A stretch of 64,000 nucleotides of DNA, taken from Amoebophrya sp. A120 (Eukaryota > Protista > Dinoflagellata). The notes under the pieces are model-generated. The model ran no database searches. It was not told the DNA's origin and worked only from the letters and a program-made list of their open reading frames with translations. The stretch spans positions 8,454,882 through 8,518,881 of the forward strand of contig CAJINV010000004.1 in assembly GCA_905178155.1 (NCBI GenBank). Direction: 5' to 3'. Shown here in pieces: positions 1 through 64,000 of this stretch. Both the position numbers and the translations under genes were made by a program. Each line of letters opens with the position of its first letter. Positions within the stretch are counted from its first letter, which is position 1.

Positions 1-50
1 GGGCACAGCACGCGGGTCTTGCGTTGGTCGTGTTTTTTTGCGAAATAAAA

Positions 51-3000
51 TCATTGCGCCTCTGGCACGAGGTTCTGGTAGCAGACCGCATCGGCCGCAA
101 CGCCTTCGAACTTTATAACTGCCGTGATGAAGCCCATGTCGAGCTTGCCTCTTGCAAATTGCGGAAAGCAGTCGCCGTAGTAGAAGACCTGTAGTGGTTG
201 TGGAAGTAGTTATTCTTATTTTCATCGCGATTACCTCCATTTCTCATGCAAAAAATCTATGTATTGGCTTCGGCTGAACTACACACATCGATGTTCACAT
301 GAATCCACAACTCCTGCACCTTCACCTTCACAACAATACGGAAATACCTTCTCTTGCGGCGGCCCGTTCGTGTACCCTTCCGTCTCCGGTCCCTCGACCC
401 AAAAGGCCGCGGTTCCCATCGTTAAATCGATCTCGCACCAGATGAAATCACCGTGTTCAAAGGGTCGCACGACGAACTCTTTGCACCGGGTCACATCGGC
501 CTTGCGCCGGACGCACACAATCCCCTTCCGGGACACGAAAATGGACTGGATGCGCTGGATGTTCTTCGCGCAGGGAAGTTTATTGGAGAAGACGAACCCG
601 ATGCCGTCCGCCATACTAAACCCTTCCTCATTGTCGCCGTCGGTTTTTTCTGTTTGATAGTTCTTGGGATGCTATTTTCATAGTACAGTTTCCAATGTGC
701 TGTGCTGCTGGCCAGCACGCAGGAGAACAATAATTCTCCAGTGTACTAAAAGTAGAAATAAGTATTCCTGTCGTGGTCGACCAGCCGCGCATGTGGAAAA
801 AACCAGCAAATAAACCCTCTTTATATATTTTTACCTCGGAACCGTATGCAGTAGCGGTGTCTGCCCTGGTGGCGTATTCGGTCTTCGGACAAGGTTGATA
901 GCAGGTCGTTGTACGCTTTGCCCTTGATGAAAATCGTCGAGTCGCCGTCCAGCCGACCCATCCGGAGCGACTCGCCGTGCCAGATCAACTGCTCTCGGGT
1001 CCACCGGTACCCCGGCGGGGTTTTCATTTCGGCGCGCCGCACGTGGCGGTCGCAGGGACCCGTGATGGGCCAGATGGCGGTGCCTGGAATGGATTTGTTG
1101 TTGCAGGTAGAAGTTGTAATGTTGTCATGACGCCGGAGCAAACCGAGGACGCGAATGGGATCTTGCATAAATTTGATGATGAGCTGTATCGCAAACACGA
1201 AAAACTGTCAAAATTGTTTTCTACTTCTGTAAAAAAAGTACCATCTCAAAATAGGAAAGTATTATACTGTCTTTCCCGCCTTTCGCATTTTTCCCGGCGC
1301 CTTTCTGGACGCTTGGCGTGTACTGCTGCCTTGGCGGCTCGTGGTGCTGGTTGCGGTAGGCTGCGGCACCGTCTTGCTGCGTCGTCGGGGAGGATTTGCC
1401 ACTGGGCGCCCGGGTCGTCTTCGTGCCCGAAGCTGCGGAGCTGGAGGACGAGGAAGTTGGCCGCTTGTCAACCTGTTGTGGTACCTGCTGCGCCGGCTTG
1501 TTTGGATAGAGGGGAGACGGAAAATGTTGAACTTGATGTGTAGTCCTTGTTCCCCCGAAGTGCTGTTTTTCCAGCGCTCTACGCTGCGCCGCGGTCAGGC
1601 CGCTTGCGTCGATAGTGGTATCGTCGTCCTCCTCTCCGGTCGTGGCCGCAGGGTCTAATTGTTCGAAGGGGTCCTGGACTACATGTTGGTCCGCAGCAGC
1701 GAAGTGGTGCATTTGCTGCTGCGCCGCTTGAATCTGGGCCATCATGTAGGGATCCAGCGCAAACTGGTGCGCATGATGTGCAGCTGCACTCGGGTCCAGG
1801 TGGGCCGTAGCGTGTTGATCCTGTTTTCGATTCACAGAAAATAAATTGCGTCGTGACAACTCGGATCATTTCTTGGCAGCATCAAGCAACATCTCCGCAT
1901 GGGATAGAAAGGCAGCGAAAGTTTTTTAATAAAAATATCTGCACGCACAAAAAGAAAATCCTATCTGTCCGCCAAGTTCATATCTACACAGTACGATGTT
2001 GACGTTCTTGCACCAGCGCTACCAAAATGTTAATATTAATTTAACATGCAAATTTAGAAGCAAAATTCTATACCCCTGCTCCCTGGCCCCCCGGTCGGAA
2101 TCCCGGCGCGGTTCCCGGCGGGGGAAGCTGCTGCCCGGGTGGTGGTACTACTGCCGCAGCGTAGGGGTTGTATGCGGCTGTACCTGGTGAAGGAGCACCA
2201 GCTGCTGCATCTGGGGAAGTTGTAGCAGCTCCCCCATGATACATCATGTGCATATACTGGGCCGGATTGCCGTACATGGCCATCATGTGCGCCGGGTGAA
2301 AAAACGGGTTTATGGCAGCTGTATACGCGGCATGTTGATTTTGTGCCGCGGTTGTGGTACCACCAGGGCCCGTGGCACCAGCTCCACCTGCGCCGTTTGC
2401 GGTGGTCGCTGCACCAGGAGGTGGAACTGGCTGCATTCCAGGCAGCAGACCTGGTGAAAACTCCCCTGGGAGTAGATGCTGCCCGGCGTAGATTCCGGGG
2501 TGAAAATTTGGGGAGCGGGAGCCAGTCTGCGTCGACAGGTAAGAACCCCGGTTCGGGTTTGTGTAGGAGTACTCGCTGTGAAGAAGGTTTTGGTTTGTGA
2601 GGTTTTTTTGTCACTGACCGAACATCTTTTTTTACTAGAGTTCTAGACGAACTGCACCTGCTCTTAATCTACTCACACGGGGACCATACGAATCGATCGA
2701 ATCGAATATAAAAGTAGGCGACTCTACTTATTCGCATGTTCCCATGGCTTCTAAGTGTAAGAATCTTCAAGGTCGTGGTGCATAAAAATGAAGAATCGTT
2801 TCAAAATAAATACGATGTCCTCGGATAGCGCCGAGATCCGCTTTTGTTGTTGCCCGACCGACTGTTATCTCTACTGCCCGTGGCTCCGCCGCCCTGCGCA
2901 GTTCCTGTGGCAGTATATGCTCCCTGTTCTTTTTGCTGCGAATAGGGCACGGTGCCGGCTACGTGGTACTGCGGCGCCGTTTGTGGGTACACAAACTGGC

Positions 3001-3487
3001 TCGTGACGTGCGAGGGTCCTCCGGGGCTGATCATGTTCAAATAGTTGTGCTGGTCTGCTACGGCTGGCGCACTGGTTATTCCTGCAGTTTTCGTTCTAGT
3101 TTGGTTTATTTCCCCATTGGACCCGCGGGTCGTATTGGTGTCCGGGCCCCGGCTGGAAGAAGGTTTCTTACTCCTACTTCCTCTACCACCTCCTGATACG
3201 CTGTGTTCATTATTCGCTGTCCCACCTGCAATTCTGCTCGCGATTTGCTGCTGTAACTGCGCGTTGGCGATGTTAATCTGTTGCTGCTTATACTCCCGTT
3301 CTCGCCGGTCCCGCTCCTTTTTCGCCGCGTTATTGGAGGTTCCGAACTCGGGGCTGCCATGATGCGCTGTCACCACCCGGGCGGGAACGGACTTTGTCTT
3401 GTTCAGAACCACTACGTCGTCGTCTTCGTCGTCGTCCGACACGATTTCGACGAACGTGCGGACCATCTTCACCGTTTGGTGCGCCAT
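51..3487 (-). CDS. Multi-exon hypothetical protein: low-complexity Q/G/P-rich N-part and a conserved-looking C-terminal beta domain; canonical introns only
   Basis: ORFs 2801-3487, 2068-2436, 1221-1859, 821-1198 and 279-614 plus a last exon 51-188. In-phase GT-AG introns checked at 189-347 (PQEK|VFYYG), 650-834 (IRFR-E-KT) and 1821-2073 (GQGAG|DQHAT). The introns near 1184-1241 and 2610-2820 are less certain. The N-terminus has a 'VRTFVEI...TKSVP' motif typical of dinoflagellate proteins. Confidence 0.6.
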
Positions 3488-4910
3488 CTTGCAGAGGACG
3501 AAACGGTCTACCGAGAAGCTGTGAAGAAGATGCGGCCAATAGTAAGAAGTACTGGCTCACCTGGTACGCCGAGTAGTACTATTTACCCCGTCTGCGATGT
3601 CCTCCGGCTCGACTTCTTGTTAAAAACCGTACGCGGCTACGATGACGAGCAATCAGTGCTGTCTAGACGGAGAGGTTCTTGTGTCTCTCTCCTCCTGACG
3701 GCAAAAATCGGCGACGCAATAGGTTTAGTGGCAGGGGACGCGACGCGGTCAAAAATTCGGATTCCCCGTGCTCTTGCGGTCATTATGTAGTGTATGTTTG
3801 CAATCTCATTTTCATTTAACCCTGAAGTGATTCTGCAAAAAATATACCTTCACATAGACGATGAAAAGTACTGAAATGCTGCAACCAGGATAATTTTTGA
3901 ATCGTGATTCAGCTGTTTAATATTTCGTGCGGCAAGACTGCTCACTTGGACTCCTTTCAAAAAAAAAAATACACAGCACCACCCACGCACTTTCTGTGCT
4001 ACTAGCTACGGAGAGTTTTATCAACATTTGCCTTACTGAAGATGCGTGGAGCTCCGGATGCGGATCCTCTCGCACAACTAGTACGCCCAGTGGGAAAACA
4101 AAAAAGGCCCAACTCGACCGTCAAGCAGAACAATATGGTACGTGCTTTAATGCCATCCCACCAGCCTAGATATTCAAATTGTTGATGCAACTTCCTGCGG
4201 CCGGATATGCGGTGGCTAGTGTGCAGTGTGTTGTGCTGTAGTAGTTCGAGTAAAAAGTCAACTTGTAAAGTTTTTCGATCCAATAGAAGTATAAAAAATG
4301 GAAATTCGACAAGCGTGCGATGAACAAACTAGAAGTAGAAGCCGAATAAAATTAAAGAAGTGATAGAATTTGTGCCGTGTCTTTATCTTGGATGGTTGTC
4401 AGTGGATGAGAGCTGTCGGTGGTATTTTTGGTGAATAAATTGCACGTCATGTGGCATAAATGGCGTTTCTGTTTTCGTTGGCGAGTCTGGAGGTACCAAA
4501 GATCTTTCAAGGTTGTTGTGTGCAGCCATAGCCGGTACTGATACCAGGTAATTACAGCTCTCTACTTCTAGCGTGGAACCGAAATAAAGTACAACGCCGG
4601 CGCGTTTGCGGTGCTTCGGGCCTTTTTACAGAATTTCAAGAACGTCTCTTTTTCGTTTATGAAGCAGTTTGCGATGATGTTTCTGATTGTTAACAACAGG
4701 TGTGCGCAATAGCGTCCGGCAGTCATGCTGGTGGAGCCTTTTTTTATTGTAAATCGCAAACATATTTCTTCTCCAGCTTTTTTACACCGATCCACGTATC
4801 CTTGTGTGACTCATACTACCGCACTCACGCCCGAATTTGCTAGCGTTGTACTGCTATTAGCTAAAAGTAGGTTTTTCGTGTTTGTCTCAGGTACATTGCT
4901 CGTAGAGTAG

Positions 4911-5927
4911 ATTGAGCAGTACATTGCTCGGAACGAAGCGGACCAGCAGGACCGTCGTGATCGTGAAGCGGACATTGCGAGGAACGAACGGTTTGCGCAA
5001 GCTCTGCAAACCGCCCTGCACGGCAACAGCAACACCACTACAAACGGAAACAACAACAACAACAACGTCGCCCCCGCCAACAACAACCCCGAGTACGTGA
5101 CGATTGGAATGCTCAACCAGTTCCAGCAGCAGGTGCGGGAGGAAAACGCCCGCCGGGAGGACGCCTTCCGCACTGAAGTCCGCACCGAGATGCAGGGCTT
5201 TGGAACCACGCTGCAAACCGGTATGGCGCAGATCAACAACACGCTGCAGAACATCCAGATGCAGCAGCAACAGTACGCGGGCGTGGCTGGCGGAGGAATG
5301 ATGGGTGGCGGTGCCGCCGCAGGAGGCGGTGGTGCTGGCATCGGTGTCGCAGGAGCGGGTATTGGCGCCGGAGCTGGCGGCATCGGCGGTGCGGGAATCC
5401 CAGCTGCCGGTGCGGTCGGTGGAGGATTCGGAGGTGCGGGCCCCCCCGGCCTTGGTGGACCGGGATTAGGCGCTGGAGGTGCTGCTGGTGGTGTGCCCCC
5501 GGCTGGAGCAGGTGCCGGTGGAATCGCAGGCGGAGTCGGTGGTGCTGGTGCTGGTGGTGCCCCTGCCCCAGCTGCCGTCCCGGTGGTTGAGAATGCGGCT
5601 GACGGAACCGCCGTCACCTTCCACCACAACGACGTCGCCCAGAACATCAACAAGACCCTCCTGTACAACCTCCTCACGCAGCAGGGGAAGGACCTCCTCG
5701 CCCAAGCTCTGGAACCCTTCGAAAACGCAACCCACGACACGCGCACCAAGCTGCACACCCTGAACCAGCACGACTGCCGCCTGATCTACCAGCGTATTGC
5801 AGCGGCGCGGCGTCAAGCCGCCTTCCCCCACGCCGCCGTCCAGCCGAATACGAACAACAAGAACTCCACGATCATGGGAATCCGGCGGTGCTTCCACCGC
5901 AACCATGACGCGCTGGCGGTGCAGTAA
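4911..5927 (+). CDS. Gly/Ala-rich hypothetical protein (only clear plus-strand gene)
   Basis: ORF 5097-5927 stays open upstream to 4911, just after an AG; strongly C-ending codons, poly-Asn and Gly-Ala tracts, globular-looking C-terminus. The start exon is not identified. Confidence 0.55.
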   Translation: MEQYIARNEADQQDRRDREADIARNERFAQALQTALHGNSNTTTNGNNNNNNVAPANNNPEYVTIGMLNQFQQQVREENARREDAFRTEVRTEMQGFGTTLQTGMAQINNTLQNIQMQQQQYAGVAGGGMMGGGAAAGGGGAGIGVAGAGIGAGAGGIGGAGIPAAGAVGGGFGGAGPPGLGGPGLGAGGAAGGVPPAGAGAGGIAGGVGGAGAGGAPAPAAVPVVENAADGTAVTFHHNDVAQNINKTLLYNLLTQQGKDLLAQALEPFENATHDTRTKLHTLNQHDCRLIYQRIAAARRQAAFPHAAVQPNTNNKNSTIMGIRRCFHRNHDALAVQ

Positions 5928-7704
5928 AGAAACACGTGAATAGCAGCAGCAATGGCGACGCTCTGACGAAGACAACGGGAGAGCAAGCCGGTGACGTTGC
6001 AGCACTTATGTCCATGATGCGCGCGCACAGTCTGCGTGCGGACTGCGCGCACGCTTCAAGGGTCGGAAATACGCCAATTGACAACGCCCACCTCGACTAC
6101 TTCCTTTTCTTCTACCCCTCCGTCTTGCCGTTTCCCGGTGGGTTTTCGCGGAACTGAATCTCTGCTGTTGCTTGAAAGAGGAACTGTAGATGTTGATTTT
6201 GAACGACGATGCTCGCGTTCTTCCTTTACTAGTTTTCTGTTCTTCTGTGACTTGAGGTTGGTGAGGAAAGTTCGGTAGCATATCTGCCCACACGCGCCGC
6301 TCAGCATTACAGATTCCGTCTTCACTTCCGTTTTCTTTACTTTTCTTTACTTTTCTTTTCTTTACTTGGCTTTGATTTGGTTGGTTGAATTGCTGCCCAC
6401 ATGCGCCAATCAGCATTACAGATTCGATATGGCAAAAGTGGGGCACTCGGAAAGCTCGTACAGGTCTTGCGGGTTTTTTGGTCCTTGTCCTTTTGTCTCG
6501 TGAGAAGAAGTTGCAGCGTGCAACCTAGCGTTTACGTCCGTAGTCGTTCAAAACAACGTACATTTCAAGCGACCAGATTCTTCACAACTATAGGAAGATG
6601 ATGTTTATTTGTATGAGAATCGCCGCTCAAAGAAGCTCACGGTAGAGCGAAATGATGTGACCAGCGTCATTACTGAACCGTTTTCGACAGCTCTCAGTTT
6701 CTCAACGTGACAAAAACAATTTCGGGAAAATGAAAAAGTAAAATTTGTGATGCTAGCCGGCGGCCTGGTGAACAAGCGGAGGTGTTCGGCCGACCGGAAA
6801 AACGTCCTTCGTCATCACTTCTTCGTGCTTCTTCGTTCCTTTCCGGAATTCGCAATGTGAATGAATTTGCGATGCTATTTGGATTGAAAATGTACTGTCG
6901 ACTGTAGAGAGAGTTTTTCAGCCATTTGTCATTTAGATCTCTTCATCTTGTTTTGTTTTTCGTAAGCTGGTATGTTCATCTAACGGCGACCGATTTTTTT
7001 GCTGTGAACATTTTGTCACGGTGGTAGACCGACAAAAATTATTTCGTTCTTGACTTGCTATTCGTTCCCTTTCGCTTTCGTGCTGTCGCTGTGCAAGAAT
7101 TATACAGTGGATCTATCATTCTAGCTTTTACATTCCGAGAACGGCGTGCCCCAGCGCGAAGGGGAACACAGTGTAGATCACGAGTCAAACATCAAGGAGA
7201 CTCCAGTGACCTGCTCTTCTGTCGATCGAGGAACAGGAACTGCAAACGAACCTTAGCGAGCTGTGGCAGCTCTGCAAGAGCAAGCAAACTTGCCGATACA
7301 GTACTTATTTGTGGTCGGACTTCTTTGAACTACAAGTTGTTGTACTAGCGGGGCGCGAAGATATCAAATTATCCATTGATTGTCATGCACGAGGAAAATA
7401 AATGAGGCTTCTCGACGTCTGGAGGCAAACGCAAACAGAAACGATGCCTTTGCTTGATCGGTCTCCGCTTGCGGGTTACCTGGTTGTTCTTGATGCTAGA
7501 AAACAAGCGCATAGGAAAATACAATGCATAAGGCCCTAGAAGAAGAATAAACTATCATCTAGCGGACAGTTTATTCACATGGGATCTTTCTCGTAATTAC
7601 ATTGGGAAATTGCAACTCCAATTGGCAGTGGTTTCAAAAAGGCAGCAGGGGCACCTCGGTGATTTAACAATATATGTTCTTCCTCTCTTACTACTATAGT
7701 GGTT

Positions 7705-10700
7705 CTACTCCAATTTCTTGCTTAATCCTGCTTCTCCCGACATTGGTGCTTGAAAATAACCCCCGCCCATTTGTTCTTCCGGGGCCGGCGGCCCGAGAAC
7801 CGGTGGCGCCATCAAAGCTCCGGAGTTTTTTAAGGCGGTCTGAAACGAGCCGCGTATTTCGCGTAATAATGTGTTTTCCAACTGGAGGAATCTACTGCTC
7901 ATCTCGCTGTCGCGGGTTAACAATATCCCGGAGACAAACTCGTCCACGGATAGCTCGCCACTTCCATCCGTGTCCAACACCCGAAAGAGCCACTCCAGTT
8001 CCTCTTCTTGCACGTGCAGGTTGGTCACCTTTTGCATCAAAGCCTTACTCGATTTTACCGCATTCTTGAACTCCTCCACCGTGACCGACCCGGATCCGTC
8101 CGCATCTACTTTGTGGAACACCTCTGTCAATTCCTGACTCATTTTCAGCTGGTTTTCCCGAATTGACTGAATCAGCGTCAAATCCGCCGTGTTGGCCGCG
8201 GCGGTCAGCGTGTCAACGAGGACACCGATGAACAAAGACATCATCATAAAGTTCGCCGCGATGATGTAGCAGGTAAAGAAAACGCCGTAGAAAGCGTTCT
8301 CCTCGGTCATCGTCCGGGCGATCAGCGTCCAAGATTCTAACGTGACAATTTAAAATATCCTGAGCAAAAACGTCCCCACACCAGAGTCAAGGTGGGAAAA
8401 CTGCTAGACAAATCAACCAGCTTCGGCGGTTTCGCATGACAAGTTTGTTCTCGTAGTGTAGTCCTGTTTTGCTATTTCAGCAGCATCACAGATCTAGCTT
8501 ATCATGCTTATTCTCACATCACAAATTCCAAAACGCGACTAGAAAATGCTTCTCATGGGGCTCCGCATGAGAAACTTTCTTGGCATGCGGATTTGCATGA
8601 CAACTCTGGGGTGGGGACGTTTTTGCTCAGCATATCTATGAAACAAAGTGAACATCGACCCCGAAACCGTTCCGAAGTAGTCGTGCACTTTTTTCCGGTT
8701 CAAAAGTTCTATATCAAGTGCAAATATGTCTGGGTCTGGAAACTTGTAATGCAAGTCCGTGAACAATAAAGTGCTCTGTAATGCGCCGCCAAGCATGACA
8801 AGTTTTTTCGTGTTTCTGTGCTGCGTATTTCGCATGAGAAACTGCGCTTTTGCATGACAGGCAAGAGGACCTCTTGGTGGCCACGCAATACAGAGTGCAG
8901 AGTCATGCTAGAGTAGCATGACAAATCTCGCAATCTTGTTCCAGACCCAGACATTTTTGCAGTTGATATTCTATCTGCTCCTGTTGCGTCGCGACGTCGA
9001 GGAGGCAGTTGCCTGCTCCTGCTCCATATGCATTGCAAAAGCACCTCCGCACTAGCGTAGATTGCATTACAAATTGACTTAGCATTACAGATTGAATTTG
9101 TAATGCGGATTTGCCTTGAGAAAAAGATTTGTAATGCACAAACGCAATCAGTACGAGTACGGTGCTTTTGCACTGCATACTCCAACTCCAGAAGATGTGG
9201 AAAGCGCAGTGTTAACCTGCGCGGCCGGGTCTTGCAGAGAACTTGTACTTACATCCGCGCCACAATTCTGCTGCGCGATTTCGATTTGCTTCACGTCGTC
9301 CATCGAAATTTTGTAATACCGATTTTTGTCCCGGACTTGGGAGGTGAGAAAGATCGCGCACGTGTAAATCATCAGAAAGAGGAGTAATAAGATATGACCC
9401 AGAAGATCGACCGCAACGCCCGCGCAAGGCCGTTGACCAACAGCCATAAGTCTTTGTAGTACCGGATTAACTTTATGCTCCGCAGTACCCGGAGCAACCG
9501 CAGTATCCGCACAGCCGAGGCTTCCTTCGTGTTGGAATCGTCCGGGCTGCCGTCGGACGCCAGCTCAAAACCCCAAACATCAATCGCCGACACGAGAATG
9601 ACCGTCGCGTCTAACGCCAGCCAGGCCTGCTGTCGGTAGCGGTCGGTACTGGTGTAGGCGTTGACCCATTCGAGCGAGAAGTAAGATTGGGCGTATTCGC
9701 AAGTGATGACTTCGTACTCGAGATCTTTATCCGCTTGGTCTTTATTTTCTGCGTCTGTTGCCCCCCCGTTCCAGCGGGAATGAAGGTGATTCCCGTCGAA
9801 GTCGTCCAAGTCGCTGTAATTTACCGTCCGCGCGTTGGCGTTCATGAGGGACTTCATCTGGTGTTGAGGCTGGTTGTTTACGTTTTGCTGAGAAGCTGCT
9901 GCTGATGCGCTAGTAAAAACCGGCGCAGCTCCACCTCCCGGAGCGAGCGAAGGACCTCCATTTTGTGCAGGAGCTCCTGTTGGACTCATCGCGCTCGCAG
10001 TCGACGAGGTTGTTTCCCTATGGGAGTGTCACGATTGAAATCGTCAAAGTTGAAATAGTTTGTCATGCATAAAATCGATACCAGTTGGGAGCCCAATTCC
10101 CAAGCGGCGCATGACAATTTTTGGCACCACCTAAGTCCAGTTTGTCATGCTGTTTAGGGACAGAAGGCGTCTGTTGTCATGCTACTTTAGCAGCTCTATC
10201 GCAGACCCTAAACGGGCTGCCAGTCGGCCTCACTTGCCATCCCTGCAAGAGAGACACTTCATGCCTTGCAATTTGTGCATGAGAAATTATTTCAACTTTG
10301 ACGATTTCAATCCTGACGCTTCCATATTCCCTTGCTGGCGAGTAGTCGCCTAATGCGGTGGAATATCAAACGCAAAACTATCTGGGTCTGGAAGAATGCG
10401 TGTTTGTCATGCTTGTCTGGAATGACTCTTAAAGCTGTCATGCACGTCACCCAAGAGCACGCCCTTTTTCTGTCACGCAGAAACGCAGTTTGTCACTGCA
10501 GATGAATAGGCAACACCTAGAAAAGAAGCTCAAAAACTTGTCATGCTGGGCCAGCACTTGTGGCCTTCGCCTTCTCATGATACGCTACCCAGCATCACAA
10601 ATTTCGATTTCCAGACCCAGACATACTTATTTGCATTTGATATGGAACTGGTTTCCGGAGAGACGGATTTATTTCCGTCGTTGTAGGGGCGGGGATTACC

Positions 10701-12414
10701 TGTAGTAGGGTTCTTTGCGATTCTGTCGGAAGGATGAAATTAGTATAGTCAGGCAACTACCCGAAGAACAAGCACATAGAAGCTCTTTGTTCTGTCTTCC
10801 GATACAAAAGTAGGACTAGCTGCATCGTCCAGATTATAGCAGCATGAAAAGATGACTCTAGAAGTCTTACCTCCGCCCGATCCCGATCCCGCCTTTGTGA
10901 CACTATTTCCAATTTCGACGATGTCTATCGTATCGTCCATGCCTCTACCGGTTGTACCATTCCGTTTCATCGCCAACCACTTCGTTCTCACTTTCGGCAT
11001 GCGCTCAAAGCGCAAGCGGTAGGCCAGTTCGAAAATGAAACAGATCAAAATCACGCTTTCCGCCCACCAAAACGGGTTTTGCAATCCGGGGTCGAACACG
11101 TCGGCGGTATCGATTTCCACGCCCAGCACAATCATGTTGAGACAAATCAACCTATGGATGTGTCAGGTTTGAAATCGTCAAAGTTGAAATAGTTTGTCAT
11201 GCACAAAACAGATACCAGTCGGAAGCCCACTTATCAAGCGGCGCATGACAAAGTTTCTGCGCACCGGAACCGAATTTGTCATGCTGTTTGGGCACAGAAG
11301 ACTGCTTTTGTCGTGCGAGTTTAGTAGCTCTATTTCAAACCCTAAACAGGCTCACACTCGGCCTCACTTGCTATCCCGGCAAGACAGGCACTTCATGCGT
11401 TGCATTTTATGCATGACAAATCATTATTTCATCTTTGCCGATTTCAAACCTGACGCTTCCATACAACCACCCGCAGTAGTAGTCTAATTTCGCGAGCATC
11501 TTGTCCTTATGAATTGCAAAAGTATCCTATCGTACTCGTATAAATGCATGACAAATTTCCTCAGCATGAGAAAGAAAATTTGTAATGCTGATTTGCCTCA
11601 AGAAAAAGATTTGTAATGCATGATTGCAATACGAGTACGATGCTTTTGCACAGGATAGTCCTGGTCCAGGCGCTTCGTCTTCCGCAACAGATTCATCTTT
11701 TGTTCCTGGGTATGAACTGTAAAAATCTCTGGGTCTGGAAGGTTGCAACTTGTCATGCTGTTTTTGGACTCTAAAAAAGTTTGTATTACATGAAGAGCAA
11801 GAGGGGCACAGTTTGTGCTACACGGACAGGGCATTTTTCATGCGGAAGGTGCAGCAGGACGCCCTCTGAAAGTCAACGTCTGTGATGCTAGGTCATGCAT
11901 TACAGGAATCATGGGTCATGAGAAATCTGCATGACAAATGTTGCATTCTTCCCGACCCAGATATTTGTGCACTTGATACTGGGTCATCTGGTATTTCGCG
12001 TCCTCAAAGGCCTGTCGTCCCACCTGTATGCATTGCAAAAATGTCTAGGTCTGGAAGATTGCTGAGGTTTGTGCTGCTGTGTCTGCTTGACACGAAGGTG
12101 TGCCATGCAAGGCCCAGCATCACAGGTTCTTTTGAGACGGTTTCCCAATGCTTAATCCGCATGACAAACACCTTCCTTCGGCGACAGGAAAAGGAGCTCC
12201 CTTTGCTGTCTAAGCATGACAGATTTTTGTGTGATCCAAGTATGCATCACAAGTTCGCATCCTTCCAGACCCAGACATTTTTGCATTTGATAACCTCCCG
12301 GTAGGCTTCGTTCGAGTTGAGCCCGGCAGATGAGGAGGTTGTGCGAAGACTGGTCGCGCTCATGCCCCGCATGATAGATGTATTGCTGCCCCGCATGGGG
12401 CTTGGACTGCTCAT
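7705..12414 (-). CDS. Single-domain voltage-gated-type cation channel (Ion_trans) with C-terminal EF-hands
   Basis: Reconstructed after removing 9 introners and a GT-AG intron (10700-10870). S1 LICLNMIVLGVE, S4 VRILRLLRVLRSIKLIR, pore YFGTVSGSMFTLFQIVTLESW, S6 FMMMSLFIGVLVD, EF-hands DADGSGSVTVEE and DTDGSGELSVDE. One apparent frameshift near 9393. Confidence 0.85.
8356..8634. mobile_element. Introner, TIR family B
   Basis: tatcctgagcaaaaacgtcccc...ggggacgtttttgctcagcata; degenerate DR taaaa/tgaaa with 4 extra nt on the right; removal restores MFTLF-QIVTLESW. Confidence 0.85.
8712..8968. mobile_element. Introner, TIR family A
   Basis: tatcaagtgcaaatatgtctgggtctggaa...ttccagacccagacatttttgcagttgata; DR ttcta; join EQIE-LLNR in frame. 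Confidence 0.92.
9027..9179. mobile_element. Introner, TIR family C
   Basis: tatgcattgcaaaagcacc...ggtgcttttgcactgcata; DR ctcca; join in frame. Confidence 0.9.
10019..10326. mobile_element. Introner, TIR family F
   Basis: tatgggagtgtcacgattgaaatcgtcaaagttgaaata...tatttcaactttgacgatttcaatcctgacgcttccata; DR ttccc. Confidence 0.9.
10364..10642. mobile_element. Introner, TIR family A
   Basis: Family A TIRs; DR tggaa. Confidence 0.9.
11153..11463. mobile_element. Introner, TIR family F
   Basis: Homologous along its length to 10019-10326; DR caacc; join YCGW-LICLNM. Confidence 0.92.
11508..11657. mobile_element. Introner, TIR family C
   Basis: tatgaattgcaaaagtat...gatgcttttgcacaggata; DR gtcct. 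Confidence 0.9.
11711..11978. mobile_element. Introner, TIR family A
   Basis: Family A TIRs; DR ctggg. Confidence 0.9.
12027..12292. mobile_element. Introner, TIR family A, with GT-AG compatible ends
   Basis: DR acctg/acctc, i.e. sense gaggt...caggt, giving GT...CAG. Confidence 0.9.
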
Positions 12415-13545
12415 CGACTTCTGGGTCGTGCGGCGGTTTGATGCTGAAAATAAAGCTCAAAGGGCCGCGCGTACAAGGAACAGAATGAAGTCGAACCTTG
12501 TTTTTATCCGCGCAAACTAGGTAGAAATTCTTCTCACGAAGGGAGAGTGCTGTTGAGTAGTAGCAAGCGATAAATGCGGTGCTGGTAATTATATAGCTAC
12601 TGCGGGTTGTACAACTAGGGCAGTCGATAAGGACTACTTCTAGATATCACATCCATGCAAGGGTCGTGGGGTCGTGGTGAGGGAATCTATGACATGCGGG
12701 CGGGGTGGAGAACCTGGTGCGAAAATACTTAAAAATGTCTGGTCTTTATCATGAATGATCAAACAAAAGAAACTCAAACTTCAAGTAGGGGCAGTGAATA
12801 TAGCAAATGCGACTTTATTGTTTAACAACGCGGACCGAGCTTGTGCTGCTGTGCTGGAAGATGACTGCTCATACCGAGTTCGCTGTACCACATACAAATC
12901 CAAGAGTTAATACTGTGACGGCTAAGTATCTTCGTGTGGTCCTTAAGTAGTCGACGTGTTGCTATTGTGTTGCGCCGACGCGGCGCGGCCGCCAGCACGA
13001 TTGGTAGTGCGAGTGCCGCGTAGTACCGAACAAAAGAGCGAGTGTAAAAATTTGTTTCTACTAGTAGTGCTCCTTGTCAAGGTCAAACCGAATTCATTAT
13101 ATTATCCTTTGCGTTACTTACTTACGCAAAACCGATGACGACTTCATGAAAGTCGGACACGAAGGACGGCAGGTTTGCTTCATATCTACGACAAACGCGA
13201 CCGAGGCATACACCGAGAACCGACACAGAGTCTGCCAAACCGAAACAACCTCCACACGGAAGTACGGGAGAACACAGGCGGATCATGCGAAGCCACCAGA
13301 TTATGAGAAAACAAAAAGGATAGACCGCCGAGGAAGAAGTAGTTTATTGTCGTTTTCTTTCTAAAAGACGGGTAGTTCACAATGGAGGTACATCACGGTG
13401 CAAATCTCAATGAAAGACGCTGCAAGAAGAATTGAGTCGCTTTCGGCTATAGAAGAAGATGAAAATGAATCTCAACATTGTCTCCTGTTGCTGTAGTGGT
13501 ACCGCGTAAGCACAAGTAGACGTTTCTTCCCATAAACTCACACCA

Positions 13546-16500
13546 TCACACCTCAACATCTTCTTCATCCCCGGCCCCCGCCGCAAAAAAATCCTCGGCC
13601 ACACTGGGTGCCGGAATCTGTGGCGTTGGAAAATTCGGGCCTTCGCTGGCCAAAGCCGTTGTGCCGCCCTGCAAAAGCATCGGGACAACACTTGTTGGGC
13701 CTGTCGTCCCGACCGCAGAAGTACTAGACGCGGGACTAGCAGTTGTGGCAAAAATCAGCGAAACATGGGACGGCCCTCCTCCTGCCGACACGGCGTCGTA
13801 GGACACGATCGTCCGTCCAAACGGAACCTGCTGGTTGCTGTCCCCGAAAACAACCAACCGCCGCGCGGGATCGTAATCGTTGTTCTGCGCAAAGTCCTGC
13901 ACGACCCTTTCTTGTTTTAGCAGCTCCTCGTGCCGGCGACTCATGTAGATCATGCCGAGCAGCAAAAGGAAAACCACGACACAGGCCACGATGAGGAGGA
14001 CGAGGACACAGGAGTTGCTTGTTTTTGTGCCATTTGTAGTGTTCGTTTTTGACGATTTTGCGCCGGTGCTGCTGCCATCATCTACCTGTCCTGCCTGTTG
14101 CTCCGGAAGTGAATCTGCAGATGACTCTTCTGCTTGTGTTTTTTTCTGCTCAGTGGAAGTGGAGGACTTCATCACTGTACCATCTTCACCTCCAGTCCCT
14201 GTACTAGGAGGACTGCCGTCCTTTTGTCCGCTTTTTTCATCTCCCAGGTACGACCACGTGCGGTATCTCTTGAACTTGCTAGTGGTACCAGCACCAGGGC
14301 TCTCCTCTGAAAACTCGTTGATGTTCTTGCGTAGAGAAGAATTAGTAGGTCCAGTACTAGTAGCATCAAGTGCACAAGTGTCTGGGTCTGGAAAAGTGTA
14401 GACTTGTCATGCAGATTTTCCATGACCCGTGAGGTCTGGAATGCGGGACTTAGCATGACAGACTCTGCGAGGTCTCCGCTATGTCTGTCCTGCATGAGAA
14501 ACTCCCCTCCAACTTGGTCAAAAGTGGATAGCTCTTGGCACTCATGCAACACAGATTTTTGCATGCTTCAGATTTACCATGACAAGTTGCAATCTTCCAG
14601 ACTCAGACATTTTTGCAATCCATAAGTAGTACCAAAGCCGGCTCGGCCTCCTGTTGTGCGTGATCTACTTCCCAGATTTTGATTTCCTTTTCCACTTATC
14701 AAATGTAAAAATGTCTACTGGGTCTGGAAGATTCTGAGACTTGTCATGCATGTTTTGCACGACCCAGGATTGTGTGTGATGCATGCCCTACCATCACAGA
14801 CTTTTAGAACCCTTCCTGATGCCTACTCCGCATGACAAACGCCCGCCCCGCGTAGCACAAACCAGACTCCTCGTGCTGCTCATGCAATACAGATTTTTCT
14901 AGAGTCCAAAGTTAGCATCACAAGTTCCAATTCTTCCAGACCCACACATTTTTGCAGTTGATACCACTCTCCAGTTGCTTTTGTGCGTTCGGATTGGCGT
15001 TCGCCAATGGAGAACTATAAAAACGCGGATCCACGCCCGTGCAGGTCTGATTTGTGGAGAGAAAAAAGTTTGTCACAGTCACTAACTTGCAGGTTTTGCA
15101 TTACAAATTTTCTCAGCATCACAAACTTTCTTTGTATTGCAGAAACACTAGGGAAATCCCTAATAAAGTTTGGCTGTGATGCATTTTTACGCATGACAAA
15201 CAATTTTGTATTGCAAGAATGCGCATGAGTGATCGTGACGAACTTTTTTTCTTTGATATGATTTGATGTGGTTGTACTGTAGTTCGACGTATGAATTGCA
15301 AAAGTGTCTGGGTCTGGAAGATTGCCAGATTTTGTCATGCAGGTTTTCCGTGACCCATGAGGTCTGGCATGTAGGACATAGCATGACAGATTCTGCGAGA
15401 CCTTTCTCATGCCTATCCTGCATGAGAAACTGCCTCTCGATTAGGTCAAAAGTGGACAGCTTTTAGTAAACACGCAACACAGATTTTTGCATGCTTCAGA
15501 TTTAGCATGACAAGTTGCATTCTTCCAGACCCAGACATTTCTACATTTGATACGACGCTGCTCGTGTACACAGCACGAAATCCGAAACGGCCATTGCGTA
15601 CTCCCTACTCGTATCAAGTGCAAAAATGTCTGGGCCTGGAAACTTGTGATGCTAAAATGTGCATGATGGAAACACTTCCGAATGCAGACCAGCATGACAA
15701 CTTTCGGGAGATACACTTTCTCATAGGCAGCCCGCATGAGAAACTGCGTTTTTGCATGACAAAATGGCTGCGGCTTTTGTCGGTTATGCAATACAGATTT
15801 ATTCCCAGGAATGTAAAGCTAGCATTACAAGTTCCAATTTTCCAGACCCAGACATATTTGCATTTCATAACTCGCATCACAGCCACTCCCGTACCGCCGT
15901 TTTGTCCTCCAGTACCTGCCCTGGCACCACCAAGCCGTTGCGCTCTTCTTTCCAAATTTACACCACTCCGCGTGAGTTGTGGCGTTACTGGGGCCTATGG
16001 GCGACCACGCGCGAATCACGAACATGCCACCGGGCTCGTACAGGTGGCGGATGGCAGACGCGAACGATTTGCCACTCGCCCCGGTCTCCAGGTTTGTCAT
16101 CGATGCCGCGTTCCGGAAGTTGGGCAGGATCTCCCACACAAAAGTGGCTTTGTGCTCAAGTATGTGCGGTGGCAAGGGAGTTTTTTGCATGTAGTTGACC
16201 GCCTGGAGGTGGTTAGTATTCTTTACGCCCAGTCTCGGGTCCTCGGAGACGACGCTGTTTTCGGTCTGGTCCCAGGGCATGACCTATCCTGGGCAAAAAC
16301 GTGGCCCACACCCCAGAGTCAACGATTGCTAAACCTGCAAGAACACAGATGCAAGTCTCGATCTCCAAGTTTAATATTTGGGAGTTGTGCTGCATGAGAA
16401 ATCTCCATCTGCAGCGTAGTGCTGGTTGGCAAGGGAAGCGCCCGCATGGGAGAGCCACAGCCACTTCCTCATCCTGGTTACAGCATTACAAATGCCAAGA

Positions 16501-19500
16501 CATGATCACGATTGGAAATGCCTGTCAACATGGAGATGCGCATTACAAATGTTCCTGTCATTGCGCATTTGCATATACAACTCTGGGGTGGGGACGTTTT
16601 TGCTCATCATATGATCCCTTCCGCGGCATAGTAACCTCCACTTACGTGGACAACGCCGCCTAGTACCTGCTCCCGACAGTATCAAAATGAAAAATCCCCC
16701 CTCCTCATGTCAAAATGGAAGTCTGTGATGCGGGATTTGTGTACAAAAGTCATTTTGTCACGCTAGCAGGGAAATAAAGATGCGGACCGTAATACTGGGT
16801 GGCGTGGGAAATAAGCCTTGCATCTTCAGCATGCCAGCAGGCAGCTGGAAGTGGGAACAAACAGCATGACTATAATTGCCTGCACACGAGGCCTTGACTG
16901 CGCCTCTTGGCGTTCTAAGCAATACAAATCGATTTGTGTAGTTGTACTCAAATACAGCATCACAAAAAGTTTCGTTTTCGCTATGGGGACGAGGGGGGAG
17001 TTTTCATTTTGATAGACAGGCCTCGCTCACCGGGGCTACGAACCCAGACTGATTAATCCAGTCGGGATCCCACCAGGCCTTCCCGTACGTTAGTATCAAA
17101 TGTAAAAATGTCTGGGTCTGGAAGCTTGTGATGCTGGGCGGCGTCTCATGATGAGGCCACAAGTGCTGGCTCAGCATGACAAGTTTCTGAGCTTCTAGGT
17201 GTTGCCTATTCTGCATGACAAACTGCGTTTCTGCATCACAGAAAAGTGGAGCTCTTGGGTAACGTGCGTGACAGATTTAAGAGTCATGCCAGACAAGCAT
17301 GACAAACATGCATTCTTCCAGACCCAGACATTTTTGCACTTGATAGTTAGTTCTTGACCACGATAGCTATCTTTTATTTCGTCTCCAGTTTTGTTCCTCA
17401 GTCGTGCCTCGAAGAAAGCTGGTGTTGCCAGTTGCGCGGACAGGTGTTTCGTTCTCTGTATCAGCCAGCAGTTTTGTTGGGGGGTGCGAACGTTATCGGC
17501 GTTGGCACTGCTTATTATACTTGGGCTGAGGTTCTGCTGGCGCAATTTGCTAAACGGGTGGTGGAAGTCTTCGTAGATGAAAAGTGTGCATTTATCCTGA
17601 GGGAAAAGCGTCCCCACACCAGAGTCAAGATGGGAAATCTGCTAGACAAATTAGCCAGCTTTGGTTGCTTTGCATGACAAGTTTGTCCTCGTAGCGTAAT
17701 CCTGTTTAGGTAGTTCAGAAACATCACAGATGCAGCACATCATGCTGATTATAGCATCACAAATTCCGAAACACGAATAGAAAACGCTTCTCATGGGGCT
17801 CCGCATGAGAAATTTTTTTGGCATGCAGATTTGCATGACAACTCTGGGGTGGGGACGTTTTTACACAGGATAGCATGCCGGCTCCTCCACGCAGAGCTGC
17901 AAGCACTGGTCAGGCGTGGTGTCTTTGAAAGCGTCCGAACTCCGCCCGACCGTTCGGTTCGTCAGGTTCTTCGCGCGGAGCACGTACTCGTTCACGTGCA
18001 CCCCCCGCAAGGGTCGAGTGCATAAACTTTTGTACTTGTCAGTGACTTCGGGAAAGGGAAAAACGAGCCAGCTGCGCGTGTCGTTGTACGTGAAAACGTT
18101 CTGGACCGACGCGAAGTAGCCGATCGGGTATCCTACGCAAAAACGTCCCCACCCCAGACTCAAAATGGGGAATCTGCTAGACAAATCCACCAGCTATGGT
18201 TGTTGCGCACGCCAAGTTCTTTTGCCCCGTAGTGTAAAAATCCTGTTTCGCTCGTTCAGCAGCATCACAGATCTAGCCTGTGATGCTGATTGGAGCATTA
18301 CAAATTTTTAAACGCGACTAGAAGATGCTTCGTATGGGGCGGCCCCGCATGAGAAACATTGTGATCCTGATCATGCAGTTTTGCTGCATGACAACTCTGG
18401 GGTGGGGACGTTTTCACATAGGATATCGGGCCCTCGTTGATCAGTTCGAACGTCCAGCACGGTTTGTGCTCCAACCCAATCTGGTTCGCTATGGATTGCA
18501 AAAATGTCTGGGTCTGGAAGGTTGCAACTTGTGATGCTGCATTTGGATTCTAAAAGAATCTGTATTGCATGACCAGCAAGACGAGTCCAGTTTGTGCTAC
18601 GCGGGAAGGGCAGTTGTCATGCGAAATAGGCATCAGGAAGCCATCTAAAAATCTGTCATTCTAGCTCATGCATTACAGGCATCATGGGTCATGCTAAATA
18701 TGCATCACAAACCTGGCAATCTTCCAGACCCAGACATATTTGCAGTTAATATCCGCACGGAAGTCACAAAAGTAGTCCTTCGTGGGTCCGGGGGTGTCGG
18801 CCGGGCCCCCGTCGAACTGCGGCGCGATGATGCAGTCGTGGTCCGCGTGCTTCGTTCCGCGGTCTATGGTAAATTGTAACGTCGAGCCCGGCGGAAGTTG
18901 CCACTTTGTGATCTTCTGTTTCGGCACCACATCAGGCCCGGCGGGGTCGTCCCAGAAGGCTTCCTCGTCTGGCGTGGGAGCGCCCGGGGGGATCTGTAAC
19001 AGCATAAACCCCGTCTCGTGCAGCTCAAACGGCATGTTGAACTTGCTTTTCCGGAGTTTGCGGATCACAAACCCAGTCGGCGTTATCGAGAACGCTGCCT
19101 TGTCGAAAAGCACTTCCCTTCTCGCCACTAAATAAACCGGTTTGGAAAGCCCGTTCTCGAGCATGCGGAAGCAAAATTTCTCCGGGGTACAGTCGGCCGA
19201 TGGTCGTTGTGCTGCTACTGCAGTTGTTGTGCTGTTTTTATCTTCAATATTTGATGTCGTGTTGGCGGATGTAGTAGCTCTTGTGTTTGCGCCTGTGCTG
19301 CTGGGTAGAAGTCGCGTAGTAAGTCCAGCCTCCGACGCCAGGGTTCTTGACGTCGCCGACGTGGCTTTATTTGACGCTCCTGCTCTTGTTGCGAGAAAAG
19401 TAGTCATCCTCGCGCCGTCCTCTGGGAGTAGTTGCTCGACTCTTGCCTTTTGCTGATTTTCTTCTTGCATTTCGTCCTCTCCAGTTGGGGAAATCGCTGT

Positions 19501-19995
19501 AGTAGTATCTTCGGAAGTAAAAATAGAAGCCCTAGTTGTACTTCGCCAGGGCGTGCCTGCACCTGTTCTTCTAGAGAACAGAGCTGTAGTTTCTCTTCTT
19601 GCGCCCCTTGCGGTCGTCCTCGTGACCGGTATTTTTAACATTGCGGTCGGTGTTCTTGTATTGGTACTGGCAGGTGACTGCGGTCGTTGTCTCGTTATAA
19701 TCCCTATGCCCATATAAAAGTACAGTAGGAGAACAATGAGACACGACACCGGAAGCATGATTTTTTGTAGCTTCGAAAGCCCCCCTTCTCCTCCAAACAC
19801 TCCTGTAGTTCTTTTGCATGATTCGCCCTGTTCATGCAGTTCTTCTTGTAGTACAGCTACAGGTTGCTCAGGCTGTTTTTCTTCCTGCTGCTGGCTCGTC
19901 CCTGCTGTATGTCCTGACACGGCAAAGGCGCACATCGTTTCCTCACCTTCAAAGTGCCCGTCAAGAAGATCTCCCATGCTACTACAACTGGACAT
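13546..19995 (-). CDS. Large membrane protein with a PAN/apple-like module and TM segments near both ends
   Basis: Continuous frame after removing 11 introners (junctions checked by hand). TTPDQCLQLCVEEPACTLFIY...NCWL resembles the PAN/apple Cys pattern. TMs: VSCLIVLLLYFYMGIGII and VLVLLIVACVVVFLLLLGMIYM. Confidence 0.75.
14364..14624. mobile_element. Introner, family A
   Basis: Family A TIRs (left end cat); DR agtag. Confidence 0.9.
14697..14963. mobile_element. Introner, family A
   Basis: Family A TIRs; DR ccact. Confidence 0.9.
15053..15258. mobile_element. Introner, family G
   Basis: tgtggagagaaaaaagtttgtcacagtcact...agtgatcgtgacgaactttttttctttgata; DR tgatt; join in frame. Confidence 0.8.
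15290..15552. mobile_element. Introner, family A
   Basis: Family A TIRs; DR cgacg. Confidence 0.92.
15612..15869. mobile_element. Introner, family A
   Basis: Family A TIRs; DR actcg. Confidence 0.92.
16285..16611. mobile_element. Introner, family B
   Basis: Family B TIRs; DR tgacc/tgatc. Confidence 0.88.
16680..17014. mobile_element. Introner, family H
   Basis: tatcaaaatgaaaaatcccccctcctc...gacgaggggggagttttcattttgata; DR gacag. Confidence 0.88.
17094..17345. mobile_element. Introner, family A
   Basis: Family A TIRs; DR gttag. Confidence 0.92.
17593..17872. mobile_element. Introner, family B
   Basis: Family B TIRs; DR gcatt/gcatg. Confidence 0.9.
18129..18425. mobile_element. Introner, family B
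   Basis: Family B TIRs; DR tcggg. Confidence 0.92.
18490..18751. mobile_element. Introner, family A
   Basis: Family A TIRs; DR ttcgc/tccgc. Confidence 0.9.
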
Positions 19996-21879
19996 CCTAA
20001 AAACTAGCCGGACAGGTTCATGCCAAGAACCTTCCCATCCGCATCGGCTTTATCTGTAGCTTTACTGAATATAGTCTTGTGTTTGCGATGAAGTATAAAT
20101 TTAAATACTTTATTGGAGCATATTCTTATGCTTAAAAATATGGAGGCATGGGTGCTACCCTCTATCGTGCGGGTTTCAACATTCCATTGGCACCATGGCC
20201 TACCGAGGGGAATTTTTACTGGCCTCGAAGGATACTGAAAACTGTAGCCATACGGTACGTTGCTGTCGCAGCAGCCACACTAGAGGAAATAAAGCCTGTT
20301 TCATTTTTTTTTGGGTGAGACGAGGTCGACGAGCATTTCTGGATTTCAGTCAGTTAGCTGGCCTACTTAGCGACGAAAATGTTAGCACAACAAGGAGCAC
20401 ACGCAGCCCACAGACGAAAGACTGCACGAAAAAAGGGAAGCCAGGACGACAACAAAAAGTACGATGAAAAATACGTATGTTGGTGTTTGTGTTGTCAGTC
20501 AGTAAAAAATGCAGAATATGTTGTACAGTTGGTACACCAACACGAGCGTACGACGGTCTGCCTTACCTTACGCACGAAAAAACCTACCACGACTAAATTT
20601 GACAGCGATTCCGACTCATCAGCACGATGAATTCCTGATGGTTCTCAAGAAGACGATTTCTTGCAAAGGTGGTTTAAGTTCACGTCACGAAAAAGACGCG
20701 CAATGCCGCATGCCTTGTTTCTTTTGTGGGCAACCGCAAGGTGGCAGGCCACAGGTCTTCTGCGGCCATGATCATGCAGCTGCCAATTCGAATTTTTCTC
20801 AATCAATGTTCTTTACAAACGGTTCGGCACTAGAATTCGTTTCTTAGGATTAAAGAATTTCTTCAACTTCAACAAAAAAAAATTATAGGCAATCACAAAT
20901 ACTAGGAGCACCAGAAATTTGGATCTAAAAAGAAGATTAACATCGAAACCGCTGCATATCTTGCTTGGGTAGTGACCTGGCGATAAGTACTTATTTACCT
21001 TCTTTGCAGGAGAAAAACGAGAGAATTCAGGTCACTTCACATCTCCATCTTCACTTGTAGAAACATAATTGCATAATATCCTTGCTCCAACTAATACACC
21101 ATAATACTTTCGTAATTCAGGGTAAAACTCTTCCTTTCCAAAAATCTAATTTACAAATCGTACATAGCCGCTTCGGTTCCGAACTTCTTTGGCTATAATT
21201 TGCGAAGAACTTTGAGGCTTTTTTTGTTTTCCAATCGACAGAAAAATATCATAAGTACTGCTTTTTGTCTTTTTCAAACAGCAAAGTCGAAATTGAATTT
21301 CAATTTTTAATATTCGCAGTTGCAGTAGAAGAAGCAGTAAAATAGTTTTGCTTTTTCACGGAAGAAATTTTGCAGAGAAGGCTTAGTTGAGTTTGGCAAA
21401 CGAAATAAACTTTGTACTGAATAAAACAAGGAGTGAAAGAAATTACGCTCTCTTTTGCAGAGAGCAAAATTTTTTTCAGTTTAGGTTTTTTTATTTTTGA
21501 GAAGATGAGATTTGAGTACCAAATAAGATTAATATTTATATTACGCTGTAGCTAGAAAGAACCATTTAGCAAAAAAGAATACCAATCGCAGAAACTTTAC
21601 TTTCAGAACGAGCGAAAGATTGATTTTTCGAGAACAGAAAAGATACGTCTTCATGTAAAGACATCAGAAACTTTTTTACCCTTTACATAGTGATAGTCCC
21701 AGTAATAATTCTGTGCACTACTTCCTGTTATCAAGATCAAGTGGTCAAACACAAGAAGAACTAGAACTCGACATACAAGTATCGGTCTGAAACAAAAAGA
21801 ACTGTGAACTGCGATATATTGCAAAAATCCTCCGGCCGGCGTCAGTGGGACTCGAAGCGCTGCTCACTTTTATACTTTC

Positions 21880-24800
21880 CTATACCAACGCAGGGGAGAT
21901 GGCCACCGGGTTCGAACTGCCAGTTCCAGCAGCACCGTCCACCAGGATCCTGTCGTCGGCCGGAATCGCGAAGTCGCGTTCCATCATGTGCGGCCCGCGT
22001 GGGGTTTTCTCGCTCTTTACCGCAGCCTCAATGCGGGTCTTCGTGATCTCAATCACGCGCGCGTCGAGCTGTTTTTGATGTCGTGTATTGGTTTCTCTTT
22101 CTTCTCATCGAGATGAGAGTCCATTTGGAAGATGAAACAAGATCAACTCCGATTAAGCTACGACACACTAGAACACAAAGTCTTCGTCTACCTTTTCATC
22201 CCCCCAAAAGGCCTTCATTCCCAGCAAGTGTCGTACGTCGCTCGCGGCGTATTCGATCAGCATAGGATGCAAGGGCCGTCGCGCCCATTCTTCGCCCTCC
22301 TCTTTGGTATACAGCTTCTGCCCGGCCTCCTTCAGCCTGTGATATTGAATATTGTTTTGGGGGTTGTGCGTGAGCGTGGTGGAAGTGTAGAGTAGAATGG
22401 GATTACGAAAGTGCATGCGTGTGTGCATGACAAACTGAAGCTCGTCAAAGGATGAAGTATACAATACTAGTATGGGTCGTATGCATGATGAAGTTTATAC
22501 AATAATGCTAATACTTCTGAATCCGCTCTCTTTGCGCTAGTGCCAGCACCGAGTAGTTTCGGAAGCAGCGGCCGAGTCCCACTACGTAGGTGTGCTTCGA
22601 AATCGGCTGCCCATACTTCAGGTGAAACAGCACTTGAATGTCATACACGTTCTCCGTTTTCACGCGAAACAGGTGCCACAGCTGTGATTGTGATGTTGTG
22701 TACGTGGTGATTTTGCATGACAAAGAAGATTTATCTACGCATAATTTTTGCATGACAAAGTAGAACCACAACTTCTATACCGCATCATTGTCAGCCCGGC
22801 CGTCGAAGACAATTTTGCACACTTTCGCATTTTCCAACAAACTCCGCATTCCGCAGACGGAGAACAGCGTTTCCCCGATATTATTTGCAAAAGCGTCCCC
22901 ACACCAGAGTCAAGATGGGAAATCTGCTAGACAAATCAGCCAGCTTTGGTCGTTTGGCATCACAAGTTTGTCCTCGTAGCGTAATCCTGTTTAGGTAGTT
23001 CAGCAGCATCACAGATCTAGTATATCATGCTGATTGTAGCATCACAAATTCCAAAACACGACTAGAAAATGCCTCTCATGGCGCTCCGCATGACAAACTT
23101 TTTTGCCACGCAGATTTGCATGACAACTCGGGGGTGGGGACGTTTTTACTCTGAATACCCGAGCGCCTTCACGTCAAACAGGTAGACGGGTGAGAGTTCG
23201 TTGCAAATCTGGATCAAGTACACCGCGCCGCTGCGGTATGAGAGTGCAAAACCCCGCCCCTCCCCCTCATTTGTCATGCAAAATACCAAACGCACCCTTT
23301 GCCTCTTGGCACTTTTTGCATGACAGATTCTGGTAGCTGCCCAAACAGCACTACAATCAGTCCGAGGTCGTGGATTTGCCATGCAAAACCTGCACTCTTG
23401 CCGACGCTTGTATTGCTGCTCATACCCTACACATAAGGGCGGAGGGAGGGTTGTGCACTCTCATATGCGGCACAAGTCCCGGCCCTCGATGTCGATCGCG
23501 ATCGGGAGATCGTCGCTTAGGAGTAAATATCAACTGCAAAAATGTCTGGGTCTGGAAGAGTGCATGTTTGTCATGCTTGTCCGGCATGACTCTTAAATCT
23601 GTCATGCACGTTACCCAAGGGCCCCACTTTTCTGTCATGCAGAAACGCAGTTTGTCATGCAGAATAGGCAACACCTAGAAGCTCAAAAATTTGTCATGCT
23701 GTGCCAGCACTTGTGGCCTCCTCATGATACGCCACCCAGCATCACAAATTTCCAGACCCATACATATTTGCAGTTCATAGTAAATCAATCGCCGCCTTCG
23801 CGGTGTCGGGTTGGTCCAAAAAACACACCGTTTTGATCGTGGTCGCCACTAACGTGGTGTCCTGGTAGTGCACGGACAGGGACAGACTCGGTGCGGTGGA
23901 CATGGAGGCGAGATTTTGGGTGGCTTTTTCGAAGTCCGGGTTGCCGATGATGTCGTCGTTGTGACTGGGGAGGGGTAGGGTCAGGGGCGGGTCTTCGTGT
24001 TTCTCCACCAGGTTCTTCACGAATTTTTGGAAAAAGGACTCGATCTTGGGCGGTGTCGTGCTGGTAATATTCGGTATGGAATGTAAATATGTCTGGGTCT
24101 GGAAGATTCTGAGACTTGTCATGCAGGTTTTGCATGAGTCATGATGTCTGTGATGCGTGCCCTAGCATCACAGATTTTTTGAGGGCGTCTTGATGCCTAT
24201 TCCGCATGACAATTGCCCTATCCGCGTAGCAAAAATCACACTCCCTTTGCTGCTCATGCAATACAGATTTTTTTGCAATCCAAATGCAGCATCACAAGTT
24301 GCATTCTTCCAGACCCAGACATTTTTGCAATGCATATTCGGTGCGGTAGAGCCAGAAACTTTTTCCTCGATGAGCTCGCTGTTTTTCTCGAAAGGGTTGG
24401 CGAGTGCCTCGAGAGGAATGGTACAATTATCGGTGTGCAGGACCTGTGGTTATTTATTTTGCTGATGACAATGCTTCTGCTTCGTTCACGTTCTTATACG
24501 ACAGATGTGATGACAATGCTTCATTCAAGTTTTTTTATACGAAGTTTATTATAGGAAATTTTACGGAACAAAGGGAAACTAAACAATTATAGCTACCTCT
24601 TTCTCCTCTCCAATCACGGCAGCAGTGTTGATATCAAATGTAAAAATGTCTGGGTCTGGAAGATTCTGAGATTTGTAATGCATGTTTTGCATGACCCAGG
24701 ATGTCTGTAATGCACGACCGGGCATCACGGATTTTGAGCTGGCTTCCTGATGCCTACTCCGCATGACAAACGCCCTCCCCGCGCATCACAAACTAGACTC

Positions 24801-26491
24801 CTCTTGCTGGTCATGCAATACAGATTTTTCTAGAGTCCAAAGTTAGCATCACAAGTTCCAATCTTCCAGACCCAGACATTTTTACATTTGATAGTTGACC
24901 TCCTCCGTGGGCAGCTCCGCGTCGCAGCTCTCGGATACCGATATAACAGTGCACAACTCCCCCTCCCCCTCATTTTTATAGCGTGAGCAGCAATGCAAGC
25001 ATCAGCAAGAATGCCGGTTTTGCATGATAAATTTGCACTGGAGTATAGTGCGATTTGGGGTACCAGAACTTGTCATGCAAACAATGCCAAGGGGCAAGCG
25101 GTAGACTGGGTATTTTGCATGACAAATGAATGGGAGGGGGAGTTGTGCACTATCATAACCGAAATACCGCCCACATTGATCGTGTCGGAGACAGTATTAG
25201 CGACGGGCAGATTCGATGTAGAAGTAGTTCCCTGCTGCTGCTGCTGCCCGTAAGACGAGTGCATTCGCCGCAAGGTGAGCGCCGCGTCGGAGACGGACCT
25301 CGTTATGCAAGAAAAAAACTGTGTAAGTGTAAGTCTGTGATGCAGAAACTGCAAAACAGTTGCACTTGTCATGCTGGACATGCATCAGAGGCTCTTTCCG
25401 TACGTGTTTTCACGTACTAGCCGCGCATGACAGGCTCTCTCTGTCATGCAGAGCAAACTTGTGATGCTATTCCTCCAAGAAAGTTACACTAACACAGTTT
25501 TTTCCTTGGATACTCGTGCGACCGCGGTTATTTTGCTCGTTGTTGTCACTCGTACCGGATACCCTGTGGAAAAACGTCCTCACCCCAGAGTTGTCATGCA
25601 AGTGTGCGATGACAGGAACACTTGTAATGCGCAGCTCTATGAGAGGTATTTCCCATCGTGTTTTGAAATTTGTAATGCTGTAAACACGATGAGAAAATGG
25701 ATTTCTCATGCAGCTTCCCTCGGTAACCAGCACTCCACTGCAGAGGCAAACTTGTCATGCGCAACTCCCAAAAATTGGAGATTTGTCTAGCAGATTTCCC
25801 ATCTTGATTATGGGGTTGTGGGGACGTTTTTACTCAGGATACCGGAAGACGATTCTTCATTCAAGTTGATGTAAATCCCATCGGTGTAGTATCCTATGTA
25901 AAAACGTCCCCACCCCATAGTCAAGATGGGGAATCGGCTAGACAAATCCACAGGCTTTGGCTGTTTCGCATGACAAATTTGGACTCGTAGTGTAGTGCTG
26001 TTTGAGCTAGTTCAGCAGCATCACAGATCTAGTATCACATGTTGATTGGAGCATGACAAATTTCGAAACAGCATCAGAAAATGCTTCTCATGGGGCTCCG
26101 CATGAAAGGCATTCTAAGCATGCAGATTTGCATGACAACTATGGTGTGGGGACGTTTTTACACAGGATATGTAGGTCGCGTTCAAACTGTCACCGAAGTC
26201 CGCCGCGGAAAGCAACACCGGATTAATGGACTGCAGTTGAGGATGTTCAACACCAGGTTGCATGGTTTGCTGAGGGTTTTCGCGGCCACCGCTGTTGGAC
26301 GGCTGTTGTTCCCCAGATTGAATTTTGTCGGTTTGGTGTTTTTGCGCCTGCTGTGTAGGAGCATTGGCGTTAACATTGGCTCCCGTTTCGACTGAAGTAG
26401 TACTAGCCGGCTCTTGCAGTAAATTGATGTTAGTACCACCAGCGGTTCCTGCTGTTTGGTCCAGTGAAGCCTGGTGTTGATGGTGCGCCAT
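21880..26491 (-). CDS. DEDDy 3'-5' exonuclease (EXD1/Egalitarian-like) with a low-complexity N-terminal extension
   Basis: After introner removal: ExoI IAIDIEGRDLCRSGAVYLIQI, VYLFDV, KIVFDGRADNDA-LWHLF...VYDIQV, ExoIII WARRPLHPMLIEYAASDVRHL. The start codon (MAHHQHQ, 26491) is inferred. Confidence 0.8.
22879..23157. mobile_element. Introner, family B
   Basis: Family B TIRs; DR cccga. Confidence 0.9.
23237..23465. mobile_element. Introner, family D
   Basis: tatgagagtgcaaaaccccgcccctcc...ggagggagggttgtgcactctcata; DR tgcgg. Confidence 0.92.
23528..23779. mobile_element. Introner, family A
   Basis: Family A TIRs; DR gtaaa; inverted relative to 17094-17345. Confidence 0.92.
24075..24336. mobile_element. 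Introner, family A
   Basis: Family A TIRs; DR ttcgg. Confidence 0.92.
24632..24893. mobile_element. Introner, family A
   Basis: Family A TIRs; DR gttga. Confidence 0.92.
24942..25157. mobile_element. Introner, family D
   Basis: Family D TIRs; DR accga. Confidence 0.9.
25304..25512. mobile_element. Introner, family E
   Basis: tatgcaagaaaaaaactgtgtaagtgtaa...ttacactaacacagttttttccttggata; DR ctcgt. Confidence 0.92.
25560..25841. mobile_element. Introner, family B (inverted orientation)
   Basis: Family B TIRs; DR ccgga. Confidence 0.9.
25890..26169. mobile_element. Introner, family B
   Basis: Family B TIRs; DR tgtag. Confidence 0.92.
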
Positions 26492-26654
26492 CTGCGGGAT
26501 GGGCTGCTGGTGAGACCTCGGTAGTTGTACAGAGGGTGGTTTAATATACAGTAACAAATCACGCAAGAAATCAGGGATCTTCGTAGTACCTAATACCAGT
26601 GGAAAACGAAAAGAATATTGCTGGTGTTGAGCAACAGCAAAAGAGAAATTTCTA

Positions 26655-29600
26655 TTACGGCAGCAAATTCGGCTGGTGTGCGCTTCCTGGAAATTGTTGA
26701 AGCATTCCACCCGCCGTGCCTGTGCCCACGCCTGCTGTCATGAAATCAGCAGAATTCATCGCGGTGGGCATGATTCCAGCACCCGTGGGCGTCCCCGCCC
26801 ACATCGCCCCGCCATTCGCCATTGCACCAGCCGTACCGGGGAACGCCAGCAAGTCCTGCGCAGCCGTTGCAGCAGCTGTTCCGGGGACAAAACCAAGCGT
26901 GGCTCCGGGTTGTAAACCGGGATAGAGAAAGGAATTCATGATGTTGTTAAAATTAGACATCAAGTTTAAATTGCTCGCTGCGGCCATCTGGCAAAAATTG
27001 TTCGGGTCCACGAAAGAACCGGCATTTGCTACACCACTGTTCGCGAGTAGTTGCTGCTGCACCGCCGACGTCGTTGGGGCTGGCAGCGTGCTCGGCAGGG
27101 CCGGGAGTTGCATCGCGGGAATGGCTGTAGAAGCCATGCTGCCGAGGAAGTTTTGGTGCGGGTACTGTTGGGGCGTAGCAGCTGCAACGAGCGGCATAGC
27201 AGCTGGGGCGGCGGCTGCCATCGGGTTGTGCATGATATGACCCTGATGTTGTTGCATCATCTGTGCCGGGCCAAGCATGTTGATAGGATTTTGTGCGCCG
27301 TTGTACTGATTCTGCAGGGTCATTGCATTTATTTGCTGGTGATCCATCATCATTCCATTATTTCCACCGTACTGGAAATTTACATTTTGCCCCATTTGCA
27401 TATTATGCTGCTGGGTACTACCCATGGATGTGTTGCCCATGTGCATCTGAAACGCTGCGTGATTTGCATTTGCGTGGTCGCCTGCGTTGTAGTTTTGGTT
27501 CATCTGCTGCACCGTGTTCACACTCTGGTTCGTCGTGCTGGGCAGCATCACGGGAGGCAATTCTGGCTGCTGACTAACCAGGTTGTTGTTCTGCTGCTGG
27601 TGCTGACCTTGCTGCATGCTCTGCGTATTGGTCATGTGCTCCGCGTTTTGCAAATTTTGGTTCAGGTAGTTGTCTCCTGCTGCACCCGGCGCCATAGGAT
27701 TCTGTTCTTGCTGCGTGTTGCTGTTTGCGTTGATCTGCATCTGTTCGCCACTTTGGTGCATCTGATCCATATTATCTTGCTGCTGATCATTCCCAGCAAC
27801 ATGCTGTAGCGCGGACTGTTGCTGGTTAGCGCCTGGTAGTTGTTGTTCCATCTTGCTACTACTCCCAATCTGCTGCTGATGTCCTCCGGCGCCCGCTTGC
27901 TGGTCGGCCGTAGCGGTTGTTCCAGAAGTATTTACCACCAGGCCATGCTCCGAACAATTGTTCGCACCACTAGCTCCTGCAACGTGTTGACTCAGGCTCT
28001 GCAACTGCGCAGAGGTAACGACAGTCTGCTCCGATGAGGCCTTACTGCTATCCAAAATCCCGGGCTGCGAGTCTGGTTGCATTTGGTTGACGTTTGCGTT
28101 TGGTTGCTCGCTATTATTATTGTTTGTCCCCACGAGGTTGATGTTAATCTGTTGGTTACAAGAACTTTGCGATGAACAATTTTGACCCTGTTCCTGCCCA
28201 GCACCGGTCGTGTTGTCATTTAAGGGATGTTGACCAGCCACCTGTTGGCAAGCAGTAGTCCCCGCCGGAGCAGTAGAAGTGCTATTCAGGGTCGTATTGT
28301 TGTTAGTCCCTGTTGGCTGTTGTTGAAAAAAAACCTGTTCGACGCCTCCATTATTCGCCGCAACACCACCGCCCAGGGAGTTGATGCACCCGCCCATCTC
28401 ATAACCGGTGATCACAGCACCGTTATTGAAGGAAGTAGACATGTTGTAGTTCGGCGCTATGGCATCATTACCTGCACCTCCGCTGTTGTTGTTGTTGAAA
28501 ACCTGCTCGTTGAAGCTGTTTAAATTCTATGAGAGTGCACAGCGCCCCCTTCCCTCTCATTTGTATATGCATGAACAGCAGTAGAAGCGTCGGCAAGAGT
28601 GCAGCTTTTGCATGACAAATTCACACAAGATTGTAAGTGTTGTTTGGCGGGCTGCCGAAACTTGTCATGCAAACACTGCCAAGGGGCAAATAAGAGTGGA
28701 TATGGATTGGGCTTTTTGCATGACAAATGAGGAGGAGGGGTAGTTGTGCACTTTGATAAATTCGCAGCGACGTTCATCAAAATCTGTTGCTGCTGCTGCT
28801 CCCTTGTGCATCGCAAAAGTGTCGCGCTAGATCTAGCCTGACGTCGCAATACAAATTTTTTCAAAACGAAACGTTAACGTGAATATATTAATCTGTCACG
28901 CAGGTCCATTTTCGGGTAGCGGACCACGATTACCATGCACTATCATTGAGTTGTATTGCAACTAGTCTTTTTGAACGAGCGCGACACTCTTGCCTTCCCC
29001 GGCATATTATCAAATGTAAAAATGTCTGGGTCTGGAAGAATTCGAGACCTGTCATGCTGCTTTTCCATGACCCATGAGGTCTGGAATGCAGGACCTAGCA
29101 TGACAGATTCTGCGAGACCTTATTAATGCCTATCCTGCATGAGAAACTACCTCCCGACTTGGTCAAAACTGGACGACTTTTGGTAATCATGCAACACAGA
29201 TTTTTGCATGCTGCAGATTTAGCATGCCAAGTTGCAATCTTCCAGACCCAGACATTTTTACATTTGATACATATGACTGCCCCCAATCGAGCTGATCGGC
29301 AGCGGAGGCTGCCCGGGTTGAAGCTGTATCAAATGTAAAAATGTCTGGGTCTGGAAGATTCTGAGATTTGTGATGCATATTTTGTATGATCCATGATTCA
29401 TGTAATGCATGCCCTAGCATCACAGATTTTTTGAGGGCTTCGCGATGCCTATTCCGCATGACAAATGCCCTCTCCGCGTAGCAAAAATTGCATTCCCTTT
29501 GCTGCTCATGCAATACAGATTTTTTTGGAATCCAAATTCAGCATCACAAGTTGCATTCTTCCAGACCCAGACATTTTTACATTTGATAAGCTGGACCATC

Positions 29601-31396
29601 GTGCAACCGGTCGTGTGGTTAGATGCTTGAATCGCTTGATAGGGCTGGGTCGTCGTGCCAGCAGGAGCACTTCCGGGATTATAGGTATTGAACACTTGTT
29701 GTCCAGGGTACAGTTGTTGAGAACTACAGATTTGCATTTGCTGCAAGGAATTGTTCGTGTTGGAGAGCGAATTGGTGTTGTTTGTTGCAGTGTTGAAGGA
29801 TGAATTTGTGGCGTTGTAAAATTGCTGCAACGAGTTATGTGCGGAGGACTGCTGCTGTCCTTGCGGCGTATGGACGAAAGAACCCCCGCCGACATTAGTC
29901 TGCTGCTGCTGCTGCTGAGCAAACAGGTTGTGCATCCCCATAGTTGTACCTCCCCCAGCAGCTCCCACCATATTGTTCACCTGCGCGGCGGCCAAAAACG
30001 GTGCGGGGGGCGGCGGCGGGGGCGGCAGGTTGCGGCGTGTGGAAGGAGATTTTGCGGCCGTCGTCGTGTGGTCTCCTGCTCCTGCCCCGGGAAGGTTTTG
30101 GTTATAGCTATACTGGTACTGCTGGTTACCATTACCATAATTTGACGTGCCGTTATTTGTGCAGGACGCAGATCCGTTATTACTGCTGTAGTAAGGCTTA
30201 CTGGTCGTCGGTCCGGAAAAAGAGCCGTAGGCTCCGGTCGCGCTGCCGCCGCCCATCGGAGAAGTGGCCTGGAGTTGTGACGGAGGGTCGTGTTTTCGAT
30301 CACTTGTCATGCAGGTACGGATTTAGAACTAGAAGGTTACTTTGTCATGCGGATTCACATTTACAAATACAGCATGATCTTTATACCTGGTACCCACCGC
30401 TTTGCTTGTAGGAAGATCGCTGGTACGAAGAAGCTTCCGTGCCCGCTTGTATCCAATGCAAAAGCATCGCACTGCTCGGAGTAATTGCTGCTATGCATTA
30501 CAAATGATCACCATCCCAAGTTGAAGGTAAACCTTTAACAGCATGACGCATTCCATTTGTCGTGCGGAGCTAATTTCTAATGCAACCTGCTTTACTACGA
30601 GCACGACATTTTTGCAGTGCATAGATTGCGACCCGCTGCCATTGTCGTAATTCCCGTGGTAACTATTGCTCTTCCCGTGGCCACCGCTGCTGTGCCCGCT
30701 TCCCTTGCGCGTGTACGATTTTCCGCCCCACGAGCTGCTGCCCTTGCCGCCGTGATAGGAGCCACTGGTGCCTTTGTAGCCTCGGTCTTTGCTGCTGGTG
30801 CCCTTCTTGCCGTTTGTAGATGCTGCTCCGGTGCTGCTGTAAACTCCGAAGCGGTCGTCAATTTCGCCGGTTTGCGTTTGCCCGTAAATGTACCGGCCGA
30901 GGGTATGGGAGTGGAGAAAAAATGTAGTATCTCCCAAAGTTGTGCTGGATATCATGATATTTGCCATGTATATTTATTTCGAACATGCGGACAGTGTCAT
31001 CCTTCTAGATGCGCGGCATGACGAGGGACGATTATATATGCGGGAAGAATAAAGCTCTTGAACCAACCTGAAGAGTATACGCAAAATTTTTGCTCGCACA
31101 TAATCTGTATCGTAGTAGCGACGGTCGTAGAGGAGGTGGGCGTTTTTCCCGGTGGCCGGATCGTAGTAGGGCTTGAACCTGAATACAATTTTGCTATGCG
31201 CAAGTTCCATAGATGACATAGCTCCTTTTTCATCTAGCGGAAGGGAGGTTTTGTGATGCATGTTTCGGAATAGTCGTTCATAAAAAAATTTTGTCATGCA
31301 GAAAAACCGAGCAAAAAACCTATACCCTTTCCCTCCACCGCCTTGCTGGGCCGGCCCCTTTCCACCGCCGAAGGTGGATGAGTGAGCCTGCGCCAT
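26655..31396 (-). CDS. Large Gln/Asn/Gly-rich low-complexity protein
   Basis: ORFs 26655-28442, 29420-30310, 30491-30967 and 30974-31396 are linked through introners. Joins at 28528 and 29327 are in frame; the 5' exon structure is uncertain. Confidence 0.6.
28528..28758. mobile_element. Introner, family D
   Basis: Family D TIRs; DR aattc. Confidence 0.9.
28805..28993. mobile_element. Decayed introner, family C-like
   Basis: gcaaaagtgtcgcgct...agcgcgacactcttgc inverted repeat; termini eroded. Confidence 0.6.
29008..29269. mobile_element. Introner, family A
   Basis: Family A TIRs; DR catat. Confidence 0.92.
29327..29588. mobile_element. Introner, family A
   Basis: Family A TIRs; DR agctg. 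Confidence 0.92.
30450..30623. mobile_element. Introner, family C
   Basis: Family C TIRs; DR gcttg/gattg. Confidence 0.8.
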
Positions 31397-32213
31397 TCGT
31401 TTTTCTACCCGCAGACTTAGGCTTCAGGTAGTACGAACAAGCAACCTTGTTGAACGCGAAATTGTTTGAAGACTTTTTGAAGACGTTTATCGCTAGACCG
31501 AGCGACCGACAGGAAACACAAGACCAGAGCTGGACGACTTTCAAGTGCGACCTATTCTAGACCCTCGTCTTGCCGCTTTTTTTATCTACTCAGGGCTATT
31601 AATTGGTTATTGTGCTCCAACATGGAAAGGTTAGGGCAGACAGGAAAAAAAGTCTTTAACGGACGACGAACAAAGACAAACGGGAAGCAAAGAAGAAACA
31701 ACCACAGCGATAGATCTGCCTGCTTGTATGTTTATCGCTCAAAAGATAGATAGTAGTTTTTTAGAATTCATAATGAGCCTGTCAGGACAACAGCACCCGC
31801 ATCCAGGTCGTGGACAATTTCCTCTCGGTGTCTCTCGCATCCTCTGAAATGAATGCAGGGACCACCCGCAGCTAAGCTGCAATGGCTGGCGTGTTCAGAA
31901 CACGAATGTTTTTCTACGACGCGCTGCATATGTTCTTGATTATGGTCGTCAAGAGCCCATGCACAAGGAGTAAGGAATGGCATGTGACACAAGCTCAAGC
32001 CCATTTGTCTTTTACCAAATAGAAGTACAACAGTGGTGTTCGAATTTGTACGGGAAAGTAAGTAATATGATATAAAAAGACCTCGTTCTCCTGCTCGTAT
32101 TGCTTCAAGTATCATCAAAGAACGGCGGCGTTGCTATCGCAACCGCGGGAAGGAATCTCATTCGGATTTGTCACTCTTTCACTTCATCATACTATTGATG
32201 TCCAGAAATTCCG

Positions 32214-34663
32214 TCATTTTTGGCTGGTACATATTCGGCGGGGCTCCATCGTTCGGCTTCTGAACACCGCCAGCACTTGTTTCCCCACTTCCCTCACCTA
32301 TCCAAGAAAAAAAGACTGTAGGCGTAACTTTCTTGGAGGATTAGCATGACAAATATCTCTCGTATGAGAGCAAAAACCTGTCATGCTCAGATTGTACGTG
32401 AAAACGCGCTTGAATGGACCCTATAATGCAGGCACAGCATGACAGGCGCAATCGATTTGCATGTTGCGCATCACAAATTTACACTAACAATGTTTTTTTC
32501 TTGGGTATCACCGTCCTTTGTTTCATCACCTGCATGTAGTTGATCCCCTTCTTGCACAACATCCGCACCATTCGACGCTCCTCCTGCGACAGCACTTGTT
32601 TTTCCCGTAGTTTTCCGCTTGTTGCGTCGTTTTTTTGCAGGTGGTCCCGAAGATGCCTTTCCCTCTTCCTCCGGCTCTGTGCCTTCTAATTTTCCGGTGT
32701 TGTCACTGCCTCCCTATCCAAGAAAAAAACTGTGTTAGTGTAAGTCTTTTGGGAAAACAGCATCACAAGTTTGTCTGCCATGACAGGACAAACTTGTTAT
32801 GCGCAGATACAAAGGGAAAAGACATAGGAAACGAACCGGTCATGCATGTCGAGCATGACAAGTGTAACTGTTAGGCATTTTCTGCATCACAGATTTACAC
32901 TTACACAGTTTTTTTCTTGCATACTCCCGAGGGGTGTTGTACTACTACAGCGGGTATCAAATGCAAAAGTGTCTGGGTCTGGAAACTTGTGATGCTGAAA
33001 TGTGGATGATGGAAAACGTTCCGAATGCAATCTAGCATGACAACTTTCCAGAACGCTTTCTCATAGGCAATCCGCATGAGAAACTGCGTTTTTGCATGTA
33101 CAAAAGAGGCTGCGACTTTTGTTGGTTATGCAACACAGATTTTCTAGGTTTGGAAAGCTAGCATTACAAGTTCCAACCATCCAGACCCAGACATTTTTGC
33201 ATTTGATAGCGGGCTTGAGGTTTTTTCCTTCCTCGATCTGCTGCCGCATGAGGTCCATTACGGTTAATTCCTTTTGAATGACCTTCTGGGCGGGCGCTGC
33301 CGCAGAACTGGAGAAAGAGTCCCTGCTTGCAGCGGGAACTGCTACAGGTTGTTCTGGGAGCGAAATTTCGCTTTGCACTTTTTCCAAAGGTTGATCTGCA
33401 GACGGCGCTTGTTGTCCAAGGATGGTATTCGCATCTGGTTGGATGGGTTGTTCTTCCTTGCTGTTTTCCTTGTTTATTTCGCCGGAGGCCTTTGTTCTAC
33501 TTTTCAAAAGCTCTTTATTGCTCCCTTTCTTGGTGGCCTTCGTCTTCCCCGCAGCAGCGGATGTCGTGCTGTCAGATGACTCAACGGTTGAGGAGCTGGT
33601 CGTGGGTTTCATAGCGTGGTCATCGTCTGCTAGTGCACGAGACGAGGGCTGCGTCGTCGCGGATGCTACAGTGGGGCGCGCTGGGAGGGACGGAAGCGGA
33701 CCTGAGACAATGGGTTTTTATCAAAATCCGAATACTGGCCAAAAGTACTTATCGTGCACTTCTGTGCTGCTAAATACCACTCTCAACATCATTGGCGTTA
33801 TGCCGCAAAAAATGAAGCACGTCCAGCGTAACGTAAAGAGTGATTTTATTTTCAGTATCTGTATCACCGTAGATAGGAACCTGCTTCCGCTGCGACTTGA
33901 GCCAATTCGTTGTCCAGTTTCGTTTTTTCCTTCTTGAATTCCAGAAAATCTGACATTTTCGGCTGCATGTTATTCTCCATGCCTTTGGTCGTGTACTTGG
34001 TTCTATGCATAGCAAAAGTGTCGTACTACGTAGAAATCGCAATACAAATTTGATGAATTTCCTCACTATGGAAAAATGGAATTTGTAGTGCAGCTTACCG
34101 TACGCAATTACATCTGTCATGCATGCTTGCGATCATTTCTACGAAAAGTACACGATGCCTTCGCACTGCATAGTTTTCTAAATTCCGCAGCTTCAACCGG
34201 TTCAGCAGGGTGGTGGTGGTGTATGACAATGCACAACTCCCCCTCCCCCTCATTTGTCATGCAAAATGCCTAATTTAGGCCTTGGCTCTTGGCACTGGTT
34301 GCATGACAAGTTCGGGTAGCCCAAATAGCACTACACTCCAGTGCAAATTTGTCATGCAAAACCGGCATTCTTGCTGATGCTTGTGTTGCCGTTCATGATC
34401 TACAAATGAGGGGGAGGGCGAGTTGTGCACTTTCATATGGTGGCGGAGGAAGCTGTTCCTGCGGTCGTTAAAATTGAAGAAGCTGTTGGACTTGCAGTTG
34501 ATGCAACGCGAGCTTCAGCTTCGTCGTTCGTTGTAATTGTATCAACAGTTCCAGCTGCCTGGTCCACCTCAGACACTGGTACCTTGTCGCCGCCTGTCTC
34601 TGGCTCCGCAGGTGGGACGATGGTACCAGCACCTGCAGGTGCGACGCTATCTTGTTCTGGCAT
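32214..34663 (-). CDS. Hypothetical protein (S/A/T-rich, basic C-terminus)
   Basis: ORFs 34433-34663 and 33061-33612 plus exons between 5 introners; the end points are approximate. Confidence 0.5.
32299..32507. mobile_element. Introner, family E
   Basis: Family E TIRs; DR tcacc. Confidence 0.88.
32715..32923. mobile_element. Introner, family E
   Basis: Family E TIRs; DR ctccc. Confidence 0.92.
32955..33208. mobile_element. Introner, family A
   Basis: Family A TIRs; DR gcggg. Confidence 0.92.
34004..34172. mobile_element. Introner, family C (diverged)
   Basis: tatgcatagcaaaagtgtcgtact...cacgatgccttcgcactgcata; DR matches 3/5. Confidence 0.7.
34222..34437. mobile_element. Introner, family D
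   Basis: Family D TIRs; DR tggtg. Confidence 0.92.
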
Positions 34664-35599
34664 GATGTTGCTTTTACAGATTCTTCTGCTGCTATTTTGG
34701 GGATTTGGTACTTATTCGGAATTCGACGACGAGCACTTGATGATGCACTTCATACTACTTCCGTGTCTAGAGTATAGAAAAGCCACACACATGGAGCTCT
34801 AGTGTTAGCGAACAAGGAGGAATTATCGTGTATTTGTAATGATTGAACCATGGACGGGTAGAAGTCAGCAGTAGCCCCCGAGATGAAATTTGGATTTCAC
34901 TATACACAAAAATTCAACCGCTGTGTACTCGTGTGTCCGTAGTCGGAAAAAAGATCCTTCAGCACCACCAGCTTTTTCCACACCACCAGATCCAGCGCAC
35001 AAGATGTGATCCCAGCATCCACGCATCTGACACGAACAACCCAAACTGCCAAACTCGCGCATGGTGAAATGAATCCACACCAAGGCAGCAGTTCGTTGCC
35101 TCTCATAAACTACCAGCCAGGCGGTCGTGTTTTTCTCTGAAACCAAAAAAAACAAGCAATTATTCCAAATGTGCATTGCATTCTCTACACGACATCGACT
35201 GCATTTGATATTCCTATGGTACCTGTTTTACGCCTACAGCAAAACTTGCTGGTCACATGTGCCTCTTTTCCGTTTCTTTACATTTCGCAAAACAGCAAAA
35301 TTCTGCAGTACTTTGTAATTTACGTGGTTGACTTTTCACAGACAGCGGATCGTATTTTACTAATGTAAAGTGGCTTTTTCAGGAGATTTCTAGTGTACCT
35401 GCAGCACAACGGACTGCACTTCTAAAGGTTTGATTCGAACGAGCGGCCATCACTCGCCGTAAAATCATACTGTAGTACTGTACATTTTGAAATGCAGTTA
35501 CTTTTGCGCCCAATCCTTAGTTGACTTACGCCTAAACCCGGGGTAGTTGATTCCTCGTCCCTACTTCGACTTCCAGCCTACCCTGCTAACTACTTATAT

Positions 35600-36869
35600 C
35601 ATCCTCACAACCCCGGAATCCAGAATGCACTGCTCCTTGGGTGGTTTCGGATCGCGGGGGCCGTCGTGGTGGTACTACCGTTTCTCCTGCGGCTCTTGGA
35701 GCTCCGCCCACTTCCACCGGCTCTCTTTGTGGCTTTCGCAGGGCGGAAACAGCTGCACCAGGAGCAGTCTATCCTGAGTAAAAGAGTCCCCGCCCCAGAA
35801 TCAACGAGATGGGAAATCTGCTATACAAATCAACAAGCTTTGGTTGTTGCGCACGACAAGATTGGGCTCGTAGTTTGCTCCTCTTAGCTTCTGCAGCAGC
35901 ATCACAGATCGATTACGTGATGCTTCTTCCAAAATCACAAACTCTGGCGTGGGGACGTTCTTACTCAGGATACAGTCCTCCTCTTCTTCATCCTGGAGGT
36001 TCGGCTGTCGTTTTCCGGGCGTTTTTCTGAGAGTGCACAACCCTCCCTCCCCCTATTTGTCATGCAAATTCCCAATTCTACCTTTTTTCTGCTAGCACAT
36101 TTTGCATGACAGATTCCGAAAGCCAAAACCGCACTACAATCCTCTAGGAATTTGTCATGCAAAAGCTGCATCTTTGCCAGCGCTTATGTTACTGCTCACG
36201 CAACACAAATGAGGAGGAGGGGGAGTTGTGCACTCTCATAGTTTTGCTTTGGCAAGACCGCTCGACTGGCAACCGCGGGACCCGGGCAGGACCTGTGCCG
36301 ACGTTCTGTTGTTGTAACAATGGCACACTGCGACTGTTTCCCGCGATCAGAGGGGCATAGTTGCGGTGCCAGGTGCGCTGCTGTTGTTGCTGCTGCGGTG
36401 GCTGTTGTTGTCCCTTCGTACTAGGCTGCTGCTGCCCTCCCAACGCAGCAGCTGCTCCTCCCGCTCCTCGTAGTCGTCTCTCAGCATCGTCTTTCAGCTT
36501 TGCGGCATTGGGTAGCTGCGCGGCCGTAGCAGCGCCCGCGCTCTTGCCGAAGAGGTTGCTGTCGTCCGCATAGAAGTCGTCGTCTTCTTGAATTCCTAAA
36601 TTCGCCAAGTTGTAATCTGCAAGCGAGCTTCCCGTCGACATCAAAGCCGCAGTGCTGGGAATCGATGAGGACGCGACACTGGACATACTGCCCGGAACTT
36701 GCTGTTGTCCTTGCTGTGGTGGCCCACCTCCACGACCTTCATAGGGGTAGTGATCGAGCGTACCGTGTTGTCCTCGTCCGGGCTGGAACCGCCGGTGGGA
36801 TAAAAAGAGACTGTTTGCAGCTGGAAAAAATTCAAGCAAGACGAGGACAAGAACCAACGACGCCAACAT
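35600..36869 (-). CDS. Hypothetical secreted protein (3' end uncertain)
   Basis: ORF 36189-36869 with signal-peptide-like MLASLVLVLVLLEFFPAANS; continues through two introners. Confidence 0.5.
35770..35972. mobile_element. Introner, family B (short)
   Basis: Family B TIRs; DR cagtc. Confidence 0.9.
36026..36240. mobile_element. Introner, family D
   Basis: Family D TIRs (left end tct); DR gtttt. Confidence 0.9.
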
Positions 36870-37322
36870 GTTATTTTTAGCAGTTATGAAGTACTGAAAG
36901 GAGCCACCACGAACAATGGGAGGGAAAGCACCACCGACCTCTGACTTCTCGCTGAAGGTACTGTACCTATTTCAAGGACCCAAAGAAAACAACTTAACTG
37001 GACCGGCAGAAGCAGCAGCACACTTGTTGGTACATTGAGTACCCTACAAATCCGCTCTCGATGAACTAGTATTAGAACAAAAAACCCAGTACCTTGCGTA
37101 CTAGTTAACGGTAAGCAAAGAACAGAACAAGGAGAGGCTACCAGCAACAACACCATATATAATGCTGCGTTTTATCGGTTTCTTTTTCTCTTCACATGAT
37201 CCAAATGCATGGAAATCGAAATGGATGAGGTCAAAAGCTGACAAAATACGTACTGTTTGACTTTAATGCTTTTAACGAGCTGACACATCCGCCATCTACT
37301 TTGGGCAATCTGCTGTTTTTAT

Positions 37323-38300
37323 CTACCTGCCCTGATTTGTCACAGAATCCCACCAGTCTCTTATCTTCTCGCGATTCAGATATGCGTAGTACCCCGCAAT
37401 ATGCAACAGTCCAAATGTAGTGTCTGGGTCTGGAAGTACTAGAGTTCTACTGAATACTAACTCTGAATGATCACACGAAGCGTGATATATTGCATCTTGA
37501 GCGCCCGAGTCAGCAAATACCACTCGCGGACAATGTGCCCAGCACAAAAAATGCATGACAAAGAAGTGCTGTCCCCCAGCACTTCCAGCGACCCAAACGA
37601 CACAACATTTGAACATTTGGTACACGACACCTGCGATCACCCATCCAATCACACCGGCGCCGAAAAAGAAGCAGCACACCAGAATTCCCAAGCCCAACTG
37701 GTAAACAGGCAGGGCGGGGACCAGAATGGTCGTGTTTACGTTGTCGCGTGCAGCTCCCCCAGCAGCCATGCCAACTTCGTTTGGCTTTAGCACGTCGAGT
37801 TTCAGACTCCCGTTCACATTTTCTCTGTTAACCCCGATTTTCGTATCGAAGATAAACTCCTTAATCTTCCGCTGTGTCCTCACGTCGATCAAACTCCAGA
37901 TGAGGAACAGCAACGCGAACTGGACCAGAATAATGAGCAGCATCCCAATGCCGACGTTCACGTACACGAAGAGAACGGCCAGGAGCAAACTTGCCCACTG
38001 CCAAACGGGGAGGGAGATTTCGTAGTAGGCGTTTGAATCTTCAGACGTCGTCGCGGCACTAGCAGAAGCCGTGGAGCCGATTCCCGTCGCCTGAAAGGAA
38101 ACCCGGGGGAGGCAGACGGTGTAAACAGACTGGAAGAAGTCGACCGGCTGGTCGTGGTCCTCTGTGTAGTTAGGTGTAGTAGTTCTCGGCGCCGTAGTAC
38201 TTGTTGGTGTTGATAGACTGCTGGATGGTGCGGAGGAGGCTGTTTTTTCCTTGTTACGCGCCGCCATGCGCTGCCGGTACTCCTGGAGCTGTGGGTCCAT
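37323..38300 (-). CDS. Hypothetical multi-pass membrane protein
   Basis: 325-aa ORF with hydrophobic segments; contains an in-frame decayed introner. Confidence 0.65.
   Translation of the reverse strand: MDPQLQEYRQRMAARNKEKTASSAPSSSLSTPTSTTAPRTTTPNYTEDHDQPVDFFQSVYTVCLPRVSFQATGIGSTASASAATTSEDSNAYYEISLPVWQWASLLLAVLFVYVNVGIGMLLIILVQFALLFLIWSLIDVRTQRKIKEFIFDTKIGVNRENVNGSLKLDVLKPNEVGMAAGGAARDNVNTTILVPALPVYQLGLGILVCCFFFGAGVIGWVIAGVVYQMFKCCVVWVAGSAGGQHFFVMHFLCWAHCPRVVFADSGAQDAIYHASCDHSELVFSRTLVLPDPDTTFGLLHIAGYYAYLNREKIRDWWDSVTNQGR
37400..37622. mobile_element. Decayed family A introner
   Basis: tgtctgggtctggaag on the left; ttccagcgacccaaacgacacaacatttgaacatttggta on the right; DR cgcaa/cacga; removal gives AGVV-GYYAYL. 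Confidence 0.65.
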
Positions 38301-39041
38301 TTTTCTTGTGTTGCGCAGGAGTAGAGCTCTGAGCTAGTACTTCTGCCTGGGATATGGACAAGTTAGGACTCGTCCTCGGGCGAACTACAAAAGTAGTTGC
38401 TTCTATTCTTAGTTGCTTGCGCTTGCCTTGCTCCTACTAGCAGAAAAAGTAAATTGGAGCAGCGCGATGTAGTAACGTTGTCCTGTAAGTTGTGCCATCC
38501 GGCGTGGTCGAGAAGCGAAGACTGTGGAGCATTGGCACTAAGTTCTGGGAATATCAAAGGGAACACAAGCGGAGGATCTATTCGTTAGTAGCACCTGCAC
38601 CGAACAGCAGCAGTATTGATTTCTCAATGCGCCGGCGTGGCTTCATTCTGGCAGGATGCTGGCTCCACCGTAAATGTAATTCTGTGGACTCTCTCTTTCT
38701 GTTTCGCCACAAAGTCGAATCCAAGGTCCTAGGTCTTTTTGGCAAAGACGGGGAGCAGTTTTCATACTGCCAAAAAAATTTTCTACACGTACCCTTGGAT
38801 GTCTTTGCAGCGTTCATCGGGATTTTCTGTTCAATACACGACGGGAGTTTATCTTCATACACGATTTCTTTTTCCTCATCTACACCTTCCAAAATATGCG
38901 TTAGTACTACTTAACGTCAGAAGTTCAAAATTAGAATTCTTGTGTCCTCAAAAATTTTTAGACCGCACACCCGTCTCCAAACGTCGGTCTCTGCCTTAAG
39001 CCGCTTTCGAGTCGCTCGATCGAATTTGTAGTTAATTATCC

Positions 39042-41719
39042 CTATTTATTTCCGACCAAGGCGTCGCTGAACTGCTTGATCTGCGCCACGGAAACCCTGC
39101 AGCTACCAAATGCAAATATGTCTGGGTCTGGAAGAGTCATGCTGCTTTTGCATGTATGACACAGGAGGTCTGGCATGGAAGCTCTAGCATCACAGGTTTC
39201 GAGAAGCTCTCGCAATGCCGAATCCGCATGACAAATGCCCCACTTTGGTGACAGAAAGTGGGCACCTTTTGCTACCTATGCATGAGAGACTTTTATGTGT
39301 TGCGAGATGCGCATCACAAGTTGGCACTCTTCCAGACGCAGACATATTTGCAACGCATAGCAGCACCCTCCGATCAGCGACGCGCCGGCTTGGTGAAACG
39401 CCACGGCGTCCGTGCCGTCCAAAACCTTCATGTGGTCGCCGTCGTGCCAGCACCGGTGGCATCAAATGCAAACATGTCTGGGTCTGGGGGCGTGGAAGCT
39501 TGTCATGCCGATTTTCCATGGCCCACGAGGTCGTCTGGAATACAGGACCTGGCATGACAGATACTGTGAATCTCTACCATGCCTGTCCTGCACCAGAAAC
39601 TCCCTCTCAACTTGGTCATCAAAAGTGGACAACTGTTGGCAGTCATGCACCACAGACTTTTACAAGGTGTAGACTTTTTAGCATCACAAGTTCTTGTCTT
39701 CCAGACCCAGACATATTTGCAATGCATAGTTGCCCCTCCGCGGCGTTCCACACTTCCCCGCTGTTGGGGTACACCGCGATGGGGAGCGAGGTGGTCTGCC
39801 GCAGTTTACTCACCAGGCCGGGGGCAAAGCTGGAGGCGTGGGCGGGTTTTGGAAAAGATACGGCAAGAAAATGAGTTGGTTGTAAAAATCTACGTAGACA
39901 AATCTGGAAGCAACATCGGAAGAAAAAAACAAAGCCAAGATCGGTCAACGTCCTGCAGTGCTTTTTGAAAAATCGTTTACTTTCATCTTGTATGGAATGC
40001 AAAAGCATCGTACTAGCAGTAATTGCAATACAAACTCGCTCAGCATGAAAGATGGAATTTGTCATGCTGGTTAGCCTTAGGAACGAGATTTGTAATGCAT
40101 GACTGCAATTACTACGAGTACGATACTTCTGCAGAGGATATCTTACCATGGATTTATGCAGTTGACCCCAATGGCGTGGACATGCGAAATATCAAATGTA
40201 AAAATGTCTGGGTCTGGAAACTTGTAATGCTGGGTGGCGTCTCATGATGAGGCCACAAATGCTGGCTTAGCATGACAAGTTTCTGAGCTTCTAGGTGTTG
40301 CCTATCCTGCATGACAAACTGCGTTTCTGCATCACAGAAAAACAGGGCTCTTGGATAACGCGCATTACAGATTTAAGACTCATGCCAGACAAGCATGACA
40401 AACATGCGTTCTTCCAGACCCAGACATTTTTGCATTTGATACGAAAAGGGTTCCAACGCCTTCGCGCAGTCCTCAATCGTTTCCCCCGAGTTCGTAACTT
40501 TGTCGTCCGGACACCAGTATCAACTGCAAATGTCTGGGTCTGGAAGAATGCCAGGCTTGTAACGCAGGTTCTCCATGACCCATGACGTCTGGCATGTGGG
40601 ACATAGCATCACAGATTCTGTGAGACGCGCACGAATTCTATCTTGCTTATCCTGCATGAGAAACTGCCTCGCGATTAGGTCAAAAGTGGAAAGCTTTTGG
40701 TAATCATGCAACACAGATTTTTGCATGATTCAGATGTAGCATGACAAGTTGCTTTGTTCCAGACCCAGACATATTTGCATTTGATAAGCAGAAAGACACC
40801 AACAAGGGAAGATCAAAAGCCGCGCTCTCCTCCGCCGCAACCAGGGCCTCGCGGGAACCGGCGAGGGTCTCGACGGAAAAACCGTCCACGCCAGCCTAAG
40901 TAGTTGTTGTATAGAGCGGGTTTAAAATCATCTGTGATGTAATTCTTTTAACTGCACAGAAGGAAATTTACCGTTCTTGTCTTTGTCGTTCGTACAAACA
41001 TACGTTCACTCAGATTGCGATGCAACTACATCAAACAACAATCTTCATACGACCAGAAGTTGATGTACCTTTTTCAGCATCCCGAGTTTCTGTCGGTAAT
41101 ATGTCCGCATGCGAATCTCCATTTCGCTACCATCGGACCTCGTGTTGGGATCTGTCGCCCCGACAAAAAGCATGGTGGAGTCGCGACAGGGTCCGACGCT
41201 GCCGAAGACCAAGGGCTTGACACTTTCGTCTGATATTTCGGCTGTTGCAGGCGGCTTGGATGCCTCATTACTGAGGGCAGTAGTGGTACTTGTAGAAGCA
41301 GTTTTCACTGCAACTGCTCCCGACCAATACTCGTCTCTTGCGTCTTTCGCTGCCTGGATGGATCGTTGAAACAACATTTCCGTATGCGATTCCAGCTCTT
41401 CTTCCCTCGCGCACTTTTCCTCCATGTCGTTCAGCATACCCCGCTTCCAGCACTCCTTGACGAGCTCCAGGGACAATTTGTACGACAAGGTCCCTATCAC
41501 TTTCGCGCCGGCGTTCAAAAAGTCTAAATGCACCTTCTTCAATGCCGGTAAACCACCGTCGAGGTTGTACAATAGCTGATGACCCCACAAGAAATGCTTC
41601 TCCGCGTTGTTGGGGAGAGACGTGGTGAGGCCGCCGTCCAGAATGCAAGCACCGTATTTGGTCAGAAACGGTTGAAAGCAGTTGGACGCACTGCGGTGGG
41701 GAGCGAAAGACGGCTTCAT
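39042..41719 (-). CDS. HMT: Homocysteine S-methyltransferase
   Basis: ILDGGL, VHLDFLNAGA, ETL, IGVNC, IAVYPNSGE and GASLIGGCCR motifs recovered after removing introners and GT-AG introns (e.g. 39830-40146). Confidence 0.9.
39104..39359. mobile_element. Introner, family A
   Basis: DR gcagc; splits the GGCC-R motif. Confidence 0.9.
39460..39728. mobile_element. Introner, family A
   Basis: DR ggtgg/gttgc; join in frame. Confidence 0.85.
39991..40140. mobile_element. Family C element nested in a canonical intron
   Basis: DR tcttg/tctta; lies 6 nt inside a GTAAGA donor. Confidence 0.85.
40190..40441. mobile_element. Introner, family A
   Basis: DR cgaaa; very similar to 17094-17345. Confidence 0.92.
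40518..40786. mobile_element. Introner, family A
   Basis: DR accag/agcag. Confidence 0.9.
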
Positions 41720-42650
41720 TGTGATTGTATGTTAATATTGTGAACACAGTGTAGATCAAAGAACCGGCTTCAAAAACAAGTAGTTCTGAAGCTGGAATAA
41801 AGCGAAACGGAGACCTGCTTAACCTGACACGACGTCGAGAGGAGCTAGGAAATAATCATCTTTTGATTATTAAACGATGACGGTCTTCACTACATCTGGA
41901 TTCACCCTTAGTTGAAAGTGGCATGGCAGTTTAAGTTTTAATCATGCGGTGACGATACATGAATCAGAGAAACTACTGCCACACGCTTCCGGGCTTTTGG
42001 GATCGTGATCAGTGTCAGCCGAATTATAAATCGATGCAACACAAAGACAAACTGCACGGAAGAAAGCACGGTTCTAATTTGTGAACACTAGAAGAACACT
42101 TAAGCCTCTGGCACCTCATTCACATATGCTTAAGCTTATGCACTTTCACCAGGACGCGCATTAATCTTAATTCCCTCCAGTTCCGAAAATTATGTTTTCG
42201 TGCGTGGCTCTATACACCCCTCGCAATTTCGCAGTTGCAAAATCTGACTCGTGTATCTATGAGTGGTATGAGATGGTACTTGGTACTGGTTTGTTTCAAA
42301 AAAATGCTCTGACCACGAAAATGAATCATGGCTTTACTTTGAAAAAAATCCTGTCTGCTGTACATCGAATAAAAACTGAAACCCGTTGTTATCAAAACGC
42401 GTAACGTATAACATTGTGTGAGATTGCAAAAAAACTTTCTCCCAAAAACGATGATGTAAACGGATGGCGTCGTGCGCTCAAGGTTTCTTGGAATTATCTG
42501 TTCTTTTGGTTGATTTCTGATTTAGTTTTTAAGTGGATCTTTTAAGTAGCAGAAGTTCATTCTTGTGCTCAATGAATACAAACGGCTGAGCCTGAACTAC
42601 CTCAAGGACGATTTAAAAAAAAAGTAAACAGTATCTCGCCAATATTTTCC

Positions 42651-45600
42651 CTAGTACGTCATGTTCAAAAAAACCAGAACAGCCATAAATATCCCCAAGT
42701 AGCCCCTCATCATGAACGACAAACCCGACCCGCCTCCCCCACGCTTGAAACTCCACGCGGCACTGCAGTTGGCGTCGCACACCTTGTGCAGCCTGACGGG
42801 TTCGATGGTAGCCATGGCGGAGGTATGAAAGGGAAAGTAGGAGCAGGGTTGTAGTCCTCAAGCGGATAAGGATCACGCTCACGACACTGGTTTAATATGG
42901 TGCATCAAAATTGAACAACGGACGTTGGCACGACGTCACATTATGCAATACTGTCGAGCTCTCATCTTCTCCTCAACAGACATGCATCCCAAGAACCACA
43001 TGCTATCTCCATGCTTTCCCCTTTCGTACGCGTCTGCAAAAAAGTTTCCGTGGGTTCGTTCGTTCGTGTAGTCCGTTGGGTGAATGGGTACCTGTGATGT
43101 TTTTTTTTTCTTTCCTTTTTCCAATATACGACTATGCAAATAGTGCTATAATTTTGGCTCTCACACGACGACAAATCGTCGAACTCATGATCCTGCAAAG
43201 CCTGCAACTGCATGGTGTCAAAGAAGCCAATCAGAAATATCATAATACCCCAAAGAAGTCCAGTGGCCGCTTGACCATTTCTTCGCACATCTCCTTGAAC
43301 GCAGCGACACAGGCCTCGCTCTGCTCCTTGGCACACGCCATACGGCATTTCAGTTGATCGCATGCGTCCGCGCCGCGCTTGCAGTCGAGCAGGGTTATCA
43401 GGTGGAAAGAAGGATAAGGTACGAAGCACAGCATTGATTAGTTTTGCCTGGATGTGGATTGCACTTTCAGTTTCACATCAAAAATGGCAGCTGCATAAAC
43501 TGCCCTTGCTAGTGCCGCTAGCGGCACGCACACCCACACCACAGAAGAACCACAATTAGCATAGTGCTGTGCCTTTGTCCTACTGTTTTCCATGCGATTA
43601 TCGTAACAAAAAACTGCTTCACTGTAAAGATTTTGCACTACAATCCGCAAATCACAAGAAGTACAGTACACATGCCAAAGAAAATGTGCCATGCGAAAAT
43701 CCTGAAGAGTAAGACACGTCGGGTAAACAGACCCTTTGATGTAGTTGCATTTCCAGCAAGACAGGCACAACTTGTGTGTTGGTTGCAGATTTATTTGCAT
43801 CACGAGTTCACAGTAAAACAGTTTTTTCTCCCCATAGCGATAAGACAGTGCTCGAGCTCCTTCTCGTCACAGGCGTGGCGCCACCTGAAAAGGAATTTTT
43901 TTTCAATTTTCCAATGAAGATTCTGCATCACAAATTTCAAGGTCCGTAGCATCATGCAGCTGCACCTGCAGCAAAGAAACCGCATGACAACATCCAACAT
44001 AAAAATCGTGAGAAACCATGTGCAAAAGAAATACGGTGAAGGCAAGCAGTATGGATTGCAAAAGTGTCTGGGTCTGGAAGATTGCAACTTGTAATGCTGT
44101 CTTTGGATTCAAAAAAAATCTGTATTGCATGACCAGCACAAGGACTCCAGTTTGTGCTACGCGGAGAGGGCATTTCTCATGCGGACTAGGCATTAGAAAG
44201 CTCTCTAAAAATCTGTGTTGCTAGATCATGCATTACAGGCATCAGGCATCATGCAAAAAATGCATGACAAACCTTGCATCCTTCCAGACCCAGACATTTT
44301 TGCAGTTCATAAGCAGCGGTCGTTCGTATAGTCGGCCTCGCCCTCGGTGATATCCGAGAAAAAAACGTATCAGTGCAACTTTTTGTTGCAGTCTATGCAT
44401 AACAAGAGCAAAACAATTAGACCTGTCATGCTGGCTATGCATTATGTTCATGGGCTAGTTCTTTCCTACGCGTTCTTTTCGTGTTCGTGAGCTAGCTACG
44501 CATGAGTGGTAGCAAGAACATTCCCAGTGATGCAAAACAAGTTTCTTGTGACGCATTTAACAAGAAGAAGAAGGTATAATTACACGTAGTATTAACACAG
44601 TTTTTTTCTCCTCATCTCGTACCTGGGACACGTCAAACACTCGCGTTCGTGAGATGCGCGCGGCAAACTGATTTTTGGGGTGTCCACCACCTTGCGCTCC
44701 GCATAGCTCAGGCGCTGCGTCTTCGGGCACTCGTGAAAGTCGTCGCAACCGGCACAGTAGTCGCCACGCGAGATATAGAAGGCGAGGGTGACGGCCATCG
44801 CGGAAGGAAGGAGAGCTTCTGGCAACAATTCCAACTTTCTTTTTTGATGTGAACAAATCATGCAGATGAAACAGGCAAGTGTTGCTGGCTAAGCATAATT
44901 ATGCCAATGGCATGCTTGTCTATTGCATGAAAAATTCCTCTCGCGGACGGCTTTAATTCATTATTTCCGTCGATACTCACAGGGCAGGCACTCGAATTCG
45001 CCGCGCAGGGAGAGCTGGAGTGTCCGGTTATTTTCCCGCGTCGAAAAAGACCTTGTGAAGCAGCTCGCCCATTCGCACTTTATGCACTGCAAAAGTATCG
45101 CGCTCGTAGTAATTGCTATCATGCATGACAAATCTCTTTCCCAAGGTAAAACAGCATTACAAATTTCATTTGTAATGCTAAGTGAAATTGTAATGCAATT
45201 CATACTAGTACGATACTTTTGCAGTGCATACACTCGTGGCAGCAGCGGAAGTACCCTTTGGGGCAGACCGGCTGGAAGCACACGTCTCGGTTGGTGAGCG
45301 GGTCCTTTCTGCGGCACTCGCAGTCGTATCAAATGCAAATATGTCTGGGTCTGGAAGATTGCCAGGTTTTTGTCATGCTGTTTTTGCATGACACAAAATG
45401 TCTGTCACGGAAGCCCTAGCATCACAGATTTCGAGAAGCTTCCGCATTGCTGAATCCGCATGACAAATCCCCCACTTTGGTGACAGGAAGTGGGCACCTT
45501 TTGCTGCCTATGCATGAGAGATTTGTCTGTGTTGTGAAACGCGCATCACAAGTTCGCAGCCTTCCAGACCCAGGAGACACATTTGCAATGTATAAGTCGT

Positions 45601-45761
45601 CTTCCGGCTTCGTGATGGACTTCAGCAGGGAGAGCGCAGCAGAGCCCGCGGCGGCGAAGGAAGTAGAGGAAAACAAATCGGGTTGCGGGTAGAAGGTGAT
45701 GAAAAACAGAATGATATTCCGCACGTCATTGCGGACGGCACGAGGACCCCCACCGCGCATC
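42651..45761 (-). CDS. Cys-rich secreted, possibly GPI-anchored protein
   Basis: Joined exons read EDDCECRRKD...CFQPVCPKGYFRCCHECEWASCF, CAGCDDFHEC, CDQLKCRMAC and a final CDANCSAAW...LGIFMAVLVFLNMTY*. Several internal introns are not resolved. Confidence 0.6.
44050..44311. mobile_element. Introner, family A
   Basis: DR agcag. Confidence 0.92.
44351..44615. mobile_element. Decayed family E introner
   Basis: tatccgagaaaaaaac...acacagtttttttctc; DR not clear. Confidence 0.6.
45081..45230. mobile_element. Introner, family C
   Basis: DR cactt/cactc. Confidence 0.9.
45327..45594. mobile_element. Introner, family A
   Basis: DR agtcg. Confidence 0.92.
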
Positions 45762-46684
45762 TTCAAAAACTTGTGTGAGGATGGAGAGAACTTTTTGCTG
45801 CTTCGGAGTAATACTACGTGTAATCTGTAGTCGCAAAACTGGGAGCGACCCGGGCTCCACCAGCGGGAAAGATCAAAAACGGCGCCGGAGCTAGTACTTG
45901 TTATCTCCGCCAGTGCGCGCCGCCGTCGCCTCTATGAGGATGACTAGGTAGCAATACTATCGACCGCGGCGGCAGGCTAATACATTTTTCCTCCTTGCGT
46001 AAGTGCTGACCTCAGGGTCATCCGGGTCACAACTCGGAAGCTGCATAGGTGTACTAGAAGTCCTCAGCTTCGTTCAAAGCGAAGTCCAAGCCCGCAGAGG
46101 AGAAAGTCGCCAACGTCCGCGCCGTCCCGGGGGCTAGCATCTTGATACACCGGACAATCCCTTTCAAGACAACACCGAATTCTAAGTACCAAGGGATGTT
46201 TATTTGGTAGTACCGCCAGAAAAAGTAAAAGCCCGCCCCAGCGGTGTGGAAGAACAAACGGCGCAGCACTTTATTTTTGTGTGAGCCCATCTACTTGTAC
46301 ATTTACCACCACCTCTCACTCTTTTGTAGTTCTACCGTTATTTATTACGGCGTGCTTCTGCAAGAGCTTTCTCTCGTCTCGCGCCCCGCTCACAGCCACA
46401 CGTCTCACACCGCTTGTGGTTGGCCGGTCGTTGGAAAGAACACAGATCACGCCCCGCTGTGGAAGTCGTGTTTTCAACAGCTTTCAGAAGAGTACTATGT
46501 CGCGGCCATTTTAATTTTCATTTTGTGCAAAAATGATTAAAAAACGGTTTATCTATTTGATCTGTGACGTGTCCATTTCTGAACCAACTGTCAACCGAAT
46601 CCAAAGGCAGCGCACCATCTTCGAGGTCACAAGACATCATGTTCTTCTGTCCGGCACAGCAGACTCATCATGTTTACAGTACGC

Positions 46685-49600
46685 CTAGTAATCCTCCTCG
46701 CCTTCATCCCCGTAGCTCTGACCGTAGTCATCGGGCCTTCGCTTCTTCTGTAGGTGCGTGAAAGCGGCGAATGCGCCGCCGACTGTGAGCACGCCCAGCA
46801 CCACGCCGAGGCCGATGTATAACTGTGCGGAGCTCTTACTCTCCTCTGGTGCCGGTTTAGGCTTTGGTGGCGGGTCGCACGCGTCTTTCGCTTCCGAGAA
46901 AACCGGTCCGCAGCTCTGGGGTGGGGACGTTTTTACACAGGATAGCATGCCGGCTCCTCCACGCAGAGCTGCAAGCACTGGTCAGGCGTGGTGTCTTTGA
47001 AAGCGTCCGAACTCCGCCCGACCGTTCGGTTCGTCAGGTTCTTCGCGCGGAGCACGTACTCGTTCACGTGCACCCCCCGCAAGGGTCGAGTGCATAAACT
47101 TTTGTACTTGTCAGTGACTTCGGGAAAGGGAAAAACGAGCCAGCTGCGCGTGTCGTTGTACGTGAAAACGTTCTGGACCGACGCGAAGTAGCCGATCGGG
47201 TATCCTACGCAAAAACGTCCCCACCCCAGACTCAAAATGGGGAATCTGCTAGACAAATCCACCAGCTATGGTTGTTGCGCACGCCAAGTTCTTTTGCCCC
47301 GTAGTGTAAAAATCCTGTTTCGCTCGTTCAGCAGCATCACAGATCTAGCCTGTGATGCTGATTGGAGCATTACAAATTTTTAAACGCGACTAGAAGATGC
47401 TTCGTATGGGGCGGCCCCGCATGAGAAACATTGTGATCCTGATCATGCAGTTTTGCTGCATGACAACTCTGGGGTGGGGACGTTTTCACATAGGATATCG
47501 GGCCCTCGTTGATCAGTTCGAACGTCCAGCACGGTTTGTGCTCCAACCCAATCTGGTTCGCTATGGATTGCAAAAATGTCTGGGTCTGGAAGGTTGCAAC
47601 TTGTGATGCTGCATTTGGATTCTAAAAGAATCTGTATTGCATGACCAGCAAGACGAGTCCAGTTTGTGCTACGCGGGAAGGGCAGTTGTCATGCGAAATA
47701 GGCATCAGGAAGCCATCTAAAAATCTGTCATTCTAGCTCATGCATTACAGGCATCATGGGTCATGCTAAATATGCATCACAAACCTGGCAATCTTCCAGA
47801 CCCAGACATATTTGCAGTTAATATCCGCACGGAAGTCACAAAAGTAGTCCTTCGTGGGTCCGGGGGTGTCGGCCGGGCCCCCGTCGAACTGCGGCGCGAT
47901 GATGCAGTCGTGGTCCGCGTGCTTCGTTCCGCGGTCTATGGTAAATTGTAACGTCGAGCCCGGCGGAAGTTGCCACTTTGTGATCTTCTGTTTCGGCACC
48001 ACATCAGGCCCGGCGGGGTCGTCCCAGAAGGCTTCCTCGTCTGGCGTGGGAGCGCCCGGGGGGATCTGTAACAGCATAAACCCCGTCTCGTGCAGCTCAA
48101 ACGGCATGTTGAACTTGCTTTTCCGGAGTTTGCGGATCACAAACCCAGTCGGCGTTATCGAGAACGCTGCCTTGTCGAAAAGCACTTCCCTTCTCGCACG
48201 AAAAAAGAGAAGCCAGGACGACAAAAAAAAGCACGATGAAATAAAATACGAATGTTGGTGTTCAAGTTCGTGTTGCCAGTCAGTAAAAAATGCAGAATAT
48301 GTACAAACAGTTACTACACCAACACGAGCGTTGTACGAGGGTCTGCCTTACTTTACGCACGAGATGAAAACCTAGCACGACTAAATTTGACAGCGATTGT
48401 TCCAACTCATCAGCACGATGGATTCCTGATGGTTTATGAAATGTAAAAATGTCTGGGTCTGCAAGAGTGCATGTTTGTCATGCTTGTCCGGCATGACTCT
48501 TAAATCTGTCATGCACGTTACCCAAGGGCCCCACTTTTCTGTCATGCAGAAACCGAGTTTGTCATGCAGAATAGGCAACACCTAGAAGCTCAAAAATTTG
48601 TCATGCTGTGCCAGCACTTGTGGCCTCCTCATGATACGCCACCCAGCATCACAAATTTCCAGACCCATACATATTTGCAGTTCATAGTAAATCGATCGCC
48701 GCCTTCGCGGTGTCCGGTTGGTCCAAAAAACACACCGTTTTGATCGTGGTCGCCACTAACGTCGTGTCCTGGTAGTGCACGGAGAGAGACAGACTCGGTG
48801 CGGTGGACATGGAGGCGAGATTTTGGGTGGCTTTTTCGAAGTCCGGGTTGCCGATGATGTCGTCGTTGTGACTGGGGAGGGGTAGGGTCAGTGGCGGGTC
48901 TTCGTGTTTCTCCACCAGGTTCTTCACGAATTTTTGGAAAAAGGACTCGATCTTGGGCGGTGTCGTGCTGGTATTCGGTGCACCAGGAGCAGTCTATCCT
49001 GAGTAAAAAAGTCCCCGCCCCAGAATCAACAAGATGGGAAATCTGCTAGACAAATCAACAAGATTTGGTTGTTGCGCATGACAAGATTGGGCTCGTAGTT
49101 TGCTCCTCTTAGCTTCTGCAGCAGCATCACAGATCGATTAGTACGTGATGCTTCTTCCAGCATCACAAACTCTAGCGTGGGGACGTTCTTACTCAGGATA
49201 CAGTCCTCCTCTTCTTCATCCTGGAGGTTCGGCTGTCGTTTTCCGGGTGTTTTTATGAGAGTGCACAACCCCCCCTCCCCCTCATTTGTCATGCAAAATC
49301 CCAATTCTACCTTTTTCCTGTTAGCACTTTTTGCAGGACAGATTCCGAAAGCCAAAACCGCACTACAAGCGAAAGTCGCACGCGTCTTTCGCTTCCGAGA
49401 AAACCGGTCCGCAGCTTTCGTACATTGAACGCACGCGTCCGAGAGCAGGCGGATGCAAGGCAGTAAATCACGGATAGCCCACGGAGGCGATGGTCCCGGC
49501 CGAGGCGGGACGCAAGGCAGTAAATCACGGATTGATACGCAGAAGAAGTGTTGTGTCTGCCCTGCAAAAACGCAAGATCTAAATTTGATGATCGCGAAAG

Positions 49601-52600
49601 CGGAAGACTTTGTTTGCGGACGAGGTCGTGTAAAGATCAAAATGAAGGTGCAGTTTCCATTCATGCTCATTAATTGTTAACAGGATAGATGATGATGATG
49701 ATGAATGTCAGATCTCCTGTCCTCCACCTCTTAGTTCACTACTTTCCAAATGTGCTACAAGGCAGAAAACGCCGCACGTATGCGCTGTGTGATTTCTTCT
49801 GCGCCGACTTAGCCGTTTGCGCGAAGTCGGAGGAGCTGTTAGATATTTGTTACTTTGTCCAATCATAAGCCGTTCGGTGGCCTCACTACAAACAAACAAA
49901 AAACCCCGCGACGCTCTAGCGTTTTTGATGTCGCTGGCATTAGTTGTGCGGCCCGCCGTGCTTGTGATTTTGATAGCATGCCATGGCTATTCATAGATCT
50001 CTGCAATCGCACTCCCTGCGCAGTTCACCCACCAAGCGAAAGTGCGCGGAAACGATGACACTCAACCAAGGCAGTGCCACTGCGCACTGTAGACATCGCG
50101 GCGAGATGCCCTGCGACGGTCACAGTGGAGAGTAAGGAGAGAGCCCGGCCGCGGCCAGCCCAGCAAGCTACAAAGAGCAAGCCGCGCGAGCCACGCGCTA
50201 AAGCCACACAGTCATAGCCAAGTCCCGGGCGTAAAATAGCTTGGCCAAACCGACCGGACCCACCGAAAACCTTCCCCGAGTGCTATTCAAGGCAGGGGCC
50301 GTAAATCGTTCGTCCGACGGCAGCGGGTCGCACGCGTCTTTCGCTTCCGAGAAAACCGGTCCGCAGCTTTCGGAAGCCCGTCCCGCAAGACACTCCGCGC
50401 CGCAGCGCTTACCAAAGGAAGGGCCCGAGCTCTGGCCCCCGCACGAAAATTAGCCCGCGGGCTACGCAGGCAGTGCCGGGGCGGCCATTGGAGGCCGCCG
50501 CCCATGCTGGCTTGTAAATTTCCGCTCCTGACGAGAATGGCGCCACGCCCCCGCCCCCAAGAGGCGGCCTATCTTTTGTCGCTTCTGCGTTGGCCTTGTA
50601 TATTCCGCCGTAGCTCCGGGCGGCTCAGCAAAACCGCCTCCAGGAGTCACTTCTATTGTTTTCGCGGGCCCTTTTGGGGTTTCGTCTAGCCACCCGCCCG
50701 CAGACGGAAAATTTCGAGCCTCGCCTAGCTTCTCAGAAATCTTCTTGCAAAACAACCGAGCGCGCAGAATCACGATCGAAGTCCACGCCTTCGGGCTTTA
50801 GAAGCTTGCTACGCGCGCGGCATTTTAGAAAGAGCCGGGTGGCGACAGGCTTTCGAAGTCGAAAACAAGGGGGCGGGCAGCGTTCCGAGCCGTTTGCCAC
50901 AACTTGGCTCCCCGCGGGCCCTCGAGCTGGCCTGCCCGCCTGCGGGTAGTGTTGGGGCATGATGCTCGACATACAGGCCGAACACCATGCCCCATCTTTG
51001 AAGCACCGCCGCCCACCCCAAGAGGAAGGACAGAAGTTTCCGCGCCATGCTTGTTGAGATCGGGCATTGGGAGGGTCGCACGCGTCTTTCGCTTCCGAGA
51101 AAACCGGTCCGCAGCTTTCGTACATTGCCGGCTCGTCGTATGGCACGAAAATAAAACTGTTGTATCAGTCTCAATTTGTTTTGCGGAGTTTGCTTGCTGC
51201 CTCCGGTTCCTGTCATGCTCGACATGGAAGATGAAGTCGGAAGGCCGCGGGGTTATGGTTTTATTGTGTTGCTAGAACAAAATGTCCGAATGGGAGCAGC
51301 AGGTTTGAGGCTTCTAAATACAGTTTTTTTTTTTTTTTTTTTGCCAAGGGAGGACTGGATCAAGCATGGACAGTGGTCCACTTTCCTGACTACTAGAAAG
51401 AAAATCTACTCATTCGCAAAATGGTTCTGCTCAGGATCTCGTTGTTGGTTGCGCCAGCAAGGGGGATAAAAGTAAGGCTGGTACGCGGATACAGGTGCAA
51501 GGTGTTCCAGTGTGAAGACAGATTCAGACCAGCGGCACAGCACCTCCCGCGCCCCGGCCGGGCCCCGCGCGCTCCCCTTCCTGGTCTGGCCTCACTGGAT
51601 GACTTCTAAATACAGTTTCAACTTTTTTCACGTCCGATACCTCACTAACATCCGCTTTCAGGTCGATTATCTTCTTTTTCGCCAAGTCGCACCCGGCGTC
51701 TTGAAACGCCTTCAGCCCATATCAGAGTGAAAAATGCGCCCGCCCCAAAAGTTGCGAATAATTTGTGATGCGAAGTTTCCAAAAGAAAACTCTTTGTCAT
51801 GCATGAAAAGAGAATGAATCTTTCTGACGCGAAGTCTAGATGAGCATGAGATGTATATAGCATCGCTTGCATGACAAGCGCCGCTCTTGCTGGGGTCTTT
51901 TGCAATGCAGGTTTTTGCTATTCACGATAAGAAATCTGTCATGCTGATAGACGCAAGAGGGCGAATGTTTCATTTGGAACGGTTTGCAATACAAATGCTC
52001 CCAAGTTCTGGGGTGGGCACATTTTTCATTGTAATAGTCCGCAGAAGCAGCTCTGCGAGATTTGGAGACACCGAAACCGTTCCTCGTCGTCGTATATCAA
52101 ATGCAAAAATGTCTGGGTCTGGAAACTCGTAATGCTGTGTTGGGAATAGTGAATGCACTGTAATGCACAGCCAAGCATGAGAAATATCTGCGCTTCTTTG
52201 TATTGCGTTTTTCGCATGAGAAACTGCGTTTTTGCATGACAGGCAAAAGGGTCTCTTCTTGGACACGCATTACAAGCTTTTTTGTCATGCCACCAGACAA
52301 GCATGACAAATCTCGCAATCTTCCAGACCCAGACATTTTTGCATTTGATATCGTGGACCTCGTCCGGATCGAACGCGTCACTTCCCACTTTCCCGAAACA
52401 CGGCCCCAGTACGTGGTCTTCGCAGGCCGCCGCGTCGCAGCTCGCGAAGGCCCCGTTGCACAATCGGTCGGCCCAGGTGGACGGCGGCTCCACGTCGTAT
52501 CAAATGCAAAAATGTCTGGGTCTGGGCACTCGTGATGCTGGGTGGCGTCTCATGATGAGGCCACAAGCGCTGGCTCAGCATGACAAGTTTCTGAGCTTCT

Positions 52601-55600
52601 GTTCTAGGTGTTGCCTATTCTGCATGACAGACTGCGTTTCTGCATCACAGAAAAATGGAGCTTTTGGGTAACGTGCATGACTGTCATGCATGTTACCCAA
52701 AAGCTTCATTTTTCACATGCATTCTTCCAGACCAAAAAGCTGGCATGACACCCATGCATTCTTCCAGACCCAGACACTTTTCCATTTGATACGTCGCAGA
52801 GCCCGGCCATTTGCTGCAGGAAGAGCAGCGAGTCGGGTTTCAGTACGTCTGCGTCGACGCCGCAGGCGTCCTTCCAGGCGGTGTGCGACGATTTGCAGGG
52901 GTCGTGCTGGCAGTCACCTGGAATGATGTCGTCGTCGGGAACTTCCATGCTCGGCTCCAGGTAGAGGCAGTTCGAGTAGTAGCTTTCGGCCTTCGTGACG
53001 CAGTCGTCGATCAGGTTTGTGTCTTTGCCGATAGAAGAGAGGCGAATCGCTATCCCGGGCAAAAACGTCCCCGGAACCAGACCTAGAGTCAAAGTCAAGA
53101 TGCATAACTATTTTACTTAGACTTACACAAAGCAACAGCTTTGTTTTGCATTTGCTGGTTGTCACGTCGCATTAATAAAAGTGTGGGATCGCAGCGTCAT
53201 CCTGATAGCTTAGCTATTGTAGCTGCATCAAAATAAATCGGCCGCCTTTTCCTGATTTATTTACTGCTCCACCCAGATAGCGATTACAACAAGCTTTTCG
53301 TGTGGTTGCGCATGAGACGCATCTATTCGTCTCAGGCATACAGATTTGCATCACAAACTACTTGGCATTGGGGCGCTTTTCCTCAACAGGATAATCATCA
53401 CATAGACCATGGTCTTGCTCGTCCACAGACAGTATGCATTGCAAATATGTCTGGATCTGGGAAGATGGAAACTTGTGACTCTCTCTGCCGCACTCGCACA
53501 AAAATCTGCAATGCACGAGTGTCAAAACCTGTGGCCCACTTTTGGCCACCCTGGGAAAGGATGTGTCATGCAGAATAGGCATTGCAAAGCTATTGCGCTA
53601 GACCCTGTAGTACTGCTGGGCCGTGCAAATTAGAACTTCTTGGCGGCGGCGGCCACACAAAAAGAAAAACACAAACAGCATGACAAACTTCAGCATATAT
53701 CCAGACCCAGCCATGATGTTTTTATTTGATAAACACTCGTTATCGGTATCCGCCGTGCAAGCGTCCTGCGCACCATCATGTACACTGCAATCCGCACCCT
53801 TTTCGGAGTTTCGGCTCCTGCAGAAAAACGGGGTTGTCTTTGTAGAAGTACTATCGGCTAGTGTTTTTACCTTCGACGACATCGTTGCGCCGGATGAGGA
53901 TTCACTCTGGAGCAGTTTGTATGAACTGCAAAAGTATCGCACTCGTATAAATGCATCACAGCATGAGAAATAAAATTTGTCATGCTGATTTACCTAAATA
54001 AAAATATTTGTAATGCAAGACTTGCATTTATACGAGTACGATACTTTTGCACAGGATAGTTTGTTCCCGGGTAGACGAGCAGGTGCTGTTTTCCTTTTCT
54101 CGACCTCGTCGTCACGAAGGACGTATCCTGTGCAAAAGTATCGTACTCGCATTGCAATCATGCATTACAAATCTCTTTCTTAAGGGTAAATCTGCATATA
54201 CAAATTTTATTTCTCATGCTAAGGAAATTTGTACTGCATTTATACGAGGGAGTACTATACTTTTGCAAATAATAGGACGTCAACATCATCATCTGCTTCG
54301 ATTCTATTCTTGTCGGCTGCTGCTGTTATGTTGCTCGGACTGGTTACGACCAGGGAGTTGGCCGCGCGCGGCCCGGACTTAGCTGTAGTATTGCCCTGTA
54401 GAAGTTCCGACGAGGAGCGGTTGGGAAACACTGCTGCTGGCGCAGGAGTTTGCTCATGGCCGCCCGGCGCAAGGCCGCGGTCCGATACTGCCAGACGCTG
54501 CTTTGATTGCGAAAAAAAATGAAAATCGTACTTATGCATTTTCACAATAACAAATTTCAATTTCTATCTTTATTTTTTCTTTATCTTTTGGAGAAGAAAA
54601 AATGAATTTACGCATGAAGCTTTGCGCCGGGTAGCAGATCTGTCACACGACATGCTGTAGCGCAAATAGTACGAACAAGTACGGTAGTTTTGCAATGAAT
54701 ACGCACACCCCTTCGCCAGTTCGCAAAAACGTGGGCGCGAAATCGTCATACTCGTCGGCGCGCACGAACTGCCCATCTTTTTGTTGGACTATTGCTTTTT
54801 CTTCGTTACTAACCAGTGGATTTTGGTTGCTTTGGGGCTCCTGCGGCAGCTTCGCTTGATTGTCCTCGCTGAGTGGCGTAGTTCCAGATGATTTACTGCT
54901 GGGCGCTTGATGATGTGCAGCGGGGGCCGTTTCCAACTCCCCTGCTCCGGCGGCCGCGCTGGCGTTTAAAAATCCGCTCGCGGCTGCGATGTCGTCGATC
55001 TCCTGTTGCGTGTCCAATACTAGACCGGGACCAGCCGAAACTGATGGCACAATAGAAACGGAGTCGCGATAACGAAGCAAAACCGCCGGTGGGTGACTGA
55101 CGCACAAGTTGCTCGGCTGAACAGAAGTAGATTCCCCCGGCGTTTCCTGGTGCGCTTCCGGGTCTGCAGAGTAGAGCTTGTTGAGCAATTCGGCGTACTC
55201 GCTGCTGTTCTGCTTCCAACCCAACGCTTTCTCGAGCGCACTGCGCCTCACGCAGAGTGTTTCTTCTTGAACGGTAAAGGAACAAGGGTCACTGTGCCGT
55301 TCAAGTCCACGGACAGGCTTTGTTGCCGTGGCTGATGTCGGTGGCCCAGTACTTGCTGGACCGGCCACGGCTGGCGGTCCCGTGGAGGATGCGGCCATAT
55401 TGATTTTAGATGTTTTTCAACATTGAGTCGCTGTTGATACTAAAATTTTTTTGCACTTTTTCTTCGCTGTGTTTTTTACGTTTCATATTGCGATAGTCCA
55501 CGTATTCTAAGCCCCTCTAGAAGACCCTCCGGAGGTGGCTATGGGCCTCTGACGGCAGTGGTCATGTACATGTTTTCGTTTGATCTTCTTCTTCAGATAG

Positions 55601-56311
55601 ACACAGCTGTGTAGCAATTCAGTAGGAAGAAATCGCACTTCATCATTTGTCACCACTACGCATCCTCGCCGCAAGCGCGTGAAACTACTGTGGGCGTCAA
55701 TGAGATCTTTTTTGGCTTCGTCTGCCCGGCGCAAGGCCGCGGTCCGATACTGCCAGACGCTGCTTTGATTGGGAAACTTCTTCCACAACATGTTGCCCAC
55801 CTTGTCCATCTTGTTGTGGTGTTCCAGATCCAGTATGATCTTTATTTCTCTCATCCCGCAGGAGCAGCAGCTGGGGTTCCGCTCCGGCCTCCAGAGCGAA
55901 GGCGGCGTTCTTCTGGAGAGAAGAAGAAGATGGCTGAAAATGCTCTTGGTTTATTACCTCATTTAGATCCCGCACGGATGTTTTTGCATCGGTTCTCGTT
56001 CTCCCGCCCAGGTCGCTCTGCGGGGTGGCGGATGAAGACGATACTAGTGCAGCAGTCTTCTCTTCGCGCTGATGCAACCCGTTTAGCTCATGCTTCCCGT
56101 CGTTCTGCTCCGCATCAAAGATGTCTTTAGTGTCCTGATCTGCAACATGCAGCTGCAGTAAATGATCGGTTCGAGAAGTATCAATCGCGCACACGAAGAC
56201 CAGCTGCACTGGGTGTTGCTGCCGCCATCGCCAAAAAGACGTTCCGCTGCAGCAGGCCACTGCGAACAGACGCAGCAAACACGGGCGGAGAGGCGGTCGC
56301 ATGTTTCTCAT
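46685..56311 (-). CDS. Cys-rich type I membrane protein interrupted by 8 introners and two long-DR-flanked insertions (functional status unknown)
   Basis: Signal-like N-terminus (ORF 55697-56311), then ...SQSKQRLAVSDRGLAPG[insert]GHEQ..., Cys-rich exons 51640-53919, EPAMYESCGPVFSEAKDACDP[insert]PPKPK..., TM LYIGLGVVLGVLTVGGAFAAF and a short tail. The frame is continuous once the inserts and one repeat copy each are removed. Confidence 0.7.
46872..46915 (+). repeat. 44-bp target repeat, copy 1 (others at 49375-49427, 50323-50372, 51073-51116)
   Basis: gggtcgcacgcgtctttcgcttccgagaaaaccggtccgcagct occurs four times (copy 2 lacks the first 2 nt). Confidence 0.95.
46914..48197 (+). repeat. Copy of 17842-19125, including introner copies 47201-47497 and 47562-47823
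   Basis: Constant offset of 29072; identical ORF translations. Confidence 0.95.
48196..48434 (+). repeat. Diverged copy of 20424-20643
   Basis: gcacgaaaaaag...ttcctgatggtt with several substitutions and indels. Confidence 0.9.
48435..48978 (+). repeat. Copy of 23528-24074 (introner plus exonuclease exon)
   Basis: Starts at the first base of one introner and ends at the DR of the next. Confidence 0.93.
48979..49368 (+). repeat. Copy of 35754-36139 (introner B copy 48995-49200, truncated D from 49254)
   Basis: High identity with scattered substitutions. Confidence 0.93.
51139..51639. mobile_element. Decayed long introner-like intron
   Basis: tatggcacgaaaataaaactgt...acagtttcaacttttttcacgtccgata; DR cgtcg/cctca; join DVS-E-EPAMY in frame. 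Confidence 0.6.
51720..52036. mobile_element. Introner, B-related TIR variant
   Basis: tatcagagtgaaaaatgcgcccgcccc...ggggtgggcacatttttcattgtaata; DR matches 3/5. Confidence 0.8.
52095..52350. mobile_element. Introner, family A
   Basis: DR tcgta/tcgtg. Confidence 0.9.
52498..52791. mobile_element. Introner, family A, with internal fold-back
   Basis: DR cgtcg. Confidence 0.9.
53051..53393. mobile_element. Introner, family B (diverged)
   Basis: DR atcgc/atcat; join VYVMI-RLSS. Confidence 0.8.
53433..53731. mobile_element. Introner, family A (diverged)
   Basis: DR gacag/aacac; join NEC-LWTSK. Confidence 0.8.
53920..54058. mobile_element. Introner, family C
   Basis: DR gtttg. Confidence 0.92.
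54124..54274. mobile_element. Introner, family C
   Basis: DR ggacg. Confidence 0.92.
54462..54509 (+). repeat. 48-bp target repeat (second copy 55724-55771)
   Basis: gcccggcgcaaggccgcggtccgatactgccagacgctgctttgattg is exactly repeated. Confidence 0.95.
54506..55724 (-). pseudogene. Captured 5' fragment (upstream region, first exon, truncated introner) of the 58607-61452 gene family
   Basis: 55181-55724 is near-identical to 61235-61778; 54506-55180 is a diverged homologue of 60467-61234; ORF 54643-55398 parallels 60706-61452. Confidence 0.85.
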
Positions 56312-57079
56312 TTCGATTTGTGCTTCATCCTAAAAACCTGCAGCACGTCGACATCGACGCAGCATGTATTTCTATATGCACCACCACCACCACCAAGATG
56401 AACCACAAACATCTTCTTCATAGCAAGAGTGCCCCATTTGTTCTACTCTTTTTCCGGAGACACCATGTCCGCTCTTCGTCGCTCAAAAATCCCCAAACTT
56501 CAAGCTCACGACACTCTTCACGACAGATTGTCGACCCAGGACAAACAGATAGAAGCTTAAGCTTCAGTTTGATAAACACAAGGGTCAAAAATCTCAATAA
56601 ACACATTCGCTCTTCCTGCTCTAACTCCATCCAGTCACGAGCGGCTTCAGATGTAGAGCTCCCGCAGCCACTTCGCTTCATGAAAGCACCACCACGGCCC
56701 CTTCGGAACAACCCGGAAGTGGCAAACGAAGATGCCGATAAGTTTAATAAGTAGTGCTTGTGTTTGTTCTTGTTGTATTCAAAAAATAAAAAAATCAACC
56801 TCCATGACGCGAAAGATCGAGGAGCATCTTCATCCAGCCGAAAATGGTGTCGGTTCTTCGGATTCTATTCGTAAAACATCACAGTTGCACAGGAAGAACT
56901 GCCTGCTCCTTCTGTCTTCGCATTCGCTGTTCTTGAAACCAGTATAAAACTAACAGTTATAATCTAAATCTTCTTCATACAGCTTGAGCTTTCGCCTTCT
57001 CGGAGCAATAACCAACGCAGATCGAGTGGTAGAGATGGGCCGCTCCAGTTCCAGAAACATCTACGTACTACCGTCCTCC

Positions 57080-58062
57080 TCACGTCCTCCTGCTCCTGCG
57101 ACAGCAAAAAAACAGCACAATGAGCGAGAAAAGGATCGACGCGCCGACGATTAGGTGGACCTGGTTTCGCCGCTTGATCTGGTAGTCCAATTCGGCTTGG
57201 GCCATGCGGTCTGGCTGTGGAGCTTCTCCTGCACAGGACAGAGAACCGCTCCCGTTTCCACACGACGTGGTCCCTGCGCTTTGTTCTTGTTCCGCTGGCC
57301 CATCTTCACCGCTCGTGGTATTTGCGGTATGCTGGGTTTTGTTCTCACCACTGATGTTATTATCCCCTACTGCGTCGGGCACGTACACCGCCTTCGGGAG
57401 CCCCGCCAGCGGCCCTACGTTGTTCGCGACAGAACCGCTCCAGGTGGCCGAATCGTCGTACGGAATGGTAGTTCCGTTCGGTGCGCCCTCGGCCTTCAAT
57501 GGCGCCCGCGGGGCCTTGTTCGCGCCGCCGGTCGGACGGGAAACCGCTATCCTGTGCAAAAGTATCGTACACGTACTCGTATTGCAGTCATGCATTACAA
57601 ATCCTGTTCTTAAGGTAATTCCGCACTACAAATTTTATTTCTCATGCTGCGGAAATTTGTAATGCAGTCATACGAGTACGATACTTTTGCAATGCATAAC
57701 CGCAGCTGCTTGCTGCTGTTCCTGGTGATTCTCCGGGGCGTGAGATGCCTATCCTGTGCAAAAGTAGCGTACTAGTACAGTAGTCCACTGCAATCGATTC
57801 TTGATCTGAATCTGCATGAGCATGACAAACATCATGCTTCCTAATTGTCGGGCAACTTGTGCTAGTACGATAATTTTTCAATGCGTAAAGCCTCCTCGCT
57901 GGCAATGTCGGCGAATTCGTTCACACTGACATGGTCGGTCGCGGCTTTATTGTTGCTGGACGCGGCGGCGGGGCCGGTGCTCCGGGCTGCGTCGGTTTCG
58001 ACCTTCTCCGACGACACAGCTCCCGGCTGCGTCGTCTCGCGATCCGCGGGGGGGACGACCAT
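57080..58062 (-). CDS. Hypothetical single-pass membrane protein
   Basis: ORFs 57862-58062 and 57080-57595 joined via two family C introners; C-terminal TM LIVGASILFSLIVLFFCC. Confidence 0.6.
57548..57698. mobile_element. Introner, family C
   Basis: DR accgc. Confidence 0.92.
57750..57887. mobile_element. Introner, family C
   Basis: DR atgcc/aagcc. Confidence 0.8.
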
Positions 58063-58606
58063 GCGTTGATCTTTTGTTATACTCTATTCTTGTGGACCAG
58101 CAGATCCAGTATAATTGCCACTAGTGCTAGTCACGTGCGTTGCATGTCAATATGAATGATTGTAGCCAGCTTTATTTGAGTGTTTGCGTTTGCCCAACAC
58201 TCTGACTTCGCTGTCTTCCGGCCCTTACACAAACCTGGCCTTGTGTCCGTCTCATTTCGCTCCGCAGGCTCTGCTTCAATAGTACGACTTACTCTCGTTT
58301 TCACTCACACGTCTCTGCCTTTGCCTTTGGTAACACGCAAACGAAATATCATCTCGCGCTTGTCTGCGCTTTAAAATGAACAAGAATGACGAACAGTGTC
58401 GCACTTCTGCATGGATGCGGGCGTTGTCACTGTTAACGCTGATCTCGTCAGTTTTTGCAGGACTAGTAGTTTGGCTGAAGAGTCGGATATAAAAAGAATG
58501 GGCTTGCAGCTCGTCTTCGTTTTCTGATGGCGGAAAGGTGTCTTGCTCTGTTTTTCCCCACCGCTTCAGGTCGGCTTTATCGGTCCTTTAGTCACGACGT
58601 GGACAG

Positions 58607-61452
58607 TCACAATTCCAATTGCGGGAAAACGCATCTGATTTCGATTGGCTCTTTCATCGGTTCCTTCCGCCGACGACGTTTCTCGAAAACTTCCGCCGCC
58701 ACGTCAAGCCAGGTGTGGTCCGCTTTGAGAAAGCCGGACCCGATCTTGTCTTTGTTTATTTTCCCAGATGATGCTGGTTCTTGCGCTTGCTGTGCGCTAG
58801 GGGATTTGTTTTTGCCACCGTTGCTGCTGGTGCCATTATTCTCCGCTTCCTCCTCGTCAGGAAGAAGTTTCTCGCGGTTGTTATCTGCTGTTGTGTTTGC
58901 CGGAGCGGATGCCATTAACGCGTCTTGTTCACCGCCCTCGATCATATCATCGTCCCGCCTCTCATCCTGACTGGCGTCAACATTGTCATCGGCAGGAACA
59001 AATCCCGTTTCATCCTGTAATTCCTCGACCAAAAACTTGACGTTTTCTGGAGCGTACTCTTGGAAGCCGGGAAAAATGTTTTTCCACCATAAATTCTCGC
59101 TCTTCTCCCCCGTTATAATGTCCGCAAACCTCGTGCCGTCGACGGCATGCTCCCGAACGATCTTCACCAGCAATTTCAGTTCCTCCAAAAATGTTCTCGC
59201 TTCTGCGCCTGTACCAAATTCGAAATCGATCTTTCTTGCAATTCCGCTGTCGGGCATGTTAAGTGCAGGTTGGAAAGTGATGCGCACGGCTTGCTTGTCG
59301 TCCTCTGGAGGGACGGCACTGGAATCCGACTCGTTGATAAACATATTCGCATCTGTATGTGCAGGATTAGTGGATAAATCTCCGTGGTCTTGTGCGCTGA
59401 CATCTTCCCCGGCTACAGCAACTGCCTCGTCGTCGCCGGTGGTTTGCGGCAGAGGCCCGTAAAGAACTACAGCTGCTCCTTCTCGCGCGTGCGAGCTGCT
59501 ATTTTCACCGTCTTCTTCAACTCCGATTTCTTCGTTCTCCTCGCGTTCGTAGGTCCCAGGCGGCCAGTCGGAAAATTGTAATTCTTGTCCTCGCAGCTCG
59601 ATCACAATGAAACCGGTATAATAGGTCGCCTCCCGAGCTTCCTCCGTTGACCAAAAAACTGGTATGCTACGGTCTAGCAATCCGAAGTGGTGGCTCAAGC
59701 CAAGCTTGACACGCTCGTGAAGATCCACCGACAAACTCGGGATATCGTCCTGCTGGACCCAGCAGTGGTATACTTCGCCTGTATACAGACAAACCCACAA
59801 TCCCAAGTAAGCTTGCGGAAAAACTTCTGTGTCGCGAAAAGGCATCTCGTGAGGGAATGCGTCCGCCGGCGAGCGGGTGATGCGTTCAACATTATGCGGG
59901 TTCGCGAAGCGAAGAAGTGCCGTGTGCCGAAACTGGCGACAATCCCGCTCCTTCTTCAACGCGCTTTGGTCCCAGCAATCCTCGTCCAGGTCCAACAACT
60001 GCTCGCGGTACCGGAGACGCCGGGCGAACGTGCCCTCCGGTAGCTGAAACTCCTCCTCCAGCCGCTTCCCAACGTCCGCAACAAACGCTGCCTCGAGCTT
60101 GATGGCTTCCTGTCGGAGCACGCTTTCCAGTGTTCGAAGTATTGGCATCGGTTCGGCGAGCAGACAGGGGTGGACCGCGAAATCCCGCACACTAGGACAC
60201 GGTGCTACGGCCACACTAGACGCCTTTCCTGCGGTAATCTCGTGCTTGCCCATGTTCACCAGGCGAAACGGCAAACAGAGTCCGTCCGCTGCTGCGGCCG
60301 CGGTTAAGATATTCTGTCTAGGGTCGTGGACACACGTTCTTAGCAATGTGCCATCGCTGTCGGTTGCAGCGGCGTCCCACTGCCTTGCCATCAGTCTTAT
60401 CAGCTCCAACCTTCTTTGCCTCTTTTTCACACACCGTAGAACCGCGGCAGCGTACTCGTACTATGCATTGCGAAAAAATCGTACTTCTAGACTAAAGCTG
60501 CGCATCTTCACAAATTACTTTATTCGAAGTGCGAGGTAACAAACTCAATCTGGAACTTCGCGGTTGAGTCCTTATCCGCCCGGCCGGCCGGATGACAACT
60601 CAACCACTTCTGCAAAAAATACTGAAAGCATTTTTTGAAAAAGAAAAAAGAAAATCCTCGTGAAGTTTCACGCCGGTTAGCAGATCTGTCACACGACATG
60701 CTGTGTCACACGACATGCTGCAGCGAAATTAATACGACTAAGTACGGTAGTTTTGCAATGAATACGCACACCCGTTCGGCAGTTTGCAAAAACGGGGCCG
60801 CGAAATCGTCATACTCGTCGGCGGACGCGACCACGACCTGCCGATCTCGTCGTTGCACCGATGCTTTTTCTTCGTTACAAGCCAGCCGATTTTGGTGATT
60901 GCGGGGCCCCTGCTGCAGCTTCGCTTGATTGTCACTCTCGTCGGGCGGCGTGGTTCCAGAAGATTTACTGCTGGGCGCTTGAAGATGTGTTGTTTTCAAC
61001 TCCTCTCCCCCGACCGGGCTGGTGCCCGTCAATCCGACCGCAGCGGCGATGTCTTCTATTTCCTTCTGCGTGTCGAATATCAGTTTGGGAGGAATCGAAC
61101 CTGATGGCAGGATCGAAATCCTGTCTTGGGAACCAAGCAAAACCGCCGGCGGATGCTTGGCTTCCAAGGTCCTCAACAAAGTTTTTTTCCACGTATCATC
61201 ATGGACCACTTCCAGGTTTGCAGAGCCGAGCTGCTTGAGCAATTCGGCGTATTCGCTGCTGTTCTGCTTCCAACCCAACGCTTTCTCGAGCGCACTGCGC
61301 CTCACGCAGAGTGTTTCTTCTTGAACGGTAAAGGAACATGGGTCACTGTGCCGTTCAAGTCCACGGACAGGCTTTGTTGCCGTGGCTGATGTCGGTGGCC
61401 CAGTACTTGCTGGACCGGCCACGGCTGGCGGTCCCGTGGAGGATGCGGCCAT
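58607..61452 (-). CDS. Hypothetical protein, tandem paralog 1
   Basis: ORF 60706-61452 joins 58607-60430 in frame (ERVC-EYAAAVLRCVKKR) across one introner. Confidence 0.75.
60462..60764. mobile_element. Introner, family C-like (long)
   Basis: tatgcattgcgaaaaaatcgtact...agtacggtagttttgcaatgaata; DR cgtac/cgcac. Confidence 0.85.
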
Positions 61453-62025
61453 ATTGATTTTAGATGTTTTTCAACATTGAGTCGCTGTTGATACTAAAAT
61501 TTTTTTGCACTTTTTCTTCGCTGTGTTTTTTACGTTTCATATTGCGATAGTCCACGTATTCTAAGCCCCTCTAGAAGACCCTCCGGAGGTGGCTATGGGC
61601 CTATGACGGCAGTGGTCATGTACATGTTTTCGTTTGATCTTCTTCTTCAGATAGACACAGCTGTGTAGCAATTCAGTAGGACGAAATCGCACTTCATCAT
61701 TTGTCACCACTACGCATCCTCGCCGCAAGCGCGTGAAACTACTGTGGGCGTCAATGAGATCTTTTTTGGCTTCGTCTGTACGGTGCTTTTGTTTGTCGTT
61801 GAAGTTGCAGAGCAGCTCATCTCAAGATGGCAAAATGATGTAATAATGTCTTGTAATCATCTTTTTATCTCCACTGCCACGCGAATTCATAGTCGCAAAA
61901 GAAGCCTAGAACACCCGGATCCGTTCCTTGCGAGCAGCATTAGTGCCACTTTCTTGCTCCTTCACGAGATATTCTCAGTCTTCATCATCAGTGCTCGAGA
62001 ACAGAATCCTCCGCCCCAGATCAGT

Positions 62026-64000
62026 CTATAACTGCGGAAAAACGCACTTAATCTCGATCGGCTCCCTCATAGGCTCCTTCTTTCGCCGCCGCTTTTCAAA
62101 GACCGCCGTTGCCACGTCGAGCCAGGTCTGGTCTGCACGAAGGATGCCGGCGTCGTCTTGTGAGCCAGAAACGACTGCGGTGTTGGAAACCGCAGAAGTG
62201 CTGATGGCAGTGTCCCCTCCTGCGACGGCAGCAGTTTCTTCGTCGGGGAGCAGCCTCTCCCGTACAAGCCTTCCTGAAACCGCGTCGAGCGACGTTATGC
62301 AGTCGATAGCCATCGTCGCCTCGCCACAGGATGAATGCTTTATTTCCTGTTGTTCCAGTGAGTTGTCGTGTTCGTCGGAGGTCGTGCTGACGTCGGGAGA
62401 AGCTGGCTCCTGCAGTTCCTCGACCAGAAACTTCACGTTCTCTGGCTTGAACACCCCCGGAGCTGGAAAAACGTGTTTCCACTCGAGGCCTTCGCAGTTG
62501 TCTTTGCCCGTGACGATATCTTTCCACGCCGTATCCAGGAAAAAAACTGTGTAAGTGTAACTTTGTAGGTGTAGGAAGAGCAGCATCACAAATTCGTTTT
62601 GCATCACACGGAAAACCTCTCATGCGCAGCTAGTACGTGGAAACGCGTATGATAGTAGCCTATGACGCACTTCCAGCATGACAAGTGTAACTGTTTTGCA
62701 TTTTCTGCATCACAGATTTACACTTGCACAGTTTTTTTCTTGCATACGCTGTCGTCTTGGAGTACTCACGAATGATTTTGTGCACCAGTTTCAATTCGTC
62801 GTAGAACTTGATAGCTTCGTCAGCGGTTTTGAAAGCCAGGTCCATCGTTTTCATGTCAGTGTCGTCAAATTCCTCATTATTTGCGAACAGCGTAAAACGC
62901 ACAATGTGATAGATGTCATCGACGTCATCGAGATCGATCTCATCGTCTTCTTCAGCAGGTGAATGAGACTGCAGGATGCCGTGTTCAACAACCGCCCGCT
63001 TGACATCGTCCCAGTCCCAGTCATGGTGGTCGTCGCGGAAACTTGTATGGTCAATCTTGAGTTTATCCACCTAGAGAAACGCTTTTTTATTAATGCAGAT
63101 ACTGCAAGAAAAATGCCTAAAGTATTCGTCCGGCGTGGCCTGCGTGATTCCACTGCAACTTCTGCAATGGCAGATATACAAGTTAGTATAGTATCCAGAG
63201 TAATCCAGCGTTTTTCATCGTGGATACAGCTCTATCACCACACAGTAGGTGCCCTCGTATTTCCTCCGAAAAGTCAAAGCCGACGAATCAGTGTCCGCGC
63301 AAAACAGAATCGGCACGTCGTCGACCAAAAACGGGAACTCGGTCTCGTCGTTGAGATCGATGACGTTGTCGCGCGACGGGTCCTCTTCCGTCGCCACGAG
63401 ACTCGTTTTGACAAGGTTGCGCTCCGCGTCGCAAATAATGAAGCACCGCTGCACCGAGCCACGATACGGACACACCCTCAGGCACAGCGACCCTGCTGTA
63501 AGGAGCTTCGGAATATCTTCATCTAGTATAGAAAACTCGAGGTCGTCATGCTCACGTTCCCGCACTATCACTGTTGCTCTGTGACGAGAGGAAAAGCGCA
63601 GTTCAGGCAAAAATGGTGACTCGGGAAAAAGAAATTCATGCCGCACTATGCTTTGTGCGTCCAACAATCCCCCGGTCCATGCGACACCGTCCACCAACGA
63701 CGCAGGCCTCACAGGCTCTCGAAACCGGGCTCGCTTGTCAAAATTGTTTGGTGGTAGTTGAAGCTGCCTTTCCAGTTTTTCGACGACACCCACCATGAAC
63801 GCCGCCTCTGTTGTAGTTGCAAATTGTCGCATCACGCCTTCCAGCGTCTCAAAAACACTGATGAACTCAGCTGTCAGCCGTAGCTTCTGAGCTCGTGAAT
63901 TCAGTGGTAGACGCCCGGGTGCCGCGACACACAGTGCTGTTCCGTTCGCTATCTCCTGTCCGCCCATTTTCATCAGGCGAAAACTGATTCCCACCCCGCC
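62026..64000 (-). CDS. Hypothetical protein, tandem paralog 2 (5' end outside window)
   Basis: Shares FRL..MG..EI, ELKL..KI.RE, PENVKFLVEELQ and TWLDVA..VFEKRRR.KEPM.EPIEI.CVFPQL with paralog 1. Confidence 0.75.
62532..62746. mobile_element. Introner, family E
   Basis: DR cgccg/cgctg. Confidence 0.9.

Follow-up and report, generated by a model that had tools for sequence, protein, structure and literature searches.

A probable cycle of templated insertions, partly from a second haplotype, in an exon of Amoebophrya

Cycles of templated insertions are described in cancer genomes as somatic events in which two to seven templates, typically from different chromosomes, are strung together with one return to the host locus (Li et al. 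2020, PMC7025897, in the sections drawn on here). Breaks with 3' overhangs of 43-50 nt are described, in the part of a second paper used here, as giving duplications of about the whole overhang that are joined by NHEJ/CST or by polymerase theta (Schimmel et al. 2021, PMC8355091). Here we analysed a 64-kb stretch of Amoebophrya DNA (the window) in which an exon is interrupted by a 4.2-kb patch (46872-51116) made of copies of four nearby loci and of other DNA. We consider that the patch probably arose through a cycle of templated insertions when a staggered break, its ends overlapping by ~50 nt, was repaired, and that part of it was copied from a second haplotype.

The patch resembles the cancer cycles in that a string of copied templates sits at one locus with the sources left intact, and in that part of the host is replicated anew when the path goes back to it. 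It departs from them, as they are presented in those sections (PMC7025897), in having at least seven pieces, which measure 0.05-1.3 kb and include four from nearby loci in collinear order, in returning three times to a stretch of 44-53 bp, in being fixed in a protist and in its apparent use of templates from another haplotype. With the small tandem duplications at overhang breaks it shares an overlap of ~50 nt that is nearly all duplicated, microhomology and compound products from repeated rounds; that system relied on engineered nicks in mouse cells, and kilobase templated inserts between the copies are not described in the part used (PMC8355091). The class of mechanism is thus already known, and what is unusual is that the path returns three times, that the template is absent and that the pattern recurs.

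The layout of the patch is T-A-T-B-T-C-T, where T is the target, A comprises four copied pieces (A1-A4) and B and C are orphan segments (Table 1). A preliminary description of the locus had reported a coding 44-mer that brackets the insert and recurs twice inside it. Indeed we located the exact 44-mer at 46872-46915, 50325-50368 and 51073-51116 and 42 of its 44 nt at 49375-49416, and a 30-nt target pattern had four matches within the window against 0.00 expected (100 shuffles). Each of the three returns re-copied 42-53 bp, with re-entry at 46874 (T2), 46870 (T3) and 46872 (T4) and exit at 46915 (T1), 46926 (T2) and 46919 (T3); re-entry points are clustered within 7 nt and exit points within 12 nt. 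The target copies differ in length (44-53 bp) and show no differences among them in sequence. A fifth return of 10 nt lies inside B at 49430-49439 (~2e-4 by chance). A target hairpin was rejected as a stop signal (-3.9 and -7.7 kcal/mol), its position not explaining the exits.

Table 1. Features of the patch, its resident sources and a second insertion, in window positions
Feature	Position	Strand	Basis
Resident source of A1; intact gene, open frame of 663 aa after introner removal	17842..19125	-	translation
Resident locus of A2	20424..20643	.	alignment
Resident locus of A3	23528..24074	-	alignment; separate X1 contig
Resident locus of A4	35754..36139	-	alignment; separate X1 contig
T1, target copy fused to the last exon, which has a Pro linker, a hydrophobic stretch and its stop at 46685	46872..46915	-	sequence extents
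A1, exact copy of 17842-19125	46914..48197	+	0/1284 bases differ
A2, diverged copy of 20424-20643 (upstream region of the A1 gene)	48196..48434	+	15 substitutions, 8 gaps
A3, diverged copy of 23528-24074	48435..48981	+	12 substitutions, one 3-nt gap
A4, diverged copy of 35754-36139	48979..49368	+	16 substitutions, 2 gaps
Filler, 6 nt; target fold-back or copy of 50033-50043 in B	49369..49374	.	X4 contig
T2, 53-bp target copy	49375..49427	-	exact extents
B, orphan segment	49428..50322	.	X2 depths, contig ends
T3, 50-bp target copy	50323..50372	-	exact extents
C, orphan segment	50373..51072	.	X2 depths
T4, target copy running into native upstream exon	51073..51116	-	exact extents
Second event; exact 48-bp repeats 54462-54509 and 55724-55771, in an open frame	54462..55771	-	assembly sequence

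Polymerase-theta end joining uses microhomologies of 2-6 nt and leaves short, locally templated fillers. Both hallmarks are present: pieces overlap by CT at T1/A1, GC at A1/A2, nothing at A2/A3 and T or TGC at A3/A4 (as claimed before and re-read here), that is by 2, 2 and 3 nt at three of the four junctions with both donors known, and short target-derived filler occurs at 49369 and 49430. The 7-bp fold-back reported at 49369 is present, but an 11-nt match in B (50033-50043) accounts for the filler about equally well; the X4 contig passes through this junction with no additional letters. FoSTeS/MMBIR, which reportedly produces complex rearrangements by serial template switching, is similar in its switches at 2-3-nt matches and its short templated junction fillers, but gives no reason for a repeated return to 50 bp, and the inversions common there are absent from the patch. 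Template-switching repair as a class of process, proposed in the preliminary description, is compatible with this anatomy.

The structure of the patch is real, and it is fixed and single-copy. Across the 7 of the 11 listed public runs that were analysed, all nine patch junctions were crossed by contigs, several at single-copy depth (most target junctions with 30 letters on the target side and A3/A4 with 8-11 letters on the right, both short of the 31-letter threshold). Junction contigs had a depth of 30.1 against 29.8 for the flanks in X1, and of 38.5-42.5 in X2; one spliced contig connects three junctions, and junctions were recovered also in samples from a second study. The four source loci are single-copy, intact in the window and present in X1 contigs, those of A3 and A4 as contigs of their own (depth 37.9 and 31.1), while A1 contigs are collapsed at 50.6 and 41.7 against the flank depth of 29.8 (X1), about two-copy. 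No contig among those listed for the public runs spans the whole block, and the A-B-C order therefore comes from the assembly; the best DNA runs may also come from the same sample as the assembly. Both points would favour an assembly chimera, or a second allele assembled in tandem, yet junction depth equals flank depth, source and copy alleles are in separate contigs and a second study contains the junctions, so that we regard this explanation as almost certainly wrong.

Pack-type TIR transposons have terminal inverted repeats, a short fixed duplication and several copies. The ends of the patch are not complementary, its duplication measures 44-53 bp, whereas local introners have one of 5 bp, and its junction contigs are single-copy. 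Helitrons have 5'-TC and CTRR-3' ends and insert between A and T with no duplication; the minus strand of the patch does begin with TC, but there is no CTRR end and no A-T site, and the target is duplicated. The earlier statement that element-specific termini are lacking thus held, and a multicopy Helitron or Pack-type element was set aside for want of both fixed ends and extra copies.

Another alternative is target-primed reverse transcription, in which the enzyme would skip from site to site within an unspliced transcript or switch from one such transcript to another. All pieces read as sense on the same strand, the end of A3 coincides with an introner boundary, one introner is cleanly missing as after splicing, and 200 bp from the patch an insertion (51311-51618) with a poly(A) tail and a duplication of 16 bp indicates that retro-machinery is active here. 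Template switching by L1 is known, and L1 chimeric insertions likewise join several sources between target duplications; the patch differs from them, as they appear in the part of that work used, in having no retroelement part, no poly(A), retained introns and a far longer duplication (PMC13174262). Against this explanation, a poly(A) or simple-repeat tail is absent at all junctions, unlike at the neighbouring insertion, and four whole introners are retained across the patch though contigs show their splicing. Moreover the introner missing from A3 is also missing in L001 DNA, the duplications are 44-53 bp against 16 bp at the local retro-insertion, and no retroelement coding sequence was found in 13 frames of B and C. 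We judge reverse transcription to be very unlikely.

All four A pieces match upstream loci in genomic order and on the same strand, as first described. A1 holds the final 30 bp of an introner, exons and two whole introners; A3 an introner that lacks the target duplication on its left side, an exon and the introner-free form of the 24075 site; A4 a whole introner, a short exon and half of another introner. A1 is identical to its resident source, and A2-A4 are diverged by 2-7% (A1 versus A3, P=4e-7; A1 versus A4, P=5e-11). All six exon changes in A3 are synonymous (0.234 expected per change) and its sole gap is in frame; in the three-way comparison with strain L001, three of these changes are copy-only and one is three-way. 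For A2 the same comparison gave 2 copy-only, 15 resident-only and 8 L001-only substitutions, and A2 and L001 have most alleles in common; A2 has five or six 3-nt insertions seen in neither the resident nor L001, yet only 2 private substitutions. Over 8.6 kb of orthologous span (6.3 kb of sequence) the strains differ by 4-14% and in introner presence, L001 being without the introner at the 24075 site. At the A2/A3 junction 4 differences fall in the first 28 nt of the introner and 2 in the 224 nt that follow (P=0.0016), which suggests a template switch between two introner ends.

The exact A1, the synonymous exon changes of A3, the alleles in common with L001 and the introner-free end together make it likely, as judged from sequence comparison, that the templates of A2-A4 belonged to another functional haplotype, distinct from both the resident one and L001. 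Within the patch A3 does not read in frame, hence selection did not preserve its reading frame there. The view that the process samples local DNA is accordingly borne out by the exact A1, but not by A2-A4, from the other haplotype, or by B, from loci outside the window. The patch could also be older and made from the lineage's own DNA, A1 having been re-homogenised by gene conversion while A2-A4 drifted. A1 exceeds the other pieces in length and offers the best substrate for conversion, a second insertion nearby is likewise half near-identical and half distant, and the private 3-nt insertions of A2, which copying from another haplotype at an overlap break leaves unexplained, could post-date insertion. 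Yet drift of a non-coding copy would be expected to be mostly non-synonymous, whereas the three or four copy-side exon changes are all synonymous (P ~0.013-0.003), the one gap of A3 is in frame and the target copies are identical; an older patch is thus quite unlikely.

The order of A1-A4 is collinear with the sources in 4/4 (1 in 24 by chance for order alone). It bears on a further alternative, in which free fragments from meiotic double cuts or introner transposase cuts were captured and ligated into a break: random pieces would not hold order and strand 4/4 (~1 in 190), both edge coincidences are explained otherwise, and mouse inserts are mostly <340 bp, which leaves fragment capture highly improbable. 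Transposase cuts at introner ends were set aside given the introner-free L001 allele and the introner-end switch pattern.

B and C have, as first noted, no source in the window (no match >14 nt elsewhere in it, target aside); of the two, both called GC-rich before, C is indeed at 62% GC and B merely at 53%. B is single-copy over 49428-49503, which includes the 10-nt mini-return, and about two-copy over 49504-50277, with sources elsewhere in the genome according to X2 depths (41, then 68, 58, 75, then 42.5) and contig ends. It has a multicopy 58-bp stretch near 49811-49868 and a single-copy end; loose contig ends occur at 49504, and a 2786-nt contig departs at 49803. Few sites differ between B and its sources (49551; a break near 50043), so that B is neither identical like A1 nor distant like A3-A4. 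In C, 50374-50480 is a member of a low-copy GC-rich repeat (X2 depth 143-220), and 50481-51072 is single-copy with a flat X2 depth of 40.3, given by one contig at likeness 85; no source for these 592 bp was detected in the contigs searched. Searches of B and C gave no Pfam family across 13 frames, no exact 22-nt match to viral contigs and no match to phage records, and Rfam gave no match in 46000-56000 except three sub-threshold hairpins within introners.

A single event with three returns is not distinguishable from three events at the same site. A fragile site that was broken and patched three times in succession, gaining a block and a target copy each time, would fit the different relations of A, B and C to the resident genome and the unequal lengths of the three duplications. 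This would however require the break to recur three times at nearly the same position (within 5-12 nt), although no site-specific nuclease is known. The target copies do not differ at all (P=0.05 to 0.003 for copies of the age of the A3 or A4 divergence), and neighbouring blocks are linked by the 10-nt return at 49430 and by the filler closing A, which may derive from B. We find successive events unlikely, though conceivable. In the templated-insertion cycle that we prefer, nicks ~50 nt apart would leave the target on both break ends. One end would then prime on 2-3-nt matches or introner-end homology, the structures seen at the junctions, and hop forward over 17.8-36.1 kb to give A1-A4 in order. 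It would anneal close to the loose terminus of the other end (re-entry 46870-46876), copy 42-53 nt, be released on exit at 46915-46926, about the end of the overhang, copy B, return, copy C, return and be sealed. As A2-A4 match a functional allele that appears to be neither resident nor L001, the donor allele and most of C would have been carried by a zygote or fused cell before segregating away; alternatively, the resident 20-36 kb tract may have been replaced by later recombination.

In the assembly, a second event lies 3.4 kb from the patch, with a cargo of a 1.2-kb copy of 60630-61778, of which one half is near-identical (3/526) and the other distant (110/652 columns). Restoring the empty site gives one open frame of 270 codons, and its 48-bp duplication counts in favour of the overlap-break model. 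Amoebophrya introners are described, in the parts of two papers used, as inverted-repeat introns with short direct repeats, and genes as co-oriented (Farhat et al. 2021, PMC7789003; Gozashti et al. 2025, PMC12130899); the patch is no introner, introners being cargo and possibly one switch point. In the window 21 of the 28 long frames are on the minus strand.

The patch appears spliced, with introners removed, in RNA-like contigs, none of whose runs is recorded as RNA. Raw RNA reads of another sample (X9) gave 95 matching reads, all on introner parts. RNA-like contigs do not cover most of C or 51134-51310, which we do not count as silence; the latter is also uncovered in the DNA run X2. The preliminary description saw exons shuffled into another gene; with introners removed, however, A3 and A4 are in different frames, and that of A1 runs into a stop in the introner remnant that precedes the target, so no in-frame fusion protein results, and the host gene is probably broken. 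Pfam gave no name for host or source genes, and an Atlas search gave no usable match. An empty allele was not seen in any strain searched, nor by protein search among 200 and among 3 candidates. Two weak matches were unrelated membrane-anchor look-alikes, and L002 was a bacterial proline-run chance match. An X6 contig with the last exon, target and 11 upstream letters resembles an empty allele but may be a graph join at the 44-bp repeat, and we set it aside.

No such insertions are described for dinoflagellate relatives in the literature covered, which was mainly open-access. As a single locus the patch is a scar in a probably broken gene, from which no fused protein is made. On the best reading of the sequences, it would be linked to sex between diverged haplotypes: it keeps alleles gone from their home loci and would thus be direct sequence evidence of past mixing of haplotypes several percent apart. 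Two cases in 64 kb with near-equal duplication length suggest a frequent signature that is ready for a genome scan. We tentatively speculate, as a possibility rather than an expectation, that this lineage has recurrent, genome-wide copy-in repair with a target duplication of ~48 bp when diverged haplotypes share a nucleus. If so, single-copy "ghost" pieces of a lost parent and new spliced transcription units would be found across the genome, and such scars could serve to reveal cryptic sex and to estimate when it took place. If our reading holds, a mutation pattern of tumours and engineered breaks would be a natural and heritable source of gene duplication in a protist.

The patch, a mosaic insertion inside a host exon, has the build that the preliminary description gave it: the target copies and the four local copies, A1 to A4, were all found in the window, the latter following the genomic order and the orientation of their source loci. 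Four copies of the target are present, free of mismatches; re-entry points fall at target positions 46874, 46870, 46872 and exit points at 46915, 46926, 46919, and a fifth, 10-nt return lies at 49430-49439; successive events at one site are a rival explanation of this structure. With introners (the short inverted-end introns filling the window) excluded, exact direct repeats of at least 20 bp lying at most 7 kb apart comprised the target family, a 21-bp repeat in B and a second case together with its copy, while block shuffles gave zero direct repeats of at least 16 bp. The letters of the fold-back described at 49369 are present, but the filler also has an 11-nt match to 50033-50043 in B and may stem from either.

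Features of the patch and its surroundings (window coordinates)
Feature	Position	Remark
Patch	46872..51116	T1-A1-A2-A3-A4-T2-B-T3-C-T4 (T, target copies)
Target 44-mer	46872-46915	
Source of A1	17842-19125	
Source of A2	20424-20643	
Source of A3	23528-24074	
Source of A4	35754-36139	
B	49428..50322	no source in window
C	50373..51072	no source in window
Two adjacent introners	47190-47832	spliced contigs give back exact pre-insertion exon sequence
SINE-like or LINE-end insertion	51311-51618	inside host gene; ~290 bp; minus-strand poly(A) tail; 16-bp target duplication
Second case	54462..55771	exact 48-bp repeats (54462-54509, 55724-55771) bracket same-orientation copy of 60630-61778
Older paralogous gene pair	58610-60460, 61910-63231	adjoins second case; 72-75% identity in short stretches
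Introners with clean empty sites in L001	22879, 23237, 23528, 24075, 24632, 24942, 25890	L001, orthologous locus of another strain

The patch junctions are real and single-copy. Eight of the 11 listed public runs (X1 to X11), drawn from two studies, contain all or some of the stretch, and 7 of the 11 were compared with it in detail; X1, X2 and X7 may be the same sample as the assembly. A contig of X1 runs over A1/A2 and A2/A3 at a depth of 30.1 against 29.8 in the left flank, and the A3 and A4 alleles resident at the home loci form separate contigs (37.9 and 31.1). X2 contigs have depths of 41.2 at T2/B, 42.5 at B/T3, 38.5 at T3/C and 40.3 at C/T4. T1/A1 is crossed in X3 and X4, A4/T2 in X4 and A3/A4 in X6, this last with no more than 8-11 letters listed to the right; within the repeated target the contigs extend for 30 letters, one below the bridging threshold. 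The assembly chimera that the preliminary description had allowed for is largely ruled out for the junctions, several of which are crossed by contigs at flank-like depth. None of the listed pieces holds the whole block within one contig, so the A-B-C order is taken from the assembly. The patch is neither an element nor an artefact.

A1 shows 0 differences from its source over 1284 bases, against 15, 12 and 16 substitutions between A2, A3 and A4 and the resident alleles (Fisher P 2e-13, 4e-7 and 5e-11 for the contrasts with A1). Polishing was ruled out as the cause of the A1 identity, as X1 merges both copies without any other letters. All six changes in the A3 exon are synonymous (expected 0.234 per change), as is the sole change in the A4 exon. 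A scan of metagenome contigs yielded one orthologous locus of another strain (L001, one of 177 candidate stretches), which is 86-96% identical and differs in introner content. In alignment-dependent three-way comparisons, substitutions in A2 were copy-only at 2 sites, resident-only at 15 and L001-only at 8, and in the A3 exon at 3, 2 and 9, with one three-way site. The introner at 24075 is absent from both L001 and the patch. The synonymous exon changes, the three-way counts and the introner-free site show that the donor of A2 to A4 was a functional allele, foreign to the locus and different from both the resident one and that of L001; the A1-A4 templates thus came from two haplotypes. A homolog may have been copied in a zygote, or a later swap may have replaced the 20-36 kb tract now resident, and we rank neither first. 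For a related parasite, PMC13693241 makes the case for a cryptic sexual cycle. An old patch with later conversion, and fragment capture, are rival explanations.

The 49504-50277 part of B is present in about two copies (depths 68, 58 and 75 against ~40). A source splits off leftwards at 49504, a 2786-nt contig departs at 49803 and near 49811-49868 there is a short multicopy stretch. B must therefore be either a mosaic in its own right or the copy of an interrupted source, from which it differs at 49551 and probably also near 50043. C starts with 107 bp of low-copy GC-rich repeat; its remainder (50481-51072) falls in a single contig at single-copy depth (likeness 85), with no source detected under a filter that can hide records. 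Neither B nor C matched Pfam, Rfam, viral or phage entries.

The window is eukaryotic DNA of 49% GC, with 21 of its 28 long frames on the minus strand, and is dense in 139-335-bp elements with a TAT start, an ATA end and inverted ends; a perfect 5-bp target duplication flanks 33 of the 45 called automatically. Elements and gene orientation resemble those of Amoebophrya, with its introners and its blocks of co-oriented genes (PMC7789003). L001 carries introners of its own, other than those of the window, and the strains differ by introner presence and absence. Of 8 source breakpoints, 2 lie no more than 1 bp from an introner edge (P=9e-4) and 4 no more than 31 bp from one (P=0.009), and the introner at A2/A3 has 4 differences in its first 28 nt but 2 in the 224 nt that follow (P=0.0016); both tests were post hoc, chosen once the data were known. 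A transposase cutting at introner edges was our first reading, dropped given this difference pattern, which is consistent with copying having switched from one introner end to another, and given A3/A4, an empty site with a 3-nt overlap.

Splicing was observed in contigs of X3 and X6, which lack introners; their RNA label is a guess. A 1034-nt contig of X3 joins A3, A2, spliced A1 and T1, and a 654-nt contig of X6 joins A4 and spliced A3, A2 and A1. Introners are removed from such RNA-like contigs together with one duplication copy, and in X3 record 11 the 60 letters that separate its two listed pieces are those of 47497-47556. B is covered from 49398 to 50250 or 50108 by X4 and X6. Reverse transcription is a further rival explanation. 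With introners removed in silico, A3 and A4 lie in different frames and the A1 frame runs into a stop within a leftover introner end; the membrane-anchor exon is therefore not fused in frame. To judge by its sequence, the host gene probably encodes a cysteine-rich surface protein; a family search gave no match. An X3 contig from its 5' part continues into the SINE-like or LINE-end insertion, related copies of which occur in X1 and X6.

When the second case is removed, a single 270-codon open frame remains. Its copy is 1.2 kb long; compared with a gene 6 kb away, 3 of 526 bases differ in the 5' half (99.4% identity) and 110 of 652 columns in the 3' half (~80% identity), with the frame open. Like the patch, it appears to combine a resident-like part with one for which the window contains no close source.

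The patch fits best with repair at a staggered break whose ends overlapped by ~50 nt. Re-entry points clustered close to one tip, with exit ~50 nt further on, are as expected from a fixed free end. In PMC8355091, engineered breaks with 43-50-nt 3' overhangs had nearly the whole overhang duplicated, and the patch shares its overall form with the cycle of templated insertions described in PMC7025897. We infer a break, a single event, a diploid stage and an enzyme. Against staggered-break repair, no empty allele was reached in the sequences compared, and it does not account for the 3-nt insertions private to A2. The patch is real, a known kind of rearrangement in a new form; the literature searched for this group gave no description of such insertions.

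Between 20290-28030 and L001, and within 48196-49368, 18 of 33 clean haplotype gaps are 3 nt long, and 14 of these 18 fit a target duplication minus two with one complemented base, against an expected 9% for random 3-mers and 54% if the middle base of a two-base repeat were drawn at random. None was matched to a known introner site. They look similar to the hairpin-type excision footprints of Ac/Ds, and if they are excision footprints, introner loss would add one codon, in frame.

Follow-up and report, generated by a model that had tools for sequence, protein, structure and literature searches.

Recurrent insertions of captured DNA between long exon repeats in a gene of Amoebophrya sp. A120, and their doubtful status as new introns

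Can insertions flanked by long direct repeats of exon sequence become introns that leave their gene functional, and is this what has happened here? The DNA analysed, referred to below as the window, is a 64,000-nt stretch of Amoebophrya sp. A120 (contig CAJINV010000004.1), and positions are counted within it. An initial annotation proposed that two insertions in one minus-strand gene are in-frame GT-AG introns, gained by break repair and spliced out whole. We find that the two sites are recurrent templated-insertion hotspots in A120 and that the status of the inserts as gene-preserving new introns is unsupported. Our preferred reading, to which we assign a probability of about 60%, is that the inserts are real captured DNA between long exact repeats, likely placed by staggered-break repair recurring at the same nucleotides, and that they are kept in assembled RNA instead of leaving it as whole introns, with the ancestral gene likely split and insert 2 predicted to form a hybrid start.

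The locus and the host gene

The RNA evidence consists of assembled contigs from one sample of one study, and contig simplification used SPAdes-like rules (PMC12424806). Runs X1, X3, X4, X5, X6, and X9 were compared, and X2, X7, X8, X10, and X11 were left out. The RNA nature of the runs is a guess; they skip introners which the DNA run X1 retains. X5 has no cover over exon 1 and is counted neither way there, insert 1 is covered by X3 and X4, neither of which covers the insert-1 donor exon, and matches in X9 (raw RNA reads under the same species label) are confined to one introner end. The host gene is made up of these parts:

55724..56311, minus strand: exon 1, with a hydrophobic, signal-like start; orthologous in the relative L001; present in RNA contigs of X3, X4, and X6
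51527..54500, minus strand: exons 2-9 (Cys-rich region) with seven introner-type introns; published model P0003
46685..46915, minus strand: repeat copy R4 (46870-46915) and the last host exon, with a predicted transmembrane stretch; orthologous in L001

A single spliced RNA contig of 1336 nt spans the region of exons 2-9 from 54491 to 51354. Published models split the locus, P0003 starting in the tail of insert 2 and ending at 51527. Purifying selection persists in the host exons when these are compared with L001 (pN/pS 0.58 over 545 codons), and its persistence despite an interruption of site 2 in both genomes fits recent events and also removal at the RNA level. None of 6 proteins, including one L001 filler frame, has a Pfam match above the cut-off. 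This filler frame presumably resembles the tail of a retroelement integrase.

Insert 2 is retained or spliced from within

Site 2 has the following features:

55724..55771, minus strand: left copy of the direct repeat, 48 nt, containing the proposed donor GT at 55750; crossed unchanged by RNA contigs
54510..55723, minus strand: insert 2, copied from the neighbouring gene, of which it includes the upstream region, exon 1, and the greater part of intron 1
54703..55398, minus strand: captured exon of 232 codons, which the 202-nt splice brings into frame with host exon 2
54501..54702, minus strand: 202-nt GT-AG intron, a captured introner minus the end of its 3' terminal repeat (source introner 60462-60764)
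54462..54509, minus strand: right copy of the direct repeat, with tandem AGs, 54502-54501 used and 54499-54498 proposed

The flanking repeats are identical over 48 nt. The source of insert 2 lies at about 61778-60467 and is 99% alike over the first 545 nt and 76% over the remaining exon; a DNA contig of run X1 (54681-55228) matches insert 2 without differences. The letters and phases proposed for its removal are correct, with a GT at 55750-55749 and an AG at 54499-54498 on the minus strand, for a net gain of 9 nt.

Sequence found only in insert 2 is present in RNA contigs of all four runs (X3, X4, X5, and X6), and contigs pass from the repeat into the insert in X3, X4, and X6. The layout in X4 is that of full retention, and the insert-2 RNA contigs break at the places which retention predicts. 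With insert 2 kept, the frame of exon 1 runs for 204 codons to a stop at 55699. The only joint at insert 2, seen in 1 of 4 runs (X5), is 54703-54500, which removes the 202-nt intron; the short side of this joint is 45 letters long, and the DNA contig continues through the donor at 54702. That donor lies inside insert 2, and the acceptor in use, 54502-54501, is a host AG from the duplicated target, 3 nt ahead of the proposed one. What stands of the splicing proposed for insert 2 is thus that its pyrimidine-rich 3' end acts as an acceptor region, while both the AG and the donor are different ones. After the 202-nt splice, the captured exon shares its frame with the host exons that follow, and a hybrid gene composed of captured and host exons is predicted to begin in insert 2.

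The joint expected if insert 2 were removed whole with a gain of 9 nt (55751-54497) is found in none of the 4 runs in the full joint table, from which assembly can lose a minor form, and none of the contig breaks expected for that form (55751, 55759, and 55730) is present. In X3 and X6 the contigs are laid out as they would be if a single repeat copy linked exons 1 and 2, and the 3' end of insert 2 is a gap there, so part of the RNA may skip the insert.

A third insertion ends the reading frame

Between the two sites lies an insertion of another kind:

51327..51602, minus strand: third insertion, ending in a run of 19 A (51342-51324) and supplying a stop

It is flanked by a 16-nt target duplication (51618-51603 and 51326-51311), and the site in L001 is single copy and empty. 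Its poly(A) end, its target duplication, and the empty site in the relative are those of a retrotransposon-type (target-primed) insertion. RNA reads past the upstream intron donor into this insertion and its stop, where the reading frame of exons 2-9 terminates and P0003 likewise ends. Since the in-frame stop lies directly after 51527, upstream of insert 1, the full reading frame would not be restored even if the inserts were removed. The expectation of stop-free flanking exons is borne out in exon 1, exon 2, and the last exon and fails at this stop, upstream of the insert-1 donor; nor is the gene left whole, RNA and published model both ending in the third insertion. Contigs of X3 and X5, from one study, end at most 6 nt apart at about the 19-A run, a pattern that priming on the A run gives as well.

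Insert 1 is an array of three inserts

Insert 1 had been described as one insertion, and it turns out to be three inserts among four copies of the repeat (R1-R4):

51073..51131, minus strand: putative short host exon and repeat copy R1 (repeat 51073-51127), with the proposed donor GT at 51104
50373..51072, minus strand: filler X1, G+C-rich; DNA contig 50408-51102
50323..50372, minus strand: repeat copy R2
49428..50322, minus strand: filler X2, with higher DNA depth
49375..49427, minus strand: repeat copy R3
48979..49368, minus strand: piece A, a copy of 35754-36139 (95.9% over aligned letters)
48435..48979, minus strand: piece B, a copy of 23528-24075 (97.6%), both ends exactly at introner ends
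48196..48434, minus strand: piece C, a copy of the intergenic stretch 20424-20643 (92.3% over aligned letters, or 85% when gaps are counted)
46914..48197, minus strand: piece D, an exact 1284-nt copy of 17842-19125, with DNA depth about doubled

The outer repeat copies are identical over 44 nt. Pieces A-D keep the genomic order and orientation of their sources, and the exon in piece B differs from its source by 6 silent and 0 replacement changes. The 5 piece joints comprise 3 with 1-2 nt of microhomology, 1 with 6 untemplated nt, and 1 with neither clear. No source was found for filler X1 within the window or L001, nor for filler X2 within the window, and the raised DNA depth of filler X2 suggests further copies elsewhere. 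A search of 49400-51700 gave no Rfam match. Contigs of DNA run X1 carry insert-only sequence and break where multiple repeat copies predict.

Here too the proposed letters and phases are as described (GT 51104-51103, AG 46917-46916, minus strand, net gain of 12 nt). Piece D stops inside an introner terminal repeat, and this repeat supplies the AG at 46916, within its first 29 nt (a copy of 17870-17842), as the initial annotation had it. Upstream of the donor, the open frame is confined to the probable short exon 51131-51105, whose putative acceptor at 51132 is without RNA support. Both covering RNA runs read through 46916 unspliced (X3 record 10 and X4 record 16), on short sides of 30 and 28 letters, just below the 31-letter rule. 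The depth of these contigs is close to that of the last exon, 44.4 versus 46.5 in X3 and 18.2 versus 17.3 (records 16 and 17) in X4. X4 record 17 covers pieces B, C, and D with three inner introners spliced out. The interior of insert 1 thus occurs as spliced RNA, and removal at 51104-46916 is not seen in X3 or X4, where a rare form may exist; the joint for the whole insert (51105-46915) is absent among the 15 of 1196 joint rows listed.

Alternative explanations for the inserts

It is quite unlikely that each insert is removed in full as a GT-AG intron, with a gain of 3 and 4 residues in a gene that stays functional. The sites and phases are as proposed, the acceptor region of insert 2 does function in splicing, and the proposed AG is kept in all three right copies of site 2 (one in A120, two in L001), the shortest of which, L001 copy 3, begins right there. 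SPAdes-like simplification can discard the less covered arm of a small bubble, so that a minor form with the 9-nt gain could be hidden. Against this, when about 2,310 exon windows are duplicated, an in-frame GT/AG pair results in 61% of them at a length of 44 nt and in 66% at 48 nt, or roughly two cases in three, and 10 in-frame GT/GC-AG pairs are available at each site; the pair is therefore not beyond chance. Neither whole-insert junction appears among the joints listed from assembled RNA, the acceptor of insert 1 is crossed unspliced at depths similar to that of the last exon, and the RNA runs into the poly(A) insertion with its stop. Intron gain with the gene kept intact is not what these data show.

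A reading with rather more to recommend it, though still an unlikely one, is that a sizeable share of insert 2 is removed exactly, leaving one repeat copy and exon 1 joined to exon 2, either from RNA by repeat-guided non-canonical splicing or from DNA if the 48-nt repeats recombine in some of the cultured cells. A simulation that combines partial retention with exact removal yields a contig of 650 nt (56373-55724), with an exit at 55753 and another contig starting at 54491, and this matches X3 and X6. Depths in X6 would add up, with 16.1 going in, 4.9 passing into insert-only sequence, and 10.1 into exon 2, and insert-only DNA contigs of run X1 have depths of 19.4 and 21.1 against 27.5-29.8 in the flanks, but shares cannot be read from contig depth. 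Non-canonical introns make up more than 60% of the total in this organism (PMC7789003), but known introners pair their ends through terminal inverted repeats and 3-5 nt direct repeats, and insert 2 as a whole has neither. The 48-nt repeat exceeds the 31-letter words, so the contigs are unable to show the join, and the same layout would follow if coverage lapsed, if trans-spliced leaders were clipped at the new acceptor, or if a minor bubble had been removed; the stop after 51527 blocks the return of the full protein in any case. It is very improbable that the inserts are assembly artefacts, filled chimerically into gaps from nearby sequence. Piece D is exact over 1284 nt, pieces A-D lie in genomic order, run X1 may be the assembly's own sample, and the published assembly consists of gap-closed short-read scaffolds (PMC7789003). 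Yet insert-only letters and joints occur in DNA and RNA contigs, shared parts have about double DNA depth (48 and 50.6), and divergence from the local sources amounts to 2-24% in pieces A, B, and C and in the 3' part of insert 2, with silent changes only in B. A second genome, L001, moreover carries a comparable arrangement at the same site.

Recurrence at fixed nucleotides and a probable origin by break repair

In L001, site 2 holds two inserts that are unrelated to A120 insert 2 and share nothing with it, while site 1 has no long insert, with an introner sitting exactly where the site-1 repeats end. This introner is 88.5% alike to the piece B introner and 87-90.5% to other family members, so it is no closer to the former. 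At site 2, where the window has one insert and L001 two, the ends of the three left copies lie no more than 4 nt apart, and the right copies start about 36, 48, and 54 nt upstream; the three left copies of site 1 likewise end within 4 nt. Repeat lengths at site 2 in L001 are 35 and 50 nt, compared with 44 and 48 nt at the A120 sites, and the first L001 filler starts with a 13-nt recopy of the target. That the same nucleotide has been hit three times in two genomes means that the insertions are not randomly placed, and their cause can be searched for genome-wide.

An origin by break repair with target duplication, as proposed initially, is supported for both inserts. Direct repeats of exon sequence border both ends of the inserts, the corresponding L001 sites are empty or differently filled, and microhomology of 1-4 nt is present at most insert junctions. 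Of the nine filler pieces, five (A-D and insert 2) have been traced to loci, and fillers X1 and X2 and two L001 fillers are without a traced source. Fillers from identifiable loci, joined by microhomology or short untemplated stretches, are as microhomology-mediated template switching leaves them. Three of 10 donor-side ends lie at most 8 nt from an introner end, against a background of 2.6% (P about 0.002, post hoc).

The inserts themselves do not have the features of A120 introners. In scans of spans up to about 480 nt, neither insert was found to be bounded by a pair of terminal inverted repeats of 8-20 nt, the end sequences are not complementary, and direct repeats of 3-5 nt are lacking. 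Nor do the inserts form a repeated family in the window, where the traced ones are mosaics of local single loci. All 15 other insertions of the terminal-inverted-repeat type that were measured have direct repeats of 5-7 nt, far below 44 and 48 nt.

Relation to known systems

Neointrons of Daphnia pulex, attributed to repair of staggered double-strand breaks (Li et al. 2014, PMC4202315), are likewise exon insertions flanked by direct repeats of exon sequence, and in both systems one site has received unrelated insertions independently in different lineages, and sites already hit have received secondary ones. The Daphnia repeats measure 4-12 bp and the inserts are functional introns, whereas here repeats of 35-53 nt border inserts of 0.7-2.5 kb in which gene pieces can be traced, and splicing of the whole insert is not seen in contigs. 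In size the A120 duplications resemble the tandem duplications from paired nicks (Schimmel et al. 2021, PMC8355091), in which overhangs of 43-50 nt are duplicated nearly whole, often with microhomology. Those breaks were induced in mouse and human cells, whereas the A120 events are natural, recurrent at fixed nucleotides, and, unlike the Schimmel duplications, carry kilobase fillers copied from 6-30 kb away.

The many short introns in the window bear the terminal motif of A120 introner elements (TAT, seven letters, at least three A; Farhat et al. 2021, PMC7789003). The inserts contain whole and cut introner copies, one of which gave rise to the 202-nt intron, but they differ from introners in lacking paired terminal inverted repeats, in having repeats about 10 times longer, and in not being one family. 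As in the model of proto-splice-site duplication (Hellsten et al. 2011, PMC3265369), duplication supplies the left copy with a GT and the right one with an AG. Here, in contrast, AG and GT do not adjoin but are separated by 9 and 12 nt, use of the left-copy donor is not seen, and the observed splice uses a captured donor. A literature search, mostly at the level of listed entries, found no report of long-repeat insertion hotspots in Amoebophrya; the supplement of PMC7789003, with its repeat patterns and intron tables, may bear on the matter.

The locus appears to be a case of gene remodelling caught in progress, in a lineage with unexplained splicing. A cut non-canonical introner together with a host AG has yielded ordinary GT-AG splicing, and a neighbour's first exon is fused to a surface-type protein, the translation being predicted. 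The 48-nt repeat also offers a clean test of whether direct repeats alone can guide non-canonical splicing in Amoebophrya, and the diverged fillers, if they come from another haplotype, would be sequence evidence of recombination between strains.

Proposed mechanism

Under the break-repair reading, a sense-strand nick at a fixed position, combined with another one 35-55 nt upstream, would leave 3' overhangs. The free sense end would copy other templates, re-anneal to the overhang through 1-4 nt of microhomology, and recopy the target. If ligation failed, the end would leave again, which would generate repeat-filler-repeat arrays whose right end stays fixed while the left end varies. Introner ends, or an introner transposase, may help to create breaks and switch points, and pieces A, B, and C may have been copied from a haplotype differing from that now present at the source loci.

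A more far-reaching version, which we regard as a long shot, is site-specific DNA capture, in which a nicking activity, perhaps an introner transposase acting at a present or former introner, recuts one nucleotide and builds arrays in exons. The fillers would then come partly from a diverged partner chromosome and record hybrid or sexual stages, repeat-guided splicing would remove kilobase fillers exactly, and captured exons would seed hybrid genes.

A strong hairpin at the targets is not supported: the folding energies are -13.6 and -12.1 kcal/mol, where exons have quartiles of -12.7 and -10.8 and the 5th percentile lies at -15.4. A single retroelement as the cause was rejected, as the six fillers share no end and have no poly(T) beside the fixed end. 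A 9-letter motif, a weak lead, lies near the left end of both repeats and at 5 other places in the window.

Captured DNA in the host gene

The data show a gene that is split, a site at which DNA was captured repeatedly and a single hybrid splice. Two sites in the host gene carry captured DNA flanked by direct repeats that are exact over 44-53 nt, far above chance expectation, and a further insertion that the initial annotation did not include lies between them.

Captured and inserted DNA (host gene on the minus strand)
55723-54510: insert 2 (site 2), copy of about 61778-60467, taking in a neighbouring gene's exon 1, the greater part of its intron 1 and the DNA upstream
Within 51311-51618: third insertion, between inserts 2 and 1; 276 nt, 19-A run at its end, 16-nt target duplication
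Insert 1 (site 1), piece A: source 36139-35754, divergence 4.1%
Insert 1, piece B: source 24075-23528, divergence 2.4%
Insert 1, piece C: source 20643-20424, divergence 7.7%
Insert 1, piece D: source 19125-17842, divergence 0

Insert 2 is 99.1% identical to its source across 545 nt and 76.5% identical in the remainder of the exon, where five indels all keep the frame and pN/pS is 1.0. The intron from which it was copied (60462-60764) is itself an old introner; the copy breaks off a few letters before that introner's end and there shares 4 nt of microhomology with the host. The published splice of this introner (60458-60765) can be read as GT-AC, a GT-AG alternative 3 nt longer being present, and this same donor is joined to a host AG in the captured copy. 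In the region 58610-64000, the source gene (P0005) is accompanied by a tandem paralogue that has diverged to 28-43% identity, at about 62030-64000. In insert 1, four copies of the repeat enclose three fillers, namely X1, X2 and the chain A-B-C-D, whose pieces keep the genomic order and orientation of their sources. The third insertion is of retrotransposon type, at the 5' end of a host intron.

The inserts are genuine: DNA contigs of sequencing run X1, possibly the assembly's own sample, carry insert-only sequence with zero differences (50408-51102 and 54681-55228) and end where multiple repeat copies predict. Depth on parts shared by insert and source (48 and 50.6) is about double that of the flanks (27.5-29.8). 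The insert-only parts stand at 19.4 and 21.1, about one quarter under the flanks, and the shared-part depths match flank plus about 21; this lower depth may reflect a part of the cells without the inserts, or bias.

Comparison with a related genome

The orthologous contig of a related genome, L001, is 88-97% identical to the window over aligned letters and has neither insert 1 nor the poly(A) insertion. Its site 2 carries the window's repeat three times, enclosing one filler of about 1.45 kb and another of about 0.96 kb, which gave no match beyond 40 nt to insert 2 or the window; these fillers are independent even if L001 merges two strains. The left repeat copies in L001 end at most 4 nt from the end of the window's left copy, while the right copies in the two sequences begin about 36, 48 and 54 nt upstream. 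Site 1 of L001 contains two introners, one within the repeat and the other exactly at the end of the window's three left copies; a post hoc hand estimate puts the chance of an introner within 2 nt of that end at about 1% (L001 has 4 introners of its own over about 1,900 coding nt). Host exons compared between the two give pN/pS of 0.58 (9 pieces totalling 545 codons, with two short exon pieces excluded).

Introner turnover in this gene (window 46685-56311 versus L001 649-7090: 4 window-only, 4 L001-only, 3 common) is rapid against the roughly 5-10% sequence divergence. The L001 filler at 2748-3711 has a 138-codon open frame with no Pfam match, which we take to resemble the tail of a retroelement integrase. 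An 858-nt insertion at L001 11412-12269, missing from the window, has long terminal inverted repeats, unlike TAT-type introners, and no long direct repeat. A 14-nt deletion at L001 7069-7090, close to where the last exon ends, alters the protein tail relative to the window and leaves the predicted transmembrane stretch in frame.

Origin of the inserts and their diverged templates

A right end that stays fixed, a left end that varies, fillers in series and short microhomologies agree with a single staggered break with 3' overhangs. The target would be cut to leave 3' overhangs of 35-55 nt, and a free end would copy other templates, at times in several rounds, before returning. In mammalian cells, induced overhangs of 43-50 nt produce duplications of this size, according to the experiments described in PMC8355091. 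Of the 10 donor-side ends, three fall no more than 8 nt from an introner end and two of these coincide with it exactly, where the background is 2.6% (a post hoc test on an incomplete list of 48 introners, with one end lying 5 to 9 nt away depending on the microhomology). This hints that breaks or template switches may occur at introner ends.

Pieces A, B and C diverge from their sources at a level resembling that between the window and L001. The exon in piece B differs at 6 silent sites and at no replacement site over 95 codons, so that its difference arose in a working gene and not by decay of the insert. Because all three lie within one block at 20.4-36.1 kb, a single exchange with a diverged haplotype, either preceding or following the insertion, would explain them; sex in this complex is treated as inferred from genome likeness in the relevant part of PMC7018713. 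A closer template elsewhere in the A120 genome is disfavoured, since run X1 contigs merging both copies show the source letter at 48694, 48715, 55497 and 55628 and insert-only depth is not raised. A paralogue elsewhere may nevertheless have been the diverged template, chiefly for the portion of insert 2 that differs by 24%.

Transcripts across the inserts

The initial annotation proposed that each insert is spliced out whole, from 55750 to 54498 (adding 9 nt) and from 51104 to 46916 (adding 12 nt). Its four splice-site dinucleotides and their phases proved correct on re-reading the sequence, as did the products of +9 and +12 nt. Such letters are weak evidence alone, because among about 2,310 exon windows 61% at 44 nt and 66% at 48 nt would yield an in-frame GT/AG pair on duplication.

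Runs X3-X6 (one sample of one study, as assembled contigs) are presumably RNA; introners kept in run X1 are skipped in them. Their complete table holds a single joint across 54279-56500, which leads from 54500 to 54703 and skips 202 nt as a GT-AG intron on the minus strand, found in X5 only with a short side of 45 letters. Its donor is the captured intron's own start and its acceptor a host AG at 54502-54501, 3 nt before the proposed AG, and the splice leads from codon 232 of the captured reading frame into host exon 2 without a change of frame.

Sequence found only in insert 2 occurs in all four runs. Contig boundaries at site 2 were simulated for each splicing model and compared with these runs: X4 fits full retention, X5 a transcript beginning inside insert 2 and using the 202-nt intron, and X3 and X6 partial retention plus an exon 1-exon 2 join via a single repeat copy. 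A coverage gap or clipped spliced leaders would give X3 and X6 the same appearance as exact removal, which contigs cannot decide because the 48-nt repeat exceeds their 31-letter words. The +9 splice had neither a joint nor any of its simulated contig breaks in X3-X6. Where two paths form a small bubble, SPAdes-like simplification can discard the one with less support, so that a +9 form present at a low level could escape the contigs. The assembler uses simplification of this kind, according to the assembly description in PMC12424806.

At insert 1, an X4 contig (record 17) spans B, C and D with three inner introners spliced away and covers the C-D joint, which is unique to the insert. The proposed acceptor at 46916 is crossed unspliced by X3 record 10 and X4 record 16 at depths resembling that of the last exon, with short sides of 30 and 28 letters, slightly below the tool's 31-letter rule. 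The joints covered in this comparison are 15 of 1196, which cannot prove the absence of one at insert 1. In the retained form, the reading frame of piece D meets a stop within the captured terminal repeat and is not that of the last exon (a 60-nt middle exon allowed for). The 3' part of insert 1 and the last exon (46500-50400) appear as RNA without the inner introners, for which filler X2 may supply a start or trans-splice site; X3 has the source letter at 48694 and 48715 at depth 8.8 of 53.3.

Upstream, a spliced X3 contig of 1336 nt runs from 54491 to 51354, continuing through the putative donor of an intron near 51612 until it enters the poly(A) insertion, where host RNA meets an in-frame stop after 51527. 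The published model P0003 (host exons 2-9) starts in the tail of insert 2 and ends at this stop, and the unspliced insert-2 frame is a separate database protein; both may derive from the same RNA and are not treated as independent evidence.

Relation to introners and known intron gain

Break repair, the route that the initial annotation envisaged, holds up; the outcome of two introns that preserve the gene does not. Of the systems known, the nearest is Daphnia, where introns were gained in parallel at staggered breaks, as outlined in PMC4202315; PMC3296678 lists the routes that have been proposed. The origin is alike here. In the Daphnia case the introns leave a functional gene; insert 1 does not, and insert 2 may.

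The inserts were rejected as introners, since the repeat lengths differ, and the other A120 introner kinds covered in the relevant part of PMC12130899 include none described with such repeats. The window's many introners (125-310 nt) start with TAT, seven letters and at least 3 A and end in the complement, matching the A120 terminal motif in section 11 of PMC7789003. The window is eukaryotic DNA, and two database proteins attributed to Amoebophrya sp. A120 agree with it at 100% in each exon. Two copies of a rarer introner family, 82% alike, lie 1.1 kb apart at 10017-10326 and 11151-11463, which suggests local hopping.

Follow-up and report, generated by a model that had tools for sequence, protein, structure and literature searches.

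Introduction

In CRISPR arrays, Cas1-Cas2 duplicates one repeat at every spacer acquisition. Cycles of templated insertions have been described by PCAWG (PMC7025897), and paired nicks are known to lead to tandem duplication and repeat cutting (PMC8355091). Templated insertions were previously known as scattered repair scars. The present analysis concerns a window of 64,000 nucleotides from the marine parasite Amoebophrya sp. A120 (contig CAJINV010000004.1, positions 8,454,882 to 8,518,881), in which one gene for a predicted surface protein carries inserts between long target duplications. A first-pass annotation had reported two such events in the gene; both are real, but the number was understated, as A120 has four events and the related genome L001 adds two at the same 48-bp site, six in total and all in one gene. 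Its proposal of a recurrent mechanism distinct from that of introners with 5-bp repeats is supported; the duplications of the six events measure 35–57 bp.

Results

At site 2, in host exon 1, cargo E2 (54510..55723, minus strand, 1214 nt) lies between an upstream (55724..55771) and a downstream (54462..54509) copy of the target, both on the minus strand. The two copies form a maximal exact repeat of 48 nt with a spacing of 1262 that codes on the minus strand for QSKQRLAVSDRGLAPG, whereas in 200 base shuffles of 54000-56400 the longest repeat was at most 15 nt. Excision of 1262 nt fuses the open reading frames P0001 and P0002 in frame, and the reading frame of the L001 orthologue is identical on either side of the site. 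The flanking 48-mer, the restored frame and the junction overlaps attg and g had all been claimed in the first-pass annotation and stand as described; attg is the core of an imperfect 8/9 match at the 3' junction, equalled at 7 of 63992 window positions, and the 5' junction shows a 6/9 match, equalled at 729 of 63992. The 48-bp repeat departs from the 3-5-nt direct repeats of Amoebophrya introners, and the insert, at a depth of one to two copies, shows no poly(A), no terminal repeats of its own, inverted or otherwise, no high copy number and no introner terminus pair at the cargo ends.

The read-level check that had been called for was positive at both junctions. In run X1, which is possibly the same sample as the window assembly, one contig covers the left junction (54480-54706, depth 25.6) and another the right junction (55695-55753, depth 27); the latter is 59 nt long with fewer than 31 letters per side and thus indicates that the junction words exist and not a long bridge. 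The 48-mer alone has a depth of 49.9 in X1, equivalent to two copies, and its flanks 27.5-30.5. The insert sequence is also present in a second sample and study.

Cargo E2 is the start of a gene of the neighbouring family: 325 nt lie 5' of the start codon, and exon 1 is followed by the greater part of intron 1. The previously noted homology to 60467..61778 (minus strand), the 5' end of GSA120T00022892001 (CAD7947156.1, 845 aa, no family found), is real but uneven: the near-identical part (55199..55724, minus strand) matches 61253-61778 at 523/526 positions (99.4%), whereas the diverged part (54510..55198, minus strand; open frame, dN close to dS) is 79-86% identical to the local gene, with 372/471 aligned bases (79%) at 54703-55198 and 82-86% in the intron part. 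For the diverged cargo, no identity with the orthologue of the other genome was found and the true donors were not located; P0010, the sole orthologue found, is over most of its length nearer to the local gene than to the E2 cargo. A copy gain, as expected if the donor stays in place, is seen for the near-identical part (depth 48 in X1, two copies) and for 46918-47485 (depth 50.6), but not for 54681-55228, a single contig of depth 21.1 with no second copy in X1. The cargo includes a captured introner-type intron (54510..54701, minus strand) that is truncated a few bases into the terminal inverted repeat; the donor intron is spliced in run X4 (loose end at 54702), yet it is kept in the cargo.

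Runs X3 and X6, which are RNA-like, each have a contig that crosses the entire 48-mer and reaches the upstream exon (depth 17.6 and 16.1), and the downstream-exon contig ends at 54491 (depth 11.4 and 10.1). The gap is A+T-rich (20-25% G+C), and an empty allele, or switching by reverse transcriptase, would mimic this pattern. A left-junction contig was found in neither run and once in X4 (depth 3.1); X3, X4 and X6 are one sample, and their 31-mer contigs cannot phase a 48-bp repeat. No splice joint removing the E2 insert is listed in these contigs, which cannot phase the repeat, and for an in-frame splice from 54702 to the downstream copy, possible on paper, they contain neither joint nor branch. 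The raw RNA runs X9 and X10 gave 108 and 3 reads, all partial.

Site 1 of the same gene contains three nested inserts, not one, between four target copies on the minus strand (46870..46915, 49375..49427, 50323..50372 and 51073..51127), and the nesting order is consistent across these copies, with B first and then A and C. Cargo A (46916..49374, minus strand, 42-bp duplication) consists of four same-strand pieces with introners retained, collinear with donors spread across 18 kb at 17842-19125 (1284/1284), 20424-20643 (201/218), 23556-24066 (503/511) and 35754-36139 (370/386), and has a 9-nt inverted host copy at a junction. Cargo B (49428..50322), with a 57-bp duplication deduced from the nesting, carries short re-copied pieces at one end, and cargo C (50373..51072; 62% G+C) has a 48-bp duplication. 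The earlier idea of locally templated cargo applies only to E2 and cargo A; for B, C and both L001 cargos no donor was found in the window or in L001. Insert D of the same gene (51311..51618, minus strand), which lies in a host intron, is 276 nt long, ends in a 19-nt A run and has a 16-bp duplication, bears an ordinary retroposition signature; its site is empty in L001.

In L001, whose host exon is 96% identical to that of A120, two mutually unrelated inserts occupy the same site 2 between three target copies. Their exact repeats are 50 and 35 nt long, as read from the L001 assembly, and both endpoints and cargos differ from those in A120. An L001-specific base is present in both L001 target copies long enough to show it, which indicates that the L001 insertions postdate the lineage split. 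A 13-nt host copy lies at the junction of insert 1. Insert 2 was considered as the end of an LTR element and this was rejected, its sole match among 1.84 billion representatives being itself. Site 1 of L001 holds two introners, one with a 5-bp repeat at 46871-46875, on the near-fixed end, and a second that lies 4-15 nt inward from the variable end; at site 2 there is no introner in A120 or L001.

At each site one end of the duplication is constant within 4 nt, and the chance of another independent insertion at most 4 nt from a given end in about 1.8 kb of coding sequence is about 0.005. The cargos are 0.7-2.5 kb long and mutually unrelated, and A tails are absent from all six. Local-looking cargos diverge by 0-21% from the present local copies, suggesting that copying drew in part on a different allele or a paralogue. 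The path from copied templates back to the host, with a host segment copied again, is that of a cycle of templated insertions, and microhomology or templated filler is found at the junctions. A T is first at the fixed end in 5/6 cargos, and insert D with its poly(A) shares this feature (post hoc p about 0.017), which fits reverse transcriptase better than repair. The cargo frames scanned gave no Pfam match to a reverse transcriptase or endonuclease, and the cargos have no common tailed 3' end. The repeats (35-57 bp) and cargos (0.7-2.5 kb) lack the constant lengths of a CRISPR array with cas1-cas2 nearby, and a scan of 28 window frames revealed no Cas family. Exact repeats of at least 14 nt and no more than 6 kb apart, sought in the remaining unmasked part of the window, included no further long-repeat insert.

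One target is reused in two genomes, but the targets of sites 1 and 2 are not significantly alike, and a motif common to both was rejected since 18% of G+C-matched random pairs score equally. A hairpin is likewise not supported, with folding z scores of -0.3 to +1.3 for the targets alone and -2.1 for site 2 with flanks. Neither similarity nor unusual folding of the targets thus explains the site choice. Viral contigs gave 0 matches to the target, and Rfam gave just 3 weak miRNA matches below the gathering score.

The 5' part of host exon 1 (55724..56311, minus strand, 196 codons) runs into a stop 8 codons into cargo E2, and the 3' part (54275..54509, minus strand) is annotated as the start of CAD7947150.1; disruption of the host gene is the likely outcome of the E2 insertion. 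The last exon (46688..46915, minus strand) is predicted to encode a membrane helix at the C terminus, with a hydropathy of 2.16 over 19 residues, in agreement with the earlier designation as a surface-protein gene. Between A120 and L001 the gene has no stops and four in-frame gaps, and purifying selection is not supported (pN/pS 0.73 over 503 codons, p 0.13). Host and donor proteins have no Pfam family; in the search for their function the predicted fold had a pLDDT of 38.5 and all Atlas structure matches had a TM below 0.5.

Discussion

We propose, with a probability of about one half, that in the six insertions a recurrent site was opened by staggered nicks, that synthesis then switched templates via microhomology and that a fill-in regenerated the target. 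The different L001 inserts at the same stretch point to a likely reusable break-repair hotspot and not to an ordinary transposon. A putative nuclease or a fragile chromatin feature would give rise to a nick at a near-fixed position in one strand and to a second nick, 35-57 nt from it, in the opposite strand; the free 3' end would anneal to other DNA via 1-9 nt of partly mismatched homology, and 0.7-2.5 kb would be copied, at times hopping forward on one template as in cargo A. The copy would then rejoin the host end, with fill-in duplicating the overhang. The duplication would regenerate the target twice, so that later rounds would yield target-cargo-target arrays. Retained introns, collinear pieces over 18 kb and the lack of A tails argue for a DNA template; part of it likely came from a partner haplotype or from a paralogue that A120 no longer has, and such a template would indicate a sexual or co-infection stage, and A120 expresses meiotic genes (10.1101/2025.04.10.648098). 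The near-fixed end is not predicted by generic repair and counts against this break-repair reading, as do the site choice, which target similarity and folding fail to explain, and the T-first cargos.

As the main alternative, though a less likely one, an enzyme of a site-preferring non-LTR retrotransposon of the CRE, R9 or Dualen type might nick the target, copy unspliced RNA or ssDNA in trans with template jumps and leave a long target-site duplication. Site-specific CRE elements make variable duplications (PMC12278014), those of R9 measure 126 bp and those of Dualen are longer (PMC9977147), and R2 in vitro adds mostly A and jumps between templates (PMC8857657), which matches the T-first cargos and the mosaic cargo A. 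Non-LTR elements exist in A120 according to PMC7789003 and PMC12130899, the A-tailed insert D with its 16-bp duplication, absent in L001, lies in this very gene, and E2 and A lie sense to their genes. However, none of the six cargos has an A tail, a common end or, in the frames scanned, a Pfam reverse transcriptase, introns are kept in every window cargo with a known donor, the two targets share no significant motif, and by the polarity of insert D the near-fixed end would be the second nick. Offset meiotic cuts by SPO11 on two chromatids, end-joined with captured fragments at a recombination hotspot, would account for both partner-haplotype cargo and site reuse, but appear quite unlikely here, as the collinear four-piece cargo and the re-copied host pieces require synthesis and not ligation. 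Recombination hotspots are less tightly positioned than ends fixed to 4 nt, the constancy seen here. One spore type of A120 does express SPO11 and DMC1 (10.1101/2025.04.10.648098), and in mouse, tandem duplications as well as ectopic inserts, with sizes of 15-967 bp, arise at hotspots (PMC13532658), against cargos of 0.7-2.5 kb.

The two L001 introners at site 1, one of them on the near-fixed end, the end of E2 inside an introner terminus, the start of piece A3 of cargo A at another and the repeat-cargo-repeat form of the product would suit introner-mobilising machinery or a dedicated integrase that opens sites and integrates captured DNA, like Cas1-Cas2. Such an origin is very unlikely, since neither genome has a site 2 introner, duplication and cargo lengths vary, the junction filler is repair-like, the cargos show no sign of function and PMC7789003 found no transposase in A120. 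Least probable is a single ancestral insertion with later swapping of the cargo, or an assembly artefact: the comparison covers just two genomes, the sample behind X1 may be the one that was assembled and L001 is known from its assembly, but endpoints differ, cargos are unrelated, the L001 copies carry a lineage-specific base, junction contigs are at single-copy depth, the insert sequence recurs in a second sample and study, and the same error at one site in two independent assemblies is not expected. For A120 this explanation is largely refuted. Somewhat speculatively, and in our judgement improbable, a programmed site-specific DNA-capture system could be envisaged, whose enzyme reopens 35-57-bp targets in surface-protein genes and integrates kilobase self or partner DNA, with CRISPR-like arrays silencing or remodelling the surface protein and the long repeat permitting precise removal of the insert from RNA or DNA.

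Three hits on one 48-bp coding site across two genomes, and another three on a second site, imply an unknown site-choosing activity, for whose identification the two targets can serve directly as substrates; the intron-spreading enzyme of this lineage has not been identified either. Where cargo departs from the copies in the genome itself, it would record sex or DNA exchange at the genomic level, in a parasite whose zygotes have not been seen. Through these events promoters and first exons are also moved into a predicted surface gene that evolves fast, which offers this parasite, a controller of algal blooms, a way to knock out genes or shuffle exons.

Among known systems, CRISPR spacer acquisition is similar in that capture duplicates the target, here of 35-57 bp, and extends a repeat-cargo array, whereas in Amoebophrya ends and lengths are variable, the cargo is kilobase self DNA, the 28 window frames scanned contain no cas genes and there is no sign of a guide function. 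CRE/SLACS, R9 and Dualen share the fixed site, the long variable duplication and repeated use, but the Amoebophrya cargo is intron-bearing host DNA, new each time, that sits in single-copy coding targets and lacks both a tail and any element sequence. The introners of Amoebophrya (PMC7789003) occur in the same genome and gene, have direct-repeat flanks and coincide in position at site 1 of L001; unlike the long-duplication inserts, they are multi-copy, 150-350 nt long here, and have terminal inverted repeats and 3-5-nt repeats. In paired-nick duplication (PMC8355091) the overhang likewise sets the length (43-49 nt there) and targets survive and can be recut, whereas the Amoebophrya case is natural, places kilobase cargo between the copies and involves a putative nickase. 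Cycles of templated insertions and MMBIR/TMEJ-type inserts resemble the events described here in that a string of templates returns to the locus and re-copies a host segment, with 1-9 nt of microhomology and short filler, but the Amoebophrya events are inherited, recur at base-pair-defined sites in two genomes, draw on a template partly absent from the present genome, duplicate just 35-57 bp and build arrays through repeated rounds.

Results

The two copies of the site 2 target in exon 1 of the host gene (54462–54509 and 55724–55771, minus strand) are identical across 48 nt in an exact repeat comparison of the window, and in shuffled sequence the longest repeat reached at most 15 nt. On the minus strand, the upstream 48-bp copy is followed by 8 codons of insert, after which the open frame stops, and the host frame is picked up again at the downstream copy. 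The first-pass annotation had claimed an exact 48-mer flanking an insert and an open frame restored by removing 1262 nt, and both claims are borne out; public annotation splits the host gene in two at this insert. The read-level check of the junctions proposed there was also favorable, as contigs from the DNA-like sequencing run X1 break exactly where the window predicts, at 54276–54491 (depth 30.5), 54480–54706 (25.6), 54681–55228 (21.1), 55199–55724 (48), 55695–55753 (27), the 48-mer itself (49.9) and from 55742 onward (27.5). Therefore, the insert is present in most or all of the X1 sample, and runs from a second sample and study also contain its sequence. As X1 is possibly the source of the assembly, this agreement excludes misassembly and says nothing on strain specificity.

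The cargo E2 (54510–55723) contains 325 nt 5' of a start codon, a 232-codon first exon and most of a first intron from a gene resembling the neighbouring GSA120T00022892001 (CAD7947156.1; 60467–61778, minus strand). Of its 5' 526 nt, 523 are identical to the neighbour, and the following 496 nt match at 79% with the frame kept open, dN and dS both being 0.30 over 159 codons of the diverged part. The chance that the 48-mer remains exact at 15% divergence is 0.0004, so the divergence is older than the insertion. In X1 the diverged part forms a single unbroken contig of single-copy depth with no alternative letters, and a near-identical donor is therefore absent from X1. An orthologue, P0010, shares 56/60 and 66/76 residues with the neighbour, the values for the cargo in the same blocks being 32/60 and 50/73; one block is reversed, P0010 being closer to the cargo (12/23) than the neighbour is (5/20). 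These observations suggest that the template was a mosaic allele or paralogue now missing from A120. The 3' and 5' junctions of E2 match the host at 8/9 and 6/9 positions, respectively. The donor intron has a 17-nt tandem duplication (60687–60720) that is lacking in E2, the collapsed X1 contig has C at 55497 where both window copies have T, and an upstream paralogue of CAD7947156.1 (28–43% identity) lies at 62029–63997, its first exon outside the window.

In RNA evidence from run X4, splicing at the donor intron (60462–60769) took out the element and one complete copy of the 5-bp repeat, with a loose end at 54702, bypassing an available GT-AG pair and in agreement with the annotation; A120 is therefore able to remove an element together with one repeat. 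Across 54500–54702, the captured exon could be spliced in frame to the downstream 48-mer copy to give a chimeric gene; no RNA joint between these two was seen.

Scanning metagenome contigs with 33 bases of the site 2 target yielded one locus, L001 (JACKZZ010001488.1), which carries the orthologous host gene (exon 1 identity 96%). Here, three target copies alternate with two cargos, 1460 and 965 nt long, which are unrelated to each other as well as to the window and the A120 cargos. Both begin directly after the same base, 4 nt ahead of the A120 endpoint, and their opposite ends vary, so that the exact repeats are 50 and 35 nt long; copies 1 and 2 have in common a base not found in A120. In all three site 2 inserts a stop codon follows shortly past the site. 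The inserts in A120 and in L001, the former with read support and the latter seen in one assembled contig, are independent hits on one site. In passing, L001 1–354 is 67% G+C sequence in place of the A120 sequence past 56605, another insertion or rearrangement just 5' of the host gene.

At site 1, the insertion reported by the first-pass annotation is not a single event: three nested inserts lie among four copies (46870–46915, 49375–49427, 50323–50372 and 51073–51127) of a target different from that of site 2. The duplications are 42, 57 (inferred from nesting) and 48 bp, one end always falling within 46870–46874. Cargo A joins four pieces from one strand, arranged as on the chromosome, which come from 17.8, 20.4, 23.5 and 35.8 kb and have 100, 92, 98.4 and 95.9% identity to the local copies, with introners intact; orthologous DNA of A120 and L001 differs by 4–21%, a range comparable to cargo divergence. 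X1 contigs end at 46899 and depth is doubled over 46918–47485. No donor of cargos B and C was found within the window. L001 has none of cargos A, B and C; at 6410–6911, two introners flank a mini-exon of about 40 bp whose position is precisely that of the site 1 target in A120, and one of the introners coincides exactly with the near-fixed end. Within cargo B (49447–49532), a 29-nt duplication enclosing 27 other bases is a miniature of the same design, and in the RNA-like run X3 native sequence differs from cargo B before 49504.

Short elements bearing both terminal inverted repeats and 5-bp repeats are abundant in the window; introners of the parasite A120 are reported to have flanking repeats of 3–5 nt (PMC7789003) and to fall into several element classes, for some of which the mechanism is described as unknown (PMC12130899). 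A fifth A120 insert, D (51311–51618), has 276 nt, a 19-nt A run and a 16-bp duplication, lies inside an introner-type intron and is not in L001. An X3 contig extends 1336 nt downstream of 54491, fitting the spliced distance to this A run (1315 + 19), and so host transcripts, judging only from length, likely end at D, ahead of the membrane helix. Exact repeats of at least 14 nt within 6 kb, searched in the window after masking of multi-copy sequence, revealed no further long-repeat inserts; a 35-nt repeat at 10035/11169 was rejected as part of an 83% paralogous pair (10017–10326/11151–11463). Pieces of an ion-channel/EF-hand gene (7705–10028) and of a homocysteine S-methyltransferase gene (41045–41731) were also seen.

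Discussion

The events duplicated 35–57 bp of target and at each site kept one end nearly fixed. Their cargos carry introns and are unrelated, microhomology and filler occur at the junctions, and sites were reused across genomes. A cycle of templated insertions at a paired-nick break would account for them with a probability of about 0.5. Staggered nicks would open the target, a 3' end would anneal to other DNA, this DNA would be copied with forward hops along the template, synthesis would return to the host followed by fill-in, and the regenerated target might be cut again. Such a scheme would work like the cycle described in PMC7025897, and its starting lesion would resemble the paired-nick break of PMC8355091. 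It leaves the choice of site without explanation, because comparison of the site 1 and site 2 targets found no significant likeness and neither target had a structure that we could find.

Fixed sites and long duplications (PMC12278014, PMC9977147) as well as T-first cargos and jumps (PMC8857657) are accounted for by a non-LTR enzyme acting in trans, and insert D shows that machinery of this kind has been active at the host gene; however, tail and element sequence occur in no cargo, and we consider this origin possible but rather doubtful. Double cuts by SPO11 (PMC13532658; see also 10.1101/2020.06.23.168138) are compatible with a partner-haplotype cargo, A120 being reported to express meiotic genes with no zygotes observed (10.1101/2025.04.10.648098), but the re-copied pieces do not fit; this source is improbable. 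An integrase, introner-linked or dedicated, is slightly more improbable still.

In the literature covered, which mostly leaves aside subscription journals, no account was found, for Amoebophrya or for any other protist, of repeated DNA capture with long duplications. The long-duplication inserts do not qualify as introners, in line with the first-pass annotation, which had set them apart from 5-bp-repeat introners, nor as retrotransposon insertions proper or as CRISPR arrays. They have most features of templated-insertion cycles, and what is new relative to these is recurrence to the base pair in two genomes.
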